In this document: piece by piece, positions 1 through 64,000 of the stretch
Layout: each line of letters starts with the position of its first letter
Position numbering within the stretch: position 1 is the stretch's first letter
Assembly: GCA_963809535.1 (NCBI GenBank)
Contig: CAWEJW010000001.1
Location: forward strand, 617,354 to 681,353
Reading direction: 5' to 3'
From: an uncultured Actinomycetes bacterium
GTDB taxonomy: Bacteria > Actinomycetota > Coriobacteriia > Anaerosomatales > CAVRZR01
Length of the DNA stretch: 64,000 nt
The notes under the pieces: model-generated
The model's input: the letters and a program-made list of their open reading frames with translations, nothing else
What the model was told of the DNA's origin: nothing
Database searches by the model: none
Position numbers and translations under genes: made by a program

Positions 1-479
1 CCTCGAGCGTCGATCTGCGTCTCGGGTCGGACTTCCAGGTCTTTCGCAACTCACGCTATCCCTACATCGACCCGGGCAGAGAGCAGGCCGGGCTGACCGA
101 GCGGGTCGACGCTTCGCTTGAGGAGCCCTTCGTGCTCCACCCGGGGGAGTTCGTCTTGGGCACGACTGTGGAACAGATCACGCTGCCTGACGACATCGTC
201 GCGCGGCTCGAGGGGAAGTCATCGCTCGGCCGACTCGGGCTGCTGATCCACTCGACGGCAGGGTACGTCGATCCGGGGTGGACCGGGCGCCTCACGCTCG
301 AGCTTAGCAACGTGGCGAACCTGCCGATCGTGCTCACGCCGGGCATGAAGATCGGGCAGATCTCTTTCGCGCAGATGACGACTTCGGTCAACAGGCCCTA
401 CGGCTCGCCCGAACTCGGCAGCAAGTACCAGGGGCAGCAGGAGGCGACTCCCAGCAAGGCGTTCCTGAATAGCGAGTAG
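1..479 (+). CDS. dcd: dCTP deaminase (5' end outside window)
   Basis: Frame 3 is open from the window edge. Translation SVDLRLG..FQVFRN...[58 protein letters not shown] matches the dCTP deaminase (dUTPase-fold) signature. Confidence 0.85.
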
Positions 480-482
480 CTG

Positions 483-1577
483 TTAGAGACCCCTTGTGAC
501 CTTGGACACCAGTGGGGTGGGGACGAACCCCGCGACATACTTGCCCGTCGAGGACTCCATGAACGGAAGCCATTTGAGCTTCCGGCGAATGTTGCGCGCG
601 ATGTGCTCGCTGCTCTTGGCGTACGCTTCTAGCGCATTGTCTGGCGCGTTGTTGGCGATAGCCTCGCCGGCGAGGCGTCCCGCGTTGAGCGCGTAGGAGA
701 TGCCCTCGCCCGACGTTGGGGACATGAAGCCGGCGGCCTCGCCCGCAAGGAGCACTCGGCCCCTTCCGGGAACGACATCCTCAGCTGAGCGCACCGACAG
801 GGCTACGCAGGCCTCCCGCTTCACTGCCTGGCCCAACTGCGGGAGTCGCGTCCTCAGCATGGAGAGCACAATGTCCTGCTTCTCGTGCGGCCGGTTGGTC
901 TTCGGGTAGAAGACCGATCCAACGATTGCGACGTCGCCCTTCGGGACGACGTATGCGTATCCGAAACTGTCGCCAATGTTGCGCATGTAGATGCAGTCGA
1001 AGTACGGCTCGATTTCATCGCCCAGACAGCAGAAGTCCTGGAGGGTGACGTACGTGGCGACGGATCCCACACCGAGCGTACGTCGCACCGTGGAGCGGGC
1101 ACCGTCGGCACCCACCAGGTTCTCGCAGCGCAGCGTCCTGACACCCGAGGGATCCTTCAGCGCGACCGTCACGCCGGAGGGATCCTGCTCGAAGCCGACC
1201 ACGGGTGCGGAGGGCGCGAGCTCGACGGTGTCGGGGAGCAGATCGAGCAGCCATTCGTCGAATCCCACGCGGTCGACGTTCAGGAACTTCAGCCCCGTGG
1301 GCTTGCGGATCTGCCGGTCCCAGTCGACGTAGCGGAACCAGACGAATCGCGGTTCGCGGATCAGATCCGCGGGCAGGTCGCCGTAGGGTGACAGGAACTC
1401 CTGGGCGTACTCGTTGAGCATTCCCCCGCAACTCTTGTCACGAGGAATGGCCGAAGAGTCGACGAGTAGCACGCGCCCACGCTGCGACGCGCCGAGGGCG
1501 GCCATACACCCCGCAGGGCCGGCGCCGACCACGATGGTGTCGTAGCTCAGTGTGCTCGGATTCACGGGCGAAACCAT
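483..1577 (-). CDS. FAD-dependent oxidoreductase, geranylgeranyl-reductase-like
   Basis: N-terminal Rossmann motif YDTIVVGAGPAGC. C-terminal GEAAGFMSPTSGEGISYAL is typical of the GG-reductase/FixC-like flavoprotein family. Confidence 0.7.
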   Translation of the reverse strand: MVSPVNPSTLSYDTIVVGAGPAGCMAALGASQRGRVLLVDSSAIPRDKSCGGMLNEYAQEFLSPYGDLPADLIREPRFVWFRYVDWDRQIRKPTGLKFLNVDRVGFDEWLLDLLPDTVELAPSAPVVGFEQDPSGVTVALKDPSGVRTLRCENLVGADGARSTVRRTLGVGSVATYVTLQDFCCLGDEIEPYFDCIYMRNIGDSFGYAYVVPKGDVAIVGSVFYPKTNRPHEKQDIVLSMLRTRLPQLGQAVKREACVALSVRSAEDVVPGRGRVLLAGEAAGFMSPTSGEGISYALNAGRLAGEAIANNAPDNALEAYAKSSEHIARNIRRKLKWLPFMESSTGKYVAGFVPTPLVSKVTRGL

Positions 1578-1703
1578 GACTCGGAAGGATACAGCATTGT
1601 CTGAGCCGCGCGTCTTCGAACGCGCGAGCTGCGTGGCGCTCGGGTCGACAACTCTGCCGTTCGATGGTCTTACGTATTCGCTCAGGTGCCCGAGATGGTG
1701 CGG

Positions 1704-1709
1704 TAGAAT
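1704..1709 (+). promoter_or_regulatory. -10-like hexamer TAGAAT upstream of the Cys-rich ORF
   Basis: TAGAAT lies 44 nt upstream of ATG 1753, and GGAGGA is 6 nt before the ATG. The same TAGAAT hexamer recurs before several genes in this window. Confidence 0.35.
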
Positions 1710-1752
1710 CTGACGCGCGCCGCTCGGCGTCGGTCGTGACTGGAGGACTCGA

Positions 1753-2028
1753 ATGGCCCGGTGCTGGGAACGACGCGGATGCGATGAAGAGATGCAGGCC
1801 GACTGCCCTCACGCGAGCGAGCCAGGGGACAGATGCCCGACGAAGTGTGCCTATGCGCGGTGCGACCGGCCCACTCACGAGCTGACTGTCGATCCGGAGC
1901 TGGTGTTCGACCCTGATGTCGACAGGGACGCGGCCATACGCGAGCAGTGCCTCTACTGCGCCTTCTTCCTCCAGCACGGGCCGCGTGCAGCCCCACCCGA
2001 GACACGCCGCCCGACCGCAGAGGTATAG
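1753..2028 (+). CDS. small Cys-rich protein (8 Cys), function unknown
   Basis: SD GGAGGA upstream. N-terminus is MARCWERRGCDEEMQADCPH...RCPTKCAYARC plus a distal CLYC. See findings. Confidence 0.55.
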   Translation: MARCWERRGCDEEMQADCPHASEPGDRCPTKCAYARCDRPTHELTVDPELVFDPDVDRDAAIREQCLYCAFFLQHGPRAAPPETRRPTAEV

Positions 2029-2119
2029 CCTTCGCGCGCTAGACCCCGACGAGGGCGGGAACGTACTTTCATAGCGCGGGCGGCCCGACCCCCGCGCACC
2101 GACGTCCAGGAGGCCTCGG

Positions 2120-2347
2120 ATGCAACCCTATTACTATCGTCTTCAGGATCCCGACACTGTCTACGGCCTGCTCCGCGATCTGTTCCTTGCGGCGGCGATC
2201 ACGTGCTTCCTTGGCGCGCTGCGTGAGATTGCTGGCAGCTTGATGTTCGCGGGTCGGATCAAGGCGCTGGACAAATACGGCGACGCCTACACCCCCGAGG
2301 AGCGCGAAGCCCTCATCCACAAGATCAAGGTCCGGTCGATCCGCTAG
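2120..2347 (+). CDS. small hypothetical protein with one hydrophobic segment
   Basis: AGGAGG sits 6 nt upstream of the ATG. 75 aa with a hydrophobic core LFLAAAITCFLGAL. No family recognised. Confidence 0.5.
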   Translation: MQPYYYRLQDPDTVYGLLRDLFLAAAITCFLGALREIAGSLMFAGRIKALDKYGDAYTPEEREALIHKIKVRSIR

Positions 2348-2356
2348 CACTGGTCG

Positions 2357-3130
2357 ATGAGCTGGGATTCGGTCGCGCGGGAGCTTCTGCTTTTCGGCAG
2401 ACAACTCGAGGAGAAGGGCGCTGCCCAGACCGGTGATGCCTTTACGGGCATCCCAGAGGCGGACGAGCTGCTGCGCTCGAATGCGACTGCATTCGTTCTC
2501 GGCATCCTTTTCACGCAAGGGATCCCCGCCGAGCGTGCGTGGGCCGGCCCATATCTCCTGCGCGAGCGGTTGGGACACCTCGACCTCGAGCGCCTGGCTG
2601 CTGAGCCCGATAGTGTGCGCTCGGCGGTGCAACAGCCTCCTATGCTGCACCGATTCAAGAACACACTCCCGCACTGGATCTCCTCGGCTGCCTGGCGGAT
2701 CCTCGAGGAATACGAGGGAGATGCTTCAGAGATCTGGCGGCCGGGAAGCTCCGTCATCGATGTGACCGAGCGGCTGAGCGCATTTAGCGGCATCGGCCGC
2801 AAGAAGGCCGTGATGGCCGCAGAGATCCTCTGGCGTCACTTCGGCGCTTCGCTCGACGGACGCGAGCATGGGCAGGTTGCCTACGACGTGCACGTGCGCC
2901 GCGTGTTCCTTCGCGCAGGGCTCGTCGAGCGTGACTCCATCGAGGCGATCGAGGCTGCGGCAGCCGCGGTCTGCCCCGAGGCACCGGGCACGCTCGATCT
3001 TGCCGCGTGGCTCGTGGGTCGGGAAAGCTGCCGGCCGAGGGCTCCCCTGTGCGAGGCGTGCAGACTCGGATCGGTCTGCCCGCGTCGAACGTGGATCGCT
3101 GTCGAAGGGGTTGGAGCGCGCCGTGGCTAG
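2357..3130 (+). CDS. HhH-GPD / endonuclease III-like protein with [4Fe-4S] cluster loop
   Basis: SGIGRKKA helix-hairpin-helix-like segment. C-terminal C-x6-C-x2-C-x5-C (CRPRAPLCEACRLGSVC) is the Fe-S cluster loop spacing of the EndoIII/MutY superfamily. Confidence 0.6.
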   Translation: MSWDSVARELLLFGRQLEEKGAAQTGDAFTGIPEADELLRSNATAFVLGILFTQGIPAERAWAGPYLLRERLGHLDLERLAAEPDSVRSAVQQPPMLHRFKNTLPHWISSAAWRILEEYEGDASEIWRPGSSVIDVTERLSAFSGIGRKKAVMAAEILWRHFGASLDGREHGQVAYDVHVRRVFLRAGLVERDSIEAIEAAAAAVCPEAPGTLDLAAWLVGRESCRPRAPLCEACRLGSVCPRRTWIAVEGVGARRG

Positions 3131-3136
3131 GGCGCC

Positions 3137-4540
3137 TCAAGCGAGCGAGCGCATCACGAGACCGGAGAGCAGCTTCGGGTAGAAGTACGTGGACTTCTGT
3201 GGCATCGTCTCGCCCGCCAGCGCGACGTCGCGCAACTGCTGCATCCGAGTGGGGCGCAGGACGAAGACGACGTCGTGGGCGCTCCCCATCTTCAGCGCCT
3301 CGTGCGCGTCCTTCACGAAGGTCAGACGATCCAGCGTCTCCGGGCGGTCCGGGTGGATGTCCAGGAGTGGAGAGAGCACGAGCTCCTGCAGGACCGCGAC
3401 GTCGAGGTGCTTCCATGCCGAGGACAACGCCAGGGGGATCGCTCGGTCGAGGTCGACGTCGTCACGCAAGCGCACGAGGCGTCGTCTCCCGTCACGCGTC
3501 TGCACAATGAAGCTGATCGGCTCGTCAGGGCGCAGGGCGTCCGCCGGGTGCCCGGGAGGCAACTCTCCGACCTCGAAGTGCTCGGTGAGCCCTTGCCAGA
3601 ACTGGTCGGTATCGAAATCCGCTGCGGCGTCTGCCACGCGATGGGTCGGAAGGACGGCGAGCTCGGGATCGTCCATGTTCGCGAGTGCCATCATCACGAA
3701 GTCGTAGGGCGGCTCGTCGGCGAGCGTCCGAATGCTGTGCGTCACGCCGGAGTCGTCGGTTGGATCGACTGCTGCGTCACAGCGGTTGACGGCCGCAGCG
3801 CGTCGTTCGTCGCGGTACGTGAGGGCCGTCAAGTAGCGATGGTGGCCGTCGGCGATGAAGATCTGCGCCCCGCTGAAGAGACTCTCCAGACGCCGGATCG
3901 TATTCTCATCCGTGAGCGTCCACAGCCGGTTTTCGACACCATCGTCGCCTAGTGCATGCTCCAGCGGCCGGCCGCTCATCGTCTGCTCGAGGATCTCCGA
4001 GGTCTCGAGGTTCGGGTCGGAGAAGAGCCCGAAGACGGGGCTGAAGTTGGCCGCGCACGCGCGCGTGAGGCTGAGGCGATCGTCGAGCGTCTTCGGCAGG
4101 GTGCGCTCGTGCGGGAGAACGACGGCATCGTCGAAACGCTCGAGGCCGACTGCCGCGATGAGCGCGACGCGGCGGGCTTCAGCGTCTCCGCGCATCCAAC
4201 GTTGTTCCAGCACGTAGATACCGGCGTCGGCATCCTGGGCCACAACACCCTCCCGCCGCCACTTCTCCCAACGCGATGCGCCCGTTGCGTAGCGGTTGTT
4301 CGGCAGAGTCGAGTCGAGTGGACCCTCGGGAAGCTCCAGCGCGACGACGTTGTGGGCGCTGCGTCCGAGCAGCTCCGCGCGCTTAGCTTCACCGACGACA
4401 TCGTACGGCGGCGCCGTGAGCGGTGTGATGTCGACAGACGGGCTCGCGTATCTGAAGCCGCGGAACGAGCGGACGCGGGCCAACGTCTCAGTCCTTTCGG
4501 CTGGCAAGCGAAGGGATGCGGGAGGGGTGTCGTGAGTCAT
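3137..4540 (-). CDS. DUF1015 family protein
   Basis: N-terminal SFRGFRYA motif, 467 aa length and ADGHHRY motif are typical of DUF1015. Confidence 0.75.
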   Translation of the reverse strand: MTHDTPPASLRLPAERTETLARVRSFRGFRYASPSVDITPLTAPPYDVVGEAKRAELLGRSAHNVVALELPEGPLDSTLPNNRYATGASRWEKWRREGVVAQDADAGIYVLEQRWMRGDAEARRVALIAAVGLERFDDAVVLPHERTLPKTLDDRLSLTRACAANFSPVFGLFSDPNLETSEILEQTMSGRPLEHALGDDGVENRLWTLTDENTIRRLESLFSGAQIFIADGHHRYLTALTYRDERRAAAVNRCDAAVDPTDDSGVTHSIRTLADEPPYDFVMMALANMDDPELAVLPTHRVADAAADFDTDQFWQGLTEHFEVGELPPGHPADALRPDEPISFIVQTRDGRRRLVRLRDDVDLDRAIPLALSSAWKHLDVAVLQELVLSPLLDIHPDRPETLDRLTFVKDAHEALKMGSAHDVVFVLRPTRMQQLRDVALAGETMPQKSTYFYPKLLSGLVMRSLA

Positions 4541-4616
4541 AGCAGTCTAGCGCAGGGAGTTGGTGGGCCGCCAGGCTCGAAGCGTGCCCGTCCACCTACG
4601 TGCGAGTGATGTGCCC

Positions 4617-4946
4617 TCAGGCGCCCAACAGGGCGCGAACGATCACGAATGAGATCATGCCGATCACTGTCGCGCCGAGGAAGCTCCTCGTTACACGGTA
4701 GGCGAGCGCCGTTACGGCGCACGCGATCACCCACGGGTTGGACCACGGGACGATGAACTCGCCTCCGGGCCGCACCACGGTGTTGGCCACCAGCGCTCCC
4801 ATCACCGAGACGGGAATGAACTCCAGCCAGCGCATGACCGGCGTCGGGAGTTCGACGCGCGAGACCGCGGCGATCGGTAGGAACCGGATCAAGAAGTTCA
4901 ACACGGCCATCCCGATGATGACGCCCCAGACGACGGAGTCGCTCAT
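4617..4946 (-). CDS. azlD: AzlD-type branched-chain amino acid transport protein
   Basis: 109-aa polytopic hydrophobic protein directly downstream of an AzlC-like gene and overlapping it by 4 nt. Confidence 0.7.
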   Translation of the reverse strand: MSDSVVWGVIIGMAVLNFLIRFLPIAAVSRVELPTPVMRWLEFIPVSVMGALVANTVVRPGGEFIVPWSNPWVIACAVTALAYRVTRSFLGATVIGMISFVIVRALLGA

Positions 4947-5668
4947 CGGAAGATCACCGCTCCGAGCGTCGCGGCGATCATGGAGGCGACGACGACATAC
5001 CAGCTCGGCGGGATCGCGATGCCAATGGTCTGCAGCACCGGCAGGGCGATCACGATGGCCGCTCCGAGGAGACCGATCAGGACCTGACGGCGGTTCTCTG
5101 CGAGTGCGACGAACAAGGCGGTGAACATTGCGGGCATGGCGAACTCAACGCCGAACCGATTGGGATCGCCGATGAGACCCGCGAACGCAGCACCCAGAGC
5201 CGTCCCCAGCACCCACCCCGTCCAGGCAATCGCGCCGACGCCTGCCATCGAGCGCCACGTGGCGCGCCCCTCGCGCAAGTCGGTGATGTTGACGGCGAAC
5301 GTCTCGTCGGTGAGCGAGAACGCGAGGATCCCCTGGACACGCGCGGGCGCGGTGCGAAGGTAGGGCGAGATCGTGCTGCCGAACAGGAGGTATCGCAGGT
5401 TGACCACCGAGGTGGCGATGAGCACCGCGGCGACCGTCCCAGTGGTCTTGATGACTTCGAGAGCGATGAACTGGCCGGCGCCCGCCAGTGCTGTGGCCGA
5501 GCAGACGGTGGCCTCGAAGACGGAGAATCCGATCGTTCGCGCGAGGATTCCGAAGGCCATGCCTGCGGGCACATAGCCGAGGAATATCGGGAATCCAAGT
5601 CTGATCCCCCGAAGCAGGGCACCGGGTTCCTTGGCTCCACGCGTGTCCTCTAAGGGGCCGTCGGGCAT
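4943..5668 (-). CDS. azlC: AzlC family branched-chain amino acid permease component
   Basis: Motifs GFPIFLGYVPAGMAFG, AGAGQF and SLTDETF. Start placed at the internal ATG (MPDGPLE), as the longer ORF start is less likely. Confidence 0.75.
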   Translation of the reverse strand: MPDGPLEDTRGAKEPGALLRGIRLGFPIFLGYVPAGMAFGILARTIGFSVFEATVCSATALAGAGQFIALEVIKTTGTVAAVLIATSVVNLRYLLFGSTISPYLRTAPARVQGILAFSLTDETFAVNITDLREGRATWRSMAGVGAIAWTGWVLGTALGAAFAGLIGDPNRFGVEFAMPAMFTALFVALAENRRQVLIGLLGAAIVIALPVLQTIGIAIPPSWYVVVASMIAATLGAVIFR

Positions 5669-5786
5669 GCGCGGAATGGTAGCACGTGGCGTATTTCTTG
5701 CGAGCACGCGAATCAACGGTGGAGCCGCGCCTGCCAACGGGAGTACACTCTAGGCAAGGGGCATCCGCCGCGAGGAGGCGACTGCA

Positions 5787-6155
5787 ATGGAGTTCACGAT
5801 CACGTGCCCCAACGACGGCCCGGTCGAGGTCTCGATCGAGGACGTTGACACGGTCGTGCTCCAGGAGCCCGAGCGCGCTGAGATCGTGTTCACCTGCCCC
5901 CACTGCGGCGAGCCCATCACGGTGCAGCTTGTCATCCCGAGCTTCCTCATGGCGGCCATCGAGGCGATGGCCGAGGACGGCGACGGCCACCCCCCCATAG
6001 CCGGCCTGGTCGCCCTCGTTTCGGAAGACACGATCGTTGTGGAAGAGGCGCGCGCAGAGAACGATTCAGTGATCGAGGCCTACTGCGAGTACTTCCACCG
6101 GCAGCTTGACGAGGTCGACTGCGCCGACGACGCGATCTCGGAGATGGACGCCTAG
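5787..6155 (+). CDS. hypothetical protein with CPxx...CPHC zinc-ribbon-like pair
   Basis: GAGGAGG SD upstream. CPND(x29)CPHCG followed by an acidic tail. No family recognised. Confidence 0.5.
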   Translation: MEFTITCPNDGPVEVSIEDVDTVVLQEPERAEIVFTCPHCGEPITVQLVIPSFLMAAIEAMAEDGDGHPPIAGLVALVSEDTIVVEEARAENDSVIEAYCEYFHRQLDEVDCADDAISEMDA

Positions 6156-6325
6156 GTCCCGCAGTCCGTCGCTCTCTTCCTTCTGAGGCATCCGCCCACA
6201 AACGCGAGCGCGCCGTTCCCTTCTGCTACCATCAAGTGCGCGCGCCTGGAGCGCACTCGTTCGCCGATGTTCGAGCGAGGACATGTCGCCTGATGGGCGA
6301 CTGAGAAAGCGAGGAGGCACGAGAG

Positions 6326-6883
6326 ATGCCGTTCGTCTTCGGGGCGATTGCATTGATCGTCGTTATTGCCGCCTTTGGCCTGATTGCCATCTACAACCGC
6401 CTCATCGTGCTAAGGAACCGTGTTGACAACTCGTGGTCGCAGATCGATGTGCAGCTGCGCCGTAGGTACGACCTGATCCCCAATCTCGTGGAGACGGTCA
6501 AGGGCTACGCCTCGCATGAGAAAGAGACCTTCGAGCGCGTGACGCAAGCGCGCAACATGGCCATCAACGCGCAAACGGTCAAGGAGCAAGGCGAGGCCGA
6601 GAACATGCTGACCGGGGCACTGAAGAGCTTGTTCGCGGTCGCCGAGGCCTACCCCGACCTCAAGGCCAACCAGAACTTCTTGTTGCTGCAGGAGGAGCTC
6701 ACGAACACCGAGGGCAAGATCTCCTATGCGCGGCAGTTCTACAACGACTCCGTCATGAGTTTCAACACCGCGATACAGAGGTTCCCGTCCAACGTCATCG
6801 CCGGGATGTTCGGGTTCACCGGCCGCGAGTACTTCGAGATCGAGGCAGCTGCGGCCGCGCCGGTGACGGTGAACTTCTCATAG
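6326..6883 (+). CDS. lemA: LemA family protein
   Basis: N-terminal TM helix, then [43 protein letters not shown]...ARQFYNDSV, the LemA signature. Confidence 0.85.
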
Positions 6884-6935
6884 TCGCACTACTGCGCGCT
6901 CGGCTGTCGCTCTTGTTGTCTGGGCCGGTGCCGCC

Positions 6936-7736
6936 TTGCTAGGCAGCATTGCGTTTCCGAACATCGATCCTGTTCTGGTTCGGATCGGCCCTGTTGTCAT
7001 CCACTGGTACGGCATCGCCTACGTCATCGCGTTCGTGGGCGCCGGACTGGTCGCGCACTACCTGATCAGGCGCTGGGAGCTGCCGCTGACCAACGACGAT
7101 CTGATCGAGATCGTTCTGGCGGCAGTCATCGGAGTCATCGTTGGCGCCAGGGTCGGGTATGTGCTCTTCTACGGCGGCGCCACCTATTGGCGACATCCGC
7201 TCGAGGTCTTTGCGGTATGGGACGGTGGGATGTCGTTCCACGGAGGTCTCGCCGGCATCCTGATCGCCGCGTGGGTCGAGTCCCGCCGCAAACCGGTGAC
7301 GTTCCTGCGCCTCTGCGACATTGGCGCGGTCGGCGCGCCCATCGGCATCTTCTTCGGCCGCCTGGCCAACTTCGTGAACGGCGAGCTCTGGGGACGGCCG
7401 ACGACTCTGCCGTGGGGCGTGGTCTTCCCGGGAGCAGGTCCCCTACCGCGTCACCCCTCACAGCTGTATGAGGCGTTCCTTGAGGGTGCGGTGCTGCTCA
7501 CCGTTCTGTTCGTGCTCGCGCGTCAGAAGCGTCCTGAGGGGGAGATCACCGGCTGGTTCATGGTGCTGTACGGGGTCTTCAGGATCGGCATCGAGTTCCT
7601 CCGACAGCCCGACGCCCAGTTGGGCTTCGTCGTCGGCCCCTTCACCATGGGGCAACTCCTGACTCTGCCGGTCGTCGCATTCGGCGTGTGGCTTCTCTGG
7701 CGTGCGAAGCGTCACTCGAGGAAGACTCAGGAGTAG
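6936..7736 (+). CDS. lgt: prolipoprotein diacylglyceryl transferase
   Basis: Motifs IDPV..IGP..IHWYG, GGMSFHGG, GRLANFVNGELWGRPT and HPSQLYEA. Confidence 0.9.
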   Translation: MLGSIAFPNIDPVLVRIGPVVIHWYGIAYVIAFVGAGLVAHYLIRRWELPLTNDDLIEIVLAAVIGVIVGARVGYVLFYGGATYWRHPLEVFAVWDGGMSFHGGLAGILIAAWVESRRKPVTFLRLCDIGAVGAPIGIFFGRLANFVNGELWGRPTTLPWGVVFPGAGPLPRHPSQLYEAFLEGAVLLTVLFVLARQKRPEGEITGWFMVLYGVFRIGIEFLRQPDAQLGFVVGPFTMGQLLTLPVVAFGVWLLWRAKRHSRKTQE

Positions 7737-7764
7737 CGGCTCGGCGGGCCGTTCTCTGGAAAGT

Positions 7765-7974
7765 CTATCGGGCGGTGGAGCCGATGGGAGTGCGGGACCA
7801 GCAGGGGCCTTGGCGGTCGAAGCAGCGCACGCTCTCGCTCGGACGCAGCTGCCGCGGAGGTGAGCACGCTGTGCAGCAGAATTGCGGGAACGAGCCGATG
7901 AGATCCTTCAGGTCCGGATCGTCATACGGCTGGGCCTCAGGCTGCTCGATCGTGTGGAGTAAGTAGCATGGCAT
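7765..7974 (-). CDS. possible small Cys-rich protein (very uncertain)
   Basis: ORF in an otherwise unexplained 400-bp gap. GC-rich third codon positions, but the opposite-strand frame shows the same bias. No SD seen. Confidence 0.2.
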   Translation of the reverse strand: MPCYLLHTIEQPEAQPYDDPDLKDLIGSFPQFCCTACSPPRQLRPSESVRCFDRQGPCWSRTPIGSTAR

Positions 7975-8140
7975 CGGGCACCGCGTTCGCTTGGGATCCG
8001 TAGGCTGCAGGTCCAAGGGAGATATCGGCACATGCTAGGTGCAGGTTGAAGGCATATGGGCCCCTCTCGGTACGATGTCCGCTAGGGACGGTAGGTCGAC
8101 CTCGACGGCGAAGCACCACCGGCTCCTCAGAGGAGAGCGC

Positions 8141-9205
8141 ATGATACTGACTGGGCGAATAGCGAAGGCTATGATGGCGGTCCTCACGACACTGGTGCTC
8201 GCCGGCACGCTGGCGGCGTGTTCCGGCCAGGCCACGCCAGCCTCCGTCACGTCGGCATGGCCGAGAGCCGACGCTGAGAAGACCGTTTCCAAGCCGGCGT
8301 CGCCACCGCGGTGGCCCCTCACGGGGCTCAACGCCCCCAATGTGGCGTCGACCCAGCGTCGAATCCTGGCGGTCAAGATCGAGAACTCGCCGGCCGCACG
8401 CCCTCAGACAGCGCTCAATCGCGCCGATGTGGTCTACGAGTCGCTCGCCGAGGGTGGCATCACTCGCTTCAACGCGCTGTTCCATTCCCAGGAGCCCGAG
8501 GTCGTCGGCCCGGTCCGCAGCGCACGACTCTCCGACGGCTGGATCGTTCCGCAGTACAACGCGTTGTTCTTCTTCTCCGGCGCCTCGTCCTTCGTTCTCA
8601 GCTCCCTTCGCAAGCTGAGCATCCCTCTCTTCAGCCAGGACCAGGGCATCGGCCGGCCGTACTTCAGATCGAGCGCCAAGGCTGCGCCCCATAACCTGTT
8701 CTTGAGGCCGAACGTGGCTCGCGAGGAAGCGCGAAGGCTGGGATACCCAACGAGACAGACCCTGAAGCCACTGGCCTTCGAACAGCGTGCGGTCTCACCG
8801 ACCCCCACCGTCACACGCATCGATATCCCATTCTCGCCGGCGCAGCGGACGACCTGGACGTACGACCGGGCGAAGAAGGGGTACGTGAGAGCCAACAACG
8901 GCGTTCGGCACATCGATGCGGAGACGGGTCAGCAGGTGCGCGCCCGCAACGTCGTCGTGATGTGGGCACCGATGCGCTCGAGCGGCCATCCAGATAAGTT
9001 CGGGAATACCACGTTCGACATCGTTCTGGGCGGGACGAACAGGGCGTCGGTGTTCCACGACGGTCAGCAATGGGACGGGACCTGGACGGCGAGCAGAAAG
9101 TCGCCGCCGGTCTTCAAGGCCGACGACGGCACGCTCATCAAGCTCGCCCGCGGCACCTCTTGGTTCGAAGTCATCCCGACGAACGTGAACATCTCGTTGA
9201 AGTAG
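8141..9205 (+). CDS. DUF3048-family lipoprotein
   Basis: AGGAGAG SD precedes the internal ATG. Signal peptide with lipobox LAAC. Motifs [34 protein letters not shown] are typical of DUF3048. Confidence 0.75.
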
Positions 9206-9332
9206 TCAGGGGCGGCGGCGGGTCTCCCGCGGTTGTTGCGTGCGCGAGCGCGCGGGTACAATCGTGGCCTGTATTCGAGACCAACCGGCGAGGGCGGCAG
9301 CAGGCGTCCGGAGCCGAAAGGAGCACATTACT

Positions 9333-10229
9333 GTGGCTGAGAACCAGAGGGAGACTGGCACGCTCAGGGTGAAGACCGGCCTGGCCGAGATGCTCAAAGG
9401 CGGCGTCATCATGGACGTCGTGACTGCGGATCAGGCCAAGGTTGCCGAGGATGCCGGCGCCGTCGCGGTCATGTCGCTCGAGCGGGTGCCCGCCGACATC
9501 CGCGCGGCCGGCGGCGTTGCCCGCATGGCCGACCCCACCAGAGTGGTGGAGATCCTTGAGGCGGTGAGCATCCCGGTCATGGCGAAGTGCCGCATCGGGC
9601 ATTTCGTGGAGGCACAAGTCCTTCAGTCCCTCGGCGTTGACTACATCGACGAGTCCGAAGTCCTCACTCCCGCCGACGAGCAGTATCACGTCAACAAGTG
9701 GGACTTCACGGTGCCTTTTGTGTGCGGCTGCAGGGACTTGGGTGAGGCACTGCGCCGGATCGCCGAAGGTGCGGCGATGGTGCGCACGAAGGGGGAGCCC
9801 GGAACCGGCAACGTGGTCGAGGCCGTCCGGCACATGCGCACGGTCACAGACGGGATCGCCTGGGTGGCAGGGCTTCGCGAGGAGCAGCTCTTTGACGCTG
9901 CCAAGACACTTGACGCGCCGTATGAGCTCGTCAAATGGGTGCACGACAACGGCAAGCTCCCCGTGGTGAACTTCTCAGCGGGCGGCATCGCGACGCCTGC
10001 TGACGCGGCACTCATGATGCAGCTCGGCTGCGACGGTGTGTTCGTCGGTAGCGGCATCTTCAAGAGCGGCGACCCGTCCAAGCGCGCGAAAGCCATCGTG
10101 GAGGCCACGACGCATTTCCGTGATCCTGCTGTCATCGCTTCGGTGTCGCGCGACCTCGGCGAAGCGATGGTGGGCATCAACATCTCAGAGATCCCTGAGT
10201 CCGAACGCATGCAGGAACGGGGCTGGTAG
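9333..10229 (+). CDS. pdxS: pyridoxal 5'-phosphate synthase lyase subunit PdxS
   Basis: Motifs [38 protein letters not shown] and [17 protein letters not shown] start with AAAGGAG upstream. Confidence 0.95.
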
Positions 10230-10230
10230 C

Positions 10231-10818
10231 GTGCGCATAGGCGTCCTCGCACTGCAAGGCGCGGTGCGCGAGCACGTCATGATGCTCGAGGCTCTCGATG
10301 TGGGGTACGTCGCAGTGCGCACCTCGCACCAGCTTGACGACCTCGATGGCCTCATCATTCCCGGCGGCGAGTCAACTGCGATCGGGAAGCTCATGGAGAC
10401 CGCGGGCTTCTATGAGCCCATTCGCGAGCGCCATGAGGCGGGTATGGCGGTGTGGGGGACATGCGCCGGCGCGATACTCATCGCGTCTGAGATACTCGAC
10501 CAGGCTCCGGGCCAGCGCAGCCTCGAGTTGATGGACGTCACTGTCCGACGCAACGCCTTCGGCAGGCAGGTCGACTCGTTCGAGGCAGATCTCGATTTCT
10601 CTGGTCTGCCGGACGGCGAATTCCGCGGGGTGTTCATTCGCGCTCCGTGGATCGAGCTGGTGGGAGAGCGTGCTCGCGCTCTGGCCACGCACGATGGGCG
10701 CGTGGTCGCTGCTCAGCAGGGCGATCTGCTCGCGACGGTGTTCCACCCCGAACTTACTGGCGACCCCCGGGTGCACCGCTTCTTCATCGAGCACGTCGTC
10801 GGCGTCGCCCGCCGATAG
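10231..10818 (+). CDS. pdxT: pyridoxal 5'-phosphate synthase glutaminase subunit PdxT
   Basis: Motifs IGVLALQGAVREH, PGGESTA, GTCAG and FHPELT. GTG start lies directly after the pdxS stop. Confidence 0.9.
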   Translation: MRIGVLALQGAVREHVMMLEALDVGYVAVRTSHQLDDLDGLIIPGGESTAIGKLMETAGFYEPIRERHEAGMAVWGTCAGAILIASEILDQAPGQRSLELMDVTVRRNAFGRQVDSFEADLDFSGLPDGEFRGVFIRAPWIELVGERARALATHDGRVVAAQQGDLLATVFHPELTGDPRVHRFFIEHVVGVARR

Positions 10819-10895
10819 GCGCTACGGCTTGACATACAACCCCGAGCAGACGGGCCTCCTACGTTCGTCGGCATCACGCGTCGAAGGGAACGTCA

Positions 10896-11651
10896 ATGTC
10901 CGGGCACTCCAAGTGGGCGACGACGAAGCACCGGAAAGCCGCGCAGGACAAGAAGCGCTCGGCGCTGTTCAGCAAGCTCGCGCGGATGATCACGGTTGCG
11001 GCGAAGACGGGCGGAGATCCGAGCCCCGAGAATAATGCGTCGCTTGCGGCAGCCGTCGCCAAGGCGAAGTCCTATTCGCTGCCGAGGGACAAGATCGACG
11101 TTGCCATCGCCAAGGCCTTCGCCGCCGGTGGTGGCGAGAACTACGAGGAAGTGGTCTACGAGGGGTATGGGCCCGCTGGAATCGCCATCTACGTTGAGGC
11201 TCTGACCGATAATCGGAACCGCACGGCGGCGGATGTGCGGAGCGCATTTACTCGTGCCGGTGGCAATCTCGCGTCATCGGGGGCCGTGGCCTTTCAGTTC
11301 GAGCGCAAGGGCCAGATCGTCATTGACAGGACGGCCGCTCCAGACGAAGACGAGTTGCTGCTCGCTGTGGCCGACGCGGGTGGAGAGGACCTTGAAGAGG
11401 GCGATGATGAGTGGGTCGTGATCACCGCGCCCGCCGAGGTGGCCTCAGTCCGCGACGCGCTCGAGGCCGTTGGTGTAGCAGTACGCGGCGTCGAGCTCAC
11501 CATGGAGCCGACGACCCCGGTCGTTGTGTCTGTCGAAGACGCGAAGAAGGTGCTGCGCCTGATCGACAACCTGGAAGAGCACGACGACATTCAGAACGTT
11601 TACCACAATATGGAACTAACGGACGAGATCGCTGAGGCGCTCGAGGGGTAG
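10896..11651 (+). CDS. yebC: YebC/PmpR family DNA-binding transcriptional regulator
   Basis: MSGHSKWATTKHRKAAQDKKRSALFSKLAR..., full-length YebC signature. Confidence 0.95.
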   Translation: MSGHSKWATTKHRKAAQDKKRSALFSKLARMITVAAKTGGDPSPENNASLAAAVAKAKSYSLPRDKIDVAIAKAFAAGGGENYEEVVYEGYGPAGIAIYVEALTDNRNRTAADVRSAFTRAGGNLASSGAVAFQFERKGQIVIDRTAAPDEDELLLAVADAGGEDLEEGDDEWVVITAPAEVASVRDALEAVGVAVRGVELTMEPTTPVVVSVEDAKKVLRLIDNLEEHDDIQNVYHNMELTDEIAEALEG

Positions 11652-11788
11652 GACAGGATCGTCGCCCGCCGTTGATGTGCACCTTCGTGTTCGCTTTACG
11701 CGTCCATGCCCGCGCGCTACCCTGAACATATGTTCGATAGTCAGGCAGGCGACTGCGAACACATCCGCCGAGAGGGAGGGGCTCCCGC

Positions 11789-12322
11789 GTGATCATCCTC
11801 GGCATCGACCCCGGGCTTGCGAACACGGGGTGGGGCGTCGTCGAACACGTCGGATCGGGCTTTCGCTGTCTCGCGTACGGGTGCGTGACCACGTCGCCGG
11901 ATGAACCAACGTCGACACGACTGGCGACGGTACACCGCGAGATCGCTATGGTGATTCAGCGCTACGAACCCAGCGAAGCCGCAGTCGAGAGCGTGTACTT
12001 CGGGACCAACGCCAAGACCGCGTTCGCAACGGGCCAAGCTCGTGGCGTCGCACTGCTCGCGACCGCGAACGCGGGGCTTGCGCTCGGCGAATACGGACCA
12101 GGTGAGATCAAGATGGCCGTCGTCGGGACAGGCAGCGCAGACAAGCAGCAGGTACAGTACATGGTGCGCGCCATCCTCGGCCTCCCCGGCGATCCCCAGC
12201 CCGATCACGCGGCCGATGCGCTCGCCGCCGCCATCTGTCACGCGCACCAACGCAAGGCAAACGCCGTCGAGGCACGGACCCCTGGGCAGCGGACGGCCCG
12301 CCTCGGGACCGGGGCCAACTGA
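11789..12322 (+). CDS. ruvC: crossover junction endodeoxyribonuclease RuvC
   Basis: IILGIDPGLANTGWGVV... and ADALA.AICH. First gene of a ruvCAB operon. Confidence 0.9.
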   Translation: MIILGIDPGLANTGWGVVEHVGSGFRCLAYGCVTTSPDEPTSTRLATVHREIAMVIQRYEPSEAAVESVYFGTNAKTAFATGQARGVALLATANAGLALGEYGPGEIKMAVVGTGSADKQQVQYMVRAILGLPGDPQPDHAADALAAAICHAHQRKANAVEARTPGQRTARLGTGAN

Positions 12323-12915
12323 TGATCGCGTTCCTTACGGGTCGGGTCGCGAGCAAGACCGCCGATCACTGTCTGCTCGATGTGGGAGGTGTCGGCTTCA
12401 AGCTGGCGATGTCGACGTCGGCGTTGGCTTCACTGCCCGCAGAAGGCGACACGGTGACGGTGCACACTCTCCTGTACGTGCGCGAAGACGAGCTCTCGCT
12501 CTTCGGCTTCGAATCCGTCGAGGAGAAGGCACTCTTCGAGAACTTGCTCACGGTGTCCGGAGTCGGCCCGAAGGTCGCTTTGGCGGCGCTGTCCTCATTC
12601 TCGCCGGAAGCGTTCACCGAGGCGATCGCGCGCGAGGACGCGACGCTGATCGCGTCGGTGCCCGGCATCGGCAAGAAGACGGCTCAGCGCATCATCCTGG
12701 ATCTGAAGGACAAGCTTGGCTTGCCAGACTTGACGGGAGCGCCCGCAGCGGGCGGGGCAAGCGCCGACGTTGCCGCCGAGGCGGCACAGGCGCTCCTCGG
12801 CATGGGCTTCTCCTCAGCCGAGGTAGCCGGCGCGCTCAAGGGCTACGACGGACCTGCGGGTGATGCACAAGCTCTGCTCAAGCACGCGCTCCGTCGTTTG
12901 GGCGGTGGCGTGTGA
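12322..12915 (+). CDS. ruvA: Holliday junction branch migration protein RuvA
   Basis: MIAFL.G.V. and [22 protein letters not shown] HhH motifs. Start overlaps the ruvC stop. Confidence 0.9.
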
Positions 12916-14012
12916 GCACCGTCTGGGAACCATCGGGAGCAGGACCGACCGCGAGCTCCGACTCGGGCGCGGGCGGCTCAGACGAAGTAGAGCGGCTGGT
13001 CTCGGCCGAATTCACCGAAGACGACTTGGAGATCGACCGGAACCTGCGGCCCAAGCGCCTGTCCGAGTACCTGGGCCAGACCCGGGTCAAGGAGAACCTC
13101 GCGGTGCTCATTGAGGCGGCGCGTGGACGCAACGAGCCGCTCGACCACATGTTGCTCTCCGGCCCGCCGGGCCTTGGCAAGACCACGCTCGCGGGGGTCA
13201 TCGCAAACGAGCTCGCGGTTGCCATCAAGACGACGAGCGGACCCGCTGTCGAGCGCTCGGGTGATCTGGCCGCCATCCTCACGAACCTCGACGAGCGGGA
13301 CGTGCTGTTCATCGACGAGATCCACCGCCTCAACCGCGTCGTGGAAGAGGTGCTCTATCCGGCGATGGAGGACTTCACGCTCGACATCATCATCGGGAAG
13401 GGACCGGCGGCGCGCTCGCTGCGCCTCGACCTGCCGCGGTTCACGCTCATCGGCGCGACCACGCGCACGGGGCTGCTCACGGGGCCGCTGCGCGACCGCT
13501 TTGGCATGGCATTCCGCCTCGAGTACTACGACGCCGAGGAACTCAAGGCGATCGTCGAGCGCTCTGCACGAATCCTCGGCGTCGAGATCGACGACCTTGG
13601 TGCCGCCGAGATCGCACGCCGTTCGCGCGGCACACCTCGGCTCGCGAACAGACTGCTCAAGCGCGTGCGGGACTATGCGCAGGTGCGCCGGGACGGACGC
13701 ATCACCGAAGACGTCGCCGCCGAGGCGCTCGCGTTCTTCGAGGTCGACCACTTAGGGCTGGATCGGATGGACGTGCAGATCCTCGAGACGCTCGCGGTCA
13801 AGTTCGGCGGCCGGCCGGTGGGGCTCAACACGATCGCGAGTGCGATCGGCGAGGACGCCGACACGCTCGAGGACGTCTACGAGCCGTTCCTGCTGCAGCT
13901 CGGCTTTCTCGAGCGAACGCCGAAAGGGCGTCAAGCGACGCCGAGGGCGTTCGAGCATCTGGGACTTGAGCCGCCCGTAACCGCAAGACCGCCGCAGCCC
14001 GGCCTCTTCTAG
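12912..14012 (+). CDS. ruvB: Holliday junction branch migration DNA helicase RuvB
   Basis: Motifs [25 protein letters not shown] and ATTR.G.LT.PLRDRFG. Confidence 0.95.
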
Positions 14013-14027
14013 CACGTCTGGGCTGAC

Positions 14028-14480
14028 ATGAGCCGACCCGTCCAACCCTTACGCGTGCAGCCTCTGTGGGCGCGGGTCGATCAGAATCGCGTCAAGCTCG
14101 CGGCGTTCGTGATCTCCTTCATCCTCGGCTCGGCGCTCCCCTTCACCCGTGCGTTCGTCGCCTTGCCCGCGTCTCTGATCGGCGCCTTCGGCGCGTACTA
14201 CGAGGGTTGGTGGGGCTCCGCCACCTTCACCGGTAGTCTTCCCATCGTGATCCTTGTGGGCTTCGGGCTCTTTGCCGTAGCCGGCGCCTTCATAGCCGCT
14301 TTCCAGCTTTCGAACGCCGAGGACTGGGTGCGCAGCGGAGACGTGTCCTACGACGGGATCCTCTATGCGGCTACGAGCGGCACGCCGCGCGTCGAGCGGG
14401 TCGAGGCGCGGCGGTCTGCGAGACTGCGCGAGGTTCTCCGCACGGACGGCATCGCCGCCCCGCCACTTGAGAAGCCATAG
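14028..14480 (+). CDS. hypothetical membrane protein
   Basis: Two or three hydrophobic helices. No family recognised. Confidence 0.5.
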   Translation: MSRPVQPLRVQPLWARVDQNRVKLAAFVISFILGSALPFTRAFVALPASLIGAFGAYYEGWWGSATFTGSLPIVILVGFGLFAVAGAFIAAFQLSNAEDWVRSGDVSYDGILYAATSGTPRVERVEARRSARLREVLRTDGIAAPPLEKP

Positions 14481-14498
14481 TCAGCTGAGGTTGCCGAC

Positions 14499-14924
14499 GT
14501 GTACGAACAGGACTACATCTTGCGGATCATCGGCCTGTGGGGCCAAGCGATTCGCCGCGCGCTCGAATCGCTTCGGCTTGGGCATGAGCAGGAGGCACTC
14601 GACCTCACTGAGCATGCGATGGAGTTGGCGCTCGACACGGACCCGTCTCTGGCTCTGAGGCTCACACCGGAGGGACTCGTCGCCTACCTTGGAATCGGTG
14701 GAGAGATCGACGCGCAGCGTGCTCGGATGCTGGCCGATGCCCTGGATGCGCGCTCGCGAGTCCTGCTCGCGATGCACCGGGATGCCGAAGCCGACCTCGA
14801 CATGGCACGCGCTGATGCGGTTCGGACCGCCGCAGGCATCGTGGCGGGGGATATCGACGAGATGCTGACAGGTGAGCTTCGAGATCCATCCACCGAACGC
14901 CCAGACGATGGACCGCCTGCCTAG
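14499..14924 (+). CDS. hypothetical helical protein
   Basis: GTG start. Alpha-helical, acidic composition. No family recognised. Confidence 0.45.
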   Translation: MYEQDYILRIIGLWGQAIRRALESLRLGHEQEALDLTEHAMELALDTDPSLALRLTPEGLVAYLGIGGEIDAQRARMLADALDARSRVLLAMHRDAEADLDMARADAVRTAAGIVAGDIDEMLTGELRDPSTERPDDGPPA

Positions 14925-14991
14925 CGTACCCGTGGGACACACCCTGGTTAACCGGCACGCTCTCCTGATGGGTAGATAGAGAGCCAAGGAA

Positions 14992-15615
14992 GTGGTGACA
15001 ATGCGCGCCTTGCGTCGCGCTAGCCGGTTGACGGCGTTCATGTTATTGGTCGCGATGCTCGCCACGTTGTCGGCGTGCCGCTCGACCACGGGCGACACGA
15101 CGGTTCCCGCGTCGTCACCCAGCGCTCCCGAAAAGGAGGCTCAGATGCTCACACTCTCCTCTCAGGCCTTCGAGAACGGAGGCCTGATCCCCGTCGAGTA
15201 CGCCGCGACCGGTGTGGCCGGCGGACAGAACATCTCGATACCGTACGAGTGGCGAGGTGCGCCTGACGGCACGAAGTCTTTCGCTCTCGTACTCGTCGAT
15301 CTGCACCCGGTTGCCCACTCGTGGGTGCATTGGATGGTGACCGGCATCGCTCCGGAGGCTAGCTCACTTGCCAGAGGAGCCTCCGGCAGTGCGATGCCGG
15401 CGGGAGCGGTCGAGCACCCCAACACCTCGGGGAGGTCTGGCTACAGCGGGCCGCAACCACCCATCGGCTCCGGGAACCACGAGTACAACGCGACGTTGTA
15501 CGCCCTCGATATCACCTCTCCCAATCCCGCCGCAGGGACGCTGCACGAGTTCGTGGCCGCCATAGACGGACACGTGTTGGCGTCGGCCGACTGCTCGGGG
15601 CTCTTTGGCCGCTAG
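14992..15615 (+). CDS. YbhB/YbcL (PEBP / Raf-kinase-inhibitor-like) family lipoprotein
   Basis: Signal peptide with lipobox LSAC. PEBP motifs S.AF..GG.IP..Y, FALV..D.......W.HW and Y.GP.PP.G.G.H.Y. Confidence 0.8.
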   Translation: MVTMRALRRASRLTAFMLLVAMLATLSACRSTTGDTTVPASSPSAPEKEAQMLTLSSQAFENGGLIPVEYAATGVAGGQNISIPYEWRGAPDGTKSFALVLVDLHPVAHSWVHWMVTGIAPEASSLARGASGSAMPAGAVEHPNTSGRSGYSGPQPPIGSGNHEYNATLYALDITSPNPAAGTLHEFVAAIDGHVLASADCSGLFGR

Positions 15616-15685
15616 GGACGACTCAAACCGGGGCGTTGCTCGCCCTCGGGCACGCCTTTGACCGCTCCGCGCAGGCCGGCTCGGC

Positions 15686-16033
15686 TCAGACGGTGACCTT
15701 CGCCGTCCAGAGACCGTGGAGGTTGCAGTGCTCCATGGCTGTGAGCACGGTACCCGCGTCAAGTCGGACAACGGCGGTCACGTCTGGGTCGAGTGCGACT
15801 GGAGAGAAGTCGAAACGTGCGATCGGCGAGTCGCCGGCGAAGAGCATGACCCACTCGATGAAGTGGTCAGGCTGGTTCGGATGTGGAACGTAGTGGCCGA
15901 CCTTGACGGTCACTTTGACCGTGTCGCCGGTGCGCTCCGCAGCGATGTAGGGCGTGTGCTTCTTCTGGAAGTCGTCCGCGGCCTCGAGGTCGGTGATGTA
16001 GTACACGGGGCCGAGGATCGGTGCGTCGCTCAT
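15686..16033 (-). CDS. 1Fe superoxide reductase (neelaredoxin / desulfoferrodoxin centre II type)
   Basis: Start placed at the internal ATG with AGGAGG upstream. Motifs KKHTPYI, HPNQPDHFIEWV and CNLHGLW are the SOR iron-ligand motifs. Confidence 0.85.
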   Translation of the reverse strand: MSDAPILGPVYYITDLEAADDFQKKHTPYIAAERTGDTVKVTVKVGHYVPHPNQPDHFIEWVMLFAGDSPIARFDFSPVALDPDVTAVVRLDAGTVLTAMEHCNLHGLWTAKVTV

Positions 16034-16188
16034 TCGGTCCTCCTGAGTCTCGTTCCGTCTGTCCGGCAGAACGCCGGTCATGGCGTATATACCCGCCCGG
16101 CGCCATACCTTCCGAGCTTCGGAGATTCGGTCTACGCACCCGGCCTCGAGTAGAATCCAGACAGTCTCACCAGCACCCGAGGAGTGAC

Positions 16189-16776
16189 ATGACGGACCGG
16201 GCACCGAACACTCTTGCGGGACGCGACACCGCCGTCCTCGTTCTGATCGACATGCAGGAGAGACTCGCTGCTGCAATGTCGGATCGTGAGCGGGTGCTGG
16301 CGGCTGCCGTGCGCATGACGCGCGTGTTCGCGCTCGTGGGGGCACCGATCATGTTCACCCGCCAGTATCCCGAGGGGCTCGGGCCCACCGAGTCCGTGCT
16401 CGAGGATGTGCTGCTCGGGCTCGCCGAGGAGGGCGCGACGGTCATCGGCGTGGACAAGGCAGCGTTCTGCGCCTGTCAGGAGCCAGGTTTCTTGGATGCT
16501 CTCGGGGCGCGAGACCGCCCGCAGGTTGTGCTCGCAGGTATGGAGACCCATATCTGCGTCACGCAGACTGCACTCGACCTCGCGACGCGCGGCTTTCAGG
16601 TGCACGTGGCGGCGGACGCATGCTGCTCGCGAGACGTGATGATGCACGACATCGCGCTGGAGCGTCTCCGCTCGGCGGGGGTGGTCGTCACCTCCTCGGA
16701 ATCAGTGATGTACGAACTTGTCGGGCGCGCAGCCACGGAGGAGTTCCGATCGCTGCTGCGAATCGTGAAGAGCTGA
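16189..16776 (+). CDS. isochorismatase-family hydrolase
   Basis: TAVLVLIDMQ...G.ETHICV.QTALD. TAGAAT at 16151-16156 and GAGGAG before the internal ATG. Confidence 0.75.
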   Translation: MTDRAPNTLAGRDTAVLVLIDMQERLAAAMSDRERVLAAAVRMTRVFALVGAPIMFTRQYPEGLGPTESVLEDVLLGLAEEGATVIGVDKAAFCACQEPGFLDALGARDRPQVVLAGMETHICVTQTALDLATRGFQVHVAADACCSRDVMMHDIALERLRSAGVVVTSSESVMYELVGRAATEEFRSLLRIVKS

Positions 16777-16867
16777 ATCGGGCCGAGCCTGTGAGTGCGG
16801 TCGCGTTCGAGTACGTGCTGCTAGACCGCGCATTCGGCGGGTGTTGCGGCCGCCCGCTCGCGGCAGG

Positions 16868-16873
16868 TACAAT
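16868..16873 (+). promoter_or_regulatory. -10-like hexamer TACAAT upstream of cspA, implying a ~140-nt leader
   Basis: GGTACAAT lies 149 nt upstream of ATG 17022. Long leaders are usual for cold-shock genes. Confidence 0.35.
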
Positions 16874-17021
16874 CTTCCGTCGGCGGGCCATTTAGGCCCG
16901 GAGTCGCGACAGGTTTGTCTGCACGACGGCACGGGGTTCCACGGGGGCCACGCAAACCGCAAGGGGACAAGCGCGTCGCACGAGCGTTTCCCCACGCGGT
17001 GGGGCGGAAGGATGGGTTGGC

Positions 17022-17225
17022 ATGGCTGAAGGTACCGTCAAGTGGTTCAATCCGGACAAGGGCTATGGCTTCATCTCTCGTGAAGATGGCGAAGATCTCT
17101 TTGTCCACTTCTCCGAGATCCAGATGGAGGGCTTCAAGACCCTCGATGAGGGCATGGCTGTCGTCTTCGACGTGACGACGGGCCAGAACGGCAAGCTCCA
17201 GGCGAGCAACGTTCGGCAGGCGTAG
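17022..17225 (+). CDS. cspA: cold-shock protein (CspA family)
   Basis: [33 protein letters not shown] contains the RNP-1 and RNP-2 motifs. Confidence 0.95.
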
Positions 17226-17250
17226 ACGACAAGCGGAGGCAACCTTCGGA

Positions 17251-17287
17251 GGAGCGGTCCCGCAGGGGCCGCTCCTCTCTTCGTGCT
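17251..17287 (+). terminator. intrinsic terminator after cspA
   Basis: GGAGCGGTCCC-GCAG-GGGCCGCTCC hairpin followed by the T-rich stretch TCTCTTCGTGCTT. Confidence 0.6.
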
Positions 17288-17390
17288 TGCGTTCGCCGCC
17301 CAGCCGCGCCGCCTGGTTTCAAGCCGGGTGCATCCCTGCCGGGGCTTGGGCCGCGGTTGCGCCGCAGCGTGAAGGATGGTTGGCGCGGTG

Positions 17391-17396
17391 TAGAAT
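17391..17396 (+). promoter_or_regulatory. -10 hexamer TAGAAT 6 nt before the queH ATG (leaderless candidate)
   Basis: GTGTAGAATCGCCGC-ATG with no SD between the hexamer and the start codon. Confidence 0.4.
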
Positions 17397-17402
17397 CGCC
17401 GC

Positions 17403-18023
17403 ATGAGCATCGTCCTCCACGCCTGCTGCGGTCCGTGCCTGATAGAACCGCTCGAAGCTCTCGCCGCGAACGACGACGTGGTCGTCGTGTTCGCGAATCC
17501 CAACATCGCGCCGGCGGACGAGTACGATCGCCGGCGAGAAACGCTGTGGTCGTACGCCGCGACGGTCGGGACCGAGGTGGTCGAGATCGCCTACGATCAC
17601 TGTCTGTGGAGGAACGCGGTCCGCGGGCTCGAGCACGACCAGCCCGCCCGTTGCGCAGCATGCTATCGGCTTCGGCTGGGGATGACTGCGGATTGGGCGA
17701 GGCGCCACGGATACGCGAGCATCGCGACAACGCTTACGGTGAGTCCGTACCAGGACGCGGAGGCTATTCGCCGGGCGGGAGAGGAGGTTGCCGGTCTCGC
17801 GGGCGTTGCGTACGTGCACCGCGACTTCCGCGACCGCTACCCCTCAGCGATGGCTCGCGCGCGTGAGTTTGGTCTGTATCGGCAGAACTACTGTGGTTGC
17901 CCCTTCTCGCAGAAGGAGGCCGAGGACACACGCGCGCGGCGGCGCGCTGAGCGAGAGGCCTCTCGGCTCGCCAGGCAAGCAAAGTCCTCGGAGTGCTGGA
18001 CCCCGGTCGATGTCCGACGCTAG
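17403..18023 (+). CDS. queH: epoxyqueuosine reductase QueH (DUF208)
   Basis: LHACCGPC, ..CAACYRLRL, TTLTVSPYQ and YRQNYCGC are QueH signature cysteine motifs. Confidence 0.85.
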   Translation: MSIVLHACCGPCLIEPLEALAANDDVVVVFANPNIAPADEYDRRRETLWSYAATVGTEVVEIAYDHCLWRNAVRGLEHDQPARCAACYRLRLGMTADWARRHGYASIATTLTVSPYQDAEAIRRAGEEVAGLAGVAYVHRDFRDRYPSAMARAREFGLYRQNYCGCPFSQKEAEDTRARRRAEREASRLARQAKSSECWTPVDVRR

Positions 18024-19065
18024 CCCCCCGCTCCTCACCGACGACTTCGACTACGACCTTCCGAGCTGGGCGATAGCCCAGGCGCCGGTCGAGCCACGCG
18101 ATTCGTGTCGCCTGCTGGTCTTGGACCGGCGCAGCGGACAAGTCGATCACCGCACGTTCGCTGACCTCCCGGACTATCTGCGGGAGGGCGATCTCCTCGT
18201 GGTCAACGAGACCCGGGTCATCCCTGCCCGGCTCAGGGGCCACAAGGAAGAGAGTGGGGGAGCGGTCGAGGTGCTCCTTCTGCGTGAGCGCTACGCCGAC
18301 ACGTGGGAATGCCTGGTCAAGCCCGGTCGCCGACTCCGACCAGGCGCACACATCGTGTTCGGCGACGGCGATCTTACGGGTTTCGTTGTGGACCTGGTGG
18401 AGGGAACCGGCGGCCGTCTGATCAAGTTCACGGCGTCAAAGGGCTCGTTTCTCAAAGCCGTCCACCGTCTCGGCGAGATGCCGCTTCCGCCATACATCAC
18501 ACGCCCGCTCGAGAATCCCTCGCTCTACCAGACGATCTTCGCCAAAGACGAGCGCAGCGCCGCGGCACCGACAGCGGGTCTGCACTTCACAACGGAGCTG
18601 ACTGAGCGGCTCACGCGCCAGGGCGTCGATGTCGCAATGGTCGAGTTGGACGTCGGTCTCGATACATTTCGGCCGGTCACCGAGGACGATCCGCGCGAGC
18701 ACAGCATGCACCAGGAGCACTTCAGGGTCCCGGAGGGTACCGCGACTCGCATCGCCGAGGCGAAGCTTAGGGGCGGCCGGATCGTGGCGGTCGGAACCAC
18801 GTCCGTGCGAGCCCTGGAGAGCGCTATTGACCGTGAGACCGGCGAGGTGTCGACACACGAAGGAATGACGAGCCTGTTCGTGCTACCTGGCCACCACTTC
18901 TCGGCTGTCGACGGCCTTGTGACTAACTTCCACATGCCACGCTCGACATTGTTGATGATGGTGAGTGCCTTCGCCGGCCGGGAAGCCGTTCTCACGGCGT
19001 ATCGAATCGCTCTCGAGGAGGGCTACCGCTTCCTCTCCTTCGGGGACGCGATGCTCATCATCTGA
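18010..19065 (+). CDS. queA: S-adenosylmethionine:tRNA ribosyltransferase-isomerase
   Basis: Motifs FDYDLP...IAQ.P...RD..RLLV, PPYI, AAPTAGLHFT, VGTT..RALE and FHMP.STLLMLV. Start at the internal ATG overlapping the queH end. Confidence 0.95.
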   Translation: MSDASPPLLTDDFDYDLPSWAIAQAPVEPRDSCRLLVLDRRSGQVDHRTFADLPDYLREGDLLVVNETRVIPARLRGHKEESGGAVEVLLLRERYADTWECLVKPGRRLRPGAHIVFGDGDLTGFVVDLVEGTGGRLIKFTASKGSFLKAVHRLGEMPLPPYITRPLENPSLYQTIFAKDERSAAAPTAGLHFTTELTERLTRQGVDVAMVELDVGLDTFRPVTEDDPREHSMHQEHFRVPEGTATRIAEAKLRGGRIVAVGTTSVRALESAIDRETGEVSTHEGMTSLFVLPGHHFSAVDGLVTNFHMPRSTLLMMVSAFAGREAVLTAYRIALEEGYRFLSFGDAMLII

Positions 19066-19108
19066 CTGCAGCTCTCCGTGGCGTGAGACGGCGAGCATGG
19101 AGCGAGGA

Positions 19109-20050
19109 CTACTGGGTCGTTCTCGTCCACCACGTCCAGTTCGGATTCCCCTGCGCAGGATCCGATCCCGCTGTTCCCGGGGCGATCGCGAAGCCGTCGG
19201 CCACCGGAATACCCGGGCGGCTGTACACCTGCACTCCAAGGTCGTCCTTCGCGGCCGTGACGAACGTGGGCGCGCCATCGGCCGTGGTCGGCACGATGAA
19301 GTCCGACGGCAGCGAGGGCCAGACGCCGAACGCAGGTATGGGGGCGGAAGTGAGGGCGTATGTCTGACCGCCGAGAAGGCGCGTCACGATCCTGAAGGCG
19401 AGTGTCGCGCCGTCAGGGGTCAGCGCAACCTGTCCTGATGTCGGCGTGGAGTAGACCGTCAGCGCTTCGGGGGCGCCGCCCGTGCCAAGAGCGGAGCTGG
19501 TCGTACCGGCGGTCGTCAGCTGAGAGCGATCGATCGCGAGCGTCCCCGCCGACCGAAAGACGATGGCGTTCACGGCTATGAAGTCCGGTGCGACAGCCGG
19601 CTGCGCAGTCGCCGAGAACCCCGTAGGGGCACTCGGCTGCGTAGACTCGACGGCCCCACCACCCGGCACCGACGCATCGAGGTTCTTGTCCGACGTGCTC
19701 TCGCCCGGCGCGAAGGACGAGCGGGTCGACGTTGTGGTGGGCGACACGATGCCGCGCAAGCCTGGGATGGCCGCGAACGCCGCGACGATGAGCACAGCTG
19801 CCGCGGCTCCCGCCCACGCCAACGTGTTCCGTTGGCGAGCTCGCTTGCGGGCGGCGGAGAGCTCATCGGGGGCGACCGGCCCGGGGGCGAGGACGTTCTC
19901 CAGCGACTGGGGAGTCTCCTCGAGGCCGGCCTCACCAGCGAGCGCGACCGCTTCGGCCGGACTCGGCTCAAGAGCAGACGAAGCGGCGGCAGCAGCAATG
20001 GGCGCTGCGTCCTCGGCGCCGCTCTCGCTCGAGGGCTGCATGAGTGGCAT
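19109..20050 (-). CDS. membrane-anchored extracytoplasmic protein; probably the C-terminal part of the anti-sigma factor
   Basis: Ala/Pro-rich linker, one TM helix (LAWAGAAAAVLIVAAFAAI), then a ~220-aa exported domain. It overlaps the zf-HC2 ORF by 83 nt in another frame. Confidence 0.5.
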   Translation of the reverse strand: MPLMQPSSESGAEDAAPIAAAAASSALEPSPAEAVALAGEAGLEETPQSLENVLAPGPVAPDELSAARKRARQRNTLAWAGAAAAVLIVAAFAAIPGLRGIVSPTTTSTRSSFAPGESTSDKNLDASVPGGGAVESTQPSAPTGFSATAQPAVAPDFIAVNAIVFRSAGTLAIDRSQLTTAGTTSSALGTGGAPEALTVYSTPTSGQVALTPDGATLAFRIVTRLLGGQTYALTSAPIPAFGVWPSLPSDFIVPTTADGAPTFVTAAKDDLGVQVYSRPGIPVADGFAIAPGTAGSDPAQGNPNWTWWTRTTQ

Positions 20051-20266
20051 CGGAGCGCTCAGCCTCGACGGCGGCCATCACCCGGGCATGCAGCGGTGCC
20101 GATGCCGCCGGAGCGTGAGCTCGCTGGAGGAGGGCAAGACCCTGCACGAAGCGGGCGCACTCTGAGCACTCCATGCAGTGGGCTCTGACTTCGGCAAAGA
20201 CCTCAGGCGAGACAGGCTCGCGATCGACAACCTCGGACAAGATCTGCTGGGCTTGCGTGCAGTCCA

Positions 20267-20270
<4 letters not shown>
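19968..20270 (-). CDS. zf-HC2 anti-sigma factor (N-terminal sigma-binding domain)
   Basis: H-x3-C-x2-C motif (HCMECSEC). ATGA overlap with the ECF sigma stop. The C-terminal 25 aa are Arg/Cys-rich and look out of frame. Confidence 0.7.
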
Positions 20271-22112
<1,842 letters not shown>

Positions 22113-22214
22113 GTTCACGTCGGTGCCGCAAGACGAACGAAAGTTGCTATCATTGTTCCTCGGGTCGGCGGCGTCCGTGGATGGCGCCGTCGGTGTTGTG
22201 TCACGGAGGTAGCG

Positions 22215-22520
22215 ATGAGTTCCCAGACATCGAGTCTGATCCTGTACTTCGCGCTCTTGGCGGTGGCCTTCTACTTTCTCATCATTCGGCCCCAGCAAAC
22301 GCGTCAACGGCAGCAGCGCGAGCTGATGTCGAAACTCAAGCCCGGCGACCGGGTCGTGACCGTGAGCGGCATCTTTGGGACCGTCGAGTCTGTCGATGCC
22401 GATACCGTGATGCTGCGCGTTGCCGAAGGCGTCGACATCGAGTTCGCACGCGGCGCAATCTCGCAGATCGTCGAGTCGTTCTCGGCTGGCCACACAGATT
22501 CGGAGCCGCCGAACGAGTGA
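22215..22520 (+). CDS. yajC: preprotein translocase subunit YajC
   Basis: Motifs FYFL.IRPQ.....Q...L..L..GD.V.T..GI.G.V. Confidence 0.9.
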   Translation: MSSQTSSLILYFALLAVAFYFLIIRPQQTRQRQQRELMSKLKPGDRVVTVSGIFGTVESVDADTVMLRVAEGVDIEFARGAISQIVESFSAGHTDSEPPNE

Positions 22521-22678
22521 GCCGGCTCGGCATCGCGGGCAGAAGCGTGCCCGCAGTCGGCCAAGACTCTCGCAAGACAGGCGCGTACGTAGCCGTGTTT
22601 CGCCACGGCGTCGACTCGCCACACGGGTATGCGCGCCCCTCGCGGGCGTAGAACGCAACACGCTAGGAAGGCCAAGGA

Positions 22679-23995
22679 ATGGATCAGAGACAGAAGAACT
22701 TCATCTCGCTCGGGGTCATTGCAGTCCTCGTGATCGCCTCGTGGGTGCTGTTCATCCCGCCGAACAAGAAGATCACGCAGGGCCTCGACCTTCAGGGCGG
22801 GATCTCGGTGATCCTCACAGCGCAGGAGACGACCGCGACCGCGGTTACCGCTGCCGTCATGGACCGCGCCGAGCTGATCGTGAACAACCGCGTGAACAAG
22901 CTGGGTGCGTCGGAGGCTTCGATCCAGAAGCAGGGCAGCGATTCGATCCTCGTTCAGCTGCCGGGCATACGAAACGCGCAGGAAGCCCTCAAAGTGCTCG
23001 GTTCAACGGGTCAGCTGGAGTTCGTCGATGTAGAGTCGATCACGGATTCTGCGACGGTCGCAGCGCTTCAGTCTGGGGAGCAGAACGTCCAGCTCAAGAC
23101 CGGCACCTACACGCCACTCATGACCGGCGAGGTCATCACGAACGCGAGCGTGGGCACTGACTCGACGACGAACAAGATCGTCGTGAACGTCTCTATGGAC
23201 AACAAGGGTCGGCAGATCTGGGCCGACTACACCACGACTCACGTCGGCAAGCAGGTGGCGATCGTCCTGGACGGCAGGGTCGAATCGGCGCCGTCCGTCA
23301 ATGAGCCGATCACGGATGGGCGCACCCAGATAAGCGGCAGCTTCACCGCCGCGGAGGCGAAGAACCTCAAGACCGTGCTCGAGACGGGCGCGTTGCCCGT
23401 CACGCTCGTCTTCTCTGAGTCGAGAGTCGTGGGTCCTACACTCGGCCAGGACTCTCTTCGCCAGGGCGTCCTCGCGGGACTCCTTGGTCTCGTTCTCGTC
23501 TCCATCTACATGGCTCTCTTCTATCGCGGGCTCGGCCTGATCAGTTGGGGCTCGCTCTTCATCTTCGCGTCGATCTTCCTCGGCGTGCTCGGTCTGCTCT
23601 CGAGCTTTGGTTGGTTCGCGCTGTCGCTGCCGGGCGTCGCAGGTATCGTGCTCACGATCGGCATCGCTGCCGACTCGACCATCCTGATGCTCGAGCGCTT
23701 CAAGGAAGAAGTGCGGATGGGAAAGACCCTGCGCAGTGCGGCGAAATCCGGCACGATGCACGCGTTCTTCACGAGCATGGACGCGGACCTGGTGACCTTC
23801 GTCTCGGCCCTGGTGCTCTTCCTCGTGGCGGTCGGCCCGGTTCGTGGATTCGCCCTGACACTCATGATCGGCATCGCGTGTGACCTCACCGTCGCCTTCC
23901 TCTTCACTCGCACGTCGATCATGCTCTTCGCCGAATCGGGACTCACGAAGGTGCCCTGGCTGTTCGGCCTGAAGGGGGGTGCCGCTCGTGCGTAA
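22679..23995 (+). CDS. secD: protein translocase subunit SecD
   Basis: Motifs LGLDLQGG, I....V..LG..E..I...G...I.V.LPG, VAIVLDG and GIA.D..I...ER..EE. Confidence 0.95.
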   Translation: MDQRQKNFISLGVIAVLVIASWVLFIPPNKKITQGLDLQGGISVILTAQETTATAVTAAVMDRAELIVNNRVNKLGASEASIQKQGSDSILVQLPGIRNAQEALKVLGSTGQLEFVDVESITDSATVAALQSGEQNVQLKTGTYTPLMTGEVITNASVGTDSTTNKIVVNVSMDNKGRQIWADYTTTHVGKQVAIVLDGRVESAPSVNEPITDGRTQISGSFTAAEAKNLKTVLETGALPVTLVFSESRVVGPTLGQDSLRQGVLAGLLGLVLVSIYMALFYRGLGLISWGSLFIFASIFLGVLGLLSSFGWFALSLPGVAGIVLTIGIAADSTILMLERFKEEVRMGKTLRSAAKSGTMHAFFTSMDADLVTFVSALVLFLVAVGPVRGFALTLMIGIACDLTVAFLFTRTSIMLFAESGLTKVPWLFGLKGGAARA

Positions 23996-24884
23996 GCAAA
24001 TCGATTTCATGGGTCACAAGTGGATCTTCTTCGGGCTCTCGGCGGTGCTGATCGTCATCTCGATCGCCAGCTTGGCGATCAAAGGCCTGAATCTGGGCAT
24101 CGAATTCGAGGGCGGCACTGTCGTCAACTTCACGGCGGCGAAGGACGTTACCATTGGTCAGATGCGGAACGCCTTCACCGATGCGGGGATACCCGAGCCT
24201 GGGGTTCAGTCCGTTCAGGGAGGTGGCTTCATCGTCCGATTCGCAGAGTCGAATCCGGACAAGGCGAACGCTGCCTACCAGCAGGTGATCAAGACACTCT
24301 CGCTGCCGAGCGACGCCGGCGACGTAACCACCATCGGTCCCGGATGGGGGAAGCTCGTTACCAGCCGTTCACTCCTCGCGGCCGCACTGGCGATAGCCGC
24401 CATCCTGCTCTACATCTCGCTACGCTACGACTACAAGATGTCGCTGACGGCTGTACTGGCGCTCGTGCACGACGGCATCATCGTGCTCGGCATCTACTCG
24501 CTGTTCGGCTTCGAGGTCACGCCGAACACGATTGCGGCACTGCTCACGATCCTCGGTTTCTCGCTCTACGACACGATCGTCGTCTTCCATCGGATCAAGG
24601 AGAACTCCCAGCACATCTCCAAGCAAACGTTCTCACAGATGGCGAACGAGTCGATCAACCAGGTTCTTGTGCGCTCCATAAACACGTCGCTCACGGCGCT
24701 GATTCCCGTCGTCATGCTGCTGATCTTCGGCGGGTCGACGCTGCAGGACTTCGCCTTCGCACTCTTCATCGGCCTCATCTCGGGTGCATACTCGTCCATC
24801 GGCGTCGCCGCGATCATCTACTCGATGTGGAGAGAGACCGAGCCGCGGTTCCAGGCGCTCAAGAAGAAGTACGCAGCCGCGTAG
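23988..24884 (+). CDS. secF: protein translocase subunit SecF
   Basis: IDFMGHKW..., GI.F.GGT and L.GFSLYDTIVVFDRI-like motifs. GTG start after GAAGGGGGG. Alternative starts are 23979 and 24009. Confidence 0.95.
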   Translation: MRKQIDFMGHKWIFFGLSAVLIVISIASLAIKGLNLGIEFEGGTVVNFTAAKDVTIGQMRNAFTDAGIPEPGVQSVQGGGFIVRFAESNPDKANAAYQQVIKTLSLPSDAGDVTTIGPGWGKLVTSRSLLAAALAIAAILLYISLRYDYKMSLTAVLALVHDGIIVLGIYSLFGFEVTPNTIAALLTILGFSLYDTIVVFHRIKENSQHISKQTFSQMANESINQVLVRSINTSLTALIPVVMLLIFGGSTLQDFAFALFIGLISGAYSSIGVAAIIYSMWRETEPRFQALKKKYAAA

Positions 24885-24916
24885 CGCACCTGGACTACGT
24901 CAGCTTGTCGAATTGC

Positions 24917-24943
24917 CGGGGCCGACCGTTTGTGTCGGCCCCG
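24917..24943 (+). terminator. hairpin after secF (10-bp perfect stem)
   Basis: CGGGGCCGAC-CGTTTGT-GTCGGCCCCG. The downstream tract is only weakly T-rich. Confidence 0.5.
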
Positions 24944-24948
24944 TCGTC

Positions 24949-24954
24949 TAGGAT
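24949..24954 (+). promoter_or_regulatory. -10-like hexamer TAGGAT 6 nt before the recJ-fusion ATG (leaderless candidate)
   Basis: TCTAGGATGGGCAC-ATG with no SD. Confidence 0.35.
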
Positions 24955-24960
24955 GGGCAC

Positions 24961-27900
24961 ATGGGGAAGGCTCGACACGCGCTGAGTCGCTGGCAGCTTG
25001 CACCCGCGGACGCTTCGGCCGTACACAGGCTCGCATCAGCGGTCGGTCTGTCCGAGATCACGGCGCGAGTCCTCGTCGGCCGCGGGATGACCGATCCCGA
25101 GACTGCCGAGCGCTTCCTTTCGCCCGATCTTGAGCGTGACTGGCTCGACCCGTCCCTGATCCCGGGCATGTCCGAGGCTGCCGACCGGGTTGCCCAAGCC
25201 GCCGGCTCGCACGAACGCGTCGTGGTCTTCGGCGACTTCGACCTGGACGGGATCGCGTCGGCTGCGCTTACCGCTCTCGGCCTGCGGGCCATGGGTGCGG
25301 ACGTCCGGGCAATCGTGCCGCACCGATTCCGGGAGGGGTACGGCCTATCACCGGCTGCGCTTACGCGCGTGTTCGCCGCCCATCCCGACCTCGTCGTCAC
25401 CGTCGATTGCGGAATCTCGGCCAGAGCCGAGGTCGCGGTGCTGGCAGCGCGGGGAGTCGCATGCGTCGTCACCGACCATCACGAACCCGGCCGGGACCTG
25501 CCTCCAGACATTCCGGTTGCGAACCCCAAACTCGACCCCGCTTGTCCATCGCACGCCCTTGCGGGCGCGGGCGTCGCTCTGAAGCTCGTGCAGGCGGTCG
25601 GCGAGCGCCTCGGCTTCCCGGACGTGTGGCGTGACCTTGTGGACCTCGCCACCCTGGGGACGGTCGCGGACATCGTCCCCCTCACGGGCGAGAACCGCGC
25701 GCTCGTCTCGGCCGGCCTTCGAGCGATGAGCGCCGCGCCGCGGCTCGGCATCGCAGCTCTCGCCTCCGCGGCCGGCATCTCACTCGAGTCACTCGATGCC
25801 GACAACATCGCGTTCGCGCTGGCGCCCCGCCTCAACGCGCCGGGGCGCATGGGCGATCCCGACGACGCCCTTCAGCTGCTCCTCACTGACGATTCGGTCC
25901 TCGCCGAGCAACTCGCGCTTTCCCTGGACGAGCAGAACCGCGCGCGCCAGACCAGCGAGCAGGACCTGACCGAGGCGGCGCTCGCCCAAGCGGAGAGGGT
26001 CTACGCAGGTGAGCGGGCGCTCGTGCTGGCCGGGGAAGGCTGGCACGAGGGCGTGAAGGGCATCGTTGCGTCCCGCGTCGCCGCGGAGTACGGGGTCCCG
26101 ACCCTGCTCTTCACCATCGAGGACGGTGAGGCCCGAGGCTCTGGGCGGACGGCGGGCTCCGTCGACCTCTTCCGCGCGCTGTCGGACGCGAGTTCGTGCC
26201 TCACGCGCTATGGAGGTCATGCGGCAGCCGTGGGATGCGCGCTTCCCCAGGGATCGCTCGACCAGTTCCGGCGCGACTTGCTGGAGGTGCTCGACGCGCT
26301 CCCAGCAGAGGAGCTGGCCGTCGAGTTGCGCTACGACGCCGACATCGCTCTGGAGGACGTGGGTCTGGAGCTCGCGGCCGAGCTCGAACGGTTGGCGCCA
26401 TACGGTTCGGGAAACCCCAAACCGATCCTCGCCACCCGGTCGGTCTTCATGAATGGGCGGCAGCGAGTGGGTCGGACCGGCAGTCACCTGCGCTTCATGG
26501 CGTTCGATGGCGGAGCGTCCGTGCCGGCGATCGCCTTCAGATGTCGAGACATCGAAGAAGTCGTCGCCAAGGACGGTCCCATGGACATCGCGTTCGAGAT
26601 CGCGGCCGACGAATGGCGCGGTCGCCGACGCGTCCAGCTCCTGGTGCGCGACATGAAGGACTCGTCGGTCGCGGGCGGTGTCGAGGAGCCCCTCACCTCG
26701 ATCGGCATACTCATCGAGGACCTCTTCGAGCGCGCCGACGAGATCATCGCCCGTGAGGAATACGCCGGTATCGGCGACGCCGAGTCCTTCCACACGAAGC
26801 TGGCTGGCGTCACCTTCGAAGGGCGACAGGACGTTCTGGCCCGGCTGGCGCTGGGTACCCCTTTGCGTCTGGAGCGCCAGCCCTCGAATGAGCACGACAC
26901 GAACGCGATCGCTCTCTTCGATCCATTCGGGGACCAGGTAGGCTTCTTCAACCGAAGACTCTCGGCAGCGCTCGCGCCGGTCATCGACTCCGGAACCACC
27001 TACGACGTTGAAGTCACGGACGTGACCGGGGGGGACGAAGGCCGCAGCCTCGGCGTGAACGTCTTGGTGAGCCAGCGGGGAGCGAGCCAGGCAGCCGAGG
27101 CCTTCGCCGAGCTACGGGCACAGCGGCGGGCCAAACTCGCGGCCATGCCGGCGTCAGAGTTGGATGCAGAGCTCACGCGCCTCTTCCTCGGCGACAGGCG
27201 GCTCCACGCGGCACAAGCGCGGGCGCTCGCGCATCTTGCGCAAGGTGCGAACACGCTGCTCGTCATGGCAACGGGCCGCGGCAAGTCCGTTGTCTTCCAC
27301 CTCCACGCTGCGCGCTTGGCGCTTCGCGACGCTCGCGCGTCCGTGTTCGTGTACCCGCTTAGGGCGCTCGTATCGGATCAGGCCTTCCACCTCGAGAACA
27401 CGTTCGCCGAAGCGGGATTGGCGGTGCGCACGCTCACAGGGGAGACTTCTCCCGGGGCGCGTGACGAGACGTTCGCGGACCTGACCGAGGGCTCGCTCGA
27501 CGTCGTTCTCACGACACCCGAGTTCCTCGACCACCATGCCGCTCGCTTCGCCGATGCTGCCCGCGTCGGCTTCGTTGTCGTCGATGAAGCCCACCACGTC
27601 GGCATGGCCAGAGCCGGACATCGGCCGGCGTACGCCAGACTCGACCGCGCGCTCGATGCCCTGGGCAACCCTCTCGTGCTTGCGGCGAGCGCCACCGCGG
27701 GGGATGAGACTGCTCGGGCGATACGGTCGGTTTTGGGCATTGACAAGGTCGTCGCGGACCCAACCGTGCGCGACAACCTTCGAATCGAGGACAAGCGAGA
27801 CCACGCCGACAAGGACACGTACATCTGCTCGCTGGCGGCGAGCGGCGAGAAGATGATCGTCTACGTGAACTCGCGTGAGCAGTCAGTGCGCCTCGCGCGC

Positions 27901-28608
27901 ATGTTGCGAAAGCGGGTACCCGGGGTCGCCGCGCGCACGGCCTTCTACAACGGCGGGTTGTCGCGTGAGGCGCGCGCCGCCATCGAGCACGCGTTCCGCA
28001 CCGGCGAGGTCTCGGCTGTCGTCGCCACAAGCGCGTTCGGGGAGGGAGTCAACATCCCCGACATTCGACACGTCGTGCACTTCCATCTGCCCTTTGGGGA
28101 AGTCGAGTTCAACCAGATGTCCGGTCGGGCAGGTCGCGACGGGGCCTCCGCGTCCGTGCACCTTCTCTTCGGGAAGAAGGATGCGCGCATCAATGAGGCC
28201 ATCCTCTCGGCCCTGGCACCTGGGCGAGAGGACCTGGCTGCGCTCTACCTCGTGCTACGCGACGAACAAGCGGCCTCGGGCGGGAGTTTCGAGGTCACGA
28301 ATGCCGAACTCGCCGAGCGGGCGCATCGCCGTCGCAAGCAGTTCGCGCTCGACGAGCGCGGCGTCTCTTCGGCCCTCGGGATCCTCCGCGAGTTGGGGCT
28401 GGTGGACGGGGAGGGGCACGGGTCCTATCGGCGACTCACCCTCCTGCCAGCTCCCGCCGAGAAGCTCGATCTGTCCGACTCAGTGCGCTACGCCGAGGGA
28501 CTCGATGAGATCGCCGAGTTCGGAGAGTTCAAACAGTGGGTGTTCTCGGCTGAACCGGCGTTGTTGCTCGAGCGGTTCAACCGTCCTATCCTGCCAACAC
28601 AGCTCTGA
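24961..28608 (+). CDS. recJ: RecJ exonuclease fused to a HIRAN domain and a RecQ-like DEAH helicase (1215 aa)
   Basis: N-terminus has the DHH family motifs (FGDFDLDG, DHH in VVTDHHEP, DHHA1 region). The middle (about 26788-27075) is HIRAN-like: LAGVTFEGRQD...L.RQPSNEHD.NAI.LF. The C-terminus has helicase motifs I (ATGRGKS), II (VVDEAHHV) and VI (QMSGRAGRDG). Confidence 0.85.
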   Translation: MGKARHALSRWQLAPADASAVHRLASAVGLSEITARVLVGRGMTDPETAERFLSPDLERDWLDPSLIPGMSEAADRVAQAAGSHERVVVFGDFDLDGIASAALTALGLRAMGADVRAIVPHRFREGYGLSPAALTRVFAAHPDLVVTVDCGISARAEVAVLAARGVACVVTDHHEPGRDLPPDIPVANPKLDPACPSHALAGAGVALKLVQAVGERLGFPDVWRDLVDLATLGTVADIVPLTGENRALVSAGLRAMSAAPRLGIAALASAAGISLESLDADNIAFALAPRLNAPGRMGDPDDALQLLLTDDSVLAEQLALSLDEQNRARQTSEQDLTEAALAQAERVYAGERALVLAGEGWHEGVKGIVASRVAAEYGVPTLLFTIEDGEARGSGRTAGSVDLFRALSDASSCLTRYGGHAAAVGCALPQGSLDQFRRDLLEVLDALPAEELAVELRYDADIALEDVGLELAAELERLAPYGSGNPKPILATRSVFMNGRQRVGRTGSHLRFMAFDGGASVPAIAFRCRDIEEVVAKDGPMDIAFEIAADEWRGRRRVQLLVRDMKDSSVAGGVEEPLTSIGILIEDLFERADEIIAREEYAGIGDAESFHTKLAGVTFEGRQDVLARLALGTPLRLERQPSNEHDTNAIALFDPFGDQVGFFNRRLSAALAPVIDSGTTYDVEVTDVTGGDEGRSLGVNVLVSQRGASQAAEAFAELRAQRRAKLAAMPASELDAELTRLFLGDRRLHAAQARALAHLAQGANTLLVMATGRGKSVVFHLHAARLALRDARASVFVYPLRALVSDQAFHLENTFAEAGLAVRTLTGETSPGARDETFADLTEGSLDVVLTTPEFLDHHAARFADAARVGFVVVDEAHHVGMARAGHRPAYARLDRALDALGNPLVLAASATAGDETARAIRSVLGIDKVVADPTVRDNLRIEDKRDHADKDTYICSLAASGEKMIVYVNSREQSVRLARMLRKRVPGVAARTAFYNGGLSREARAAIEHAFRTGEVSAVVATSAFGEGVNIPDIRHVVHFHLPFGEVEFNQMSGRAGRDGASASVHLLFGKKDARINEAILSALAPGREDLAALYLVLRDEQAASGGSFEVTNAELAERAHRRRKQFALDERGVSSALGILRELGLVDGEGHGSYRRLTLLPAPAEKLDLSDSVRYAEGLDEIAEFGEFKQWVFSAEPALLLERFNRPILPTQL

Positions 28609-28630
28609 CGGGAAGGACGAGCGCAGAGTC

Positions 28631-30859
28631 ATGCCTGCGACGCTCGAACAGATAGAAGCGCACGTACAGGAATACAATCCTGGCGCGGACCTGAGCGGGC
28701 TGGCCGACGCGTACGAGTTTGCCGTCGAGGCTCACGAAGGTCAGATGCGCAAGTCTGGCGAGCCCTTCGTTCGGCACCCACTCGAGGTGTGTCTCATCTT
28801 AGCCGAGCTCCACCTCGACACGGCAACGCTCATGGCGGCCCTCCTGCACGACGTCGTCGAGGACTCCGGGGTGCCGCTTTCGGTCATTCGCGAGCGATTC
28901 GGTGACGAGGTCGCCGACCTCGTGGACGGTGTCACCAAACTCGGCAAGATCAAGTTTGCCTCGCTGGCCGAGGAGCAGAGCCAGAACATGCGCAAGATGC
29001 TCATCGCGATGGCCAAGGACATCCGCGTCATTCTGATCAAGCTCGCCGACCGTCTCCACAACATGCGCACGCTCGCGGCCTTGCCCGAGGAACGGCGGCG
29101 CGAGAAGGCCATCGAGACGATGGAGATCTACGCGCCGCTCGCGCACCGCCTGGGTATCTCAAGCATCAAGTGGGAGCTCGAGGACCTGGCGTTCTACTAC
29201 CTTGAGCCGCACAAATTTCACCAGGTTGCACGGATGGTCGCCGAGAGCCGAGAGGCGCGCGAGGCCTACCTCAATCAGGTCGTCGACCAGCTCCAGACCG
29301 AGTTGCGCGCGATCGGCGTCGAAGCCGACATCAAGGGGCGCCCGAAGCACCTCTACAGCATCTATCAGAAGATGGCGCGCAAAGGTAAGGACTTCAACGA
29401 GATCTACGACCTCATCGCCCTTCGCGTCATCGTCGGCTCGGTCAAGGACGTATACGGAGCACTCGGCACCGTTCACTCCATTTGGAAGCCGGTCCCGGGC
29501 CGCTTCAAGGACTATGTCGCGATGCCCAAGTTCAACATGTATCAGTCGCTGCACACGACCGTCATAGGTCCTGCCGGTCGCCCGCTGGAGATTCAGATCC
29601 GCACCGAAGAGATGCATCGCACCGCCGAGTACGGCATCGCTGCTCACTGGCGCTACAAGGAAGGGAGCCGGGGAGACGAGTCGTTCGACGAGAGACTCGC
29701 ATGGCTGCGTCAGATGCTCGAGTGGCAGACCGAGCTCAAGGACCCCCGCGAGTTCATGGAAGCCCTCAAGATCGACCTGTTCGAGGACGAGGTCTTCGTC
29801 TTCACTCCCAAGGGCGATGTCGTGTCCCTTCGAAGGGGATCGACTCCGATCGACTTCTCGTACGCAATCCACACCGAAGTCGGAAACCACACGGTCGGAG
29901 CCAAGGTGAACGGCGCGATCGTCCCGCTCGGCTACGAGCTGCAGATGGGCGATCGCGTAGAGATCATGACGAACAAGAGCTCGTCTCCGTCGAGGGACTG
30001 GCTCAACATCGTGCGCACGTCGAGTGCGCGGTCCAAGATCCGAAGCTACTTCTCGAAGGTGAACCGGGTCGACGATCTCCAGCATGGCCGAGAGGAGCTC
30101 GGCAAGGTCATGCGCAAGCACGGCATGGGGATCGGGTCGTCGACGGCCGCCAAGGCCCTTGAAGCCGTCGCCAAGGACATGAACTACGCGTCTGCTGACG
30201 ACATGCTCGCCGGCATCGGAGGAGGCAAGCTCTCGGCCAAGCAAGTCGGCACCAAGCTCCTCAAGCGCATGGCAAAAGAGGGCCAGAGTGGGGTCGCCGA
30301 GAAGCTCCCCCCAGAATCGCCGGGTACGCTTCCACTCACGCAGCCGATGCGGCCACCGCGCTCGAAGCGCCACAAGACCGGTGGGGGCGTGAAGGTCGTC
30401 GGTATCGACGACGTGCTCGTGCGACTGGCGCGCTGCTGCAATCCCGTTCCCGGCGACGCCATCGTCGGTTTTGTGACCCGCGGCAGGGGAGTGTCGGTTC
30501 ATCGCCGTGACTGCCCGAACGCGGCTGAGTTGCTCAAATCACCCGAGAGGATCATCGAGGTCGAGTGGGACCGCGCGGCGGCCGCAACGTATCAAGTTGA
30601 GATTTACGTTGAGGGTTTGGACCGGATGCGGCTCCTGCAGGACGTAACCGCGGCACTTGGGGAGTCAGGCGTGAACATCCTCGCGGCTTCGGCGAACACA
30701 CATCACGACGGCATCGTGAACATGCGGTTCCTCTTCGAGCTGGGTGATATGGACCAGCTCCAGTCGGTGCTGCGGACCGTGCACGCGATCGACGGGGTCT
30801 TCGAGGCGCGCCGCATGCTGCCGGGCGAAAGCAGCGGCCAGCGCAAGGCGGGCGGCTAG
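28631..30859 (+). CDS. relA: bifunctional (p)ppGpp synthetase/hydrolase RelA/SpoT
   Basis: HD domain (HPLEV...LHDVVED), synthetase domain (RPKH.YSIY.KM, DL.A.R.I), TGS and ACT regions. Internal ATG with GAAGGA SD. Confidence 0.95.
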   Translation: MPATLEQIEAHVQEYNPGADLSGLADAYEFAVEAHEGQMRKSGEPFVRHPLEVCLILAELHLDTATLMAALLHDVVEDSGVPLSVIRERFGDEVADLVDGVTKLGKIKFASLAEEQSQNMRKMLIAMAKDIRVILIKLADRLHNMRTLAALPEERRREKAIETMEIYAPLAHRLGISSIKWELEDLAFYYLEPHKFHQVARMVAESREAREAYLNQVVDQLQTELRAIGVEADIKGRPKHLYSIYQKMARKGKDFNEIYDLIALRVIVGSVKDVYGALGTVHSIWKPVPGRFKDYVAMPKFNMYQSLHTTVIGPAGRPLEIQIRTEEMHRTAEYGIAAHWRYKEGSRGDESFDERLAWLRQMLEWQTELKDPREFMEALKIDLFEDEVFVFTPKGDVVSLRRGSTPIDFSYAIHTEVGNHTVGAKVNGAIVPLGYELQMGDRVEIMTNKSSSPSRDWLNIVRTSSARSKIRSYFSKVNRVDDLQHGREELGKVMRKHGMGIGSSTAAKALEAVAKDMNYASADDMLAGIGGGKLSAKQVGTKLLKRMAKEGQSGVAEKLPPESPGTLPLTQPMRPPRSKRHKTGGGVKVVGIDDVLVRLARCCNPVPGDAIVGFVTRGRGVSVHRRDCPNAAELLKSPERIIEVEWDRAAAATYQVEIYVEGLDRMRLLQDVTAALGESGVNILAASANTHHDGIVNMRFLFELGDMDQLQSVLRTVHAIDGVFEARRMLPGESSGQRKAGG

Positions 30860-30860
30860 G

Positions 30861-31508
30861 TTGTTCCTGGAGAGGCTCGTGCTCGGCGAGCTGCAGACGA
30901 ACTGCTGGGTGGTCGCCGACGACTCGGACGGCCCCGCGATCGTGATCGACCCCGCAGGTCACCCGTCGGATGCCGAGCGCATCGCACTCGCGGCGGCTCC
31001 CCGCGAGGTCGTTGTGATCGTCTTGACTCACGCGCACTTCGATCATCTGGGCGCTGCGTCCGCACTTCTTGAGGCGACTGGTGCGACGCTCGCAGTGCAC
31101 AGGATCGATGCGTCACGGATCACCTCACCCGCTGCCGGGGGCACCGGGGGCGCGCTGTTCGGTTTCGCGGACGTGGCCCCCCACGCCGACCGACTCCTCG
31201 ACGATGGCTCGCTCGTCGCGGCCGGGGCTTTGGCCCTCGAGGTGTGGTCTACTCCCGGTCATACCGAAGGATCGATCTCGCTTCTCGCTTCCCGCGGCGA
31301 GCACCCGATGCATCTGTTCTCGGGAGACACGCTGTTTGCAGACAGCGTCGGTCGCACCGACTTCCCGGGCGGCGACGCGCGAGCGCTGCAACGATCGATA
31401 GCGCGGATCGCCGCCTTGCCGGATGAAACGGTCGTCCATCCCGGACACGGACCTGACACGACGGTGGGGCGCGAACGGAGGCTCAACGCGTTCTTTCCGA
31501 GGGCGTGA
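30861..31508 (+). CDS. MBL-fold metallo-hydrolase (glyoxalase II-like)
   Basis: THAHFDH motif, TPGHT.GS and GD.LF......R.DFPGG. TTG start directly after the relA stop. Confidence 0.8.
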   Translation: MFLERLVLGELQTNCWVVADDSDGPAIVIDPAGHPSDAERIALAAAPREVVVIVLTHAHFDHLGAASALLEATGATLAVHRIDASRITSPAAGGTGGALFGFADVAPHADRLLDDGSLVAAGALALEVWSTPGHTEGSISLLASRGEHPMHLFSGDTLFADSVGRTDFPGGDARALQRSIARIAALPDETVVHPGHGPDTTVGRERRLNAFFPRA

Positions 31509-31582
31509 TGTGCGCTCGACCGAGCTCATCGCGTGACCCTCGCTGCGTCAGGAGGCGGGCGGGGGATGATTTCCGTCATCAA

Positions 31583-31599
31583 CCCGTTATGTTAACGGG
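31583..31599. promoter_or_regulatory. 17-bp perfect palindrome CCCGTTA-TGT-TAACGGG (candidate operator)
   Basis: 7-bp inverted arms with a 3-bp spacer, 11 nt upstream of the TACAAT hexamer, overlapping the expected -35 position. Confidence 0.35.
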
Positions 31600-31609
31600 C
31601 CTTAGGGGG

Positions 31610-31615
31610 TACAAT
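31610..31615 (+). promoter_or_regulatory. -10-like hexamer TACAAT for the cytochrome operon
   Basis: GGGTACAAT lies 211 nt upstream of ATG 31826, in the only long non-coding gap upstream of the island. Confidence 0.35.
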
Positions 31616-31825
31616 CCGACGTAGCGGCGAACCGCGGGCAACGGGGTTCGCCTCCCGAAGGTTGAGCGGGGGAACCAGATCGCTCGGGGGAGCAGTAAGG
31701 TTCCCGAACCCTGCCAAGCCACGGTTGGGTCTCTCGGTCTTGGGGCCGGCATCCTGTCACGGATGGGAGGTGCTGATAGCGGGGAAGTGACAGCAGATGA
31801 TCTTGCGATCAAGGAGAAGAAGACA
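31616..31825 (+). promoter_or_regulatory. ~200-nt structured 5' leader of the hexahaem cytochrome gene (class unknown)
   Basis: Stems are GGCGAACC(31626-33)/GGTTCGCC(31645-52), GAGCG/CGCTC and GGGAACC/GGTTCCC (mutually nested or pseudoknotted), and CTGTCAC(31754-60)/GTGACAG(31786-92) just before AAGGAG. Confidence 0.3.
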
Positions 31826-33307
31826 ATGAAGAAGGTTCTTATCGTTGTGGCGCTTGCAGTGGCGTTGACCTTTGCGATAACCGTCGTTGCATTCGCCGAT
31901 CACTCGCCGTCGTTCTACATCCAGTGGAACGAAGAGGGCGGCTTTGAAGGTGCGAACGCGTTCGTCACGAGCCCGCACGCCGGGTACGTCGAGGGCACAC
32001 AGAAGTGCGGCGTGTGCCACGCCGTCCACCGTGCAGCGGTTCAAGGTCTGGGTTGGGAGCCAGGCGGTCAGCTCTATCCTGCCGAGATCGGCGGAGAGAA
32101 CAGGGCCGCGCGGCTGCAGTACAGCGCACCGTTCTTGGGCGAAACACAGATGCTGCTGCAGACTCCCGTCTCGGGAAATTGTGACTACTGCCACATCACG
32201 ACCTCGATCGGCGCGATCCAGATCTATGCAGGTAAGGTCAAGTATCGCCTCGAGGCCAACGACGCTAATGGTGGCTCGAACTGGGAAGGTGGGTTCGCCC
32301 ACAACAACGCATGCACGGCGTGCCACGCGGTGCATGGTGCGTTCGCCAACCCGTTCGTCGCTGCTCCGACCGCAGCCGACAACGTCGTGTTCCAGGGCCC
32401 CTTGGCCGCCAAGGTCGTGAAGGGTTACGCCAAGAACAAGAGCACGACATGGCAGCGCGAGATCTACCTTGCCGGCACGAACTACGAGTCGAGCCTGTTC
32501 CCCGGCGTCCAGCCGGTCGTATCCTCAGCGGTCGACCCGCTGAACACGCCGCTCTTCGCGTCGAAGGCTGACGCGCTGGCGGGCACGAACGCTCGGGTCG
32601 GTGCTGATGTTGCCGACGCGCAGGTCAGCGCGCACTGCACGTTCTGCCACGAGAACTACGGCTACGCTGCAGAGGCCATGAACAACAGGGAGTTCTTCGG
32701 CAAGACGGTCGCCGAGGTTGCAGCGATCACCGGCACGAACAACCAACTGGAGTCCTACAAGCAGGGCGCGGGCCTCTTCCAGGGTCAGTGGAACATCAGG
32801 CTGGTTGCTGACGGCCCGCAGATCAGCGCACGCAACGCCTACAGCACGACGCCTACCGGCGGTACTGCTCCGTGGCTTGGCCCGGGCTTTGATGGGCACG
32901 TCGCCGTCAAGAACCACCCGATGAAGAGGGCCGTCACCACTGGCTGGTCCTCGGCTGGTGGCGCCGCTATCGCCCAGGTCGCATTCAAGGGCTCGGATAC
33001 GTGCCGTTCCTGTCACGACGCAGGTGTCGAGGGCGCTGGTGGAGTCATCATCCAGTCGTTCCCGCACTTCACGCCTGGCTACTTCAAGTTCCTGATTTCC
33101 GCGGACAATCTGGGCGCGGAGATGATGAACATCAACGCGATCCTCAAGGCGAACCCCAGGGCAATGACCCAGGGGGTTCTCGACACGGTCTGGGCAACGC
33201 TGGACGACCCGGCTGTCCAGGAAGCTGCTGAGTGCACGTCTGACGGTGCCTGCCTGAAGTGCCACATCAACGCTGACAAGAGCGCTGGTATTGGCCTTAC
33301 GTTCTAG
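31826..33307 (+). CDS. secreted hexahaem c-type cytochrome (493 aa)
   Basis: AAGGAG sits 9 nt upstream. Sec signal MKKVLIVVALAVALTFAITVVAFA/DH. Six CxxCH motifs: CGVCH, CDYCH, CTACH, CTFCH, CRSCH, CLKCH. Confidence 0.85.
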   Translation: MKKVLIVVALAVALTFAITVVAFADHSPSFYIQWNEEGGFEGANAFVTSPHAGYVEGTQKCGVCHAVHRAAVQGLGWEPGGQLYPAEIGGENRAARLQYSAPFLGETQMLLQTPVSGNCDYCHITTSIGAIQIYAGKVKYRLEANDANGGSNWEGGFAHNNACTACHAVHGAFANPFVAAPTAADNVVFQGPLAAKVVKGYAKNKSTTWQREIYLAGTNYESSLFPGVQPVVSSAVDPLNTPLFASKADALAGTNARVGADVADAQVSAHCTFCHENYGYAAEAMNNREFFGKTVAEVAAITGTNNQLESYKQGAGLFQGQWNIRLVADGPQISARNAYSTTPTGGTAPWLGPGFDGHVAVKNHPMKRAVTTGWSSAGGAAIAQVAFKGSDTCRSCHDAGVEGAGGVIIQSFPHFTPGYFKFLISADNLGAEMMNINAILKANPRAMTQGVLDTVWATLDDPAVQEAAECTSDGACLKCHINADKSAGIGLTF

Positions 33308-33346
33308 GCTTGACACTACAGACTGCTACTGACGCAGTCGAAGACA

Positions 33347-33373
33347 GGGTGGCCCTCCTTCGGGGGGGCCACC
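33347..33373 (+). terminator. hairpin after the hexahaem gene (partial terminator or stabiliser)
   Basis: GGGTGGCCC-loop-GGGCCACC followed by TTGCGTCTGTGTG. Confidence 0.5.
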
Positions 33374-33439
33374 TTGCGTCTGTGTGCGGCGCATGGGTCC
33401 TCCCATGTCGCGCTGGGTACCGTGATAGGATTCTTGAGG

Positions 33440-34444
33440 ATGACTTCCGGAATGGTGCCGAGGTCGATGGAACCGCAGGACGCAAAGCCAATGTCACGCA
33501 GACGGCGGGGAATCATCCTGGGCGTCGCCGGGGCTGTTCTGGTGTTGCTCGTTCTAGGGGCGGCCGCCTCGTCCCTTCCGTCCGGCTGCTCTTCTGTCTG
33601 TCACCGCGCCCAAGCCAAGACCCTCGCTTCGAGCGATCACAGCAATGTGTCCTGCTACCGTTGCCACCTGGCGCGCGGCGCCTGGAGCTACCCCGGCTTC
33701 ATTGGATCGATCCTGTTTCGCATGAATACTCGTGCGCTCACAGGCTCGGGCTACCACACTGCGGCCGTTCAAACTTCTCGGAGCGCGTGCATCCAGTGTC
33801 ATGAGGGGACATTCGAGCGGACGAGCCAATCCGGCGGGATCCGCATCAAGCACTCGAGCTGCGCACCCGGCCCCACGTGCGACCCATGCCATGCGGCCGT
33901 CGCTCACGGCTCGGCAGTGCGCTGGGACGGCACGTACTCGATGGATGACTGCGTTGCGTGCCACAGGGCGCAGACGGCTCCCACGGCGTGCGACACGTGC
34001 CATACCCAGAAGGCGCGGGCCGCTCGCACGCGCGGGGCGTGGCAGGTCACCCACGGCCCGAACTGGGAGAAGACGCACGGCCTGGGAGATCTGGATACCT
34101 GCAGCACCTGTCACGGTGAGGGGTTCTGCGAGAGGTGCCACAAGGCCCCTGTGCCCCATCCTGAGGACTGGGGCGGCACCCACGGGCAGTACGCGATCGA
34201 GGACCGAGCTTCGTGTGAGACCTGCCACTCCTCCAGCGCCTGGTGCGCCTCCTGCCATGGGACGCAGATGCCTCACCCGAGCGGATTCCTGCAAGAACAC
34301 AGCTCGATCGCCAGCGGCCTGGTCGATCCGGAGTGCACACACTGTCACGACGAGAGCGACTGCGCCACCTGCCACACCTACCACGTGCATCCGGGCGGTG
34401 CCTCTGGTGTCCCCGTGCTCCCAACCGCTACCGATGCCCGATGA
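33440..34444 (+). CDS. membrane-anchored multihaem c-type cytochrome (11 CxxCH + 1 CX3CH), NapC/NirT-like topology
   Basis: An N-terminal RRRR-TM helix (GIILGVAGAVLVLLVLGAAA) is followed at once by CSSVCH. Paired motifs such as CSTCHGEGFCERCH, CETCHSSSAWCASCH and CTHCHDESDCATCH follow. Start ambiguous, 33440-33491. Confidence 0.85.
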   Translation: MTSGMVPRSMEPQDAKPMSRRRRGIILGVAGAVLVLLVLGAAASSLPSGCSSVCHRAQAKTLASSDHSNVSCYRCHLARGAWSYPGFIGSILFRMNTRALTGSGYHTAAVQTSRSACIQCHEGTFERTSQSGGIRIKHSSCAPGPTCDPCHAAVAHGSAVRWDGTYSMDDCVACHRAQTAPTACDTCHTQKARAARTRGAWQVTHGPNWEKTHGLGDLDTCSTCHGEGFCERCHKAPVPHPEDWGGTHGQYAIEDRASCETCHSSSAWCASCHGTQMPHPSGFLQEHSSIASGLVDPECTHCHDESDCATCHTYHVHPGGASGVPVLPTATDAR

Positions 34445-35730
34445 CCGCCCTAGGGCCTGCATCCTCACTCCGGTTATTCGGTCTCACAGTGGGAGGCCTG
34501 GACTTCAATGGTGCCTACAATTCCTTCCTGAAGGCCCTGCGCGAGCCATCGGCGGATCCGACGTTGACGCTGCTCTTTGTTGCGGCTGCGGCGCTACTCG
34601 TCCTGCTCATCGCGTTGGCAGTCGCCATGGTGGCGACGCCGTCTCGCAAGCGGGTCGTGAAGGTCCGCCGATACCGCGGGTCGCCCGAGGAGATCGCGGC
34701 TGCCCGTGCCGCGGTTGCTGCGCGAGCCGCTTCGGCGGCCGATGAAGGCGACCGCGAGGAGAGCCCGGCGAAGCCCGAAAAGGGAGGACCTCGACCGTTC
34801 TGGTCCAGGCCTACGTTCTTCATCGTCGTTGGCGTCGTGATCCTGGCACTGGCCGCCTATGGTGCCACGTCCACCAACGCCTACTGCGCCCGCACGTGTC
34901 ACGGCGGCACGCCCGCGGTGCGTTCGGCGACCAAGGTCGGACATGCCCCGTGCACCTCGTGTCATGAGGACAACGCGATCACCGGGGTCTTCGACAACAC
35001 CGTGGCTCGCGCCGCGATGCTGGCGGGCCAGGCCGCAGGCCGCAGTCCAGATACCCCGAATGTCGCCGCCGAATCGGCGGCTTGCCTGCACTGTCACGAA
35101 GCGGTGAAGACGGGCATCGTCGAGTCGTCGTCCGGGGTCAAGATGTCCCACGCCGAACCTCTGAAAGCCGGGCAGCCCTGCACCAGTTGCCACCCGGACA
35201 CAGGTCACGTGAGTGCGGGATACACCATGGGCATGCCTCCGTGCCTTCCGTGCCACGATGGCAAGACGGCGCCGATCACGTGCAGTCTGTGCCATCGAGG
35301 GGACCCCATGAGTCCAGTCGTGGCCGCTGCCTCAAACGAGGCGTCGGGCGGAGTGAGCTACCCGGCGGTCCGGGCGGCAAACCATGAATGCGGGGGCTGC
35401 CACGATCAAGAGCAGACGTGCGATCCCTGTCACGGCATCCGGATGCCCCATAGCCAGACGTTCATCGAGGGCGGCCATGCGAGATACGCCGCGTGGAACA
35501 ATAAGCAGACCTACTGCTCGCGCTGCCACCAACTTTCCACCTGTGCGGGGAAGTGCCACACGTCGTTCAACGGGCCGACGGGGCACAGCGCTGATTGGGA
35601 GGTCATGCACCAGGACTCTCCATGGGATTCGGGGTGCCCCTGCCACAGCGCGAGAAGCCCGCGTGCCGGCCCGCTGTGCTACCGGTGTCACGATCCGAAG
35701 ACGAAAGAGCTGCTCCCCCTGAGACCCTGA
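34441..35730 (+). CDS. membrane-anchored multihaem c-type cytochrome, paralog of the preceding gene (9 CxxCH + 2 CX3CH + 1 degenerate CPCH)
   Basis: ATGA overlap with the upstream stop. Two TM helices, the second followed at once by CARTCH. Collinear with the upstream paralog (MPPCLPCHDGKTAPITCSLCH versus MDDCVACHRAQTAPTACDTCH). Confidence 0.85.
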   Translation: MTALGPASSLRLFGLTVGGLDFNGAYNSFLKALREPSADPTLTLLFVAAAALLVLLIALAVAMVATPSRKRVVKVRRYRGSPEEIAAARAAVAARAASAADEGDREESPAKPEKGGPRPFWSRPTFFIVVGVVILALAAYGATSTNAYCARTCHGGTPAVRSATKVGHAPCTSCHEDNAITGVFDNTVARAAMLAGQAAGRSPDTPNVAAESAACLHCHEAVKTGIVESSSGVKMSHAEPLKAGQPCTSCHPDTGHVSAGYTMGMPPCLPCHDGKTAPITCSLCHRGDPMSPVVAAASNEASGGVSYPAVRAANHECGGCHDQEQTCDPCHGIRMPHSQTFIEGGHARYAAWNNKQTYCSRCHQLSTCAGKCHTSFNGPTGHSADWEVMHQDSPWDSGCPCHSARSPRAGPLCYRCHDPKTKELLPLRP

Positions 35731-35764
35731 GGCATCGACAGGCGCTTTGTGCCGCGACCACAGC

Positions 35765-35794
35765 GGCCCGCCGAATCGCTCTCCAGGGCGGGCC
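35765..35794 (+). terminator. possible terminator hairpin after the cytochrome operon
   Basis: GGCCCGCC-14 nt-GGCGGGCC followed by TTGCTGCATCTTC. The loop is long and the T tract weak. Confidence 0.3.
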
Positions 35795-36010
35795 TTGCTG
35801 CATCTTCGGGACGGATCACTTCAGCGGTGCCGCGAAGGTGCCGATACTCTGGCACGGACGGACATGTGGCTAACCCCGGTCCTCTTCTCCTGCCGGGGCT
35901 GCCGACCGCAGCGACCCTCGCCTGTTACGGGGGTCGTTCTGCGTCCTAGGGGCGCGGGGCCCAGGGAGGTCGAGCGTGCTGCCGACCAGATGCGCCCATC
36001 TGCGGACGCG

Positions 36011-37099
36011 TCATTTGCTTTCGGGGATACGCAGGATCTGGATCCGGTTGTTCGTCGTGTCCGCTACGGCAAACCAGTCGCGTTCCTTGTCATAAGCGAT
36101 GCCCGTTGGGTTGTTGAACAGGCCGTCTGTCGCGCCGTAGTCGCCGTACATGGCCGACGTCTGGTCGTGCTCCTTTGCCACTTTGCCGGTTTTGGCATCC
36201 AGCACGATGATCTTGAACTTGAACGCGTCGACAAGCACGATCCTGCCCTTGGCATCCATCGTCATCCCTGTGGGCATCTCGAAGGGATTCTTCGGGTCGG
36301 GTGTGCGCCGAATGTCGACTGTCGAGGAATCCTCGCGATTGGGAGCCGTGCCGGATATCCAGAGCAGGCGGCCGTCTTCTGAGTACGCCTTCACGCGTCG
36401 GTTCTGAGTGTCGGAGACATAGAGGGTGCCATCCGGACCGAGAAGGATCCCGTGCACCACGTCGAACTGCTCCTTGTCGGTCCCGCGGGTGCCGCCAAGC
36501 TGCATCAAGATCTGGTCGTCAGGCGTGAACACCGCGATGCCCTTGGTACTGCCGACGGCGATCTTGCCGTCACGAACGTCGACGACATTCGGCAGCTCCA
36601 CCCGCCATTTGGTCACGAACGTCCCGTCTGGACGGAACTCAAGAACCTGCCCGCCGAAGTCGGCGGTCCATAGATTGCCGTCCTCGTCCACCGAGATCCC
36701 CTCGAGTGAAACGATGCCCTTGGGTTCGATGACCCGCTTGACCGTGCCATTGGGATTGAACCCGACGATGTGGGAGTGTCCAGAGATCGCCCAGATCGTG
36801 CCATCGGGGCCAATGGCGACGTCGGTGGGTGCTTCGAGTTGCTGGTCAGCTTGGGTGCCCCACCCGTAGAGCGACCTGACCCACGTGACTCCGGATGGCA
36901 GCTCGGCCTTCGTCGGAGCTGCTGAGGGACGGGTCAATCTGAGCACGCCGTACGCCACGACGGCGAGAAGCAGCACGAGTACCCCAAGGATAACGGCGAG
37001 CACTCGGCGCTGTCGTCGATTGTCGACGTACTCGACGACGGTTTCGGCGTATTCCCCAGGCTCTTGGATTCCGGGCGTTGTCTCGGGCGTCTCGCTCAT
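36011..37099 (-). CDS. membrane-anchored NHL-repeat beta-propeller protein
   Basis: GGAGGA SD and an N-terminal TM helix (VLAVILGVLVLLLAVVAYGVL). Repeated blades follow: P.GIA..DG.I.V.D..N.RV, e.g. GPDGTLYVSDTQNRRVKAY and FNNPTGIAYDKERDWFAVADTTNNRIQIL. Confidence 0.8.
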   Translation of the reverse strand: MSETPETTPGIQEPGEYAETVVEYVDNRRQRRVLAVILGVLVLLLAVVAYGVLRLTRPSAAPTKAELPSGVTWVRSLYGWGTQADQQLEAPTDVAIGPDGTIWAISGHSHIVGFNPNGTVKRVIEPKGIVSLEGISVDEDGNLWTADFGGQVLEFRPDGTFVTKWRVELPNVVDVRDGKIAVGSTKGIAVFTPDDQILMQLGGTRGTDKEQFDVVHGILLGPDGTLYVSDTQNRRVKAYSEDGRLLWISGTAPNREDSSTVDIRRTPDPKNPFEMPTGMTMDAKGRIVLVDAFKFKIIVLDAKTGKVAKEHDQTSAMYGDYGATDGLFNNPTGIAYDKERDWFAVADTTNNRIQILRIPESK

Positions 37100-37130
37100 G
37101 AGTCAGTCCTCCAGGCGCGGCTGGCGCAGT

Positions 37131-37907
37131 CTACTTGTCCGTGGCTTCGGCCTTCTTGAGGCCTTCTGTGGCGGAGGCGTCGTCAGGCAGGAACTGCAGC
37201 GCGTACTTGAAATCCTTGGCGGCTGAAGTCTTGTCGCCGGCACCCAACTCGGCCCATCCCCGCAATACGATGATATCGGCCGCCTGCTCGTCCAGCGCCA
37301 GTGCCGCATTGAAGGATTGGATCGCTTCCTTGTACTTCTTCAGGTTCTGCTGTGCAGTGCCTCGCAGCACGAGCAGCCTGATGGTCGTACTGTTGTTCTG
37401 CGCCTCGTCGGGGACACGAATCCCCTTCTGGAGGTTCGCGTTGAACTCCTCTTTCAGCAACGCCTCGTCCTTCAAGAGGTATGCCTGGGAGCGCGCCAAA
37501 GCCTCCGCGTTCCTTCCTTCGAGGATGAGGAGGTGGAGGTCGACGTTGTTGACCTCACGGATGGTCTTGTCGGTGACTTGCGTGCGAGCGCGCACCAGGG
37601 CTTCCTGCGCGCCTTCCTTGTCGCCAACGGCGTACAACGCCTCGGCGTAGTCAGCCCACGCCTGCCCATTGCCAGGGTTCGCTTTGACAGCCGACTCGTT
37701 GGCGGCTCGCACCGACTCAGCCCAGGTACGCGGCGTGGAGCGGAAGAACACCCCCGTCAACAGAGCGTACGCAAGCACGGCCACGATCAGGCAGCCGACG
37801 CCGATGGACGCCCAGAGCAGTATGCGGGATACCCGATCTGGCGAAGACTCGAGAGGTTCTTCCACGTACTCAGGCGTCTCAGAGAATGGCGAGCCACTCA
37901 TTTGCAC
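37131..37907 (-). CDS. membrane-anchored TPR-repeat protein
   Basis: One TM helix (ILLWASIGVGCLIVAVLAYALL), then TPR-like helical repeats (AWADYAEALYAVGDKEGAQEAL; YKEAIQSFNAALALDEQ; AAKDFKYALQFLPDD). Upstream of and co-oriented with the NHL gene. Start is GTG 37907 or ATG 37901. Confidence 0.75.
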   Translation of the reverse strand: MQMSGSPFSETPEYVEEPLESSPDRVSRILLWASIGVGCLIVAVLAYALLTGVFFRSTPRTWAESVRAANESAVKANPGNGQAWADYAEALYAVGDKEGAQEALVRARTQVTDKTIREVNNVDLHLLILEGRNAEALARSQAYLLKDEALLKEEFNANLQKGIRVPDEAQNNSTTIRLLVLRGTAQQNLKKYKEAIQSFNAALALDEQAADIIVLRGWAELGAGDKTSAAKDFKYALQFLPDDASATEGLKKAEATDK

Positions 37908-38153
37908 GACCTCACTTCCCGACGCCTGCCTGCGAGCAGCCGGGCCCCCTGGGTCAGCGGCGTTCCTTCAAGTTCGACGCCTGCCCACTACGTCCTGCCG
38001 TTGTGCCCGGGCCGTCCAGTGCTTTGCGACTCCCGTGCCAGCAACAACGATACTCCCAAAGGCCGTTGGCGGGCATGATATCCATAGAAACTCCTTGGAC
38101 CGGTCTCGCCTGCGTCTTCGGGGGTCTCACATGTTGCTGACCAGCAGAATTGG

Positions 38154-38183
38154 TTGTGGGAAAGGGCGTGGACGCTCTATAAT
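38154..38183 (+). promoter_or_regulatory. candidate promoter of the large cytochrome gene (-35 TTGTGG, 18 nt, -10 TATAAT)
   Basis: TTGTGG at 38154-59 and TATAAT at 38178-83, in the 357-bp divergent region between the TPR and cytochrome genes. Confidence 0.4.
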
Positions 38184-38264
38184 GCGTGCTGAGCATCTTG
38201 GGGGGCCACGGGCGCTCTGGGGTTCCTGCACGAGTGTGACAACTGCAATTGCGAGGGTCGCCTG

Positions 38265-40982
38265 GTGAGTCGCATGGGACCGGCGCTATTTGGACGCCAC
38301 TGGGTCGTCGCGGTCTTTCTTCTAGCTGCGGCGGTCTTGGCGTTGGCGCCTTTCGCTGTCGCGGGCGTGTCAGATGTGCCAGCTGACCTCCACGCGGCTG
38401 CGGGCGCGAAGTCGCCCATCGTGGTGAGTCTGTCTTGGGCCGCCCCATCTGGGTCCTCGGTTTCCGGATACCGCGTGTACGTGGCGGAACACGAAGACGG
38501 CCCGTATGATCTGGCGACATCAACGCCCGGCTACTCGTTTGACTACGTTGAAGGGGAATCCGGGTGGCCCTACTACTTCCTAGTCACTTCGGTTGACGCC
38601 GACGGCGTGGAGTCCGCCGCAGCCCAGGCTGGTCCAGTCGCGTCCAAGTGGATCGAGTCGCCACATGGCGCCTTCTCGGAAACCAGCCACAACTGCGAGC
38701 ATTGTCATTCGGTTCACGACGCGGACGGCAATCTTCTGCTCGATATTCTGAGGACGGATGAGGCGTCCGACACCCCAGACCAGTCCAGGGCCTGTTTCCG
38801 ATGTCATGGAGGGCAGTCAGCCGATTCGGCGAACGTCGAGGACGGCTCTCGCGACTCCTTCGCGCTTGCCAGCGGGCATTCCGTCGATGCTTCAGCAAAT
38901 GCCGGCTTGATCAGCGCGTGCTCGAGCTGCCATTGGGTTCACGGCGACTCCGAGGTTCGCCCGATGATCCCAGCATTGACGGTCAATGGACTCTCGGTAG
39001 CATCCAGCGGGCCCGAGCTGTGTTACGCGTGCCACGACGCAAAGAACACTTGGTACGACGGCAACTACCCCTCGCCATCGTCCCCTCCGCGAGACGCCTC
39101 AGGGTACCCGGTGAGCGGAACCTGGATGGGCCCGGCGACCTACAAGGGTGGGTCCAACGCGCACCGGCTCATTCCTGAGACGACGCAGACTGCGGGGTTT
39201 GTGGCGCCCGTCCGTCGTGCGCAGGGAGACTGCCTGTACTGCCACGCGGCCCACAGGGGCTCGAACAAGTACGACTCCCTCTTGACGACCTTCACCCCGT
39301 CGACCACGTCATCGCTGGCCTCGGATCAGAGGCACGGCACCTACGCGGCGCTATGTCTCGACTGTCACGGTGGATCCGTGCCGAGCGGCTTCGAGACGGC
39401 GCCGACGGATATCGCGCAGTTCGTCACCACGTCGACAGCAGACGCCACGTCGGGCCATCGAATCAAGACAGCCGGCGGGACCCTCCCCGTAGGGGCGCCG
39501 CTGCCCTGCTATGAGTGTCACAACCCCCACGGATCGACTCGCGGGAATGCGAGCATGCTCTCCGATGTCGTGGGCGGGAGTCTTGAGACGAGTAGCGACG
39601 CCGGAGTGCGGCATTTCTGCTTCAGCTGCCATACGACCTCCGACACGGTTCGCGGGTGGGACAGCGATGAGTCGATCTTCTCTCCGGTCGGAGAAACCGA
39701 CTCCGTTGTCGGGATTGCGCGGACCGGAGGCGTGCTTCGGCTGCCGCCTCTGGCGGCTCACTCCCAGGCGAGTGCCACTTCGTGCTATGCGTGTCATGGC
39801 TCCGACTATCGCACCGGCGGCAGCAATGTCCACAACCCGGGTCTTGGCGGCTACGACCCCGAGGCGCACACCTCGACGGTAACCACCGCGACGATCACGA
39901 TCCTCGGGACGCCTTACACGGACCGCGCATGCGCAGACTGCCATGTTCTCGAGCTGGGCCCGCTCCACATGCCTCCAGCCGACTGCGCAGACTGCCACGA
40001 CACGCTCGTGCCGATCCCCGGCGGCTGGGACAAGGGCTGCGTCCAGGCAGGTTGTCATCCGGCAGGCTCACCGCTCGAGATCCATGTCGACATCGACGCC
40101 TCACACATGCGCTCGGCGGAGCCTACGGCCGCCGACACCTGCTTCGTCTCCGAGTGCCACACGGGCGGTGGTAGCCTCGCGGACATCCACGCGAACAAGC
40201 AGAGCTGCGACACGTGCCACAGCTTGGACAGAGCGCCGACCGGCAACTGCGAAGCGAGCGGCTGCCATGATTTGGGCAAACCACACGAAGATCTGACGAT
40301 CGCCCACACGTCGAGCGGTGGCACCGACTTCGTCTCGGTCGGGATCCAGGACAGGCGCCACGGCTACTACGACGGCGTGACCGCAAACTGCTCGGATTGC
40401 CACATCACAAGCCTGATCCCGCTGCACTCGGGCGATTGTCAGACGTGCCACACGAGCTCCGTGAGCGAAGCCGTCAAGGACGCTATCGCGAACGACGACA
40501 CGAACTGCACGTCGTGCCACCCGGGCCACCACAGCGGAGATATCGACGCTCACTACAGCGTGGTCAGCGACGGCTGCCACAAGTGCCACAACGCGGATCC
40601 CTATGTGGACTCGTCCAACGTCACCTGCACGGGATGCCACACGCCACCCAACAGGGAGACGTTCGTCAACCCTGAGCGCATCACTGGGACCATCCGCCTT
40701 GTCTTTGGCGACTGCGATGTGAGTGGCAGCGCTCCGCCTGAGCATTCATATGCCGTGTGGACGGTGCGGAGTGGCGGGGCAGACGGGCCGGTTGTGGCTT
40801 CTGGCGGGGGCTTCGACGGCAGCGGGTGGGATGGCATCGATGATGTCATGGTCTTCGCACAGCCACAGCCATATCACGTCTACATCGAGTGGTACGACAG
40901 GGAGTCGGACAACTCGGGGGAGAGCTTCTTCTCTCAGGTAGACGTGACCACGTCAGGCCAGCTCGCAACGTTGCACTACTAG
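38265..40982 (+). CDS. large exported multihaem c-type cytochrome with N-terminal FN3-like domain (17 CxxCH + 3 CX4CH; 905 aa)
   Basis: Signal/anchor HWVVAVFLLAAAVLALAPFAVAG. FN3-like segment (SLSWAAPSGSSVSGYRVYV...YYFLVTSVDADGVES). Then 17 CxxCH motifs plus CVQAGCH, CFVSECH and CEASGCH, and a haem-free beta-rich C-terminal ~100 aa. Confidence 0.85.
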   Translation: MSRMGPALFGRHWVVAVFLLAAAVLALAPFAVAGVSDVPADLHAAAGAKSPIVVSLSWAAPSGSSVSGYRVYVAEHEDGPYDLATSTPGYSFDYVEGESGWPYYFLVTSVDADGVESAAAQAGPVASKWIESPHGAFSETSHNCEHCHSVHDADGNLLLDILRTDEASDTPDQSRACFRCHGGQSADSANVEDGSRDSFALASGHSVDASANAGLISACSSCHWVHGDSEVRPMIPALTVNGLSVASSGPELCYACHDAKNTWYDGNYPSPSSPPRDASGYPVSGTWMGPATYKGGSNAHRLIPETTQTAGFVAPVRRAQGDCLYCHAAHRGSNKYDSLLTTFTPSTTSSLASDQRHGTYAALCLDCHGGSVPSGFETAPTDIAQFVTTSTADATSGHRIKTAGGTLPVGAPLPCYECHNPHGSTRGNASMLSDVVGGSLETSSDAGVRHFCFSCHTTSDTVRGWDSDESIFSPVGETDSVVGIARTGGVLRLPPLAAHSQASATSCYACHGSDYRTGGSNVHNPGLGGYDPEAHTSTVTTATITILGTPYTDRACADCHVLELGPLHMPPADCADCHDTLVPIPGGWDKGCVQAGCHPAGSPLEIHVDIDASHMRSAEPTAADTCFVSECHTGGGSLADIHANKQSCDTCHSLDRAPTGNCEASGCHDLGKPHEDLTIAHTSSGGTDFVSVGIQDRRHGYYDGVTANCSDCHITSLIPLHSGDCQTCHTSSVSEAVKDAIANDDTNCTSCHPGHHSGDIDAHYSVVSDGCHKCHNADPYVDSSNVTCTGCHTPPNRETFVNPERITGTIRLVFGDCDVSGSAPPEHSYAVWTVRSGGADGPVVASGGGFDGSGWDGIDDVMVFAQPQPYHVYIEWYDRESDNSGESFFSQVDVTTSGQLATLHY

Positions 40983-41143
40983 CTGGCGCGCCGGGCGGAC
41001 AGTCAACTCCGGTACACCTTGCTCGCTTCGCGGGTTGCCTTCCGGATGCGCTGCAGTGCATCCGAGGTATCAGCTCTCAACACTGCCTTTGCTTCGGTGC
41101 GCTAGAGTATGAAACCGCATCGAGCCCTGGATCGGGAGTGTGG

Positions 41144-42424
41144 ATGGACGCTCGCGCACCCAAAGGCACCACCGACTTGCTCCCCGATGTCGCTCGCGCT
41201 TGGGAGTACATGGTGCGCGTCGCGCAGGACCTCTTCGCGCGCTACGGATACGAGCCGATCTACTCGCCGCTCTTTGAGCACACCGACGTGTTCACTCGCG
41301 GCATCGGTGAAGCGACCGATATCGTGACCAAGGAAATGTACACGTTCGACGATCGAGCCGGTCGTAGCCTCACACTGCGTCCCGAGGGCACCGCGAGCAT
41401 CGTTCGAGCGGCGCTCGAGCACACGCTCGTGCCGCAGGGCTCATTCGCGAAGCTCTACTACGCCGGGCCCATGTTCCGCTACGAACGCCCTCAGAAGGGG
41501 CGGATGCGTCAGTTCTGGCAGATCGGCGTCGAGGTTCTCGGGGCGGCCGAATCAAGCGCCGATGCGGAGATCATCGCGGTCCTCGTTCGCTACTTCGAGG
41601 CCTTGTCGATCCCGCGTGCGCGGATGCGGCTTCTCCTCAACTCCATGGGAGATGAGGTCTGCAGGCCCTCCTACCGCGAGACGGTGGCTACCTACATCCG
41701 CGCCCACTCCGCTGACCTGTGTGCAGAGTGCAACCGCCGTGCAGGAACGAATCCCTTGCGCGCGTTCGACTGCAAGGTCCCTGGCTGCCAAGAAGTCATG
41801 TCCGACGCACCGCTCCTGCGAGATTGCCTGTGTTCTGAATGTGCGGAGCACTATGTGGAGGTCAAGCGCTACCTGGATGACCTCGGCATCGCCTACGAGG
41901 AGGATCCGAGGCTCGTGCGGGGCTTGGACTACTACACGCGCACCGTGTTCGAGATCCAGGCGGAGGGTCTGGGGTCGCAGAACGCGATCGGCGGGGGAGG
42001 ACGCTACGACCGGCTCATGGAGGAGTACGGAGGCCCGGCGACGCCGGGACTGGGATGGGCTCTGGGCTTCGAGCGCACACTGCTGGCTCTGCAGGCCGCC
42101 GGCGTCGCGATCCCTGCGCCACCACGTGCAGACGTCTACGTTGCGTGCGCCGACCCCTTGTTGAGAGAGACGGTCTTCCGCTTGACACAGGACTTGCGCG
42201 ACGCTGGCATCTCAGCCGAGATGGATCACCAGGCTCGCAGCTTGAAGGGGCAGCTCAAACAGGCTGACAGACTGTCGGCGCCTCACGTGCTCATCGTCGG
42301 TCCCGAGGAACTCGCAGACGGGGAGGTCACGCTGCGCGACATGCGCACCAAGGGCCAGACGCGCGTGCGAGTCGCGGACGTGGTCGTTCATATGCGCTCG
42401 TTGCTCGACGGAGAACCTGACTGA
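41144..42424 (+). CDS. hisS: histidine--tRNA ligase
   Basis: Motifs PKGT.D.LP, Y.GPMFRYERPQKGR.RQF.Q.G.E, GGGRYD and an anticodon-binding C-terminus. TAGAGT at 41103-08 and GGGAG SD upstream. Confidence 0.95.
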   Translation: MDARAPKGTTDLLPDVARAWEYMVRVAQDLFARYGYEPIYSPLFEHTDVFTRGIGEATDIVTKEMYTFDDRAGRSLTLRPEGTASIVRAALEHTLVPQGSFAKLYYAGPMFRYERPQKGRMRQFWQIGVEVLGAAESSADAEIIAVLVRYFEALSIPRARMRLLLNSMGDEVCRPSYRETVATYIRAHSADLCAECNRRAGTNPLRAFDCKVPGCQEVMSDAPLLRDCLCSECAEHYVEVKRYLDDLGIAYEEDPRLVRGLDYYTRTVFEIQAEGLGSQNAIGGGGRYDRLMEEYGGPATPGLGWALGFERTLLALQAAGVAIPAPPRADVYVACADPLLRETVFRLTQDLRDAGISAEMDHQARSLKGQLKQADRLSAPHVLIVGPEELADGEVTLRDMRTKGQTRVRVADVVVHMRSLLDGEPD

Positions 42425-42470
42425 TCACTCGGCGGGCAAAGCCCTCCGATCCCGAAGAAAGGCCGCACCG

Positions 42471-44240
42471 ATGTTCGATGCCCGATACTCGACACGTACT
42501 CACGTCGCAGGTGCGCTTCGTGCCGCTGACGTGGGGGAATTGGTGACGCTCGCCGGGTGGGTGGCGAAGCGCCGCGACCACGGCGGGCTCATCTTCGTTG
42601 ATCTCAGGGATCGCAGCGGGATCGTTCAGTGCACGTTCGATCCCGGCACCGGCTCCGATGCCTTCGCGCTGGCAGAGCGCGTTCGACCCGAGTGGGTCAT
42701 CGAGCTGTCCGGCACCATGCGTCATCGACCCGAGGGCACCGAGAATCCCGCGATGCCGACTGGCGAGGTCGAGGTCGCGGTGGCGTCGATGCGCGTTCTC
42801 AACACGAGTGAGACGCCGCCGTTTGAGATTGAGGCCGGAATCGACACGGATGAGCTCACGCGTATGCGTTGGCGCTATCTCGACATCCGACGCCCGGAGG
42901 TCCTCTGGGCGCTCGAGTTGCGCGACCGCGTCACGCAGCGCTTCCGACGTTCGCTTGGCGACCGCGGCTTCATGGAGGTCGAAACGCCCATCCTCACGAA
43001 GTCGACGCCGGAAGGCGCGCGCGACTTCGTGGTGCCGAGCCGCATGAGCCCGGGCAAGTTCTATGCGCTTCCGCAGTCGCCGCAACTGTTCAAGCAGTTG
43101 CTCATGGTCGCGGGGGTGGAACGCTACTACCAGATCGCGCGCTGTTTTCGAGACGAGGACCTGCGCGCTGACCGCCAGCCTGAGTTCACGCAGGTTGACA
43201 TCGAGATGTCGTTCGCGACCCAGGGCGACATCCTTGCCATGATGGAAGACGTCATGGCCGAGGTGCTCGCCGAGGCGGACCTCCATATGGGCACGCCGCT
43301 GCGGCGGATGACCTACGCCGAGGCGATGGATCGGTACGGCTCGGACCGGCCCGACACCCGCCTCGGAATGGAGCTCGTCGACGCGAGCGAGGTATTCTCG
43401 GCGAGTGACTTCAAGGTCTTCGCCTCCGCGCTCGGTTCGGATGGCGTCATCAAAGGACTCAATGCCCGTGGGGCCGGCGACTTCGCGCGCAGCCACATCG
43501 ACTCGATGAACCAGGTCGCGATCGACGCCGGCGCGAAAGGGCTCGCGTGGGTAGCGTTCCCGACAGACGGGGATGTGCGCTCGCCGATCGCCAAGTTCTT
43601 CAGTGACGCCGAAATGGCCGCTCTGCGTGAAGCCTTTGCCGTAGAGCCCGGTGATCTCGTGCTCATGATCGCTGATGCCCGCGACATCGCGAACGAGGTG
43701 CTCGGGGTTCTTCGTTTGAGGATGGCCGACGAGCTCGGCATCGAGCGCACGGGGCTCGACGCTCTCTGGGTCGTCGACTTCCCGATGTTCAAGTGGGATG
43801 CCGAGGAAGAGCGCTACGCCGTCAACCACCACCCCTTCACTCAGCCGTTCGCCGAGCACGTGGATCTGATCGAGTCGGCGCCGCTCGAGGTGCTCTCGCA
43901 CAGCTACGACTTCATCGTGAACGGCTACGAGATCGCTGGCGGGACGCTGCGTATCCACGATCCTGCAGTCCAGCGTCGCGTCCTCGCGCGACTCGGACAC
44001 TCATCTGAGGAGGCCGAGGAGAAGTTCGGCTTCCTGCTGGAAGCACTGGGCATGGGGGCTCCTCCGCACGGGGGCATCGCTCTGGGTCTCGATCGCCTCG
44101 TCATGCTGATGGCTAACGCGGCCTCGATTCGCGACGTCATTGCCTTCCCGAAGACGTCCTCCGGCGCTGATCCGATGACGGGAGCGCCGGAGAGCATCTC
44201 GCCGAGGCAGCTCAAGGAAGTCCACCTGCGAGCCGATTGA
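42471..44240 (+). CDS. aspS: aspartate--tRNA ligase
   Basis: Motifs GWV...RDHGGLIFVDLRDR.G, FRDEDLRADRQPEFTQ.D.E, GGS.RI and PPHGG.A.G.DR. Confidence 0.95.
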   Translation: MFDARYSTRTHVAGALRAADVGELVTLAGWVAKRRDHGGLIFVDLRDRSGIVQCTFDPGTGSDAFALAERVRPEWVIELSGTMRHRPEGTENPAMPTGEVEVAVASMRVLNTSETPPFEIEAGIDTDELTRMRWRYLDIRRPEVLWALELRDRVTQRFRRSLGDRGFMEVETPILTKSTPEGARDFVVPSRMSPGKFYALPQSPQLFKQLLMVAGVERYYQIARCFRDEDLRADRQPEFTQVDIEMSFATQGDILAMMEDVMAEVLAEADLHMGTPLRRMTYAEAMDRYGSDRPDTRLGMELVDASEVFSASDFKVFASALGSDGVIKGLNARGAGDFARSHIDSMNQVAIDAGAKGLAWVAFPTDGDVRSPIAKFFSDAEMAALREAFAVEPGDLVLMIADARDIANEVLGVLRLRMADELGIERTGLDALWVVDFPMFKWDAEEERYAVNHHPFTQPFAEHVDLIESAPLEVLSHSYDFIVNGYEIAGGTLRIHDPAVQRRVLARLGHSSEEAEEKFGFLLEALGMGAPPHGGIALGLDRLVMLMANAASIRDVIAFPKTSSGADPMTGAPESISPRQLKEVHLRAD

Positions 44241-44538
44241 TGCGGTAGCGACCGCGGGTGCGGCCAGCGCCCGTGGCGTGGCCCCTGCGTCGTGTGCGTT
44301 GTGGGGGTCAGAAAGAGAGGGTAGACTCAAGACAGGCTTCGCCTTGCTGGTGACTCCGGCACATACGGTCGAACCAACACTTCTGACACGGGAGCCTCAT
44401 CATCCCGCGGTGGACAGGTATCCCGGCGACGGGAAGCTGGAAGCCGATGGTGCGGGCACCCACCTGCCGAGGCAGGTTCACCGCGTCGGGGACACAGCAA
44501 GGCGAGGCACACCTGTTCACAGCAGTGGAGGCAGCAGA

Positions 44539-45162
44539 ATGCGCAGCAGATTCGTAGCAGTGGCCCTGGTACTCGCCATTGGCCTGGCAACGTTCCTTCT
44601 CGTCGGCTGCGGTGGCAGCAACGCAGAGGAGCCGGCGACCACCGACACGACCGCGCAGACGGCCGTCACGCCAGCAGCTCCCGCGAGTGCGGCAGTCGCT
44701 CCCGTGGTGGATCGCTCTCCTGCGGAGGAGGTCGTCTACGAGCCATTCCCGACAGATCCTCAGATCACCCCCAAGCCGGTACTCCAGCTCCTCGAGGCGA
44801 AGCAGCCGATGATCGTCTACTTCTATGACACGACCCAGAAGACGTCGAATGACGAGAAGGAAGGCGTCGACGGGGAGGGTGGTCTGGACTTGATCATGTC
44901 CGACTACCGTGGCGCGATCGATCTCGTGTCTTTTGACGTGGGCAAGTTCGTGAAGACCAGCTCCACTGGCAAGATCACTGTCGACCCCGCCTTTTCCGAC
45001 AGCGCGTCGGGCAAACAGACCGCGTCTCTGGCTGCCGAACTCGGTGTCGACTTCACGCCCTATGTCGTCATTGTGGATGGCGACGGCTACATCATCGCGC
45101 GGTTCCGAGGCTGGGAAGACACCGAGAACATCGAGCGCGAGGTTCTGCGCGCCACCAGCTAG
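44539..45162 (+). CDS. lipoprotein, possibly thioredoxin-fold
   Basis: GGAGG SD before the internal ATG. Lipobox LLVGCGG, an Ala/Pro/Thr linker, then a domain ending ...TPYVVIVDGDGYIIARFRGW. Confidence 0.6.
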   Translation: MRSRFVAVALVLAIGLATFLLVGCGGSNAEEPATTDTTAQTAVTPAAPASAAVAPVVDRSPAEEVVYEPFPTDPQITPKPVLQLLEAKQPMIVYFYDTTQKTSNDEKEGVDGEGGLDLIMSDYRGAIDLVSFDVGKFVKTSSTGKITVDPAFSDSASGKQTASLAAELGVDFTPYVVIVDGDGYIIARFRGWEDTENIEREVLRATS

Positions 45163-45168
45163 GGGACG

Positions 45169-46557
45169 ATGGATAGCCTTTTCGACGAGCAAGCTGACGC
45201 CGCGCGCGCAGCGGTTGCCCCGCTTGCGGTGCGGATGCGTCCCCGCAACCTTGCGGAGTTTGTCGGTCAGTCCGATGTCGTCGGGCCGGGGACCTGGCTT
45301 CGGCGGGCCATCGAAGCGGACTCGCTTTCATCTCTGATCCTCTACGGCCCCGCGGGCACAGGCAAGACCAGCCTTGCCCGGGTCATCGCTGCGGAGACGA
45401 CCGCGCACTTCGAGGAGGTCTCAGCTGTCTCATCCGGAGTCGCGGAACTGCGCAAGGCCATCGACGCGGCCAGCGATCGCCTGGCCCTCTCGGGCAAGCG
45501 CACGATACTCTTCGTCGACGAGATCCATCGGTTCTCCAAGTCGCAGCAGGATGCCTTGCTTCACGCCGTGGAGGACAAGCTCATCGTGCTCATCGGTGCG
45601 ACGACCGAGAACCCGTTCTTCGAGGTCAACGCACCCCTCATCAGCCGCTCTCGCATCATCGTGCTTGAACCCCTCTCCGACCCCGAGATCCTCGCGATCA
45701 TCGAGCGGGCGCTTACCGACGATCGCGGCTTTGGTGGCCGTGTCTCGGTCGATCCCGATGCGCTGGACGTCGTCGTGCTCACAGCGGGCGGTGACGCCCG
45801 GGTGGCCCTAACGACGCTGGAGATCGGCGCGACGCTCGCGCCCGAGGACGCGGCAAGCGTGCGCCATGTGCGTCTCGAGCACGTGCGCGAGGCCACGCGC
45901 ACGCGGCAGCTCCCATACGACAAGACCGGGGATGTGCATTACGACGTGATCTCGGCGTTCATCAAGTCGATGCGGGGCAGCGATCCTGACGCGGCGGTCT
46001 ACTGGCTGGCACGGATGATAGAAGGGGGAGAGGACCCGAAGTTCATCGCGCGTCGCATCCTCATCTTCGCGTCAGAAGACGTCGGGAACGCGGACCCGCA
46101 GGCGCTCCTCGTGGCTCACGCAGCATTCAAGGCTGCTGAGTCGATCGGGTGGCCCGAGTGCCGCATCAATCTGTCCCAGGCTGCCGTCTACATGGCGCTT
46201 GCGCCAAAGAGCAACGCTTCGTATCGCGCGATCGACTCCGCCCTGAGCGAGGTGCGAAAAGGCCCCGCCCGGGGCGTGCCGAATCACCTGAGGGACCGAC
46301 ACCGCCCGGGTGCGGATGAGTACGGGGACTACCTCTACCCCCACAGCTACCCCGGAGCCCACGTGGAACAGCAGTACCTTCCGGACGGCATCGACCGTGG
46401 TGCATTCTGGAGCCCCTCAGAGAGGGGATGGGAGGCCGAGCGGACGGTGACGATGAGCGGGCCCAATGGCGCGCCCACGGGCCCGAAGACGGCTGGTTCG
46501 ACGCACGACCATGCGGATGGCGGCGAGGCTCTCGGCGAGGGCGCCAAGCAGCGGTAA
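45169..46557 (+). CDS. rarA: replication-associated recombination protein A (MgsA/RarA AAA+ ATPase)
   Basis: Motifs PLA.RMRP..L.EFVGQ, GPAGTGKTSLA, FVDEIHRF.K.QQD, HYD.ISAF.KS.RGSDPDAA.YWL and YLYPH. Confidence 0.9.
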   Translation: MDSLFDEQADAARAAVAPLAVRMRPRNLAEFVGQSDVVGPGTWLRRAIEADSLSSLILYGPAGTGKTSLARVIAAETTAHFEEVSAVSSGVAELRKAIDAASDRLALSGKRTILFVDEIHRFSKSQQDALLHAVEDKLIVLIGATTENPFFEVNAPLISRSRIIVLEPLSDPEILAIIERALTDDRGFGGRVSVDPDALDVVVLTAGGDARVALTTLEIGATLAPEDAASVRHVRLEHVREATRTRQLPYDKTGDVHYDVISAFIKSMRGSDPDAAVYWLARMIEGGEDPKFIARRILIFASEDVGNADPQALLVAHAAFKAAESIGWPECRINLSQAAVYMALAPKSNASYRAIDSALSEVRKGPARGVPNHLRDRHRPGADEYGDYLYPHSYPGAHVEQQYLPDGIDRGAFWSPSERGWEAERTVTMSGPNGAPTGPKTAGSTHDHADGGEALGEGAKQR

Positions 46558-46614
46558 CGCGCTGATCCTCTGCTACACTGGTCGCGACGAAACGGGCGGC
46601 TCAAAGGACACGTC

Positions 46615-46971
46615 GTGACCCCGGCCCTGACCGTGGTTCTCCTGCTCAGCGGCATCGCACTATGTGCGACGGGCATATGGGCCCTGGTACGCGTCGGACT
46701 CGCGTCGAAGTCCGTGCAGCTTCTCGCGGACGACCTCGAGGAGCGCATCATCCCTCTCGCCGAGAAGGCCGACGTGACGGTCGACGCCATGAACGCCGAG
46801 CTGCTGCGGGCCGACATGATCATCACGCAGGTCGAGGACGTGTCCGAGCGGGTCTCCTCCGCATCAAGCGCCGTCGCCACGATCGTGAGCGCGCCCATGG
46901 GAGCGGTGAGCGGCCTGAGCGAGCGACTGCGCAGGGCGATATCTTCGGGTAAGAAGGCGCGCGAGCAGTAG
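46615..46971 (+). CDS. DUF948-like membrane-anchored coiled-coil protein
   Basis: An N-terminal TM helix followed by a helical region with the layout typical of DUF948. Confidence 0.6.
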   Translation: MTPALTVVLLLSGIALCATGIWALVRVGLASKSVQLLADDLEERIIPLAEKADVTVDAMNAELLRADMIITQVEDVSERVSSASSAVATIVSAPMGAVSGLSERLRRAISSGKKAREQ

Positions 46972-47008
46972 TATGGCGGCCGCAGAACGGCCCCTATCGG
47001 AGGCAATC

Positions 47009-47410
47009 ATGTCTACAGACCACATCACGCTGACCGTGCCGGCGAAGGACGAATACGCCAAGACCGCGCGCATGACGGCAGCGGCCCTCGTCAGCCGCAT
47101 GGACATCCCGTACGACGATCTGGACGACGTGAAGACGGCCACAGAGGAGGCCTTCATCTACGCGTGCGACGCCGAACCCGCTTCCGGAGAGGTCACGCTG
47201 CATTTCTACGTCGATGACGAGTCACTGCGGATCGAGGTGCCTATCGCCCCGGGCTCGCGGACGTGGAGCGAGGATGCGGACAGACGCAGCGCTCTTGCGA
47301 CCTTCATCCTGCAGGGAGTCTGCGACACCTACGAGATGTCTTCCGACGAGTCGGGCGCATGGCTCCGCCTGTCCAAGCGTTTCGGCCCGGTGAGCGTGGA
47401 TGCCGGCTAG
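47009..47410 (+). CDS. putative anti-sigma regulatory factor (RsbW/SpoIIAB-like fold, degenerate)
   Basis: GGAGG SD. Size and position (directly upstream of and overlapping the SigB/F-type sigma gene) fit, as does the pattern L.VPA..EY....R......V......P.DDLDD.K.A..EA. No clear ATP-binding N/G boxes. Confidence 0.45.
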   Translation: MSTDHITLTVPAKDEYAKTARMTAAALVSRMDIPYDDLDDVKTATEEAFIYACDAEPASGEVTLHFYVDDESLRIEVPIAPGSRTWSEDADRRSALATFILQGVCDTYEMSSDESGAWLRLSKRFGPVSVDAG

Positions 47411-48182
47411 GGGCAAACAGCCGCAGACCCGCAAGCTCTCCTGGGACAAGGTCTACACCAGGGAGCTCTTTCGTCGCTATCGACTGGAAGGAGACGAAGC
47501 GGCTCGCGACGAGCTCATCACCATGTACCTGAACCTGGTGAAGTACCTCGCAAGCCGGTTCAGGAATCGCGGAGAGCCGGTCGACGACCTCGTTCAGGTG
47601 GGGACGATCGGCCTCATCAAGGCGATCGACCGTTTCGACATCGAGCGGCAGGTCGAGTTCACGACGTACGCGACCCCGACCATCGTCGGCGAACTCAAGC
47701 GGTACTTCCGGGACAAGGGATGGGCGATCAAGGTCCCGCGGCGACTACAGGAACTCTCGTTCAAGGTGAACCAGGCAGTGGACGCGCTCACGCAGCAGAA
47801 CCAACGGTCGCCCAGCATCGAGGAGATTGCCAGGTACCTCGGGGTCACGACCGAGGACGTCCTCGAGGCGATGGAGACGTCGGAGGCGTACAACTTCGTG
47901 TCGCTGGAAAGCGACAGGGGCTCGGACGGCTCCGACACGTTCAGCATCCTCGAATACATCGGCAAAGACGACGCGCTCATGGCGGTCGTCGACGATCGGA
48001 CCACACTCTCATTCGCGCTGAAGCAGCTCACGCCACAAGAGCAACGCGTCCTGTACTTGCGCTTCTTCGAGGGTCTGACGCAGACAGAGATCGCCCATCA
48101 GCTAGAGATCTCGCAGATGCAGGTTTCCCGTTTGTTGCGCAGGACGCTGCGCACCCTGCGTGAGCACGTGGTGAAGGAGTAG
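47400..48182 (+). CDS. SigB/SigF/SigG-subfamily RNA polymerase sigma factor
   Basis: Motifs DDLVQVGTIGLIKAIDRFD, F.TYA.PTI.GE.KRYFRD..W...VPRR.QEL and QTEIA..L.ISQMQVSRL. Confidence 0.85.
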   Translation: MPARGKQPQTRKLSWDKVYTRELFRRYRLEGDEAARDELITMYLNLVKYLASRFRNRGEPVDDLVQVGTIGLIKAIDRFDIERQVEFTTYATPTIVGELKRYFRDKGWAIKVPRRLQELSFKVNQAVDALTQQNQRSPSIEEIARYLGVTTEDVLEAMETSEAYNFVSLESDRGSDGSDTFSILEYIGKDDALMAVVDDRTTLSFALKQLTPQEQRVLYLRFFEGLTQTEIAHQLEISQMQVSRLLRRTLRTLREHVVKE

Positions 48183-48188
48183 GGCTGA

Positions 48189-49391
48189 ATGCCCGACCAG
48201 GCCAATCAGACCAACCGGTTCGCGCGGCTCCGTAGTACGGCGGTAGCGGTGTGGACGGCCATCGGCATCCTGCTGCTGATCTACGCCGGCGGGCTGGTAG
48301 TCAGCCGCATCAGCTCGGCTATCGTCCCCTTTGTCATCGCGGGCATCATCGCGTTCCTGTTGCGAGCACCCGTTGACTATCTCGAACGGCGCACGGGACT
48401 GCCCCGCGGTTTGGCCGTGATCCTGTGCTTCGTCATCGCCCTCGCCGTGCTTGTGGTCGCCGGGCTGTTCCTCATACCGCCTCTGGTGAGGCAGATACAA
48501 GCTTTTGCCTCAGCGGTCCCCGACTACCTCACGGCCGCACAGAACATCGTCAACAATCTGCAGCAGCAATACAGCTCGCTGGCGGCTCCAGTCTGGATCC
48601 GCAACGTAGTGAGCGCGGCCACAAACGATATCGGTGCACTCGCTTCGAGGATAGCGGAGGGCGCGGGCGGCCTCATCCTTGCGGCGGGAACCGGCGCAGT
48701 CACCGCGCTTATCGACGTACTCCTCGCGCTGGTCGTCGCCTTCTGGCTGCTCAAGGATCTGCCGACCATGCGGCGCGAACTGGACAAGCTCGTCGGCCCT
48801 CGGTTCGAGGAAGACGCCGAAGTCCTTGTGGTCACGGTGAATCGTGTCGTTGGCGGCTACCTGAGGGGCCAGACGATCGCGTCCTCTGTGACCGGCACCC
48901 TTTCCGCCATCGGGCTGGCGATCATCGGCTTGCCCTACGCGCTCGTACTCGGACTCATTGTGTTCGTGCTCAACTACATCCCCTACGTAGGTCCGCTCAT
49001 GGCCGGGGTCATCGCGGCCACGGTGGGGCTGTTCCAGAGCCCGCTGCAGGCCCTCCTAGCGATAGTGGTCGTCGTCGCGGCACAACAGATCACCGACAGT
49101 TTCATCACCCCAAGGGTGATGTCGCAGCAGGTGAACCTGCACCCAACATTCGTCATCTTCGCTCTCCTGGTCGGCGCCACGCTTATGGGCATTCCCGGGA
49201 TGATCATCGCCATCCCCATCGCCGCCCTCATCCAGGGGCTCTTCGTCTACTATTACGAGCGTCGCACGCGTCGGCAGCTTGCGAGCGAGAGCGGCGCTTT
49301 CTTCAAGGCTCCCACGAGTCCCGCCGAGGAAGAGCCGTCAGAGGAGACGCCGCCACCGCCGTCCGCGTGGAACGTCCCGCCGGGACAGTGA
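48189..49391 (+). CDS. AI-2E family transporter (PerM-like)
   Basis: Eight-helix hydrophobic profile. The LNYIPY.GP motif and the G.PG....IP conserved C-terminal segment are present. Confidence 0.8.
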   Translation: MPDQANQTNRFARLRSTAVAVWTAIGILLLIYAGGLVVSRISSAIVPFVIAGIIAFLLRAPVDYLERRTGLPRGLAVILCFVIALAVLVVAGLFLIPPLVRQIQAFASAVPDYLTAAQNIVNNLQQQYSSLAAPVWIRNVVSAATNDIGALASRIAEGAGGLILAAGTGAVTALIDVLLALVVAFWLLKDLPTMRRELDKLVGPRFEEDAEVLVVTVNRVVGGYLRGQTIASSVTGTLSAIGLAIIGLPYALVLGLIVFVLNYIPYVGPLMAGVIAATVGLFQSPLQALLAIVVVVAAQQITDSFITPRVMSQQVNLHPTFVIFALLVGATLMGIPGMIIAIPIAALIQGLFVYYYERRTRRQLASESGAFFKAPTSPAEEEPSEETPPPPSAWNVPPGQ

Positions 49392-49448
49392 GGCGCGTCT
49401 GCACGTTCCGCGCGGCCGAACGCGAAGCAGCGTCAAAGGAGCCCGTAC

Positions 49449-52076
49449 GTGAGATCCGACGAGATACGCGAGAGCTTCCTCTCGTACTTCGAGAGCAAGG
49501 GCTGCAAGCGGATGCCCTCCTCCTCGCTCATCCCCGACGACCCATCGCTCCTCTTGACGACGGCGGGGATGGTGCAGTTCAAGCCGATCTTCCTCGGCTC
49601 GAAGACCATGGGATTCACGCGCGCCACCACGGTCCAGAAGTGCGTTCGTACGACCGACATCGACATCATCGGGACAACCGGCCGCCATCACTCGTTCTTC
49701 GAGATGCTCGGCAACTTCAGCTTCGGTGACTATTTCAAGAGCGAGGCGTGCGCGTGGGCGTACGAGTACTCCACTGAAGTGCTCGGCCTCGACCCGGAGC
49801 GACTGTGGTACTCGATCTATGAGGAAGACGACGAATCCGAGAGGATCTGGGTCGAGGAGATCGGCGTGCCTCCCGAGCGCATCGTCCGCATGGGAGCCAA
49901 AGACAACTTCTGGTCCGCGGGCCCCACAGGGCCGTGCGGCCCCTGCTCGGAACTCTACTACGACCAGGGCGAGGAGCTCGGTTGCGACTCACCCGATTGC
50001 GCCCCGGGATGCGACTGCGACCGGTACCTCGAGTACTGGAACCTCGTCTTCATGCAGTACGACAGGCAGGAAGACGGCTCGCTCGTGCCACTCCCCAAAC
50101 AGAACATCGACACGGGGATGGGTCTCGAACGTATCGCCGCGGTACTGCAGGGCGTGAAGTCGAACTTCGAGACCGACATTCTTCGCTCGATCATGACCGA
50201 GGCCGAGGCCGTGACCGGGGCCGCCTACGGCACGAACGAGAAGACCGACACCAGTCTTCGCATCCTCGCCGATCACAGCCGCGCGGTCGCCTTCCTGATC
50301 GCGGATGGCGTACTGCCGTCCAACGAGGGTCGCGGCTACGTACTTCGTCGCCTCCTGCGTCGGGCGGTGCGGCACGGCCGCCTTCTCGGGGTGAACGATC
50401 TGTTCCTCGGCCGTCTCACCAACCTCGTCATCGAGCTGATGGGCGACGCATATCCCGAGATCGTCGAGCACCGGGAGCTCATTGCCGGGATTGTGCAGGC
50501 CGAGGAACAGCGTTTCGGCGCGACCCTCCGACAGGGAATGACGTTCCTCGAAGACGAACTAGGCGTGCTCGCACAGTCGCGCATCGGCGTACTGGACGGC
50601 CGGACTGCGTTCACGCTGCACGACACGTACGGATTCCCCGTCGAGCTCACAGCCGAGATCGCGGCAGAGGCCGGTGTGTCCGTCGACATGGAGTCCTTTG
50701 AACACGAGATGGCAGCACAGCGCGAGCGGGGGCGCGCGGGCGTGAAGGACGAGTCATGGTCGACGTACGGTGGAGTGTGGGCCCAAGTGGGTGCCGTACG
50801 CCAGCGGTGCGAGTTCCTCGGGTATGCGCAGGACGAGGCCGATGCAACCGTCACAGCGATCGTCTCCGAAGGCGGCTTGGTATCGGAGCTGGTCGTCGGG
50901 GCGCGCGCCGAGGTCGTGCTGGATCGCACGCCCTTCTATGGCGAACAAGGCGGCCAGGTCGGTGACACGGGTGCGTTGCAAGGCGAGGGCATCCTGTTCC
51001 GGGTCGACGGCACGAAGATCGCGGCACCGGGCGTCTCCGCGCACATCGGGGAGCTGATCCAAGGCACGCTCAAGGTCGGCGACACGGTCCACGCGGCCAT
51101 CGATGTCCTTCGGCGGGAGCGCATCCGGCGCAACCACACGGCGACGCACCTTCTGCACTGGGCACTGCGGCTCGTCCTCGGTGAGCACGTGAAACAGTCG
51201 GGCAGCTACGTCGCCCACGACCGTCTTCGCTTCGACTTCACTCATTTCGAGGCCATGACCTCCGAGCAGCTCGGCAAGGTCGAACGTCTCGCGAACGCGA
51301 AGATCATGGAGAACCACCCGGTCCGGGCGTACGAGACCTCGCTTGCGACCGCGCGCGAATCGGGTGTGACGGCGCTGTTCGGGGAGAAGTACGGCGACTT
51401 CGTACGGGTACTCGAGGTCGGCAACTTCTCGAAGGAGCTTTGCGGCGGCACGCACGTGGCCCGCACGAGCGAGATCGGGCTTCTCACGATCCTTTCAGAG
51501 TCCAGTGTCGGCGCGAATCTCAGGCGCATCGAGGCAGCGACATCGTTCGACGCGCTCGAGTACGTGCGAACCGAGGAGGCCGAGCTGGCCGAAGCCGCCG
51601 CCGCTCTCAAGGTGTCGCGATTCGACGTGTCGGAGCGGGTCGTGGCGTTGACGAGACGCGTGAAGGATCTTGAGAGCGCGCAGGCGCGCGCTAAGGTCGC
51701 CGTCTCCGAAACGGGTCTCTCCGCGCTCGAACAGAACGTGGTCGACGTGGGCTATCCGCTGCTCGTCGCGCGCGTTCCTCCTGGCGAAGCTGCTGATCTG
51801 CGACACGCGTGGGATGTCATGCGTACACACATGCATGGCGGCGCCGTCGTCCTCGCAACGACCTCCTCCGAGAGCGGGGCGCCGCTCCTTCTCGCGGCAG
51901 CGACGCCGGACGCTGTCGCGGCGGGCTTCGACGCCGGCGCTGTGATACGCGCGATAGCACCAGCGGTGAAGGGTGGAGGCGGCGGCAAACCCGAAATGGC
52001 GCAAGCCGGCGGGAAGGACGCCGCCGGGATCGAGGACGCGCTCCGCCTCGCTCGCGAGACGCTGGGCGCAGGGTAG
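49449..52076 (+). CDS. alaS: alanine--tRNA ligase
   Basis: Motifs IR..FL.YF...G......S.L.P..DP.LL.T.AGM..FK, FEMLGN.SFGDYFK, CGPCSE, editing-domain HTATHLLH and C-terminal DHHA1. Confidence 0.95.
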   Translation: MRSDEIRESFLSYFESKGCKRMPSSSLIPDDPSLLLTTAGMVQFKPIFLGSKTMGFTRATTVQKCVRTTDIDIIGTTGRHHSFFEMLGNFSFGDYFKSEACAWAYEYSTEVLGLDPERLWYSIYEEDDESERIWVEEIGVPPERIVRMGAKDNFWSAGPTGPCGPCSELYYDQGEELGCDSPDCAPGCDCDRYLEYWNLVFMQYDRQEDGSLVPLPKQNIDTGMGLERIAAVLQGVKSNFETDILRSIMTEAEAVTGAAYGTNEKTDTSLRILADHSRAVAFLIADGVLPSNEGRGYVLRRLLRRAVRHGRLLGVNDLFLGRLTNLVIELMGDAYPEIVEHRELIAGIVQAEEQRFGATLRQGMTFLEDELGVLAQSRIGVLDGRTAFTLHDTYGFPVELTAEIAAEAGVSVDMESFEHEMAAQRERGRAGVKDESWSTYGGVWAQVGAVRQRCEFLGYAQDEADATVTAIVSEGGLVSELVVGARAEVVLDRTPFYGEQGGQVGDTGALQGEGILFRVDGTKIAAPGVSAHIGELIQGTLKVGDTVHAAIDVLRRERIRRNHTATHLLHWALRLVLGEHVKQSGSYVAHDRLRFDFTHFEAMTSEQLGKVERLANAKIMENHPVRAYETSLATARESGVTALFGEKYGDFVRVLEVGNFSKELCGGTHVARTSEIGLLTILSESSVGANLRRIEAATSFDALEYVRTEEAELAEAAAALKVSRFDVSERVVALTRRVKDLESAQARAKVAVSETGLSALEQNVVDVGYPLLVARVPPGEAADLRHAWDVMRTHMHGGAVVLATTSSESGAPLLLAAATPDAVAAGFDAGAVIRAIAPAVKGGGGGKPEMAQAGGKDAAGIEDALRLARETLGAG

Positions 52077-52082
52077 CGGCGC

Positions 52083-52541
52083 GTGCGCGTACTCGCGCTG
52101 GACATCGGCGGCCGACGCATCGGAGTTGCCGTGTCCGATCCTACGCAACGGGTCGCCACGCCGCTCTGCGTACTCGACGCTGCGGTCGTCACGCGCCCGG
52201 CGGCGATCCTCGAGATCATCTCTGAGTATGACGTCGGGCTCGTCGTGATCGGTCTGCCGCTGTCCCTGGACGGGACGGAAGGGCAGCAGGCGAGGCACGC
52301 ACGCGAGGTGGGCACACGCCTTGCGGGGTCGCTCGGCGTACCCGTGGCATATGCCGATGAGCGGCTTTCGAGCGTCGAAGCGAAACGCGCCATGAGCGCA
52401 GCCGCCGTCCCGGACAAGAAGAAGCGGGGCCGCATCGACATGGTTGCGGCGTCACTGTTCCTTCAGAGCTATCTCGACGCGGAAGCTGCAGAGGCGGCCG
52501 CGTCTGGAACCGCACGAGACTCGAGCGAGCGGCATGTCTGA
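52083..52541 (+). CDS. ruvX: Holliday junction resolvase-like pre-16S rRNA nuclease RuvX/YqgF
   Basis: Motifs LALD.G..RIGVAVSD, GLP....G and DER.S..A. Confidence 0.9.
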   Translation: MRVLALDIGGRRIGVAVSDPTQRVATPLCVLDAAVVTRPAAILEIISEYDVGLVVIGLPLSLDGTEGQQARHAREVGTRLAGSLGVPVAYADERLSSVEAKRAMSAAAVPDKKKRGRIDMVAASLFLQSYLDAEAAEAAASGTARDSSERHV

Positions 52542-53724
52542 CGACACTCGTGATCTCGCGCCCGTGGGTGCCGAAGGTCGTGAACCCGGGCGCGAGCCCT
52601 CGTCAGCTCGGACCGCCCTGCCGGACACTATGGTTCCCCGGAGGAGCGCGAAAGGCGTGCGGACACGTCGTCGACTGAGCCCGAGGGTGCGAACCGCGGC
52701 GGCAATCGGGCTCGTGGTGCTGGTCGCCCTGATAGCGGTTGGTGTCGGCTACTACAGCTGGTGGAGCGCCAACACCCGCCCCCTTGTAGACGTCGCCGCC
52801 GGCCAGCCGGTCACGATCGTCATCCCAAAGGGAGCCAGCACCGCTGAGATCGGGCAGCTGCTCGCCGAGAAAGGCATCGTTGCGAATCCGCGTCAGTTCC
52901 GGACACGAGTTCGCGACGCCGGGGTCGGGCAGGACCTTCTCGCCGGGACGTACGATCTTCGGACCGGCATGGGTTACGACGCGGCCATCGCTTCACTGAC
53001 GGCCGGGCCGTCCGTCATCCGGACGAAGGTCACGATCCCCGAGGGTTTCACGCTCGAGCAGACAGCCGCGCGATTCGAGAAGGCAGCCGGAATCCCGGCC
53101 GAAAAGTTCCTTGCGCTGGCCAGGGGGCGAGCTTCGGAGTTCGCTGCCGACCACCCGTATCTCGCTAAGGCTTACGCAGGTTCGCTCGAGGGCTACCTCT
53201 TTCCCAAGACGTATCAGGTGAAGCAAGGCGCGACAGCGCGAGATGTCATCGAGATGATGCTCGACCAGTTCGACCGTGAGATCGCCGACGTCAATATGCA
53301 GACAGCTACCTCGCGGGGGTTGGACCTCGGGGACGTCGTGGTCCTTGCGTCGCTCATCGAGCGAGAGACGAAGGTGGCGAAGGAGCGGCCGCTCGTCGCG
53401 TCGGTGATCTACAACCGACTCAAGCTGCGCATGCGCCTCGGTATCGACGCAACGGTGGAGTACGTGCTCCACACCAACCGCCTGCGGCTTACGTACAAGG
53501 ACCTGCAAGTGGACAGCCCCTACAACACCTACAAACACTTCGGCCTACCACCCGGGCCGATAGCCAGCCCCGGCCTTGACTCGCTCAAAGCAGCCGCTGC
53601 GCCTGCCGATACGAACTACCTGTACTACGTGCTCACGGCCAAGGATGGATCGCACACCTTCGCGAGCACAGCGGCGGAGTTCGAGCGGGCGAAGGCGAAG
53701 TCGAAGGAGGTCTTCGGCCAGTAG
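52534..53724 (+). CDS. mltG: endolytic murein transglycosylase MltG (YceG-like)
   Basis: TM anchor, then motifs ..IPEG.T..Q......, ASLIE.E......ERP.VA.V..NRL...M.L..D.T..Y and SPYNTY...GLPPGPI..PG. Confidence 0.9.
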   Translation: MSDDTRDLAPVGAEGREPGREPSSARTALPDTMVPRRSAKGVRTRRRLSPRVRTAAAIGLVVLVALIAVGVGYYSWWSANTRPLVDVAAGQPVTIVIPKGASTAEIGQLLAEKGIVANPRQFRTRVRDAGVGQDLLAGTYDLRTGMGYDAAIASLTAGPSVIRTKVTIPEGFTLEQTAARFEKAAGIPAEKFLALARGRASEFAADHPYLAKAYAGSLEGYLFPKTYQVKQGATARDVIEMMLDQFDREIADVNMQTATSRGLDLGDVVVLASLIERETKVAKERPLVASVIYNRLKLRMRLGIDATVEYVLHTNRLRLTYKDLQVDSPYNTYKHFGLPPGPIASPGLDSLKAAAAPADTNYLYYVLTAKDGSHTFASTAAEFERAKAKSKEVFGQ

Positions 53725-54674
53725 TGAGTGAGAATGGACATGCGGCCATACGCATCATCAATGCTCGAAAGGTCTTCCGATCCTTGCGAGGGGGCGGCAA
53801 AGTCGCCGTGGAGGACGTCACGTTCTCGGTGGATCAAGAGACCATCCACGGTCTGCTCGGACCGAACGGAGCCGGCAAGACCACGACGCTGAAGATGCTT
53901 CTCGGGCTCGTTACGCCCACGGGCGGTGAATTCGAGGTCGTGGGTATGCCCGCGCGCCAGCCGGGAGCGAGGAAGCGGCTCGGCTTCCTGCCCGAGCAGC
54001 CCTACTTCTCCCCGCAGCTCACCGCCGGGCAGGCGATGCTCCTGTACGGCCGTCTGTCGGGTCTTGACGGCCAGACCGTCAAGTCGCAGATGAGCGAACG
54101 TCTTGCACGCGTCGGTCTCGAAGGACGCGAGGGCATGCTGCTGTCGAAGTTCTCCCGAGGGATGCTACAGCGTCTGGGGATCGCCCAGGCTCTCATCGCC
54201 GATCCCGAAGTCGCCATCCTCGACGAGCCGGCCTCGGGCCTCGATCCGGTGGGCCAGCGTGATGTCCGGAACCTCATGCTCGACCTCCGAGCGGCCGGCA
54301 CGACGGTGTTGCTCTCGTCCCACCAGCTCTCTGAGGTCGAAGCGGTCTGCGATCAGGTCACTATCCTGAGCCACGGACGCGTGGCGGCAAAAGGGCACAT
54401 CGACGAGCTGCTGAACACTGTCGGCCAGACCTCCGTGCGTGTTCAGGGTGTGGGCGACGCGCTTCCGGATTCGGTGATACCACTAGTTTCTGACGTTGCC
54501 GCCAGCGGCGGGACGTGGATCTTCTCGGTTCGCGACGAGCTGGCGCGACAGGTCGTTGACGTGCTGGACGACGCTGGCTGGCGGCTCGTATCAATGACGC
54601 CGAAGCGGGATTCGTTGGAGGAGTATTTCTCGAGGCTCCTGGAGCTGGACTCGGCTGGAAAGGCAGCTTCGTGA
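53724..54674 (+). CDS. ABC transporter ATP-binding protein
   Basis: Walker A GPNGAGKTT, signature FSRGMLQRLGIA and Walker B ILDEP. Confidence 0.85.
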   Translation: MSENGHAAIRIINARKVFRSLRGGGKVAVEDVTFSVDQETIHGLLGPNGAGKTTTLKMLLGLVTPTGGEFEVVGMPARQPGARKRLGFLPEQPYFSPQLTAGQAMLLYGRLSGLDGQTVKSQMSERLARVGLEGREGMLLSKFSRGMLQRLGIAQALIADPEVAILDEPASGLDPVGQRDVRNLMLDLRAAGTTVLLSSHQLSEVEAVCDQVTILSHGRVAAKGHIDELLNTVGQTSVRVQGVGDALPDSVIPLVSDVAASGGTWIFSVRDELARQVVDVLDDAGWRLVSMTPKRDSLEEYFSRLLELDSAGKAAS

Positions 54675-55402
54675 GGGCCGTGTGGGCCATCGCGGGCTCG
54701 GTCGTCGCCGATGCGCTGCGACGCAAGGTCGTCTACATCGTGCTCGCGTTCGCGGCGTTCATGGCCATTTCCATACCGCGCCTGCCCAGCTACGGCGTCG
54801 GCGTTGTGGAGGCGGTGTTCCGGGAAGTCGCGCTGGCTCTCATGTACGTGGTCGCTATGGTGGTGGCTCTGTCGCTCTCGGCCAACCGCGTGCCGGGCGA
54901 GGTGGAGCGACGCACCATCTACAACGTTCTGGCGCGCGATGTCCGCAGGTGGCAGTACCTCTTGGGATCGTGGCTCGGCGTCTTCCTGGTCATGGCGGGT
55001 GTCGTGGCGGCTTTCACGGCTGTCAGCATGATCGTGGGTGGCTACACCTACGGAGCGCTCATGTGGCGTCTGTGGCAGGGTGCGCTGGCGATCTGGCTGG
55101 AAACCGGCGTGGTGGCCGCCTTCGCGATCGCGATCTCGACCGTCACTGGCCCGGTGCCCGTGACCGTGGCCTCGCTCGCCTTCATCTTCGTCGGTCATCT
55201 AGGGGGAGGGCTCGCAGGATCAGAGGGCGCAGGCGCAGCATCGTTCTACCCGACGTTGGAGACGTTCAACATCATCAACCCCGTCGCCCATGGGAGCGGG
55301 GTCTCACCCGGCTATGTCGCGCTCATGCTTGTCGTCGGCGCGGCCTGGGTCGGCGCGTTGCTTGGCGCAGGTGCTCTGCTGTTCGAACGCAAGGACCTCT
55401 GA
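54671..55402 (+). CDS. ABC-2-type transporter permease
   Basis: Six hydrophobic helices. Translationally coupled to the ATPase gene (GTGA overlap). Confidence 0.65.
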   Translation: MRAVWAIAGSVVADALRRKVVYIVLAFAAFMAISIPRLPSYGVGVVEAVFREVALALMYVVAMVVALSLSANRVPGEVERRTIYNVLARDVRRWQYLLGSWLGVFLVMAGVVAAFTAVSMIVGGYTYGALMWRLWQGALAIWLETGVVAAFAIAISTVTGPVPVTVASLAFIFVGHLGGGLAGSEGAGAASFYPTLETFNIINPVAHGSGVSPGYVALMLVVGAAWVGALLGAGALLFERKDL

Positions 55403-55405
55403 GCT

Positions 55406-56101
55406 GTGGCCGCGATGCGACGCACACCGGCCCGGCTCGGCGTGATCTTGCTGCTGCTAGTTGCACTCGTGCTAGCACAGAACGCCGCTGCGTCGCTCGC
55501 GCCGAGGGGTTCTTCGGCACAAACGGGGCGGCTCATCGGCCGCGCGGGCTTCGCATACTTGTCCGGGATTCGCACGTTCGCGGCGGCCGTGTTGTGGAAT
55601 CGGCTCGAACCGCAGTTCCACGAGTATTACGCCGACAAGAATCTTGAAGAACAGACGCAGATGCTCCCCACAATCAGGCTTGTGCAGATGCTCGACCCGC
55701 AATTCGTGCAGTCGTACTACATCGCGTCTTGGGTGCTGGCGCGACGTGGCAAGGCTGGCCAAGGGCTCGACAATGCGCGTGAAGGCGTTTCCCAGAACCC
55801 CTCTTCCGGTCTTCTGCGATCTAATCTCGTCCAGGTCATGCTGCTGGAGGACAAGGTCAAGTACGCCGCCGAGGCGGTGGCACAGGCCGACGCCGGGACC
55901 GCTCCTGGCATCATCTGGGCAGACGACGCTGAGAAGTTCGAGGGCTACGCTATCTTTGCAGCCGCCTACCACGTCGCGGGACTGACGGGCAAAGAGAAGG
56001 CCGCGAGAGCAGTAGTCAGCTCGCTCGCGGGCAAGACCAGTACGTCGGGCATCGGCGGCGCAGGGCACGATCATGACGGAGATGGAACGCCGGACCATTA
56101 G
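55406..56101 (+). CDS. hypothetical exported/membrane-associated helical protein
   Basis: N-terminal signal/anchor, helical repeat-like body and a His/Asp/Gly tail. No family recognised. Confidence 0.45.
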   Translation: MAAMRRTPARLGVILLLLVALVLAQNAAASLAPRGSSAQTGRLIGRAGFAYLSGIRTFAAAVLWNRLEPQFHEYYADKNLEEQTQMLPTIRLVQMLDPQFVQSYYIASWVLARRGKAGQGLDNAREGVSQNPSSGLLRSNLVQVMLLEDKVKYAAEAVAQADAGTAPGIIWADDAEKFEGYAIFAAAYHVAGLTGKEKAARAVVSSLAGKTSTSGIGGAGHDHDGDGTPDH

Positions 56102-56636
56102 GGGCGCCATGTCGCTGTTTGAGCCGGACCTGTACTACCGTGCCGTCACCGACATCGATCTGGATGAGCTGATGCACCGAGGGGTGCGGACGCTCCTGCT
56201 CGACCTCGACAACACGCTCGTGCTCCGCAACACCCTGGAGGCGTCGAATGAGGTTCTCGCCTGGCTTCACACGGCCACGGCGAAGGGTCTCAACGTGATC
56301 GTCGTTTCGAACAACTGGCATGAGCGCGTGCAGCACGCTTCCAGTAGCCTCGGGGTGCCCGTCGTCGGGAGGGCCACAAAGCCGCTGCCATCAGGATTTC
56401 GCCGTGCCCTGTCTTCGGATCAGCCGCCACGCACGTGCGCTGTGGTCGGCGACCAGATCTTCACCGATATTCTTGGGGGGAAGCTGCTGGGGGCTACGAC
56501 GGTGCTGGTCACACCTCTCGCGGGCGGATCGGATCTTCCGCACACACGCATCCTTCGCGCACTCGAGCGTCGGATCCTGCGCGGCCGCACGCCTGCGGGG
56601 CGAGTGCGCACGTCAGCAGAGGGGAGCGGGGTCTGA
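56073..56636 (+). CDS. YqeG-family HAD-IIIA phosphatase
   Basis: LLLDLDNTLV (motif I), SNN (motif II) and VGDQIFTDILGG (motif IV). An alternative start is ATG 56109. Confidence 0.7.
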   Translation: MTEMERRTIRGAMSLFEPDLYYRAVTDIDLDELMHRGVRTLLLDLDNTLVLRNTLEASNEVLAWLHTATAKGLNVIVVSNNWHERVQHASSSLGVPVVGRATKPLPSGFRRALSSDQPPRTCAVVGDQIFTDILGGKLLGATTVLVTPLAGGSDLPHTRILRALERRILRGRTPAGRVRTSAEGSGV

Positions 56637-57514
56637 TGCGATCCATAGGCGGGGCGACGAGGCTAGCGGGCGTGATTGGCCATCCGCTGGGGCACACTCT
56701 CTCGCCCGCGATGCACAACGCGGCCTACGAGGCCATGGGCCTGGACTGGGTCTATGTGCCGCTCCACGTTCGCGATGAGCGGGGTTTGCAGGCCGTCCTT
56801 CGCGCAATGCGTGTCCTTCCCTTCGTTGGCGTGAACGTCACGATGCCGTACAAGCAGCTCATGCTGTTGCTCTGTGACGAGGTCGCTGAGATGGCCACGC
56901 TTGCTGGGGCTGTGAACACGGTTCAGTGCGTCGAGGGCAAGCTGATCGGCTACAGCACAGACGGCCGCGGCATCCTCGAAGCCCTGGCGTTGGACGCGGG
57001 CTTCGACCCCGCCGGACGCGAGATCGCGATCCTGGGGGCGGGGGGCGCCGCCGCAGCTGCCCTCGTCGCCTTCGCGTTAGGGCACGCAAGGCGGATCGTG
57101 GTGCTCAACCGCTCGGAGGACCGCGCGAACGCTTTGATCGAGCGGGTTCACGAGCGGCTGCAAGGCGTAGATCTCGTTGCTCTGCCTCTGGATCTGGACG
57201 CGGAGGATCAGGTCCGAGCGGCCGATCTGGTGCTCAATGCCACACCTGTGGGCATGGAGGCGGAGGACCCTAGCCCTGTACCGGTCACGTGGCTTCGGTC
57301 GGGGCAGGTTGTTGCCGATATGGTGTACAGGGCGCAGCCTACCTCCCTCGTGCGGGCCGCGCGGGACGCGGGAGCGGTCGCCCTCGACGGGCTCGGGATG
57401 CTCGTGTGCCAAGGAGCGATGTCGATCGACATCTGGCATGGCGAGGCTGGCAAAAGGGCCCCTCGGGAAGTGATGCGCGCGGCGGCCCTCGCCGCACTCG
57501 ACGGGGGCGCGTAG
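56636..57514 (+). CDS. aroE: shikimate dehydrogenase
   Basis: Motifs G.IG.P..HTLSP.MHN.A, G.NVT.P.K, NT, G.NTD-like STDG.G, GAGGAA.A and D..Y.P..T. Start at the internal ATG (TGATG overlap). Confidence 0.9.
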   Translation: MRSIGGATRLAGVIGHPLGHTLSPAMHNAAYEAMGLDWVYVPLHVRDERGLQAVLRAMRVLPFVGVNVTMPYKQLMLLLCDEVAEMATLAGAVNTVQCVEGKLIGYSTDGRGILEALALDAGFDPAGREIAILGAGGAAAAALVAFALGHARRIVVLNRSEDRANALIERVHERLQGVDLVALPLDLDAEDQVRAADLVLNATPVGMEAEDPSPVPVTWLRSGQVVADMVYRAQPTSLVRAARDAGAVALDGLGMLVCQGAMSIDIWHGEAGKRAPREVMRAAALAALDGGA

Positions 57515-57538
57515 ACCTGCGGGAGTGAAGTCGGCCAC

Positions 57539-59206
57539 ATGACGCCGAGCAGCAAGCGACTGGGTAGGATGCTGGTCAAGTCGGGCGTGATCACTGACGC
57601 CCAGCTTGAGGAGGCGCTCACGCACGTCAACGGGCGCTCAATCACGGCGGCACTCTCAGAACTGGGCTTTGCCGACGAGACGCTCATCGCCCGCACGATC
57701 GCGGACTCGATGAATCTCTGTTACGTCGACCTCGGTCTTGCCGACGTCGATCCTCACGCGGCCACACTCATCCCTATGGATATCGCCCGTCGCTACCGTG
57801 CGTTGCCGATCCGCATCCAAGACGACGAACTCCTCGTCGCGATGTCGGACCCGGCCAACATCTTCGCGATCGATGATCTCAGGGTGGTGACCGGCTACCC
57901 CGTGAGGCCAGTCGTTGCCTCGGAGAGCGAGCTCATGAGCGCGATCGAGAAGCTCTCGACCGCGCAGACGAGCGTCGAAGACATGATGGGGGACCTAGAG
58001 GATTCGCTGGGCGCCGGTGACGACGAGTACGAGGAAACCTCTGACGAAGAGGCTCCCGTGGCGAAGCTCATGAACTTGGTGATCACGGAGGCGATCAGAC
58101 AGGACGCTGGCGATATCTTCTTCGAGCCGCACGAGCATGACATGCGTGTGCGCTTTCGGATCGATGGCGTGTGCCAGGAGGTCCTCCGAAGTCCGAAGAA
58201 GATGCAGCGCCAGCTGATAAGCCGGCTCAAGATCAGCGCCGGTATGGATATCGCCGAGAAGCGCGTGCCGCAAGACGGGCGGTTCTCCGTCGTGCTCGAG
58301 GGCAAGGCGGTGGACTTTCGAGTGGCGGTCCTTCCCACCGTGAACGGAGAGCTCGCGGTCCTGAGACTCCTTCGGCGGGACTCGATCATGATGTCGCTCG
58401 CAGATCTCGGGTTCCTGCAGCAGCCCATGGATCGCCTGCGTGAGGCACTGTCCCTTCCCTACGGCGCAATCCTGGTCACCGGACCGACGGGGTCAGGCAA
58501 GTCGACCACGCTCTACGCAGCGATCAACGAGACCAACGACCCCAAACAGAACTTGATCACCGTCGAGGATCCTGTCGAGTATCGCCTCGCCGGGCTCTCA
58601 CAGGTGCAGGTGCACGAGAAGGCCGGGCTCAGCTTCGCGTCCGCTCTTCGCTCCATCCTGAGGCAGGACCCAGACTCAGTGATGATCGGGGAGATCCGCG
58701 ACAAGGAAACCGGGACGATCGCCGTCGAGGCCGCCCTCACGGGTCACCTCGTGCTGTCGACCCTGCACACCAACGACGCACCTTCGGCGATCACCCGCCT
58801 TACGGAGATGGGCATCGAGCCGTTCCTCACAGCTTCTGCGGTGACGTGCGTACTCGCACAGCGTCTGGCCAGACGCCTGTGCCCTGACTGCAAGCAGAAG
58901 TACACACCCGAAGAGGAGGCGCTGACCAGGGTCGCCTTCCCGTTTAAGCCCGGGAAGCCGCCGAAGCTCTACCGCGCCGTCGGCTGCAAGAAGTGCAGCG
59001 GCATAGGCTACAAGGGGCGCATGGGCGTCCACGAAGTGTTCCGCATGTCCGAGGAGCTTGAGCGGCTGACCGTCGCCAACGCCTCGGCTGACGACATCAA
59101 GCGCCAGGCCATCGCGGAAGGCATGCGCACGTTGCGCGAGGACGGGTTCGAGAAAGTGAGCATGGGTCTCACCTCCATCGAAGAGGTCATGCGCGTCGTC
59201 GTCTGA
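57539..59206 (+). CDS. pilB: GspE/PilB-family type IV pilus / type II secretion assembly ATPase
   Basis: T2SSE_N-type N-terminus (LG..LV..G.IT..QL..AL), Walker A GPTGSGKST, Asp/His boxes and tetracysteine CPDC...CKKC. Confidence 0.85.
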   Translation: MTPSSKRLGRMLVKSGVITDAQLEEALTHVNGRSITAALSELGFADETLIARTIADSMNLCYVDLGLADVDPHAATLIPMDIARRYRALPIRIQDDELLVAMSDPANIFAIDDLRVVTGYPVRPVVASESELMSAIEKLSTAQTSVEDMMGDLEDSLGAGDDEYEETSDEEAPVAKLMNLVITEAIRQDAGDIFFEPHEHDMRVRFRIDGVCQEVLRSPKKMQRQLISRLKISAGMDIAEKRVPQDGRFSVVLEGKAVDFRVAVLPTVNGELAVLRLLRRDSIMMSLADLGFLQQPMDRLREALSLPYGAILVTGPTGSGKSTTLYAAINETNDPKQNLITVEDPVEYRLAGLSQVQVHEKAGLSFASALRSILRQDPDSVMIGEIRDKETGTIAVEAALTGHLVLSTLHTNDAPSAITRLTEMGIEPFLTASAVTCVLAQRLARRLCPDCKQKYTPEEEALTRVAFPFKPGKPPKLYRAVGCKKCSGIGYKGRMGVHEVFRMSEELERLTVANASADDIKRQAIAEGMRTLREDGFEKVSMGLTSIEEVMRVVV

Positions 59207-59335
59207 GAGTCTCTGAGTGCGCGTTGTGCCTGAATCACCATCGTGAGAGTATGAATCCGCGTGTCGCCCGACAGGGGAGAGTCGTGCGGCCGACTTGGTG
59301 CTACCCGACGGGCGAATGCGGAGGAGCTTGAATCA

Positions 59336-60136
59336 GTGACCAGCAGCGGACTCGACGACTTCTTCATCCCGGACGAGGACGACGAGGATCAGGGCACGAT
59401 GCCACCGCCTTCCGACGGTGTGACTGCCTCCGCGACCCAAGACCTTCACGCGCCCCTGGTATCAGGCACGCCCGGACCGCCCTCGGTGCCTGCTGCCGGG
59501 AAGCACGCTCCGGGAGCGCAGGGCGCATCTTCGGCGCCAGCGCCGCAGCCGATGGCGCCTCGGACAGCTCCCGCGCCTGCTCGACCTGATGCAGAGACTC
59601 AGGTCCCGGCGCGCCCGGGCTTTGCGCCCTTCCCAACGCCAGCGCCTCGCGCCGAGGCCTCGCCCGTTTCTCCTGCCACACCACCCAAGCCCGCCGCGCC
59701 CGTGTCAGCTGCGTCCGCAATCGCCGCGCCCGCTACGGCTGCGCAAACCGCTCCCACGCGCCCGGTTCGGACGCGGGAGGAGCAGCTCTCCGCGGCGTTG
59801 GCGACGTTCATGCGCGTGTCCTCGGACGTCGAGGCCGCCGCGCTCGTCAGCATCGACGGCTTCACGATGGCCTCCGCACTTCCCGCGGGGATGCAGGAGG
59901 ACCGTGTCGGCGCGATGTCCGCGGCCATCCTCGGGCTTGGCGAGCGTGCAGCTCTCGAGCTCGGACGTGGCAAGCTCTCGCAGGTCTTCATCGAGGGGGA
60001 CACGGGCTACGTTCTGCTGATGGCGGCAGGGGACAGAGCGGTGCTCACGGCGCTCGCGCGTCTCGAGGCAAAGCTCGGTCTGCTCCTCTACGACATGCGC
60101 GACGTGGCCGAAGCCATCGCCGACATCCTGGGCTAG
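59336..60136 (+). CDS. Roadblock/LC7 (MglB-like) domain protein with Pro/Ala-rich N-terminal region
   Basis: GGAGGAG sits 9 nt before GTG 59336. The C-terminal ~120 aa (VEAAALVSIDGFTMAS...MSAAILGLGERAA.ELG.G.L.QVFIEG..GYVLL...G..AVL.AL) follow the Robl/LC7 pattern. Confidence 0.7.
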   Translation: MTSSGLDDFFIPDEDDEDQGTMPPPSDGVTASATQDLHAPLVSGTPGPPSVPAAGKHAPGAQGASSAPAPQPMAPRTAPAPARPDAETQVPARPGFAPFPTPAPRAEASPVSPATPPKPAAPVSAASAIAAPATAAQTAPTRPVRTREEQLSAALATFMRVSSDVEAAALVSIDGFTMASALPAGMQEDRVGAMSAAILGLGERAALELGRGKLSQVFIEGDTGYVLLMAAGDRAVLTALARLEAKLGLLLYDMRDVAEAIADILG

Positions 60137-60170
60137 CCGAGCAGGGAACCGAAAGCGAATGACGTAGCCG

Positions 60171-61862
60171 ATGGCGCTGAGAGGAAACCTCAACGACTTC
60201 ACGCTTCCCGATGTCTTCCAGCTCATCGCCCTGAGCAAGAAGACCGGTGTGCTGCGCATGCGCCGTGCAGACGGTTCCGAAGGCGACGTCTGGTTCCGCG
60301 ACGGAGAGGTGTTCTTCGCCGAGTCGAATTGGCACAGGGAACGGCTTGGAGAGCGGCTGGTCACAGCGCAGAAGATCACTCCGAGCGCGCTCACGCGGGT
60401 ACTTGAGCTGAGGGCAGCAGAACCAGAGAACGGGCGGCGCCTCGGCAGGATCCTCGTCGACGAGGGCTACATCACCGACGCAGTTCTCGAGGCGTTCGTT
60501 CGAGAGCAGGTGCTCGAGCCGATATTCGACCTCATGCGTTGGGAAGAGGGCGAGTTCGACTTCGAGATGACCCCCCAGACCCCCGAAGAAGACATCGGCC
60601 TGGCCGTCTCCATCGAGAACATAGTGATGGAAGGTGCCAGGCGACTCGAAGAATGGGAGAGGATCAAGAAGAAGGTGCCCTCGACGGACGTGGTCTTCAA
60701 GATGGCCACGGCGCCCGGCGAGGGAAGCTTCGAGATCTCGCTCAAACCCGTCGAGTGGAACCTGCTGCTGCTCGTCGATGGCACCCGGAGCGTAGCCGAG
60801 CTGGCGCGCGCGGCCCACTGGACGGAATTCGACGCGGCGCGAATCGTGTACGGTCTGCACTCCGCCGGACTGCTCGAGGTGGTCAGCGATGAAGAGGCGG
60901 CTCGGCTGCGCGAGGCGATGGCCGAGCGCGAGGCCGCCATGGCGGCAGCCGCATCTGCTCCAAAGGCACCTGCCCCGGTGAGTACGAGCACGGAGCCGTC
61001 AGCAGCCCCTGTGACTGAACCTGCGCCCGAGACCGTCCCACCGGCCCCACCCGGCGGTGAACCTGCCGAGGCTCCGGAGGCCGAGGAGGTCACCGGTCCT
61101 GCAGCCGAGGTTGAGACGGGGGCTGAGCCGGTGGTCGAGGCTGAAGCCGAGGCAGAAGCCGAGCAACCGCCTGTGAGCGTCGAGTCAGCGGTCTCGTCGG
61201 AGGAGTGGCCCGAGGCACAGGAATCGCAGTCGGAGACGATCTTGTACGTTGACGGCGAGCCCGCGACCGTTGAGGTCGAGCTTGACGTTCTCCCACCCGA
61301 GACCGACATCCTGGAAACGCCGACGCCTGAGGCCGGTCAGGTGCAGCCAGATGAAGCTCGCGCCGCGGTCGAAGCTGAGCTCGCCGCGCTGGGTCTGATC
61401 GCCACTCCCGACGGCGTGGTGGAGGCGGAGCCGCCACCCGTCGTCGAGGAGCCTTCGCACGTCGAAGAACCCGAAGAGGCCGAAGAGGCCGAAGAGCCCG
61501 AGGAGCCGACGCATCCGGCGGAAGAGGCACCGGCCGAGGAATCCGGCGAGACTGCGACCGAGGAATCCGGCGAGCCCGTGGCCGAGGTCCCCGAGGAGCT
61601 GATGGCCGAAGCTGGGACGACCCAGACCGAGGTCGCCGTGAGCTTCCAGGAAGAGGCGGCCCTCTTGTTGGAGGCCCGCGAGGACCTCGGCATGAACAGC
61701 ACGATCACGGATGAGATCGCCGCGTTGACCGGCGTTGAACGCACCACGCGCCCTACCGCGAGCGGCGGCACGCCACCCGTGACCACCGCCGTGCCCCGCC
61801 GTGACGCGAACATCGACCGGGGAACCCTCCTCGATATCATCGAGGGCATCAAGAGACTCTAG
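60171..61862 (+). CDS. PATAN (DUF4388) domain protein with long acidic low-complexity C-terminal half
   Basis: The N-terminus LRGNLNDFTLPDVFQLIALSKKTGVLRM....G.VWFRDGEVFFA follows the DUF4388/PATAN pattern. The region from about aa 250 to 490 is E/P/A-rich. Confidence 0.7.
   Translation: MALRGNLNDFTLPDVFQLIALSKKTGVLRMRRADGSEGDVWFRDGEVFFAESNWHRERLGERLVTAQKITPSALTRVLELRAAEPENGRRLGRILVDEGYITDAVLEAFVREQVLEPIFDLMRWEEGEFDFEMTPQTPEEDIGLAVSIENIVMEGARRLEEWERIKKKVPSTDVVFKMATAPGEGSFEISLKPVEWNLLLLVDGTRSVAELARAAHWTEFDAARIVYGLHSAGLLEVVSDEEAARLREAMAEREAAMAAAASAPKAPAPVSTSTEPSAAPVTEPAPETVPPAPPGGEPAEAPEAEEVTGPAAEVETGAEPVVEAEAEAEAEQPPVSVESAVSSEEWPEAQESQSETILYVDGEPATVEVELDVLPPETDILETPTPEAGQVQPDEARAAVEAELAALGLIATPDGVVEAEPPPVVEEPSHVEEPEEAEEAEEPEEPTHPAEEAPAEESGETATEESGEPVAEVPEELMAEAGTTQTEVAVSFQEEAALLLEAREDLGMNSTITDEIAALTGVERTTRPTASGGTPPVTTAVPRRDANIDRGTLLDIIEGIKRL
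61534..61574 (+). repeat. 17-nt direct repeat CCGAGGAATCCGGCGAG x2 (24-nt period) inside the acidic region
   Basis: Identical copies at 61534-61550 and 61558-61574, encoding (A/T)EESGE. Nearby are GAAGAGGCC/GAAGAGCCC iterations (61461-61505). Confidence 0.6.
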
Positions 61863-61874
61863 GAGCCAGGCTGG

Positions 61875-62402
61875 ATGCTGTCCGTAAAAGTCGTGATAAC
61901 CGGCCCCTTCAACGCGGGCAAGACTACCCTCATCAAGACCGTGAGCGAGATCACGGTACTCTCGACAGAGCGTCAAGTGAGTGAGACGGCAAGCGAGGGG
62001 CGTGGGGAGACGACCGTTGCGATGGACTTCGGTCGCATCACGATCTCTGACGACGTCGTCCTCTACTTGTTCGGCACGCCCGGCCAGGAGCGGTTCTCGT
62101 TCATGTGGGACACGTTGTCCGAGGGTATGCTCGGCTTTGTCGTGCTCGTCGACGGAACGGATGAGGACTCCTTTTCCGACGGACGGGCGATCGTCGAGTA
62201 TTTCAGACGACTCTCTGATGTCTCGTTCGTCGTTGCCGTCAATCGGCTGGATGGTTCTGACGAACAGGATCTCGCACGGGCGCGTTCAGAGTTGGGTCTG
62301 GACGACAACGTGCCGGTTCTCGGGGTGGACGCGAGGGACAAGGAATCTGTCAAAGCCGTGCTGTTGGCTCTCCTATACACGATCTTGGAGGCCGTCGGGT
62401 AG
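61875..62402 (+). CDS. small Ras-like GTPase (MglA / conservon CvnD-like ATP/GTP-binding protein)
   Basis: AGGAG SD. G1 GPFNAGKTT, G3 GTPGQERF and G4-like VNRLD. 175 aa. Confidence 0.75.
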   Translation: MLSVKVVITGPFNAGKTTLIKTVSEITVLSTERQVSETASEGRGETTVAMDFGRITISDDVVLYLFGTPGQERFSFMWDTLSEGMLGFVVLVDGTDEDSFSDGRAIVEYFRRLSDVSFVVAVNRLDGSDEQDLARARSELGLDDNVPVLGVDARDKESVKAVLLALLYTILEAVG

Positions 62403-62405
62403 CTC

Positions 62406-62855
62406 TTGTCTCTTTCGTCGGGCATTATCGTTGGCACCGTCGTGCTGGCCGTGTTGCTCCTAGGCGGCGGGTGCCTGGCGGTGCGTGTCCGCCGAACACG
62501 ACATCGTGAACCTTCTTGGCCCCAGCGTGAAGCTGCGGGCAGACATGGCACTTCGTCCGGGCGGTTCGAATCCGAGCAGAATGTCGGGGAGAGGTTAGGG
62601 TCGTGGACTCGCCGACCCGCCGAAGCCAAGCCAGCCGCCAATCCAACGTCAGCGGCAGGAACCGCCGGCGCCCCGGATCAGCGGCCACAGTCGCTTGAGT
62701 TGTCACCCGCGCCTCTCTTATCCCGTGAGCGCCTGATTGCGCCTGTGGAGCTTTGGTTCGGCTCGACCCGGGTGGGCGTCGTGCGGGGTAGCGCCACCCA
62801 TGAGGCGTTCGAGCAGTACGCGAGCGTTCTCTTATCCGAGCTGCCCGAGCGCTAG
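62406..62855 (+). CDS. hypothetical single-pass membrane protein
   Basis: TTG start 4 nt after the GTPase stop, an N-terminal TM helix, then a basic juxtamembrane stretch. No family recognised. Confidence 0.4.
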   Translation: MSLSSGIIVGTVVLAVLLLGGGCLAVRVRRTRHREPSWPQREAAGRHGTSSGRFESEQNVGERLGSWTRRPAEAKPAANPTSAAGTAGAPDQRPQSLELSPAPLLSRERLIAPVELWFGSTRVGVVRGSATHEAFEQYASVLLSELPER

Positions 62856-63027
62856 CCTGCGCCCGAGGCGCAGCCCGTCAGTCCACTGAACTCGCCCTTC
62901 CTTCGCCGTGCTTCATTCGGACTGTAATGCTCGCTGACGCGAACGCCGATGAGAGAGTTGGCGCCGCACGCGTTGGGCGCGGCCGTGCTTGGCGCACGTG
63001 CGGGCACGTTCTCTGAAGGGGCAGCGG

Positions 63028-64000
63028 GTGGCGGAGACTGGACAGAGGCTCGGGCAGATCCTTGTTCGCGCCGGCATAATCAGCGAGAGTCAGCTCAACG
63101 ACGCGCTGGAAGCGCATTTGGGGACTGGCGCGCCTCTGGGCCGCGTGCTCGTGGACTTGGGCTACGCCTCGCAAGGAGCCGTCCTCGCAGCGATCTCGGG
63201 CCAGATCGGCGTCGACTACGTCGACTTTGCGGAACGAAAGCCCGATCCCAACGCGATTGCATCCGTCCCGCGTGAACTCGCCTCGCGCTATCTGGTCATG
63301 CCTGTCGAGATCGTCGACCACACGCTCTTGGTCGCCATGGCCGACCCTCGCAACGTCGTTGCACTTGATGATCTGCGCATCATCACGGGCCTCGACGTCC
63401 GCGCCGCGATCTCCACGAAAGACGAGATCCTGAGCGCGATCGACGAGTACTACAAGATGGCCGAGCAGTCCGAGATCGACGAGTTCATCGGCAGCGCCGA
63501 CATCGACCAAGCCGACCTGGCGAACATCTCGGAGGTCGGCTCGGAAGCTCCGACCGTCAAAGTCGTGAACTTCATCATCCACAAGGCAGTCACGGAGCGC
63601 GCCTCGGACATCCACATCGAGCCGCAGGAGAAGGACCTCCGAGTGCGGTTCCGAGTCGACGGAGTACTTCACGAGGTGATGCGCAGCCCCAAGCCGACGC
63701 AAGCGGCGATCATCAGCCGGTTCAAGATCATGGCCGAGATGGACATCGCCGAGTCACGCAAACCCCAGGACGGGCACTGCAACGTGACTGTCGCGGGACA
63801 CAAGCTCGACTTCCGTGTGTCCACGCTGCCGACCGTCTATGGCGAGCGCGTCGTGCTCCGCATCTTGCGCAAGGACTCGATCCTGCTGCAGCTCAAAGAC
63901 TTGGGCTTTCTGCCGTCGTCGCTCGAGAAGTTCCAGGACTCCTTCACGAAGCCCTATGGCGCCATCCTCGTGACCGGTCCCACGGGATCGGGCAAGTCGA
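63028..64000 (+). CDS. second GspE/PilB-family ATPase (3' end outside window)
   Basis: This ORF is missing from the track because it runs off the window. From GTG 63028 the frame reads VAETGQRLGQILVRAGIISESQLNDALE...APTVKVVNFII..A....ASDIHIEP....RVRFRVDGVL......GPTGSGKS. Confidence 0.85.
   Translation, partial: MAETGQRLGQILVRAGIISESQLNDALEAHLGTGAPLGRVLVDLGYASQGAVLAAISGQIGVDYVDFAERKPDPNAIASVPRELASRYLVMPVEIVDHTLLVAMADPRNVVALDDLRIITGLDVRAAISTKDEILSAIDEYYKMAEQSEIDEFIGSADIDQADLANISEVGSEAPTVKVVNFIIHKAVTERASDIHIEPQEKDLRVRFRVDGVLHEVMRSPKPTQAAIISRFKIMAEMDIAESRKPQDGHCNVTVAGHKLDFRVSTLPTVYGERVVLRILRKDSILLQLKDLGFLPSSLEKFQDSFTKPYGAILVTGPTGSGKS

Follow-up and report, generated by a model that had tools for sequence, protein, structure and literature searches.

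The recJ gene at 24961..28608 (+) encodes a RecJ exonuclease, a HIRAN domain, a RecQ-like helicase and a winged helix in one chain of 1215 amino acids. We confirm that this fusion is a real single polypeptide. It is conserved across a whole bacterial class, the Coriobacteriia, as the standard recJ, and this includes human gut species. We argue that this housekeeping gene probably makes a single-chain helicase-nuclease for 5'-strand resection or for gap or fork processing. The fusion is apparently undescribed: no publication on a RecJ-HIRAN-helicase fusion was found in the literature searched. About a quarter of its matches bear names, and among these the source names are all 'RecJ', 'DEAD/DEAH box helicase' or 'RecQ'. 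Positions are those of the window, the whole stretch of 64,000 nucleotides that was analysed.

One gene in the recJ slot

The preliminary description had read one uninterrupted ORF at 24961-28608, and the ORF list and the translation bear this out. The frame begins with ATG, has 0 internal stops and gives 1215 aa plus a stop codon. A Shine-Dalgarno-like AGGA can be read at 24950..24953 (+), 7 nt before the ATG. Public protein sets (NCBI/ENA) hold the identical 1215-aa product (P0001, 100% identity). It matches the Pfam families DHH, DHHA1, RecJ_OB, HIRAN, DEAD and Helicase_C, all above their gathering scores. Of the domains named beforehand only RQC has no Pfam match.

The gene had also been placed in the canonical recJ position after secF, and this holds in the window and in related loci. 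Upstream are tgt (20724-22112), secD (22679-23995) and secF (23979..24884, +; Pfam SecD_SecF_C at E 3.9e-57, and Sec_GG). Downstream is relA/spoT (28631..30859, +; Pfam HD_4, RelA_SpoT, TGS and ACT), with its ATG, read from the sequence, at 28631. Since only 22 nt separate this start from the recJ stop, the two genes are probably in one operon. The secDF-recJ-relA-MBL position is kept in related loci, and relA lies downstream of the fusion in 70 of 80 of them. Synteny establishes the orthology of the fusion. The best explanation is that this gene is the organism's housekeeping recJ.

The preliminary description raised the question of how far the fusion extends, and it is widespread. In 76 of 80 GTDB species-representative loci a single reading frame runs through RecJ and the helicase, and the slot is again secDF-recJ-relA. 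More than 120 distinct clusters at 90% identity have the whole length with an identical Pfam set. At 50% identity there are at least 57 clusters with the full architecture and about 35 that lack HIRAN only. Carriers include Olsenella, Collinsella, Gordonibacter, some Bacillota and one Armatimonadota MAG. The single frame is also seen in isolate assemblies, among them Olsenella, Parafannyhessea, Collinsella and Gordonibacter. One frame in so many genomes and clusters argues that the fusion is under selection and not accidental.

The RecJ half

A complete DHH/DHHA1 RecJ core had been proposed, and TIGR00644, the RecJ equivalog, supports it above the curated NCBIfam cut-off (458.2 bits versus 396.9; aa 31-564, model 2-545 of 546). 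The DHH catalytic domain (aa 86-234; 25216..25662, +; PF01368, E 3.7e-20) carries DFDLDG (92-97), DCG (149-151), DHH (172-174) and GTVAD (233-237). These motifs are intact in the query and in 66/66 full-length representatives of our motif table. The DHHA1 domain (aa 353-443; 26017..26289, +; PF02272, E 2.8e-11) aligns to D. radiodurans RecJ 5f54 and includes GGHAAA (418-423), which is conserved within the fusion family as the DHH-family motifs are. The RecJ core ends with an OB fold (aa 458-564; 26332..26652, +; PF17768, E 1.1e-25) that matches its model over the full length, positions 1-107 of 107. In RecJ the OB fold after DHHA1 completes the ssDNA-threading ring. In the PDB, 5f54 matches across DHH, DHHA1 and OB at E 2.7e-86, aligned through aa 561, and the PDB RecJ alignments stop at aa 561-565. 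The core presumably acts as a 5'->3' ssDNA exonuclease.

Linker 1 (aa 565-609; 26653..26787, +) is partly helical, with helices at aa 580-597 in the model. It is the least conserved stretch of the protein (mean identity to the query residue 0.47, gap fraction 0.11, 120 homologues). The limits first drawn on either side of it, with the end of the RecJ core near nt 26650 and HIRAN spanning 26788-27075, agree with ours within a few residues.

The HIRAN domain

What had been called a HIRAN-like module (aa 610-705; 26788..27075, +) passes the Pfam threshold for PF08797 at aa 610-680 (E 1.5e-10, 41.2 bits versus a cut-off of 24.7). Its motifs are GVTFEGR (616-622) and NEHDTNA (643-649). In the PDB the HLTF HIRAN structures 2mzn, 4xzf, 5bnh and 4s0n match at E 2.3e-4 to 3e-4, and bacterial lp_0118 (3k2y) at E 0.042. 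The AlphaFold model is beta-rich with pLDDT of about 82-88. No other segment of the protein is as conserved (0.76 mean identity to the query residue, 120 homologues).

HLTF Asp94 is a pocket residue for the 3' terminal nucleotides. Its aligned counterpart, Asp646, is invariant. The adjacent His645 stands in place of Tyr93. Phe619 is likely the equivalent of HLTF Tyr72, a pairing based on our reading of the motif and not on structural superposition. In HLTF, Tyr72 and Tyr93 border the pocket in which HIRAN takes up a single-stranded dinucleotide, and both stack on it (PMC4666394). The HIRAN of the fusion may bind 3' ends too. Linker 2 (aa 706-744; 27076..27192, +) runs from it into helicase motif 0 as two long helices (AlphaFold model residues 139-158 and 162-174).

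The helicase core and its tail

RecA-like lobe 1 (aa 745-917; 27193..27711, +) matches Pfam DEAD at aa 751-917 (E 1.9e-22) and aligns to RecQ 4tmu. It carries motif 0 LHAAQ, Walker A ATGRGKS (770-776), DEAH (875-878), a RecQ-type HRPAY (887-891) and SATA (910-913). Lobe 2 (aa 953-1061; 27817..28143, +; Pfam Helicase_C, E 3.8e-24) carries TSAFGEG (1023-1029) and QMSGRAGRDG (1052-1061), a RecQ-type motif VI that aligns to RecQ and RECQ4. The three motifs picked out beforehand (ATGRGKS, DEAH and QMSGRAGRDG) are thus all in place. None of motifs 0, I, II, III, V and VI is broken, and across the family they hardly vary.

The preliminary description called this a RecQ-like SF2 helicase. The likeness stands, since RecQ cores are the best matches by both sequence and fold. 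In the PDB sequence search they are 4tmu (E 1.5e-32), RECQ4 5lst and E. coli RecQ 1oyw, with WRN and RECQ5 also matched. By fold they are RecQ 6crm/4tmu at E of about 1e-21, and every one of the Foldseek top 50 belongs to the RecQ family, led by bacterial RecQ at 1.6e-21 and followed by RECQL5, WRN, RECQ1 and BLM. Membership at the curated RecQ level does not stand. TIGR00614 recQ_fam scores 162.9 bits versus a cut-off of 219.8, and TIGR01389 recQ scores 163.2 versus 640.2. The RecQ-family profile match spans model positions 9-344 of 470 only. The Cys4 zinc module is absent after motif VI, where aa 1062-1215 have no Cys and a cysteine-free helical hairpin takes its place. Pfam RQC has no match in the 1215-aa product and Pfam HRDC none at E <= 0.1; the protein ends 10 residues past its terminal helices. 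The RecQ aromatic-rich loop is partly kept, reading DEAHHVGMARAGHRPAY in the query where we take that of E. coli RecQ to be DEAHCISQWGHDFRPEY. With accessory elements missing and this loop only partly kept, ATP use may therefore be coupled to unwinding differently than in RecQ. By these profiles the motor is best described as RecQ-like, not as a curated RecQ. Its polarity is predicted to be 3'->5'.

The C-terminal tail (aa 1071-1215; 28171..28605, +) has an AlphaFold pLDDT of 93.1 and no Cys in its sequence. It consists of a helical hairpin (1072-1106), a winged helix (about 1110-1161), two terminal helices (1175-1206) and a conserved NRPILP end. The winged-helix-like fold suspected earlier is seen in the AlphaFold model. 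The tail alone matches generic winged-helix proteins only (Foldseek, best E 0.015). Some whole-core structural alignments to RecQ and RECQ1 reach 508-536 columns.

Variants and free-standing relatives

At the level of sequence, these comparisons establish the domain composition, the intact catalytic motifs and the purifying conservation of every module. There are variants all the same. HIRAN looks ancestral in the fusion and repeatedly lost. A rough neighbour-joining tree puts the losses at 11 or more, and Collinsella and the Eggerthellaceae are among the lineages concerned. Repeated loss implies that HIRAN is not essential to the core activity. The motif table also has 6 of 66 representative fusions with degenerate Walker A, DEAH and motif VI (P0238, P0246 from Armatimonadota, P0253, P0254, P0259 and P0261). 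Such degeneration implies that ATP-driven unwinding is dispensable in some lineages. These fusions still keep the fold, the tail and often HIRAN. It must be said that the preliminary description foresaw none of this: neither the class-wide standard recJ, nor a HIRAN that many lineages appear to do without, nor a dead helicase in some.

The HIRAN-helicase-WH part also has free-standing homologues that are 39-45% identical to aa 570-1215 of the window's protein. They are found in an Anoxybacter fermentans prophage (L083, and IMG/VR provirus L088) and on two further contigs, one phage-like (L084) and one defence-island-like (L085). The PADLOC models for DpdF and PsyrT match the helicase core at 194 and 181 bits, and these matches cover the generic RecQ-like core only.

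Proposed mechanism

We propose the following route. The RecQ-like SF2 motor would bind a DNA end, a gap edge or a fork and translocate 3'->5' on one strand, driven by ATP. The 5' end of the displaced complementary strand would pass to the attached RecJ core (DHH/DHHA1 ring plus OB fold) and be degraded 5'->3'. Because one strand is tracked 3'->5' while the other is degraded 5'->3', both activities would run in the same direction along the duplex. RecFOR/RecA would then receive either a 3' single-stranded tail or a gap that has been widened. HIRAN, between the two enzymes, would capture a free 3'-OH end and load or orient the enzyme. At a break this could be the 3' end of the tracking strand; at a gap or fork it could be the terminus of a primer or nascent strand. 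The C-terminal winged helix would supply duplex or partner binding, like the WH domain of RecQ.

Helicase and nuclease are presumably coupled physically, and the substrates are presumably those above. It is reasonable to infer a coupled RecQ/RecJ action and targeting by HIRAN to 3' ends or forks. In the RecF pathway RecQ (3'->5') and RecJ (5'->3') work together to resect ends that are blunt or 3'-tailed (quoted in PMC4846377). A bolder version is possible, and we offer it tentatively. The fusion would be the main self-contained machine for 5'-end resection and gap processing in the Coriobacteriia, scattered Bacillota and Armatimonadota, where it would replace separate RecQ and RecJ. HIRAN would be a 3'-OH sensor that holds the 3' end as duplex is drawn in by the motor and the 5' strand is degraded by RecJ. 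There may also have been exchange of the C-terminal cassette with phages.

Alternative explanations

The same parts could instead make a specialist for stalled forks or daughter-strand gaps and not for break resection. HIRAN would clamp the 3' end of the nascent leading strand or primer, as HLTF or the PriA 3'BD does, the motor would unwind or regress the fork, and RecJ would trim the nascent lagging-strand 5' end before restart. That HIRAN is the protein's most conserved segment speaks for this, as does the presence of ruvC, ruvA, ruvB and rarA within the same 64-kb window. However, the ruv and rarA linkage is ordinary conserved gene order in Gram-positive genomes. The HLTF HIRAN, with its dinucleotide pocket, is required for fork remodelling (PMC4666394), and the PriA 3'BD is homologous to HIRAN in structure and function (PMC5778457). 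Blocked forks in UV-irradiated E. coli are processed by RecQ together with RecJ (Courcelle and Hanawalt 1999, cited in PMC4846377). Yet HIRAN was lost many times while the RecJ-helicase fusion persists, and no sequence feature separates fork from end substrates. We consider a fork specialist rather unlikely. It is less likely still that the helicase-like half is mainly an appendage that binds DNA or a partner and positions or regulates RecJ, much as D. radiodurans RecJ has an extra domain at its C terminus. Any ATP hydrolysis still present would then strip SSB or RecA or act as a switch instead of unwinding duplex. In line with this, the fold, the tail and often HIRAN persist in lineages whose Walker A, DEAH and motif VI are dead, and the C-terminal extensions of other RecJ proteins serve protein interactions (PMC4846377). 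But the query and about 60 of 66 representatives have all their ATPase and helicase motifs intact, with hardly any variation, which is hard to explain without catalysis.

The free-standing homologues in prophage, phage-like and defence-island-like contigs, together with the PADLOC matches, could be taken to mean that a phage or defence module, the HIRAN-helicase cassette, came to adjoin recJ by chance. This is very improbable. The module is in frame with recJ inside a core housekeeping operon whose gene order is conserved across the Coriobacteriia loci examined, there are no partner defence genes among its neighbours in the window, and the DpdF and PsyrT matches reach no further than the generic core. 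As for a frameshift, a missed stop or an assembly join that merged two genes, some public gene calls do have a separate helicase of 450-650 aa. One of these, when read through, proved to be a run of N in the scaffold with both halves in the same frame. Another (L086) contains 300 N and its two halves are in different frames, and others are on 2-3 kb contigs. An artefact is hardly credible, and the single frame in 76 of 80 independent species genomes, isolate assemblies included, effectively refutes it.

Comparison with known systems

The closest comparison for the proposed helicase-nuclease is bacterial RecQ plus RecJ, which process ends and gaps in the RecF pathway of E. coli and D. radiodurans. 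A RecJ orthologue and a helicase related to the RecQ core should give the same two activities by family. The expected geometry is also the same, with a 3'->5' motor that feeds the 5' strand to a 5'->3' exonuclease. There, however, two proteins do what one polypeptide would do here with HIRAN inserted between, and the fusion helicase has no Zn module, Pfam RQC match, HRDC or parts of the aromatic-rich loop. WRN (DnaQ-like 3'-5' exonuclease plus RecQ helicase) likewise joins an exonuclease and an SF2 DNA helicase in one chain, and its helicase is among the top structural matches of ours. S. aureus-type DinG (exonuclease plus SF2 helicase) is another natural one-chain fusion (PMC12345164). In contrast to both, the nuclease here is a DHH-family 5'->3' enzyme, with another fold and the opposite polarity to DnaQ 3'->5', and WRN retains the Zn/RQC and HRDC elements.

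HLTF and Rad5 also join HIRAN to an SF2 ATPase, and the core motif REPxNPxDxNA is kept, with NPYD in HLTF and NEHD here. They differ in having a SNF2 motor where ours is RecQ-like; the fusion has no RING, has His for HLTF Tyr93 and is a bacterial housekeeping gene. RecBCD, AddAB, AdnAB and Sgs1(BLM)-Dna2 are functional analogues, as processive helicase-nucleases that resect the 5' strand for RecA/Rad51. They belong to unrelated families (SF1 motors and PD-(D/E)XK nucleases) and are multi-subunit, and the fusion has no sign of Chi-like regulation. DpdF and PsyrT share a similar helicase core, and the phage HIRAN-helicases share the whole HIRAN-helicase-WH arrangement at 39-45% identity. Unlike the fusion, all of these are free-standing, without RecJ, in phage replication modules or defence islands.

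Conclusions

RecQ and RecJ are textbook partners of the RecF pathway, and the debate over their physical coordination still draws on reconstitutions in which they are separate proteins. A strongly conserved natural fusion is Rosetta-stone evidence for direct RecQ-RecJ coupling, and one polypeptide suits structural and single-molecule work. The HIRAN-less and dead-helicase variants are natural domain-deletion experiments. Most of what is known of HIRAN comes from phage proteins and from eukaryotic enzymes of fork reversal. Its presence in a core bacterial repair gene offers a test of 3'-end capture as the ancestral role. Among the Actinomycetota common in the human gut, Collinsella, Olsenella and Gordonibacter carry the fusion. 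If HIRAN is a 3'-OH sensor in a resection machine, this would be the first time that HIRAN use is shown for a bacterial housekeeping enzyme, and the fusion would be a natural single-chain model of the coupling between a RecQ-type helicase and a 5' nuclease, as in BLM/Sgs1-Dna2.

The fusion gene and its domains

The recJ gene at 24961-28608 on the forward strand is one uninterrupted reading frame. The ORF list and the translation both give 1215 codons with zero internal stops, as the preliminary description had it, and the motifs quoted there (ATGRGKS, DEAH, QMSGRAGRDG and NEHDTNAIALF) were all correct, as were the coordinates. Read from the sequence, an AGGA lies 7 nt ahead of the ATG. The identical 1215-aa product is found in the public protein sets (cluster representative P0001). 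Pfam places DHH at aa 86-234, DHHA1 at aa 353-443, RecJ_OB at aa 458-564, HIRAN at aa 610-680 (41.2 bits against a cut-off of 24.7), DEAD at aa 751-917 and Helicase_C at aa 953-1061, each above its gathering score.

The RecJ core had been called complete, and it scores 458 bits on the TIGR00644 RecJ equivalog model, where the cut-off is 397. It matches the D. radiodurans RecJ structure 5f54 at E 2.7e-86 and aligns through the OB fold. Alignments to solved RecJ structures end at aa 514-565. The Deinococcus enzyme has an extra C-terminal domain that has no counterpart in the window protein, where HIRAN and the helicase stand in its place. The DHH-family motifs are intact in the window protein and in all 66 full-length representatives.

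The module that follows had been described as HIRAN-like. Apart from exceeding the Pfam threshold, it matches the HIRAN of HLTF directly in the PDB (E 2.3e-4), as well as the bacterial HIRAN structure 3k2y. Its mean identity is 0.76, versus 0.47-0.71 in the other segments, which makes it the best conserved part of the protein. The NPYD of HLTF aligns to NEHD in the window protein, and the Asp is invariant across the family. In HLTF, Tyr72 and Tyr93 stack on the bound dinucleotide (PMC4666394). The Tyr93 position is His645 in the window protein.

The closest sequence matches of the helicase are RecQ catalytic cores, namely 4tmu (1.5e-32), RECQ4 and E. coli RecQ, followed by WRN and RECQ5. Foldseek was queried with an AlphaFold model covering aa 570-1215 (pLDDT 85.4, pTM 0.70), and all of the top 50 hits were RecQ-family, the best at 1.6e-21. 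RecQ-type features are present in the form of the motif 0 glutamine, a DEAH followed by ...HRPAY, and QxSGRAGRDG. The recQ_fam score is 162.9 bits, which is under the cut-off of 219.8, and the match is limited to the core. No Pfam match to RQC or HRDC was found in the window protein. There is no cysteine C-terminal to motif VI in its sequence, so the zinc module is absent. The earlier assignment to RecQ-like helicases holds, and 'RecQ-like' is the right strength for it.

The tail (aa 1071-1215) was modelled with a pLDDT of 93.1 as a helical hairpin, a winged helix and two terminal helices, in agreement with the winged-helix-like end already proposed. Its identity as a bona fide RQC is not supported. 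A Foldseek search with the tail only returned generic winged helices such as SmtB, PadR and MarR, the best at E 0.015 and none at or below 1e-3. The accurate description of this half is a RecQ-like helicase with a Zn-less winged-helix C-terminal domain, not a curated RecQ.

Genomic setting

The window annotation puts the fusion gene within a block of conserved housekeeping genes. On its 5' side the order is yebC, ruvC, ruvA, ruvB, then queA, tgt, secD and secF. On its 3' side are relA/spoT and an MBL hydrolase gene, and farther on hisS, aspS, rarA, alaS and mltG. The order secD-secF-recJ-relA is the canonical Gram-positive recJ slot, which is where the gene had been placed from the start. secF is the ORF at 23979-24884; an overlapping frame at 24020-24985 was ruled out. 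The relA ATG at 28631 has a GGAAGGA site and lies 22 nt past the fusion-gene stop, so relA and the fusion gene probably share a transcript. A mechanical call of relA at 27875-30859 was rejected. Its extra 756 nt upstream overlap the 3' end of the fusion in another frame, and the true start is 28631. Long spurious ORFs are frequent in the window, and G+C is about 65% around the fusion gene.

The 76-nt spacer between secF and recJ contains a perfect 9-bp G+C-rich hairpin at 24916-24943, GGGGCCGAC-N10-GTCGGCCCC. It has no T tail and a terminator scan gave no call there; it could serve to stabilise the mRNA, or act in processing or attenuation. Elsewhere amid the housekeeping genes, a multihaem c-type cytochrome cluster occupies 31763-40982, with the MBL gene on one side and hisS on the other. 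It has an MtrC/MtrF-like protein of 905 aa (38265-40982) and other multihaem c-type cytochrome genes at 31763-33307, 33374-34444 and 34243-35730; the minus strand encodes an NHL-repeat protein at 36011-37099. Farther along, genes for a PilB-type T2SSE ATPase (57539-59206), a Roadblock/LC7-domain protein (59261-60136) and a DUF4388 protein (60171-61862) lie in succession. They may form a regulatory set for motility or pili in an actinobacterial genome.

Conservation of the fusion

More than 120 distinct clusters at 90% identity have the same Pfam set at 1178-1252 aa and 61-78% identity; one of them lacks only the ResIII match. The named proteins among them are mostly products of Coriobacteriia MAGs labelled 'RecJ'. 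A profile of the helicase and tail (A1) was scanned over one genome per GTDB species and found 565 relatives. The best 80 loci were then checked with domain HMMs derived from family members, and in 76 of these 80 a single frame encodes both RecJ and the helicase. Three of the remaining four are truncated by a contig end, and in one (locus L043) the helicase-bearing frame shows no RecJ match. Orthology is also seen in the neighbours: 70 of the 80 loci have relA downstream and 62 have the MBL gene there. secD/secF are upstream in 37-39, with many loci too short to show them. The carriers include the isolate genomes of Olsenella porci, O. intestinalis, Parafannyhessea umbonata, Collinsella tanakaei, C. 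massiliensis, C. bouchesdurhonensis and Gordonibacter pamelaeae.

Public calls of a separate 450-650-aa helicase do occur, and family fragments are labelled RecJ, DEAD/DEAH box helicase, helicase-related protein or RecQ. The checked cases do not support a free-standing helicase within Coriobacteriia. The 561-aa 'helicase' representative P0415 is in the recJ slot, where a scaffold N run masks the gene's central part and the two halves are in frame with each other. The separate helicase of locus L086 comes from a sequence with 300 N whose two halves are in different frames. Short 'standalone' representatives are fragments on contigs of 2-3.5 kb. In L086 and two ENA gut metagenome scaffolds (L081, L082), N runs in recJ or overlapping frames lead to calls of a separate 'helicase' of 561-616 aa, and spurious opposite-strand ORFs are also called. 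Since the frame is shared in 76 of the best 80 loci, the synteny is kept, and the checked separate-helicase calls trace to N runs or fragments, an assembly or frameshift artefact is rejected; we leave it next to no probability.

Variants and relatives

Among the best 80 of the 565 loci, HIRAN is present in the Atopobiaceae and in the Coriobacteriia/Actinomycetota MAGs nearest the window. It is absent in Collinsella, Gordonibacter, Raoultibacter, other Eggerthellaceae and some Bacillota. In the HIRAN-less fusions of Collinsella, Gordonibacter, Raoultibacter and the Eggerthellaceae (loci L048, L051, L055, L056, L059-L061, L063, L065-L074, L076, L078-L080) just a 50-80-aa linker joins the OB fold to the helicase. 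When 134 fusions were placed on a rough neighbour-joining tree, parsimony suggested that HIRAN is ancestral in the fusion and was lost independently at least 11 times.

With aa 570-1215 as the query, a set of 1.84 billion representatives at 50% identity yielded 661 matches at E <= 1e-30. About 57 of the best 150 have the order RecJ-HIRAN-helicase-tail, about 35 have RecJ-helicase-tail without HIRAN, and the rest are mostly short. Named members outside Coriobacteriia include an Armatimonadota MAG (MBI4279602.1), Selenobaculum/Anaerosinus gibii (WP_309320743.1), Peptococcus simiae (WP_408977392.1), and Peptococcaceae and other Bacillota MAGs. Five contigs (L024, L026, L027, L044, L076) have 'cleanbin' titles naming Bacteroidaceae, Acutalibacteraceae, Agathobacter rectalis, Acidaminococcaceae and Alloprevotella. 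They carry Coriobacteriia-like recJ fusions, 52-56% identical to the window protein and in most cases with secDF/relA neighbours. Such fusions under the titles of unrelated phyla mean that these contigs are probably mis-binned.

Free-standing HIRAN-helicase-WH (winged helix) proteins of 627-657 aa also exist. Their identity to window aa 570-1215 is 39-45%; they span 98-100% of its helicase-plus-tail region and sit in mobile contexts. One (locus L083, 6001-7947; Anoxybacter fermentans CP016379.1, 744342-758288) is in a prophage that corresponds to an IMG/VR provirus (L088 region). Its neighbours are SSB, a replication initiator and regulators of the cI/Cro-like type. Another (L084, 6001-7974) is on a phage-like contig with Sipho_Gp157, SSB and RecU. 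Taken together, the prophage replication/recombination module comprises cI/Cro-like HTH, ParM-like, DnaB-WHD initiator, SSB, RecU and Sipho_Gp157 genes. The third (L085, 6001-7923) is in a defence-island-like region with TIR-SEFIR, PemK, CoiA, MTase, ResIII and restriction-modification genes. In the rough tree the free-standing copies fall among low-GC fused proteins. GenBank phages gave no full-length relative, only RecQ-core matches at 25-31%, and some of those records resemble host DNA. A BFVD search gave giant-virus RecQ-like helicases only. IMG/VR has one true provirus copy and two contigs with the RecJ fusion itself, which may be host fragments.

Function of the fusion

A mobile-element or defence role for the fusion itself is very improbable given its housekeeping context. 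Defence-system membership was rejected too: the PADLOC matches (DpdF, PsyrT, BrxH, Cas3-like) cover the helicase core only and the neighbours are housekeeping genes. Another scenario, in which the helicase-like half is mainly structural or regulatory, is prompted by lineages with a dead helicase. Walker A, DEAH and motif VI are degenerate in 6 of 66 representatives, a minority branch made up of P0238, P0246 (Armatimonadota MBI4279602.1), P0253, P0254, P0259 (Bacillota MFZ5943325.1) and P0261. These keep the fold and tail, four of the six keep HIRAN, and all six have intact RecJ motifs. We consider this scenario unlikely for the fusion. It is somewhat less doubtful that the protein is specialised for forks or gaps, with HIRAN at the centre of that role, and we would still not expect it.

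We argue that the fusion product is probably a single-chain helicase-nuclease, which is the best-supported reading. The analysis establishes the domain composition, the intact motifs, the conservation and the orthology. Helicase-nuclease fusions and the RecQ-RecJ partnership are already well known; no paper describing a RecJ-helicase or RecJ-HIRAN fusion turned up in the literature searched. RecJ alone deals with 5' overhangs, and blunt or 3'-tailed ends need RecQ (as quoted in PMC4846377). This division of labour agrees with the single-chain mechanism, for which we infer the helicase polarity, the coupling and the substrates. HIRAN would capture a 3'-OH end, loading or orienting the enzyme. 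Tracking 3'->5' along one strand, the RecQ-like motor would displace the 5' strand into the attached RecJ ring, where it would be degraded 5'->3'. The 3' single-stranded DNA would then be left for RecFOR/RecA.

Follow-up and report, generated by a model that had tools for sequence, protein, structure and literature searches.

The genes described here probably belong to a multihaem module for extracytoplasmic electron exchange, which would carry respiratory electrons between the membrane and the cell exterior in a monoderm, high-GC bacterium of the Coriobacteriia type. A comparison of 78 loci of Coriobacteriia and Actinomycetota gives a conserved core of five genes, E-D-A-B-C, and the sixth gene of the window (the entire 64-kb stretch of DNA that was analyzed), F, is a lineage-specific accessory.

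Gene content and haem attachment motifs

A check of the sequence and its open reading frames recovered all six genes that an earlier note on this DNA had described; these genes, and a hairpin, are the following:

A, 31826-33307, forward strand: 493 aa, secreted hexahaem c-type cytochrome, signal peptide ending VAFA with DH following
Hairpin, 33347..33374, forward strand: 12-bp GC-rich stem with a UUCG loop, about 40 nt 3' of the A stop codon
B, 33491-34444, forward strand: 317 aa, membrane-anchored 12-haem cytochrome with one N-terminal TM helix
C, 34441-35730, forward strand: 429 aa, paralog of B with 11 haem motifs and two TM helices
D, 36011-37099, reverse strand: 362 aa, membrane-anchored extracytoplasmic NHL beta-propeller without Cys
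E, 37131-37907, reverse strand: 258 aa, membrane-anchored extracytoplasmic TPR protein, just upstream of D
F, 38265-40982, forward strand: 905 aa, secreted protein with an FN3-like domain and 20 haem motifs

The motif counts of the earlier note are exact, namely 6 CxxCH in A, 11 CxxCH and one CX3CH in B, 9 CxxCH and two CX3CH in C, and 17 CxxCH and three CX4CH in F, which amounts to 43 canonical motifs and 49 overall. Given that 43 of the 44 CxxCH motifs in the six-frame translation of the whole window lie within these four ORFs, their clustering is far beyond chance. The topology proposed in that note also agrees with hydropathy, which shows one N-terminal hydrophobic segment and an A-x-A site in both A and F, and one predicted TM segment in each of B, D and E and two in C, and which places all haem domains, by prediction, outside the membrane. 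Neither an LPXTG motif nor a lipobox is present in any of the six proteins; the GC content of the locus is not deviant and flanking repeats are absent. The cluster proteins contain no CxxCK motif and no Pfam match to nitrite reductases or octahaem cytochromes, and the cluster has no linked gene for a catalytic reductase subunit. The haem motifs are kept in the homologs of A and B and in the core of F. No genes for cytochrome c maturation or menaquinone synthesis were detected near the cluster (Pfam searches of the genes at approximately 20.7-46.6 kb of the window), and a scan of the whole window for the WWD motif was negative; ccsA-type WWD motifs adjoin the cassette in six related loci.

A class-wide five-gene module

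The six genes had been taken for a single island, a view that the comparison of the 78 loci replaces with a class-wide five-gene module: the full collinear arrangement E-D-A-B-C is found in 23 loci, another 11 keep E-D-A but carry B and C on the other strand, and F is linked to the module in only four. Close relatives have the same six-gene layout as the window, including F. Many loci carry Wzy_C or glycosylation-type genes and TPR genes near the module.

The assignment of the NHL and TPR genes to the same system as the cytochromes holds up: most of the 78 loci show synteny of both with A, which identifies D and E as true partners. D (Pfam NHL, E = 1.5e-18) has a homolog immediately 5' of A, in the same orientation, in 54 loci, and E (Pfam TPR_2, E = 1.3e-9) has one upstream of D in 43, its stop codon in many loci abutting or overlapping (by up to 4 nt) the called start of the D ORF. 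NHL genes also precede F-like genes in L033, L036, L048 and L075. D is a partner of the secreted cytochrome(s), probably as a scaffold, anchor or assembly factor; E, in contrast to known cytochrome chaperones, to which it has no specific match, is a TPR protein of generic type. NHL propellers are likewise co-encoded and co-expressed with extracellular multihaem cytochromes in Desulfovibrio ferrophilus, where they were proposed to stabilise the cytochrome complex (PMC5815863); this organism, unlike the host of the window, is a diderm, and its propellers are likened to D by their co-occurrence with cytochromes.

Membrane-anchored cytochromes B and C

All 12 haem motifs of B (11 CxxCH and CSSVCH) are invariant in 31 homologs. 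The B family profile matches NrfH (2j7a_C, E = 4.6e-11) across the TM helix and four haems, and PF03264 was detected in 14 of the 31 family members; in B, an 8-haem extension continues an NrfH/NapC-like tetrahaem module. In comparison with NrfH, NapC, NirT and CymA, the B family can be aligned with NrfH over its full length through the N-terminal TM helix and haem motifs 1-4, whereas B carries eight extra haems and C seven, and a reductase partner such as NrfA or NapAB is absent here. The first haem motif of the window B also differs from that of NrfH in being CX3CH and in lacking the Met of the CxxCHxM signature; the CX3CH form recurs in P0251, a 92% identical protein.

The start codon of C overlaps the stop codon of B (ATGA), and C is, as predicted from this sequence, translationally coupled to B. 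The proposed paralogy of the two is borne out by a BLASTP alignment that covers the whole haem domain (26% identity, E = 2e-14). Furthermore, C shows a weak match to Cytochrom_NNT in Pfam, contains a basic loop of approximately 60 aa between its two TM helices, and is syntenic with B in 50-53 of the 78 loci. Quinol oxidation by B and C, as suggested in the earlier note, is consistent with the NrfH/NapC-type module of the B family, but the identity of the donor is uncertain, given that quinones were not detected in either of the two cultured Anaerosomatales (PMC9686372).

The secreted hexahaem cytochrome A

Among 94 homologs of A, all six CxxCH motifs are invariant, as are five further histidines (H51, H68, H159, H170, H414), and H364 is kept in at least 90%. 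In the homolog alignment, a conserved His is available as candidate distal ligand for every one of the six haems, so that no open catalytic site is apparent. Only generic multihaem matches were obtained with Pfam (MtrC/MtrF domain II/IV, 32.1 bits), and neither HMM profile searches nor a Foldseek search with the AF2 model (pLDDT 82.2) revealed a relative in the PDB. Tandem paralogs of A are present in L002, L005 and L015, and A-like domains also form the C-terminal parts of proteins of 1000-1574 aa.

The hairpin after A has an identical shape in close relatives, and a strong hairpin of other sequence occupies the same position in 19 of 20 loci, with a mean best energy of -30.6 kcal/mol compared to -18.7 for shuffled sequence; the control spacers D-A and downstream of C gave -21.1 and -20.3 kcal/mol, respectively. 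The RNA fold of the A-B intergenic region has a z-score of -4.68. Lying between A and the B-C pair, the hairpin resembles an intrinsic terminator of the leaky kind or an element that stabilises the mRNA.

An orthologous cluster is present in the Coriobacteriaceae sp. EMTCatB1 (genes 1d0123-1d0127; PMC7943316), with the order serA-leuA-leuC-x-TPR-hyp-MHC-MHC-MHC-leuD-leuB, which is that of locus L024. In the published RNA-seq data for growth on a cathode, the A ortholog (1d0125) is the 7th most abundant transcript; mean TPM values on the poised cathode (Table S5 of that study) are 10917 for A, 270 for B, 152 for C, 86 for D and 100 for E, with the two replicates for A far apart (3108 and 18726), and the means for A are lower at open circuit (4287) and with BrES (3942). 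The position of the hairpin agrees with the 40-fold fall in TPM from A to B. Given that its transcript exceeds those of the other four genes 40- to 130-fold, A is the bulk component of the module, and hairpin conservation and expression both sustain the earlier description of A as abundant and promoter-proximal.

The 20-haem cytochrome F

F consists of an FN3-like domain, a 9-haem core (approximately residues 130-525), 11 more haem motifs and a C-terminal beta-rich domain. In 15 homologs, the nine core motifs are invariant, as are CxxCH at 648 and CX4CH at 662; CxxCH at 574 and CX4CH at 592 are kept in at least 90%, and the other C-terminal motifs fall below this level. The FN3 assignment is weak when F alone is considered (E = 0.04 against an FN3 domain of known structure) and is backed by PF00041 matches in several homologs. 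The family comprises modular cytochromes of 500-1560 aa from metagenome-assembled genomes of Coriobacteriia and Actinomycetes. In the database, F (P0131) is 902 aa long and thus three residues shorter than the ORF in the window.

F is possibly the outermost cytochrome of this lineage. The converse arrangement, with F crossing the wall and A as the terminal component, had been put forward before as an inferred relay; given the abundance of A and the analogy with Thermincola (see below), the two roles could be reversed.

Proposed mechanism and alternatives

The haem sites of A, B, C and F are conserved, nearly all with a conserved second His, which is typical of electron carriers rather than of catalytic haems. 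Under the scenario that we favor, B and C, perhaps as a heterodimer, would connect the electron pool of the membrane with some 23 haems that form a chain along the outer face of that membrane, and would hand electrons to, or receive them from, the abundant secreted A, which would fill or cross the wall. The membrane-anchored D and E would hold, fold or assemble A and may also serve F, which would lengthen the chain at the surface. Flow could be outward (reduction of Fe(III) or minerals, as in Parvivirga) or inward (uptake from a cathode, as proposed for EMTCatB1). The strongest expression data were obtained on a cathode, which is an electron-uptake setting.

A mainly inward flow, from a cathode, Fe(II), a mineral or a syntrophic partner to the membrane pool, a hydrogenase or formate dehydrogenase, appears rather unlikely. 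NrfH/CymA-type modules are reversible in principle. EMTCatB1 is the dominant organism of an electromethanogenic biocathode, its A ortholog has the highest mean expression on the poised cathode, with the replicate spread given above, and that study itself suggested that electrons are taken up directly via multihaem cytochromes. However, one cultured relative grows by Fe(III) reduction, the A ortholog keeps a very high transcript level at open circuit, chains of bis-His haems are bidirectional, and direction is not derivable from sequence alone.

It is unlikely, in our assessment, that A polymerises into a cytochrome filament that crosses or extends past the peptidoglycan, with D and E as a membrane-anchored assembly platform and B and C charging the filament, in parallel to the OmcE/OmcS nanowire clusters of Geobacter minus the outer-membrane barrel. 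A is expressed like a major structural subunit (own promoter, terminator-like hairpin, top-10 transcript) and has tandem paralogs; both Anaerosomatales isolates bear pili-like appendages, in the iron reducer only with ferrihydrite; the hexahaem CwcA of Thermincola has been modelled as an OmcS-like polymer across the wall; and minimal OmcE clusters, which include two multihaem cytochromes, beta-propeller lipoproteins and a filament subunit (bioRxiv 10.1101/2025.10.22.684050), mirror B, C, D and A. Nevertheless, A has no detectable similarity to OmcS, OmcE, OmcZ or archaeal filaments by HMM or Foldseek, the A-like domains at the ends of much larger proteins suggest a non-polymeric use, and the number of conserved histidines is compatible with intra- and inter-subunit ligation alike.

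A periplasmic-type reductase for a soluble substrate (nitrite, sulfite, hydroxylamine, polysulfide or thiosulfate), in which B and C would be the quinol dehydrogenase, of the NrfH kind, and A the cytochrome for catalysis or coupling, is highly improbable: the homology of B to the partner of the nitrite reductase NrfA, the nitrite-reduction genes annotated in EMTCatB1 and the similar cluster in Anaerosoma tenue, whose respiration uses sulfur and thiosulfate and not ferrihydrite, are outweighed by the lack in A of CxxCK and of Cytochrom_C552, octahaem or HAO matches (Pfam, NCBIfam), by its six candidate distal histidines, by the absence of any conserved molybdopterin, Fe-S or sirohaem subunit beside the module in the 78 loci, and by the NHL/TPR partners and extreme abundance of A, which better suit a structural or conduit role.

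Relation to known systems and previous reports

The electron-exchange module that we favor resembles the ImdcA-PdcA-CwcA-OcwA conduit of Thermincola potens/ferriacetica (Carlson 2012; PMC6703420; PMC7911101) in its monoderm host, the lack of a porin, a multihaem cytochrome anchored in the membrane that would draw on the quinone pool, a hexahaem with a proposed place in or across the wall, and a larger surface cytochrome; OcwA has nine haems, as does the core of F. In contrast, A, B and F show no sequence or Foldseek similarity to OcwA (nor A and F to other solved multihaem proteins), the membrane component here is made up of two NrfH-like paralogs with 12 and 11 haems, the descriptions of Thermincola include neither NHL/TPR partners nor a terminator-like hairpin after the hexahaem gene, and Thermincola is a Firmicute whereas the present host belongs to the high-GC Actinomycetota. 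The OmcE/OmcS clusters of Geobacter and Desulfuromonas share two multihaem cytochromes, the beta-propeller(s) and a small secreted multihaem protein made in excess, and the Wzy_C or glycosylation-type genes and TPR genes near many of the 78 loci add to the likeness; the window cluster differs in having no outer-membrane beta-barrel, as expected of a monoderm, a propeller held by a TM helix rather than by lipid, and a six-haem A without detectable homology to OmcE or OmcS.

The clusters of Anaerosomatales and EMTCatB1 come from the same bacterial class as the host. EMTCatB1 shows the same order of a TPR gene, a hypothetical (NHL) gene and three multihaem cytochromes; relative to it and L024, the lineage of the window has E-D inverted and F gained, and the module lies between an MBL-fold hydrolase gene and hisS rather than between leuC and leuD.

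The combination had been thought new for a high-GC lineage, which is not the case: multihaem cytochromes of Coriobacteriia have been published, those of EMTCatB1 in 2017-2021 (PMC7943316) and those of the Anaerosomatales in 2022 (PMC9686372), and the present cluster is probably itself among them. The latter study described relatives that are Gram-positive by electron microscopy, one of which respires ferrihydrite, with multihaem clusters in Anaerosoma tenue (MCK8115470-72) and Parvivirga hydrogeniphila (MCL4078710-12) comprising two putative quinol-oxidising multihaem proteins and an 'MtrA homolog'; by this description, the cluster fits B, C and A. Given that a fitting three-cytochrome cluster is found both in the Fe(III)-respiring isolate and in A. 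tenue, which does not reduce ferrihydrite, the module either does not suffice for iron reduction or is not confined to it.

Although such systems were known in relatives, their parts had not been characterised: the earlier papers listed the cytochromes by best BLAST hit or by expression and did not describe the link with NHL and TPR genes, the NrfH-type module, the stoichiometry or the hairpin.

Gene content and predicted topology of the cluster

The cluster comprises six open reading frames (ORFs), and both these ORFs and the numbers of haem attachment motifs agree exactly with those of the earlier note.

Genes of the multihaem cytochrome cluster (window coordinates and strands from the ORF listing; haem motifs from a script count)
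31826-33307, plus strand: A, predicted secreted hexahaem cytochrome; 6 CxxCH
33491-34444, plus strand: B, predicted membrane-anchored 12-haem cytochrome; 11 CxxCH and one CX3CH
34441-35730, plus strand: C, predicted membrane-anchored 11-haem paralog of B; 9 CxxCH and two CX3CH; start codon ATG overlapping the B stop codon
36011-37099, minus strand: D, NHL propeller protein
37131-37907, minus strand: E, TPR protein
38265-40982, plus strand: F, predicted 20-haem cytochrome; 17 CxxCH and three CX4CH

In a six-frame survey of the 64-kb window, 43 of the 44 CxxCH motifs fall in A, B, C and F; the only other one lies at window position 3623 in plus frame 2. Hydropathy analysis yields a single N-terminal hydrophobic segment with an A-x-A cleavage site in both A and F, one transmembrane (TM) helix each in B, D and E, and two in C. 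Neither an LPXTG motif nor a lipobox is present in any of the six proteins. Pfam assigns A, B, C and F to generic multihaem families only, among which Cytochrome_C7, Paired_CXXCH_1 and MtrC/MtrF_II-IV exceed their own cut-offs. Judging from the conserved CxxCH and CXnCH motifs and the predicted Sec export, these four proteins appear to be c-type multihaem cytochromes.

Conservation of the haem sites

Homologs of A are numerous (187 in a word-indexed search and 514 representative clusters in an exhaustive one). All six CxxCH motifs are kept among them; of the other histidines, five never vary and another is shared by at least 90% of the sequences, which fits six bis-His haems. Across 31 homologs of B, the twelve motifs and ten further histidines are retained. 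The 15 homologs of F retain the nine motifs of the N-terminal core together with those at residues 648 (CxxCH) and 662 (CX4CH); two more, at residues 574 (CxxCH) and 592 (CX4CH), are conserved in no fewer than 90% of them. The objection that homologs might lack the CxxCH positions, which the earlier note had raised against its own haem reading, thus fails for A, B and the core of F.

The first motif of B (residues 33-38, window 33587-33604) is CSSVCH, that is, CX3CH; the same variant is found in a 92%-identical metagenomic homolog, and 30 other aligned homologs have CXXCH. This variant is a lineage-specific one-residue insertion at the haem nearest the membrane.

CcsA-type WWD motifs are a hallmark of System II genes for cytochrome c maturation. 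No such motif was found in the 64-kb window; among the related loci, the motif WGRYWGWDPxETWSL occurs 0.5-6 kb from a TPR-NHL-cytochrome cassette in six (L040:4187, L041:7287, L048:19312, L050:1072, L057:842 and L062:7129). In Anaerosomatales genomes, cytochrome biogenesis genes have been reported adjoining other cytochrome clusters (PMC9686372).

A five-gene module in Coriobacteriia

Scanning one genome per species, we identified 78 loci encoding a relative of A, nearly all of them in Coriobacteriia, Anaerosomatales and unclassified Actinomycetota MAGs, along with Coriobacteriaceae sp. EMTCatB1, a relative from a cathode; in the nearest GTDB representatives the identity of A is just 40-52%. 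When the six window proteins were compared with these loci by tblastn, the genes were repeatedly found in the order E-D-A-B-C on the same strand. D is immediately upstream of A in 54 of the 78 loci; anywhere in the locus, D is present in 63, E in 51, B in 50 and C in 53. The complete collinear module is found in 23 loci, and in 11 further ones B and C are encoded on the strand opposite to E-D-A; A lies close to one end of the locus, mostly a contig end, in 31 of the 78. The stop codon of E abuts or overlaps (by no more than 4 nt) the called start of the D ORF in many loci. F-like genes, by contrast with the other five, accompany the module in only 4 of the 78 loci, where an NHL gene is directly 5' of the F-like gene.

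The layout seen in the window (A-B-C, inverted D and E, then F) is identical in close metagenomic relatives (81-92% identity). Given the synteny over the 78 loci and the altered layout and location in the window, the true unit appears to be a class-wide five-gene module that was relocated and rearranged in the window lineage, with F added. The island of six genes described in the earlier note therefore exists as such, but the conserved unit comprises five. No signs of a mobile-element origin were found: flanking repeats are absent and the GC content of the cluster is that of its flanks.

Several features of the surroundings deserve mention. In most Coriobacteriia loci (including L010, L022, L024 and L078), E-D-A-B-C is inserted between leuC and leuD, thereby splitting the genes for the two isopropylmalate isomerase subunits (1d0121 and 1d0128, respectively, in EMTCatB1). 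In the window, relA and an MBL-fold hydrolase gene border the cluster at one end and hisS-aspS at the other, the module lying between the hydrolase gene (30744-31508) and hisS (40889-42424). A polytopic Wzy_C membrane protein (about 640 aa; O-antigen ligase/O-oligosaccharyltransferase type) adjoins the module in 32 of the 78 loci (for example L006:16976-18904 and L024:5855-7792, with 30 further loci) and has no counterpart in the window region; glycosylation of the secreted cytochrome or attachment of a wall polymer are possible roles. Elsewhere in the window, a 1215-aa ORF (24961-28608, plus strand) encodes RecJ (DHH, DHHA1 and RecJ_OB domains) fused to HIRAN and a DEAD/Helicase_C SF2 helicase, an unusual RecJ architecture.

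A second TPR-NHL-cytochrome cassette is present in four loci, in which a second NHL gene is directly 5' of a giant F-like cytochrome of 1027-1787 aa (L033:11421-18100, L036:13223-19700, L048:13228-17300 and L075:13097-19700). This suggests that an NHL protein with a secreted cytochrome is a repeated building block.

The membrane cytochromes B and C

B and C share 26% identity over the whole haem domain (E 2e-14) and are thus paralogs. The best solved relative of the B-family profile is NrfH (2j7a chain C; E 4.6e-11): profile positions 14-156 align with NrfH residues 14-154 of 159, so that the TM helix and four haem motifs are matched end to end. PF03264 (Cytochrom_NNT) was detected in 14 of 31 family members (best E 2.8e-10), and the window B by itself matches TIGR03153 with E 9e-4. 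With an N-terminal TM helix and four alignable haem motifs, the B family can be assigned, at the level of sequence, to the putative NrfH/NapC/NirT type.

The match to NrfH supports B and C as the link from the conduit to a membrane pool, as the earlier note had proposed for the anchored paralogs. The proposal is subject to two reservations: the CHxM of NrfH haem 1 occurs in some B homologs only, the window protein having CSSVCHRA at this place, and respiratory quinones were not found in either of the cultured Anaerosomatales, Parvivirga hydrogeniphila and Anaerosoma tenue (PMC9686372).

The helper proteins D and E and the accessory cytochrome F

D is a predicted membrane-anchored NHL propeller of the six-blade type that contains no cysteine (Pfam NHL, E 1.5e-18, 66.3 bits against a cut-off of 20), and E is a predicted membrane-anchored generic TPR protein (Pfam TPR_2, E 1.3e-9, 37.9 bits against a cut-off of 27), all 29 of its homologs matching TPR models. 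The tight synteny of both genes with A, together with the NHL genes that adjoin F-like genes, indicates a functional link, which might consist in anchoring, scaffolding, folding or assembly of A. A more specific role of E as an apocytochrome chaperone similar to CcmI or NrfG was considered but set aside, since the profiles do not discriminate: those of the E family match all TPR proteins alike, and among the 29 members only 7 are recognised by the CcmH/CycH TPR model.

For the FN3-like region of F, Pfam reports no fn3 match at E<=0.1, and phmmer aligns residues 34-121 with the FN3 domain of 1x5z (E 0.04); PF00041 is precomputed in several homologs of F, and the W/Y/G pattern of the region is conserved.

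The hexahaem cytochrome A: hairpin, expression and fold

A hairpin with a 12-bp stem and a UUCG loop is located 3' of the A stop codon (33347-33374; z = -4.68 for the intergenic fold). It is kept between A and B in close relatives, and in 19 of 20 loci a hairpin unrelated in sequence occupies the equivalent place, in many of them with a U-rich tail. The best 44-nt hairpin has a mean energy of -30.6 kcal/mol, compared to -18.7 in shuffled sequence; in the control spacers, the corresponding means are -21.1 (between D and A) and -20.3 kcal/mol (downstream of C). A scan for promoter and terminator consensus sequences at 31-41.5 kb yielded counts no higher than in shuffled sequence, the 5' leader of A has no significant structure (z = -1.2), and no Rfam family was found anywhere in the window.

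A conserved hairpin at this place predicts that A is produced in excess over B and C, and the published transcriptome of EMTCatB1 (Kobayashi et al., 2021) confirms this for a relative. There, serA, leuA and leuC (1d0119-1d0121) are followed by 1d0122, a gene annotated as 'TPR' (1d0123), a hypothetical gene (1d0124), three multihaem cytochromes (1d0125-1d0127), leuD (1d0128) and leuB (1d0129) (Table S5, PMC7943316), which is the gene order of locus L024.

Mean transcript abundance of the EMTCatB1 orthologs at a poised cathode (TPM; Table S5, PMC7943316)
1d0123 (E): 100
1d0124 (D): 86
1d0125 (A): 10917
1d0126 (B): 270
1d0127 (C): 152

In agreement with the hairpin, the A transcript exceeds those of the other four genes 40-130-fold in EMTCatB1. 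It ranks seventh among all transcripts and first among those of cytochromes; the values of the two cathode replicates are far apart (3108 and 18726 TPM), and the mean is lower, about 4000 TPM, both at open circuit and under a methanogenesis inhibitor (PMC7943316). Taken together, the hairpin and the transcriptome indicate that A makes up the bulk of the module; it presumably has a promoter of its own, and a putative leaky terminator or stabiliser follows the gene.

An AF2 model of A built on a 28-sequence alignment (pLDDT 52.7) was discarded as too poor; with 94 sequences, pLDDT rose to 82.2. HMM profiles of A searched against PDB sequences returned only insignificant matches to reaction-centre cytochromes. 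An A-like hexahaem region also forms the C-terminal part of six proteins of 1000-1574 aa (P0417, P0424, P0427, P0436, P0456 and P0465), suggesting that the fold is usable as a domain of large monomeric cytochromes as well.

Functional interpretation

The best-supported reading of the cluster is that of an extracytoplasmic electron-exchange module. B and C would be placed at the membrane, A would be an abundant carrier filling or crossing the wall, D and E would act as its membrane-anchored partners, and F may be an extra surface cytochrome of the window lineage. The evidence that ties the module to extracellular electron exchange is correlative, namely Fe(III) respiration by Parvivirga (PMC9686372) and high cathodic expression in EMTCatB1, for which electron uptake from the cathode has been proposed (PMC7943316); accordingly, either direction of flow is possible. 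Anaerosoma tenue, a species without ferrihydrite reduction, likewise carries a three-cytochrome cluster that is presumably orthologous (PMC9686372), so the module alone does not predict iron reduction. On the whole, the observation of the earlier note is borne out, and its interpretation as a conduit adapted to a Gram-positive-type envelope is supported in part only.

The module resembles the Thermincola ImdcA-PdcA-CwcA-OcwA system in architecture, whereas homology to its components was not detected. It is by this architecture only, with putative membrane, wall and surface multihaem cytochromes and no porin in a probable monoderm, that it may be regarded as a Thermincola-type conduit. No beta-barrel gene was found in the region or the related loci, and the relatives are Gram-positive by electron microscopy (PMC9686372). 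In composition, the module is similar to the minimal OmcE nanowire clusters of diderms, minus the outer-membrane barrel; those clusters include beta-propeller lipoproteins (bioRxiv 10.1101/2025.10.22.684050), and NHL propellers adjoin extracellular cytochromes in the diderm Desulfovibrio ferrophilus (PMC5815863).

It is also conceivable, albeit rather doubtful, that A polymerises into a cytochrome filament along which electrons travel across the thick Coriobacteriia wall and perhaps further out; D and E would assemble this filament, and B and C would charge it. The expression pattern, which is that of a major subunit, and the appendages seen in relatives (PMC9686372) are indirect support for such a filament, and the hexahaem CwcA of Thermincola has been modelled as an OmcS-like wall-crossing polymer (PMC7911101); comparison of A with filament subunits of the OmcS, OmcE and OmcZ types revealed no homology in sequence or fold. 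A catalytic role is unlikely: CxxCK motifs are absent, Pfam and NCBIfam give no match to nitrite-reductase (Cytochrom_C552) or octahaem/HAO domains, a conserved candidate second histidine is available for every haem of A, and no catalytic subunit is conserved nearby. The reading as an NrfHA-type nitrite reductase or a sulfite reductase was accordingly rejected.

The electron-exchange module is not new to high-GC bacteria, contrary to what the earlier note supposed: multihaem cytochromes of Coriobacteriia were published in 2017-2022, among them the present gene set in EMTCatB1 and, probably, that of the two type strains of Anaerosomatales. What appears to be undescribed in the literature searched is the five-gene definition including the NHL and TPR proteins, the classification of B and C as NrfH-type, the conserved hairpin with its match to the 40-130-fold excess of A, and A as a cytochrome without any solved relative.

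Implications

Coriobacteriia of the OPB41/Anaerosomatales type occur widely, in communities of the subsurface, of sediments and of bioelectrochemical systems. The passage of electrons through a thick Gram-positive wall is known in outline for Thermincola and Carboxydothermus only, and the module proteins are unrelated, at a detectable level, to these model systems. The filament reading of A is the one that would make the finding important: if true, it would represent the first monoderm cytochrome 'nanowire' system, with a new fold, and could account for the appendages induced by ferrihydrite in Parvivirga. Gram-positive examples are not mentioned in a review on cytochrome nanowires from 2026 (PMC12954529). 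A, the two helper proteins and the predicted regulatory hairpin are targets for work on Parvivirga hydrogeniphila, Anaerosoma tenue and EMTCatB1, and the module may serve as a genomic marker of electroactive Actinomycetota.

Follow-up and report, generated by a model that had tools for sequence, protein, structure and literature searches.

Profile comparison places a putatively secreted hexahaem cytochrome of an actinobacterial electron-transfer module in the OmcS/CwcA superfamily

The gene of a hexahaem c-type cytochrome lies in the window (the whole 64-kb stretch of DNA that was analysed) together with genes for two membrane-anchored multihaem cytochromes, an NHL-repeat propeller protein with its TPR partner and a large multihaem protein (Table 1). 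The start codon of the first membrane cytochrome, cyt317, is uncertain, positions 33440 and 33452 being also possible.

Table 1. Features of the hexahaem cytochrome locus (positions in the window)
Feature	Position	Strand	Remarks
Shine-Dalgarno sequence AAGGAG	31811..31816	+	9 nt 5' of ATG; sequence reading
Hexahaem c-type cytochrome gene, assigned to the OmcS/CwcA superfamily by profile comparison	31826..33307	+	493 aa, stop included
Predicted Sec signal peptide, residues 1-24, cleavage AFA/DH	31826..31897	+	Sequence reading and homologue alignment
GC-rich hairpin in the gap between the hexahaem and cyt317 genes, perfect 14-bp stem, UUCG loop	33345..33376	+	Folding and comparative count
Membrane-anchored multihaem cytochrome cyt317, ImdcA/Tfer_0071-like, 11-12 haems	33491..34444	+	317 aa from this ATG
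Second membrane-anchored multihaem cytochrome, NapC/NirT-like, ~430 aa, 9-11 haems	34441..35730	+	Two N-terminal TM helices
NHL-repeat beta-propeller protein, N-terminal membrane anchor	36011..37099	-	Pfam NHL 66 bits
TPR protein, N-terminal membrane anchor, partner of the NHL gene	37131..37907	-	Pfam TPR families
905-aa multihaem protein, 17 CxxCH and 3 variant motifs	38265..40982	+	Candidate outer or terminal cytochrome

The Shine-Dalgarno sequence and its spacing could be read directly, as given in a preliminary description of this DNA. It is not uniquely the strongest of the island, as had been claimed there; GGAGG precedes the NHL gene at a spacing of 8 nt. The signal peptide (MKKVLIVVALAVALTFAITVVAFA, followed by DH), noted earlier as cleavable, aligns with those of OmcS and CwcA, and the A22 and A24 residues of its AxA site are invariant across 93 homologues. 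The protein contains exactly six CxxCH motifs (first Cys at residues 61, 119, 163, 271, 393 and 476), and no variant haem motifs were found in its 493 residues. One haem per ~78 mature residues is indeed a much sparser arrangement than in the neighbours, which have 11–12 haems per 317 aa, 9–11 per 430 aa and 17–20 per 905 aa. Six non-motif histidines, the conserved distal residues 51, 68, 159, 170, 364 and 414, are invariant or near-invariant (kept in 92–93 of the 93 homologues), and the C-terminal tail of the family, GxGxT[F/Y], is conserved as well. The product appears to be a secreted six-haem cytochrome in which all haems are bis-His ligated.

The family comprises ~745 clusters at 50% identity, chiefly from Coriobacteriia/Anaerosomatales MAGs, and the closest relative in the genome scan is 52% identical to the window protein. 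In some lineages the hexahaem module forms the C-terminal domain of 700–1574-aa proteins. Tandem hexahaem paralogues are present in 7 loci, as in omcS-omcT. Judging from the taxonomy of the related MAGs, the host is presumably monoderm, hence with no outer membrane for the electrons to cross.

The hairpin behind the hexahaem gene, described earlier as GC-rich, has a folding energy of -31 kcal/mol (over 44 nt; z = -4.4 relative to segments of the 64-kb window), and its sequence is not repeated elsewhere within this window. The canonical promoter/terminator scan added nothing and missed the hairpin because it has no U-run. The chance of so strong a hairpin in the 183-nt gap is roughly 0.04 for this window alone. 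Strong evidence for the hairpin comes from family-wide conservation rather than from single-window statistics: strong 3' hairpins occur in 24 of 30 hexahaem-to-cyt317 gaps and in 7 of 8 hexahaem-to-hexahaem gaps (80–88%), compared with 0–5% behind other module genes, and their position is conserved while their sequence is not. Both omcS and cwcA likewise have a 3' hairpin. The window hairpin, which lacks a U-tract, is probably a partial terminator or a 3' mRNA stabiliser. Its near confinement to hexahaem genes within the module supports hexahaem expression in excess, and comparison across the family strongly backs the earlier suggestion that the hairpin would favour this gene over those downstream.

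The neighbouring genes have their counterparts in the imdcA-cwcA cluster of Thermincola, where homologues of five window genes (TPR, NHL propeller, hexahaem and two membrane-anchored multihaem cytochromes) are found, and all module proteins match Thermincola proteins in hhalign (97–99.8%). Cyt317 is 23% identical to ImdcA over 336 aa (BLASTP, E 8e-12), with hhalign values of 99.8% to Tfer_0071 and 99.2% to ImdcA. The second membrane cytochrome, a paralogue of cyt317 (E 2e-44), gives a weak Pfam Cytochrom_NNT match and 99.5% to Tfer_0071; each of these two genes is present in 51 of the 78 related loci. In 54 of the 78 loci the gene immediately preceding the hexahaem gene encodes the NHL protein (99.1% to Tfer_0074), and in 60 the TPR gene (98.9% to Tfer_0073) adjoins the NHL gene. 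Most of the 78 loci carry the same module genes. The window differs in arrangement: its TPR-NHL pair is found downstream of the hexahaem gene instead of upstream, and in inverted orientation. The 905-aa protein is related to Tfer_0072 (97.3%), and the homology claimed earlier between its first haem module and that of the hexahaem holds, residues 48–73 of the latter matching residues 131–156 of the former (hhalign 95%, E 3e-8). Gene content and profile matches show the hexahaem gene as part of a conserved five-gene module, predicted to serve extracellular electron transfer (EET) and found also in Thermincola.

The likeness to OmcS and to a Thermincola surface cytochrome, which the preliminary description had guessed from size and haem count, turned out in profile–profile comparison to reflect real distant homology. 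The hexahaem family profile matches the OmcS profile at 98.2% (E 5e-14) over the haem 5–6 module, in register. The alignment extends end to end and is collinear, haems 1–6 pairing with OmcS haems 1–6. In the sub-region test, four of five regions match best at the corresponding OmcS haem(s). When the six haem blocks are paired in all orders, the OmcS order ranks first among 720, with discrimination coming from the summed assignment and the two-haem windows alone, as the 6 × 6 single-haem block matrix is not diagonal-dominant by row. As controls, the other multihaem families of the island reach E 1e-7 to 7e-4 against OmcS, motif-preserving column shuffles E 2e-4 to 1e-2, and the reversed alignment E 0.16. 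CwcA matches the hexahaem family profile end to end (96.4%, E 1.4e-9) and the OmcS profile at 97.9% (E 5e-13).

Searches of PDB sequences by phmmer/hmmsearch, with the single protein or with the family profile, did not find OmcS and reached no solved structure. The best matches, photosynthetic reaction-centre cytochromes (E > 0.01), were rejected as motif-level only. The structure comparison proposed in the preliminary description was made with Foldseek against the PDB for two AlphaFold models (pLDDT 82 and 70) and returned no cytochrome; this result is judged uninformative because even generic multihaem folds were not retrieved, and a fold common to the hexahaem and OmcS therefore lacks structural confirmation. 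On the profile evidence the hexahaem is a superfamily relative of OmcS, not a family member in the strict sense, and falls into an actinobacterial branch of the OmcS/CwcA superfamily that had not been named before.

One correspondence concerns the contact between subunits. His68 of the hexahaem (CGVCHAVH) aligns with His16 of OmcS and occurs in every one of 93 homologues. OmcS His16 is the inter-subunit ligand, bound to haem 5 of the next subunit. His68 could accordingly be named as a candidate cross-subunit ligand; the residue alone does not prove ligation in trans.

A second correspondence concerns the NHL propeller. The window NHL protein is related to the product of the gene directly upstream of omcS, and an NHL-like gene takes this position at omcS homologues in Geobacter and in an Anaeromyxobacter-like lineage. 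The YncE-type propeller encoded downstream of omcS in Geobacter was also considered and is unrelated to the window NHL protein.

Faustino et al. (2021) presented a model in which CwcA polymerises like OmcS and spans the peptidoglycan (PMC7911101), and the polymer was still only a model in 2025 (PMC12203936). By analogy with CwcA, the hexahaem, which has a signal peptide and no membrane anchor in its sequence, may be situated in the peptidoglycan layer. A wall-crossing middle component appears a likelier role than the terminal one suggested earlier, because the peptidoglycan is the location assigned to CwcA, and larger multihaem proteins, such as the 905-aa one, are better terminal candidates.

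The following explanation could be proposed. The two membrane cytochromes would take electrons from the membrane and hand them to the hexahaem, which the cell would produce in excess, as most transcripts would be terminated or stabilised by the hairpin behind its gene. The hexahaem would probably conduct the electrons through the thick Gram-positive wall, to larger outer cytochromes such as the 905-aa protein or straight to Fe(III) minerals. Its subunits would most likely stack head to tail in the OmcS fashion, His68 of one subunit completing the haem 5 coordination of the next, and the membrane-anchored NHL/TPR pair would be the platform for assembly or anchoring. We give this explanation, an OmcS/CwcA-branch hexahaem in excess that wires electrons through the wall most likely by stacking, an even chance of being right. 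Filament formation itself is plausible, unproven and now directly testable.

The same family and pathway could also operate with no polymer. The hexahaem would then be an abundant monomer or small oligomer in the zone of the wall, with the NHL and TPR proteins as its anchor or chaperone, and would pass electrons on by diffusing or by brief contacts, in the manner of a periplasmic shuttle. Six conserved distal histidines suffice for six haems within one chain, the fused multidomain versions are unlike a simple repeating subunit, and Foldseek gave no similarity to OmcS; the close linkage of the NHL, TPR and hexahaem genes could just as well point to a stable heterocomplex, and high expression suits a shuttle too. 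However, OmcS has the same six motif and six non-motif histidines and uses one of them in trans, and it is the equivalent of this ligand, His68, that is invariant. The region best conserved with OmcS is, moreover, the haem 5–6 module, which in OmcS receives the neighbouring subunit, and CwcA was insoluble when expressed alone in E. coli (PMC7911101). Reliance on a monomer or small oligomer is, in our estimate, possible without being probable.

A surface-exposed terminal metal or electrode reductase, monomeric like MtrC, OmcA or OcwA, is decidedly unlikely. Secretion without a membrane anchor and high expression would suit such a protein, and there is a marginal Pfam match to MtrC/MtrF domain II/IV (PF22113; 32.1 bits, cut-off 30), confined to one stretch. 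But OmcS homologues have the same weak Pfam matches, which are thus generic, the haems appear to be all bis-His with no additional mineral- or flavin-binding domain, and both the island and the Thermincola cluster encode much larger multihaem proteins better suited to the task. We consider it hardly probable at all that the hexahaem is a multihaem enzyme or redox partner outside EET, for instance in nitrogen or sulfur oxyanion reduction, even if its NapC/NirT-like neighbours belong to a type that also serves nitrite, TMAO and DMSO reductase systems. The module contains no catalytic partner gene, and the cluster to which it is homologous encodes proposed EET cytochromes; for two of them, ImdcA and PdcA, there is a biochemical characterisation (PMC7911101). 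A catalytic multihaem enzyme was rejected, since the six distal histidines are conserved, leaving no open or Lys/Tyr-ligated haem site, and no partner enzyme is encoded nearby.

The stacked, wall-crossing hexahaem could be taken further. The NHL propeller (with TPR) and an OmcS-like hexahaem may form an ancient cytochrome-wire assembly unit common to Actinomycetota, Bacillota and relatives of Geobacter and Anaeromyxobacter, with the actinobacterial protein forming true OmcS-type filaments and its GVGxT[F/Y] tail acting as a docking peptide for the TPR protein. The iron reducer Parvivirga hydrogeniphila, which belongs to the same order (Anaerosomatales) as several of the related MAGs, forms thin appendages on ferrihydrite only (PMC9686372), an observation that also counts in favour of the wall-crossing explanation above, and these appendages might be such filaments. 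The three-gene cluster MCL4078710-12 of this species may correspond to the module. The extension as a whole seems to us rather doubtful.

Structural proof of cytochrome nanowires exists for Geobacter and Desulfuromonas relatives and for two archaea. To our knowledge, OmcS-like wiring of the Gram-positive wall has so far rested on one homology model, that of CwcA. A whole actinobacterial family related by descent to OmcS and CwcA gives this wiring hypothesis a much broader comparative base, the more so as its members retain the histidine that might act across subunits, are accompanied by the same NHL/TPR partners and show the kind of expression signature that a bulk structural subunit would have. 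The NHL propeller could be nominated as a conserved and little-studied partner of OmcS-type cytochromes in four phyla. Cultured relatives, the Anaerosomatales iron reducers, offer a setting for cryo-EM and genetics, and actinobacterial OmcS-type filaments, if real, would give Gram-positive bacteria their first cytochrome nanowire.

Among known systems, MtrC, OmcA and OcwA resemble the hexahaem as secreted multihaem cytochromes of EET pathways; its weak MtrC/MtrF Pfam match is generic for paired-CxxCH proteins. The hexahaem has no decahaem staggered-cross architecture (six haems, not ten), and no significant sequence or fold match connects it with them. OmcE, OmcZ and the archaeal tetrahaem filament cytochromes are extracellular polymerising multihaem proteins with a continuous haem chain; they have other haem numbers and belong to unrelated protein families, and neither the PDB sequence searches nor Foldseek detected similarity to the hexahaem.

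OmcS of Geobacter sulfurreducens (GSU2504; PDB 6EF8/6NEF), a hexahaem nanowire subunit, is likewise secreted, with six CxxCH motifs in the same order, a similarly low density of one haem per 68 aa (78 here) and CxxCHxxH at haem 1. An NHL-like propeller neighbour, tandem paralogues and a 3' hairpin of its own are features of both genes. Identity is only ~20%, and the window protein has ~85 additional residues as insertions, a 25-residue N-terminal extension and the conserved GVGxT[F/Y] tail at its C-terminus, which is missing from OmcS. OmcS His335 (CHRAH) is missing from the hexahaem and appears to be replaced by His414 of an invariant Pro413-His414 pair, so that the ligand wiring may differ. 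The accessory genes are TPR and ImdcA-like cytochrome genes here and osc genes in Geobacter.

CwcA (Tfer_0075/TherJR_1122) differs in its host phylum (Bacillota), in gene order, the TPR-NHL pair being inverted and downstream of the hexahaem gene in the window, and in being shorter (353 aa) and nearer to OmcS, with CHRAH kept and another C-terminal tail. It is at the same time a Gram-positive secreted hexahaem proposed for the cell wall, and its gene, also followed by a 3' hairpin, lies in the same module of TPR, NHL, hexahaem, ImdcA-like, NapC-like and large multihaem proteins.

The hexahaem (the six-haem cytochrome of the window) is a secreted member of the OmcS/CwcA superfamily, named for the nanowire hexahaem of Geobacter and the proposed cell-wall hexahaem of Thermincola. 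Direct inspection of the gene confirmed the preliminary description. At the N terminus is a typical Sec signal peptide ending at AFA/DH, as claimed. The CxxCH motifs number exactly six (their first Cys being residues 61, 119, 163, 271, 393 and 476), no variant haem motif being found in a scan of the 493-aa ORF. This corresponds to about one haem per 78 mature residues, whereas the neighbouring cytochromes are much denser (11–12 haems in 317 aa, 9–11 in 430 aa and 17–20 in 905 aa), as had been stated. The proposed homology between haem module 1 and a module of the 905-aa cytochrome (the "20-haem" protein) was recovered by hhalign (95%, E 3e-8). The Shine-Dalgarno sequence AAGGAG is present, and its rank is the single point that had been overstated: it is not uniquely the strongest of the island, since the gene of the NHL-repeat beta-propeller has GGAGG at 8 nt.

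Coordinates of the features discussed, with hhalign matches in Thermincola ferriacetica
Feature	Position	Strand	Description	Match
GC hairpin	17233-17276	+	near-perfect, -30.7 kcal/mol	
RecJ-HIRAN-helicase protein	24961-28608		1215 aa	
Island flank	28.6-31.5 kb		housekeeping genes	
Shine-Dalgarno	31811-31816	+	AAGGAG, 9-nt spacer to hexahaem start	
Hexahaem ORF	31826-33307	+	493 aa	
C-terminal tail	33266-33304		residues 481-493	
GC hairpin after hexahaem	33345-33376		perfect 14-bp stem, UUCG loop	
317-aa cytochrome (cyt317)	33491-34444	+	membrane-anchored, multihaem	Tfer_0071 (99.8%), ImdcA (99.2%)
430-aa cytochrome (cyt430)	34441-35730	+	membrane-anchored, multihaem	Tfer_0071 (99.5%)
TPR-NHL segment	36011-38264		3' of cytochrome operon, divergent from 905-aa gene	
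NHL gene	36011-37099	-	beta-propeller	Tfer_0074 (99.1%)
TPR gene	37131-37907	-		Tfer_0073 (98.9%)
905-aa cytochrome	38265-40982	+		Tfer_0072 (97.3%)
Island flank	41.1-42.4 kb		housekeeping genes	

A large-database search returned 187 relatives, nearly all of them unnamed proteins from MAGs of Coriobacteriia, Anaerosomatales and other Actinomycetota; with the family profile, an exhaustive search reached 745 cluster representatives at E <= 0.001, of which 159 lay at E <= 1e-30. Pfam and NCBIfam produced only generic near-threshold matches, namely the paired CxxCH domain, cytochrome c7 and MtrC/MtrF domain II/IV (32 bits, cut-off 30). Conservation was read from the family alignment A1 (93 members). 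The six CxxCH motifs are invariant, non-motif His 51, 68, 159, 170 and 414 are invariant or nearly so, and His 364 occurs in 92/93 members; with six further conserved His, bis-His ligation is possible for all six haems. The proteins close with a tail GVGxT[F/Y], in which Gly488 and the final Phe/Tyr are each kept in 92 of the 93. This tail may be a docking peptide, for example for the TPR partner. Family members fall into two size classes, short (about 340 aa) and long (about 470–520 aa), and the low haem density of the window protein, a long one, is due to the insertions of the long form. In some lineages the hexahaem module, tail retained, is the C-terminal domain of fused proteins of 700–1574 aa (P0410, P0416, P0421, P0422, P0428-P0430, P0435), some with 10–15 further haems and others with some 900 aa of non-haem sequence at the N terminus.

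The likeness to OmcS suggested in the preliminary description could be traced to distant homology. The OmcS reference sequence was checked against PDB 6EF8, and 44 of 4061 collected matches were aligned for a profile. The two family profiles match in register over 80 columns that span haems 5 and 6 (98.2%, E 5e-14). A greedier realignment runs end to end, with the six haem motifs meeting those of OmcS one to one in numerical order and the signal peptides also paired; off-register alternatives have E 1e-5 or worse. When sub-regions were tested apart, 4/5 matched best at the corresponding OmcS haem(s); the best match of the composite segment 25-385 was limited to the haem 4 region. Single-haem blocks are each weak alone, yet when scores are summed over the six, the identity assignment comes first among the 720 permutations (160 versus a mean of 133 +/- 9.5). 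Three controls support real, distant homology as opposed to motif matching: the OmcS profile gave E 4e-4, 8e-4 and 1e-7 with the island's other three multihaem families, the reversed OmcS alignment gave E 0.16, and shuffling its non-motif columns with every CxxCH kept gave E 2e-4 to 1e-2 in eight trials.

CwcA (Tfer_0075/TherJR_1122) has 18% identity to OmcS, is insoluble when expressed in E. coli and was modelled as an OmcS-like polymer across peptidoglycan (Faustino et al. 2021, PMC7911101); in a 2025 review this polymer is still a model (PMC12203936). CwcA matches the profiles of the hexahaem family (96.4%, E 1.4e-9) and of OmcS (97.9%, E 4.8e-13), both end to end, in agreement with the proposed resemblance to a Thermincola surface cytochrome. 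The T. ferriacetica locus, found via the ImdcA sequence in the supplement of PMC7911101, reads ImdcA, a 407-aa NapC-like cytochrome, a 508-aa 17-haem protein, TPR, NHL and CwcA. Since every other island gene of the window is also matched in this cluster, the island is the actinobacterial version of the Thermincola extracellular-electron-transfer cluster. Cyt317 and cyt430 are mutual paralogues (hhalign E 2e-44), both resembling ImdcA and Tfer_0071.

The hexahaem belongs to a conserved module whose other members are two ImdcA/NapC-like cytochromes and an NHL/TPR pair, all of them membrane-anchored. Context was counted over 78 related loci, some ending at contig edges, so that each count is a minimum. 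In at least 54 loci the hexahaem gene is immediately preceded by an NHL gene of the same orientation, and in at least 66 an NHL gene is found anywhere in the flanks; a TPR gene adjoins the NHL gene in at least 60, cyt317 and cyt430 occur in at least 51 each, and tandem hexahaem paralogues in at least 7. The usual order is TPR, NHL, hexahaem, cyt317, cyt430; the TPR-NHL pair is inverted only in the window and its closest relatives. The gene immediately upstream of Geobacter omcS (315 aa; locus L080, 8809-9756) and the 332-aa genes that precede two OmcS homologues of Anaeromyxobacter-like type (loci L082, L083 4697-5695) match the window NHL profile (96.6–97.3%, E 5e-10 to 2e-11), the Geobacter protein also just passing the Pfam NHL threshold (20.7 bits, threshold 20). 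Given these neighbours, the association between NHL propellers and OmcS-type hexahaems spans four phyla. In Dethiobacter, NHL and TPR genes are found beside multihaem clusters (PMC10376724).

The cytochrome island is flanked by housekeeping genes, on one side a long ORF reading in translation as RelA/SpoT-like and a metallo-beta-lactamase-fold gene, on the other hisS, which suggests an inserted block. The window also encodes an unusual single-chain nuclease-helicase architecture, in which RecJ (DHH, DHHA1, RecJ OB) is fused to a HIRAN domain and a DEAD/Helicase_C helicase.

The hairpin reported between the hexahaem and cyt317 is real: the 44-nt window around it folds at -31 kcal/mol (z = -4.4). 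It lacks a U-tract and was therefore missed by a consensus terminator scan; its sequence is not repeated elsewhere in the window. The most stable 44-nt fold within 130 nt downstream of each module gene was surveyed in the related loci. Hairpins of -27 kcal/mol or below were found in 24/30 hexahaem-cyt317 gaps (80%) and 7/8 gaps between tandem hexahaem genes (88%), versus 5% after NHL, 2% after TPR, 0% after cyt317 and 3% after cyt430; z was below -2 against the own locus for 59/84 hexahaem genes. Hairpin sequences differ among loci, so position and structure are conserved and the element is not a repeat. Hexahaem genes thus carry a family-specific 3' hairpin, a pattern that is the signature of a transcript ended or stabilised apart from the downstream genes. 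Such transcripts are typical for bulk structural subunits. The survey supports the argument that the hairpin raises hexahaem expression above that of the downstream genes. The window hairpin of similar strength at 17 kb is presumably another terminator.

The membrane cytochromes would hand electrons to the hexahaem, probably produced in excess, from which they would reach outer cytochromes or minerals. Most likely, at a little less than an even chance, hexahaem subunits would stack head to tail into a haem wire that crosses the wall, His68 of each subunit bridging to haem 5 of its neighbour. NHL/TPR would be a platform for assembly or anchoring. His68 (CGVCHAVH68) is aligned with OmcS His16, which in the OmcS structure ligates haem 5 of the neighbouring subunit. 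The fused proteins ending in the hexahaem module and the changed position of one distal His do not favour a subunit that simply repeats. In the main rival reading, given about one third of the probability, the protein would be an abundant relay that does not polymerise and is bound to NHL/TPR; a role as terminal surface reductase is less probable, and one as an unrelated enzyme is unlikely.

The AlphaFold model of the window hexahaem, built with the family alignment, is confident (pLDDT 82, pTM 0.82), that of a short-form member weaker (pLDDT 70). In both, the haem 1-2 region (m3ebc1ef4a1a8, residues 51-120; m922bb2102ab2, residues 43-64) has a much lower confidence than the C-terminal half. 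The corresponding part of OmcS touches the neighbouring subunit. Low confidence around haem 1 could equally well reflect order attained only in assembly or simply the absent haems. The original interpretation is supported in part: the likeness to OmcS and to a Thermincola cytochrome and the expression argument stand. The filament is a hypothesis whose basis is the homology together with three conserved traits, a candidate cross-subunit ligand, the partner genes and the expression architecture.

Parvivirga hydrogeniphila (order Anaerosomatales) is an obligate Fe(III) reducer forming thin appendages only with ferrihydrite, and reportedly has in its genome, like Anaerosoma tenue, three clustered genes for an 'MtrA homologue' and two multihaems that oxidise quinol (PMC9686372). 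These genes are plausibly the hexahaem, cyt317 and cyt430. The full TPR-NHL-hexahaem-cyt317-cyt430 module occurs in Coriobacteriaceae bacterium EMTCatB1 (L024, BDLO01000001.1 140096-157184). This genome was reconstructed from a thermophilic electromethanogenic biocathode, which would link the module to electrode-associated growth.

Compared with the known systems, the hexahaem is a new, distant OmcS/CwcA variant in Actinomycetota. The GVGxT[F/Y] tail is lacking in both OmcS and CwcA, and relative to OmcS there is also a 25-residue N-terminal extension. OmcS His335 (CHRAH) has no counterpart in the hexahaem, which instead has an invariant Pro413-His414. At the 3' end, omcS has a GC hairpin likewise without a U-tract, whereas cwcA is followed by a canonical terminator.
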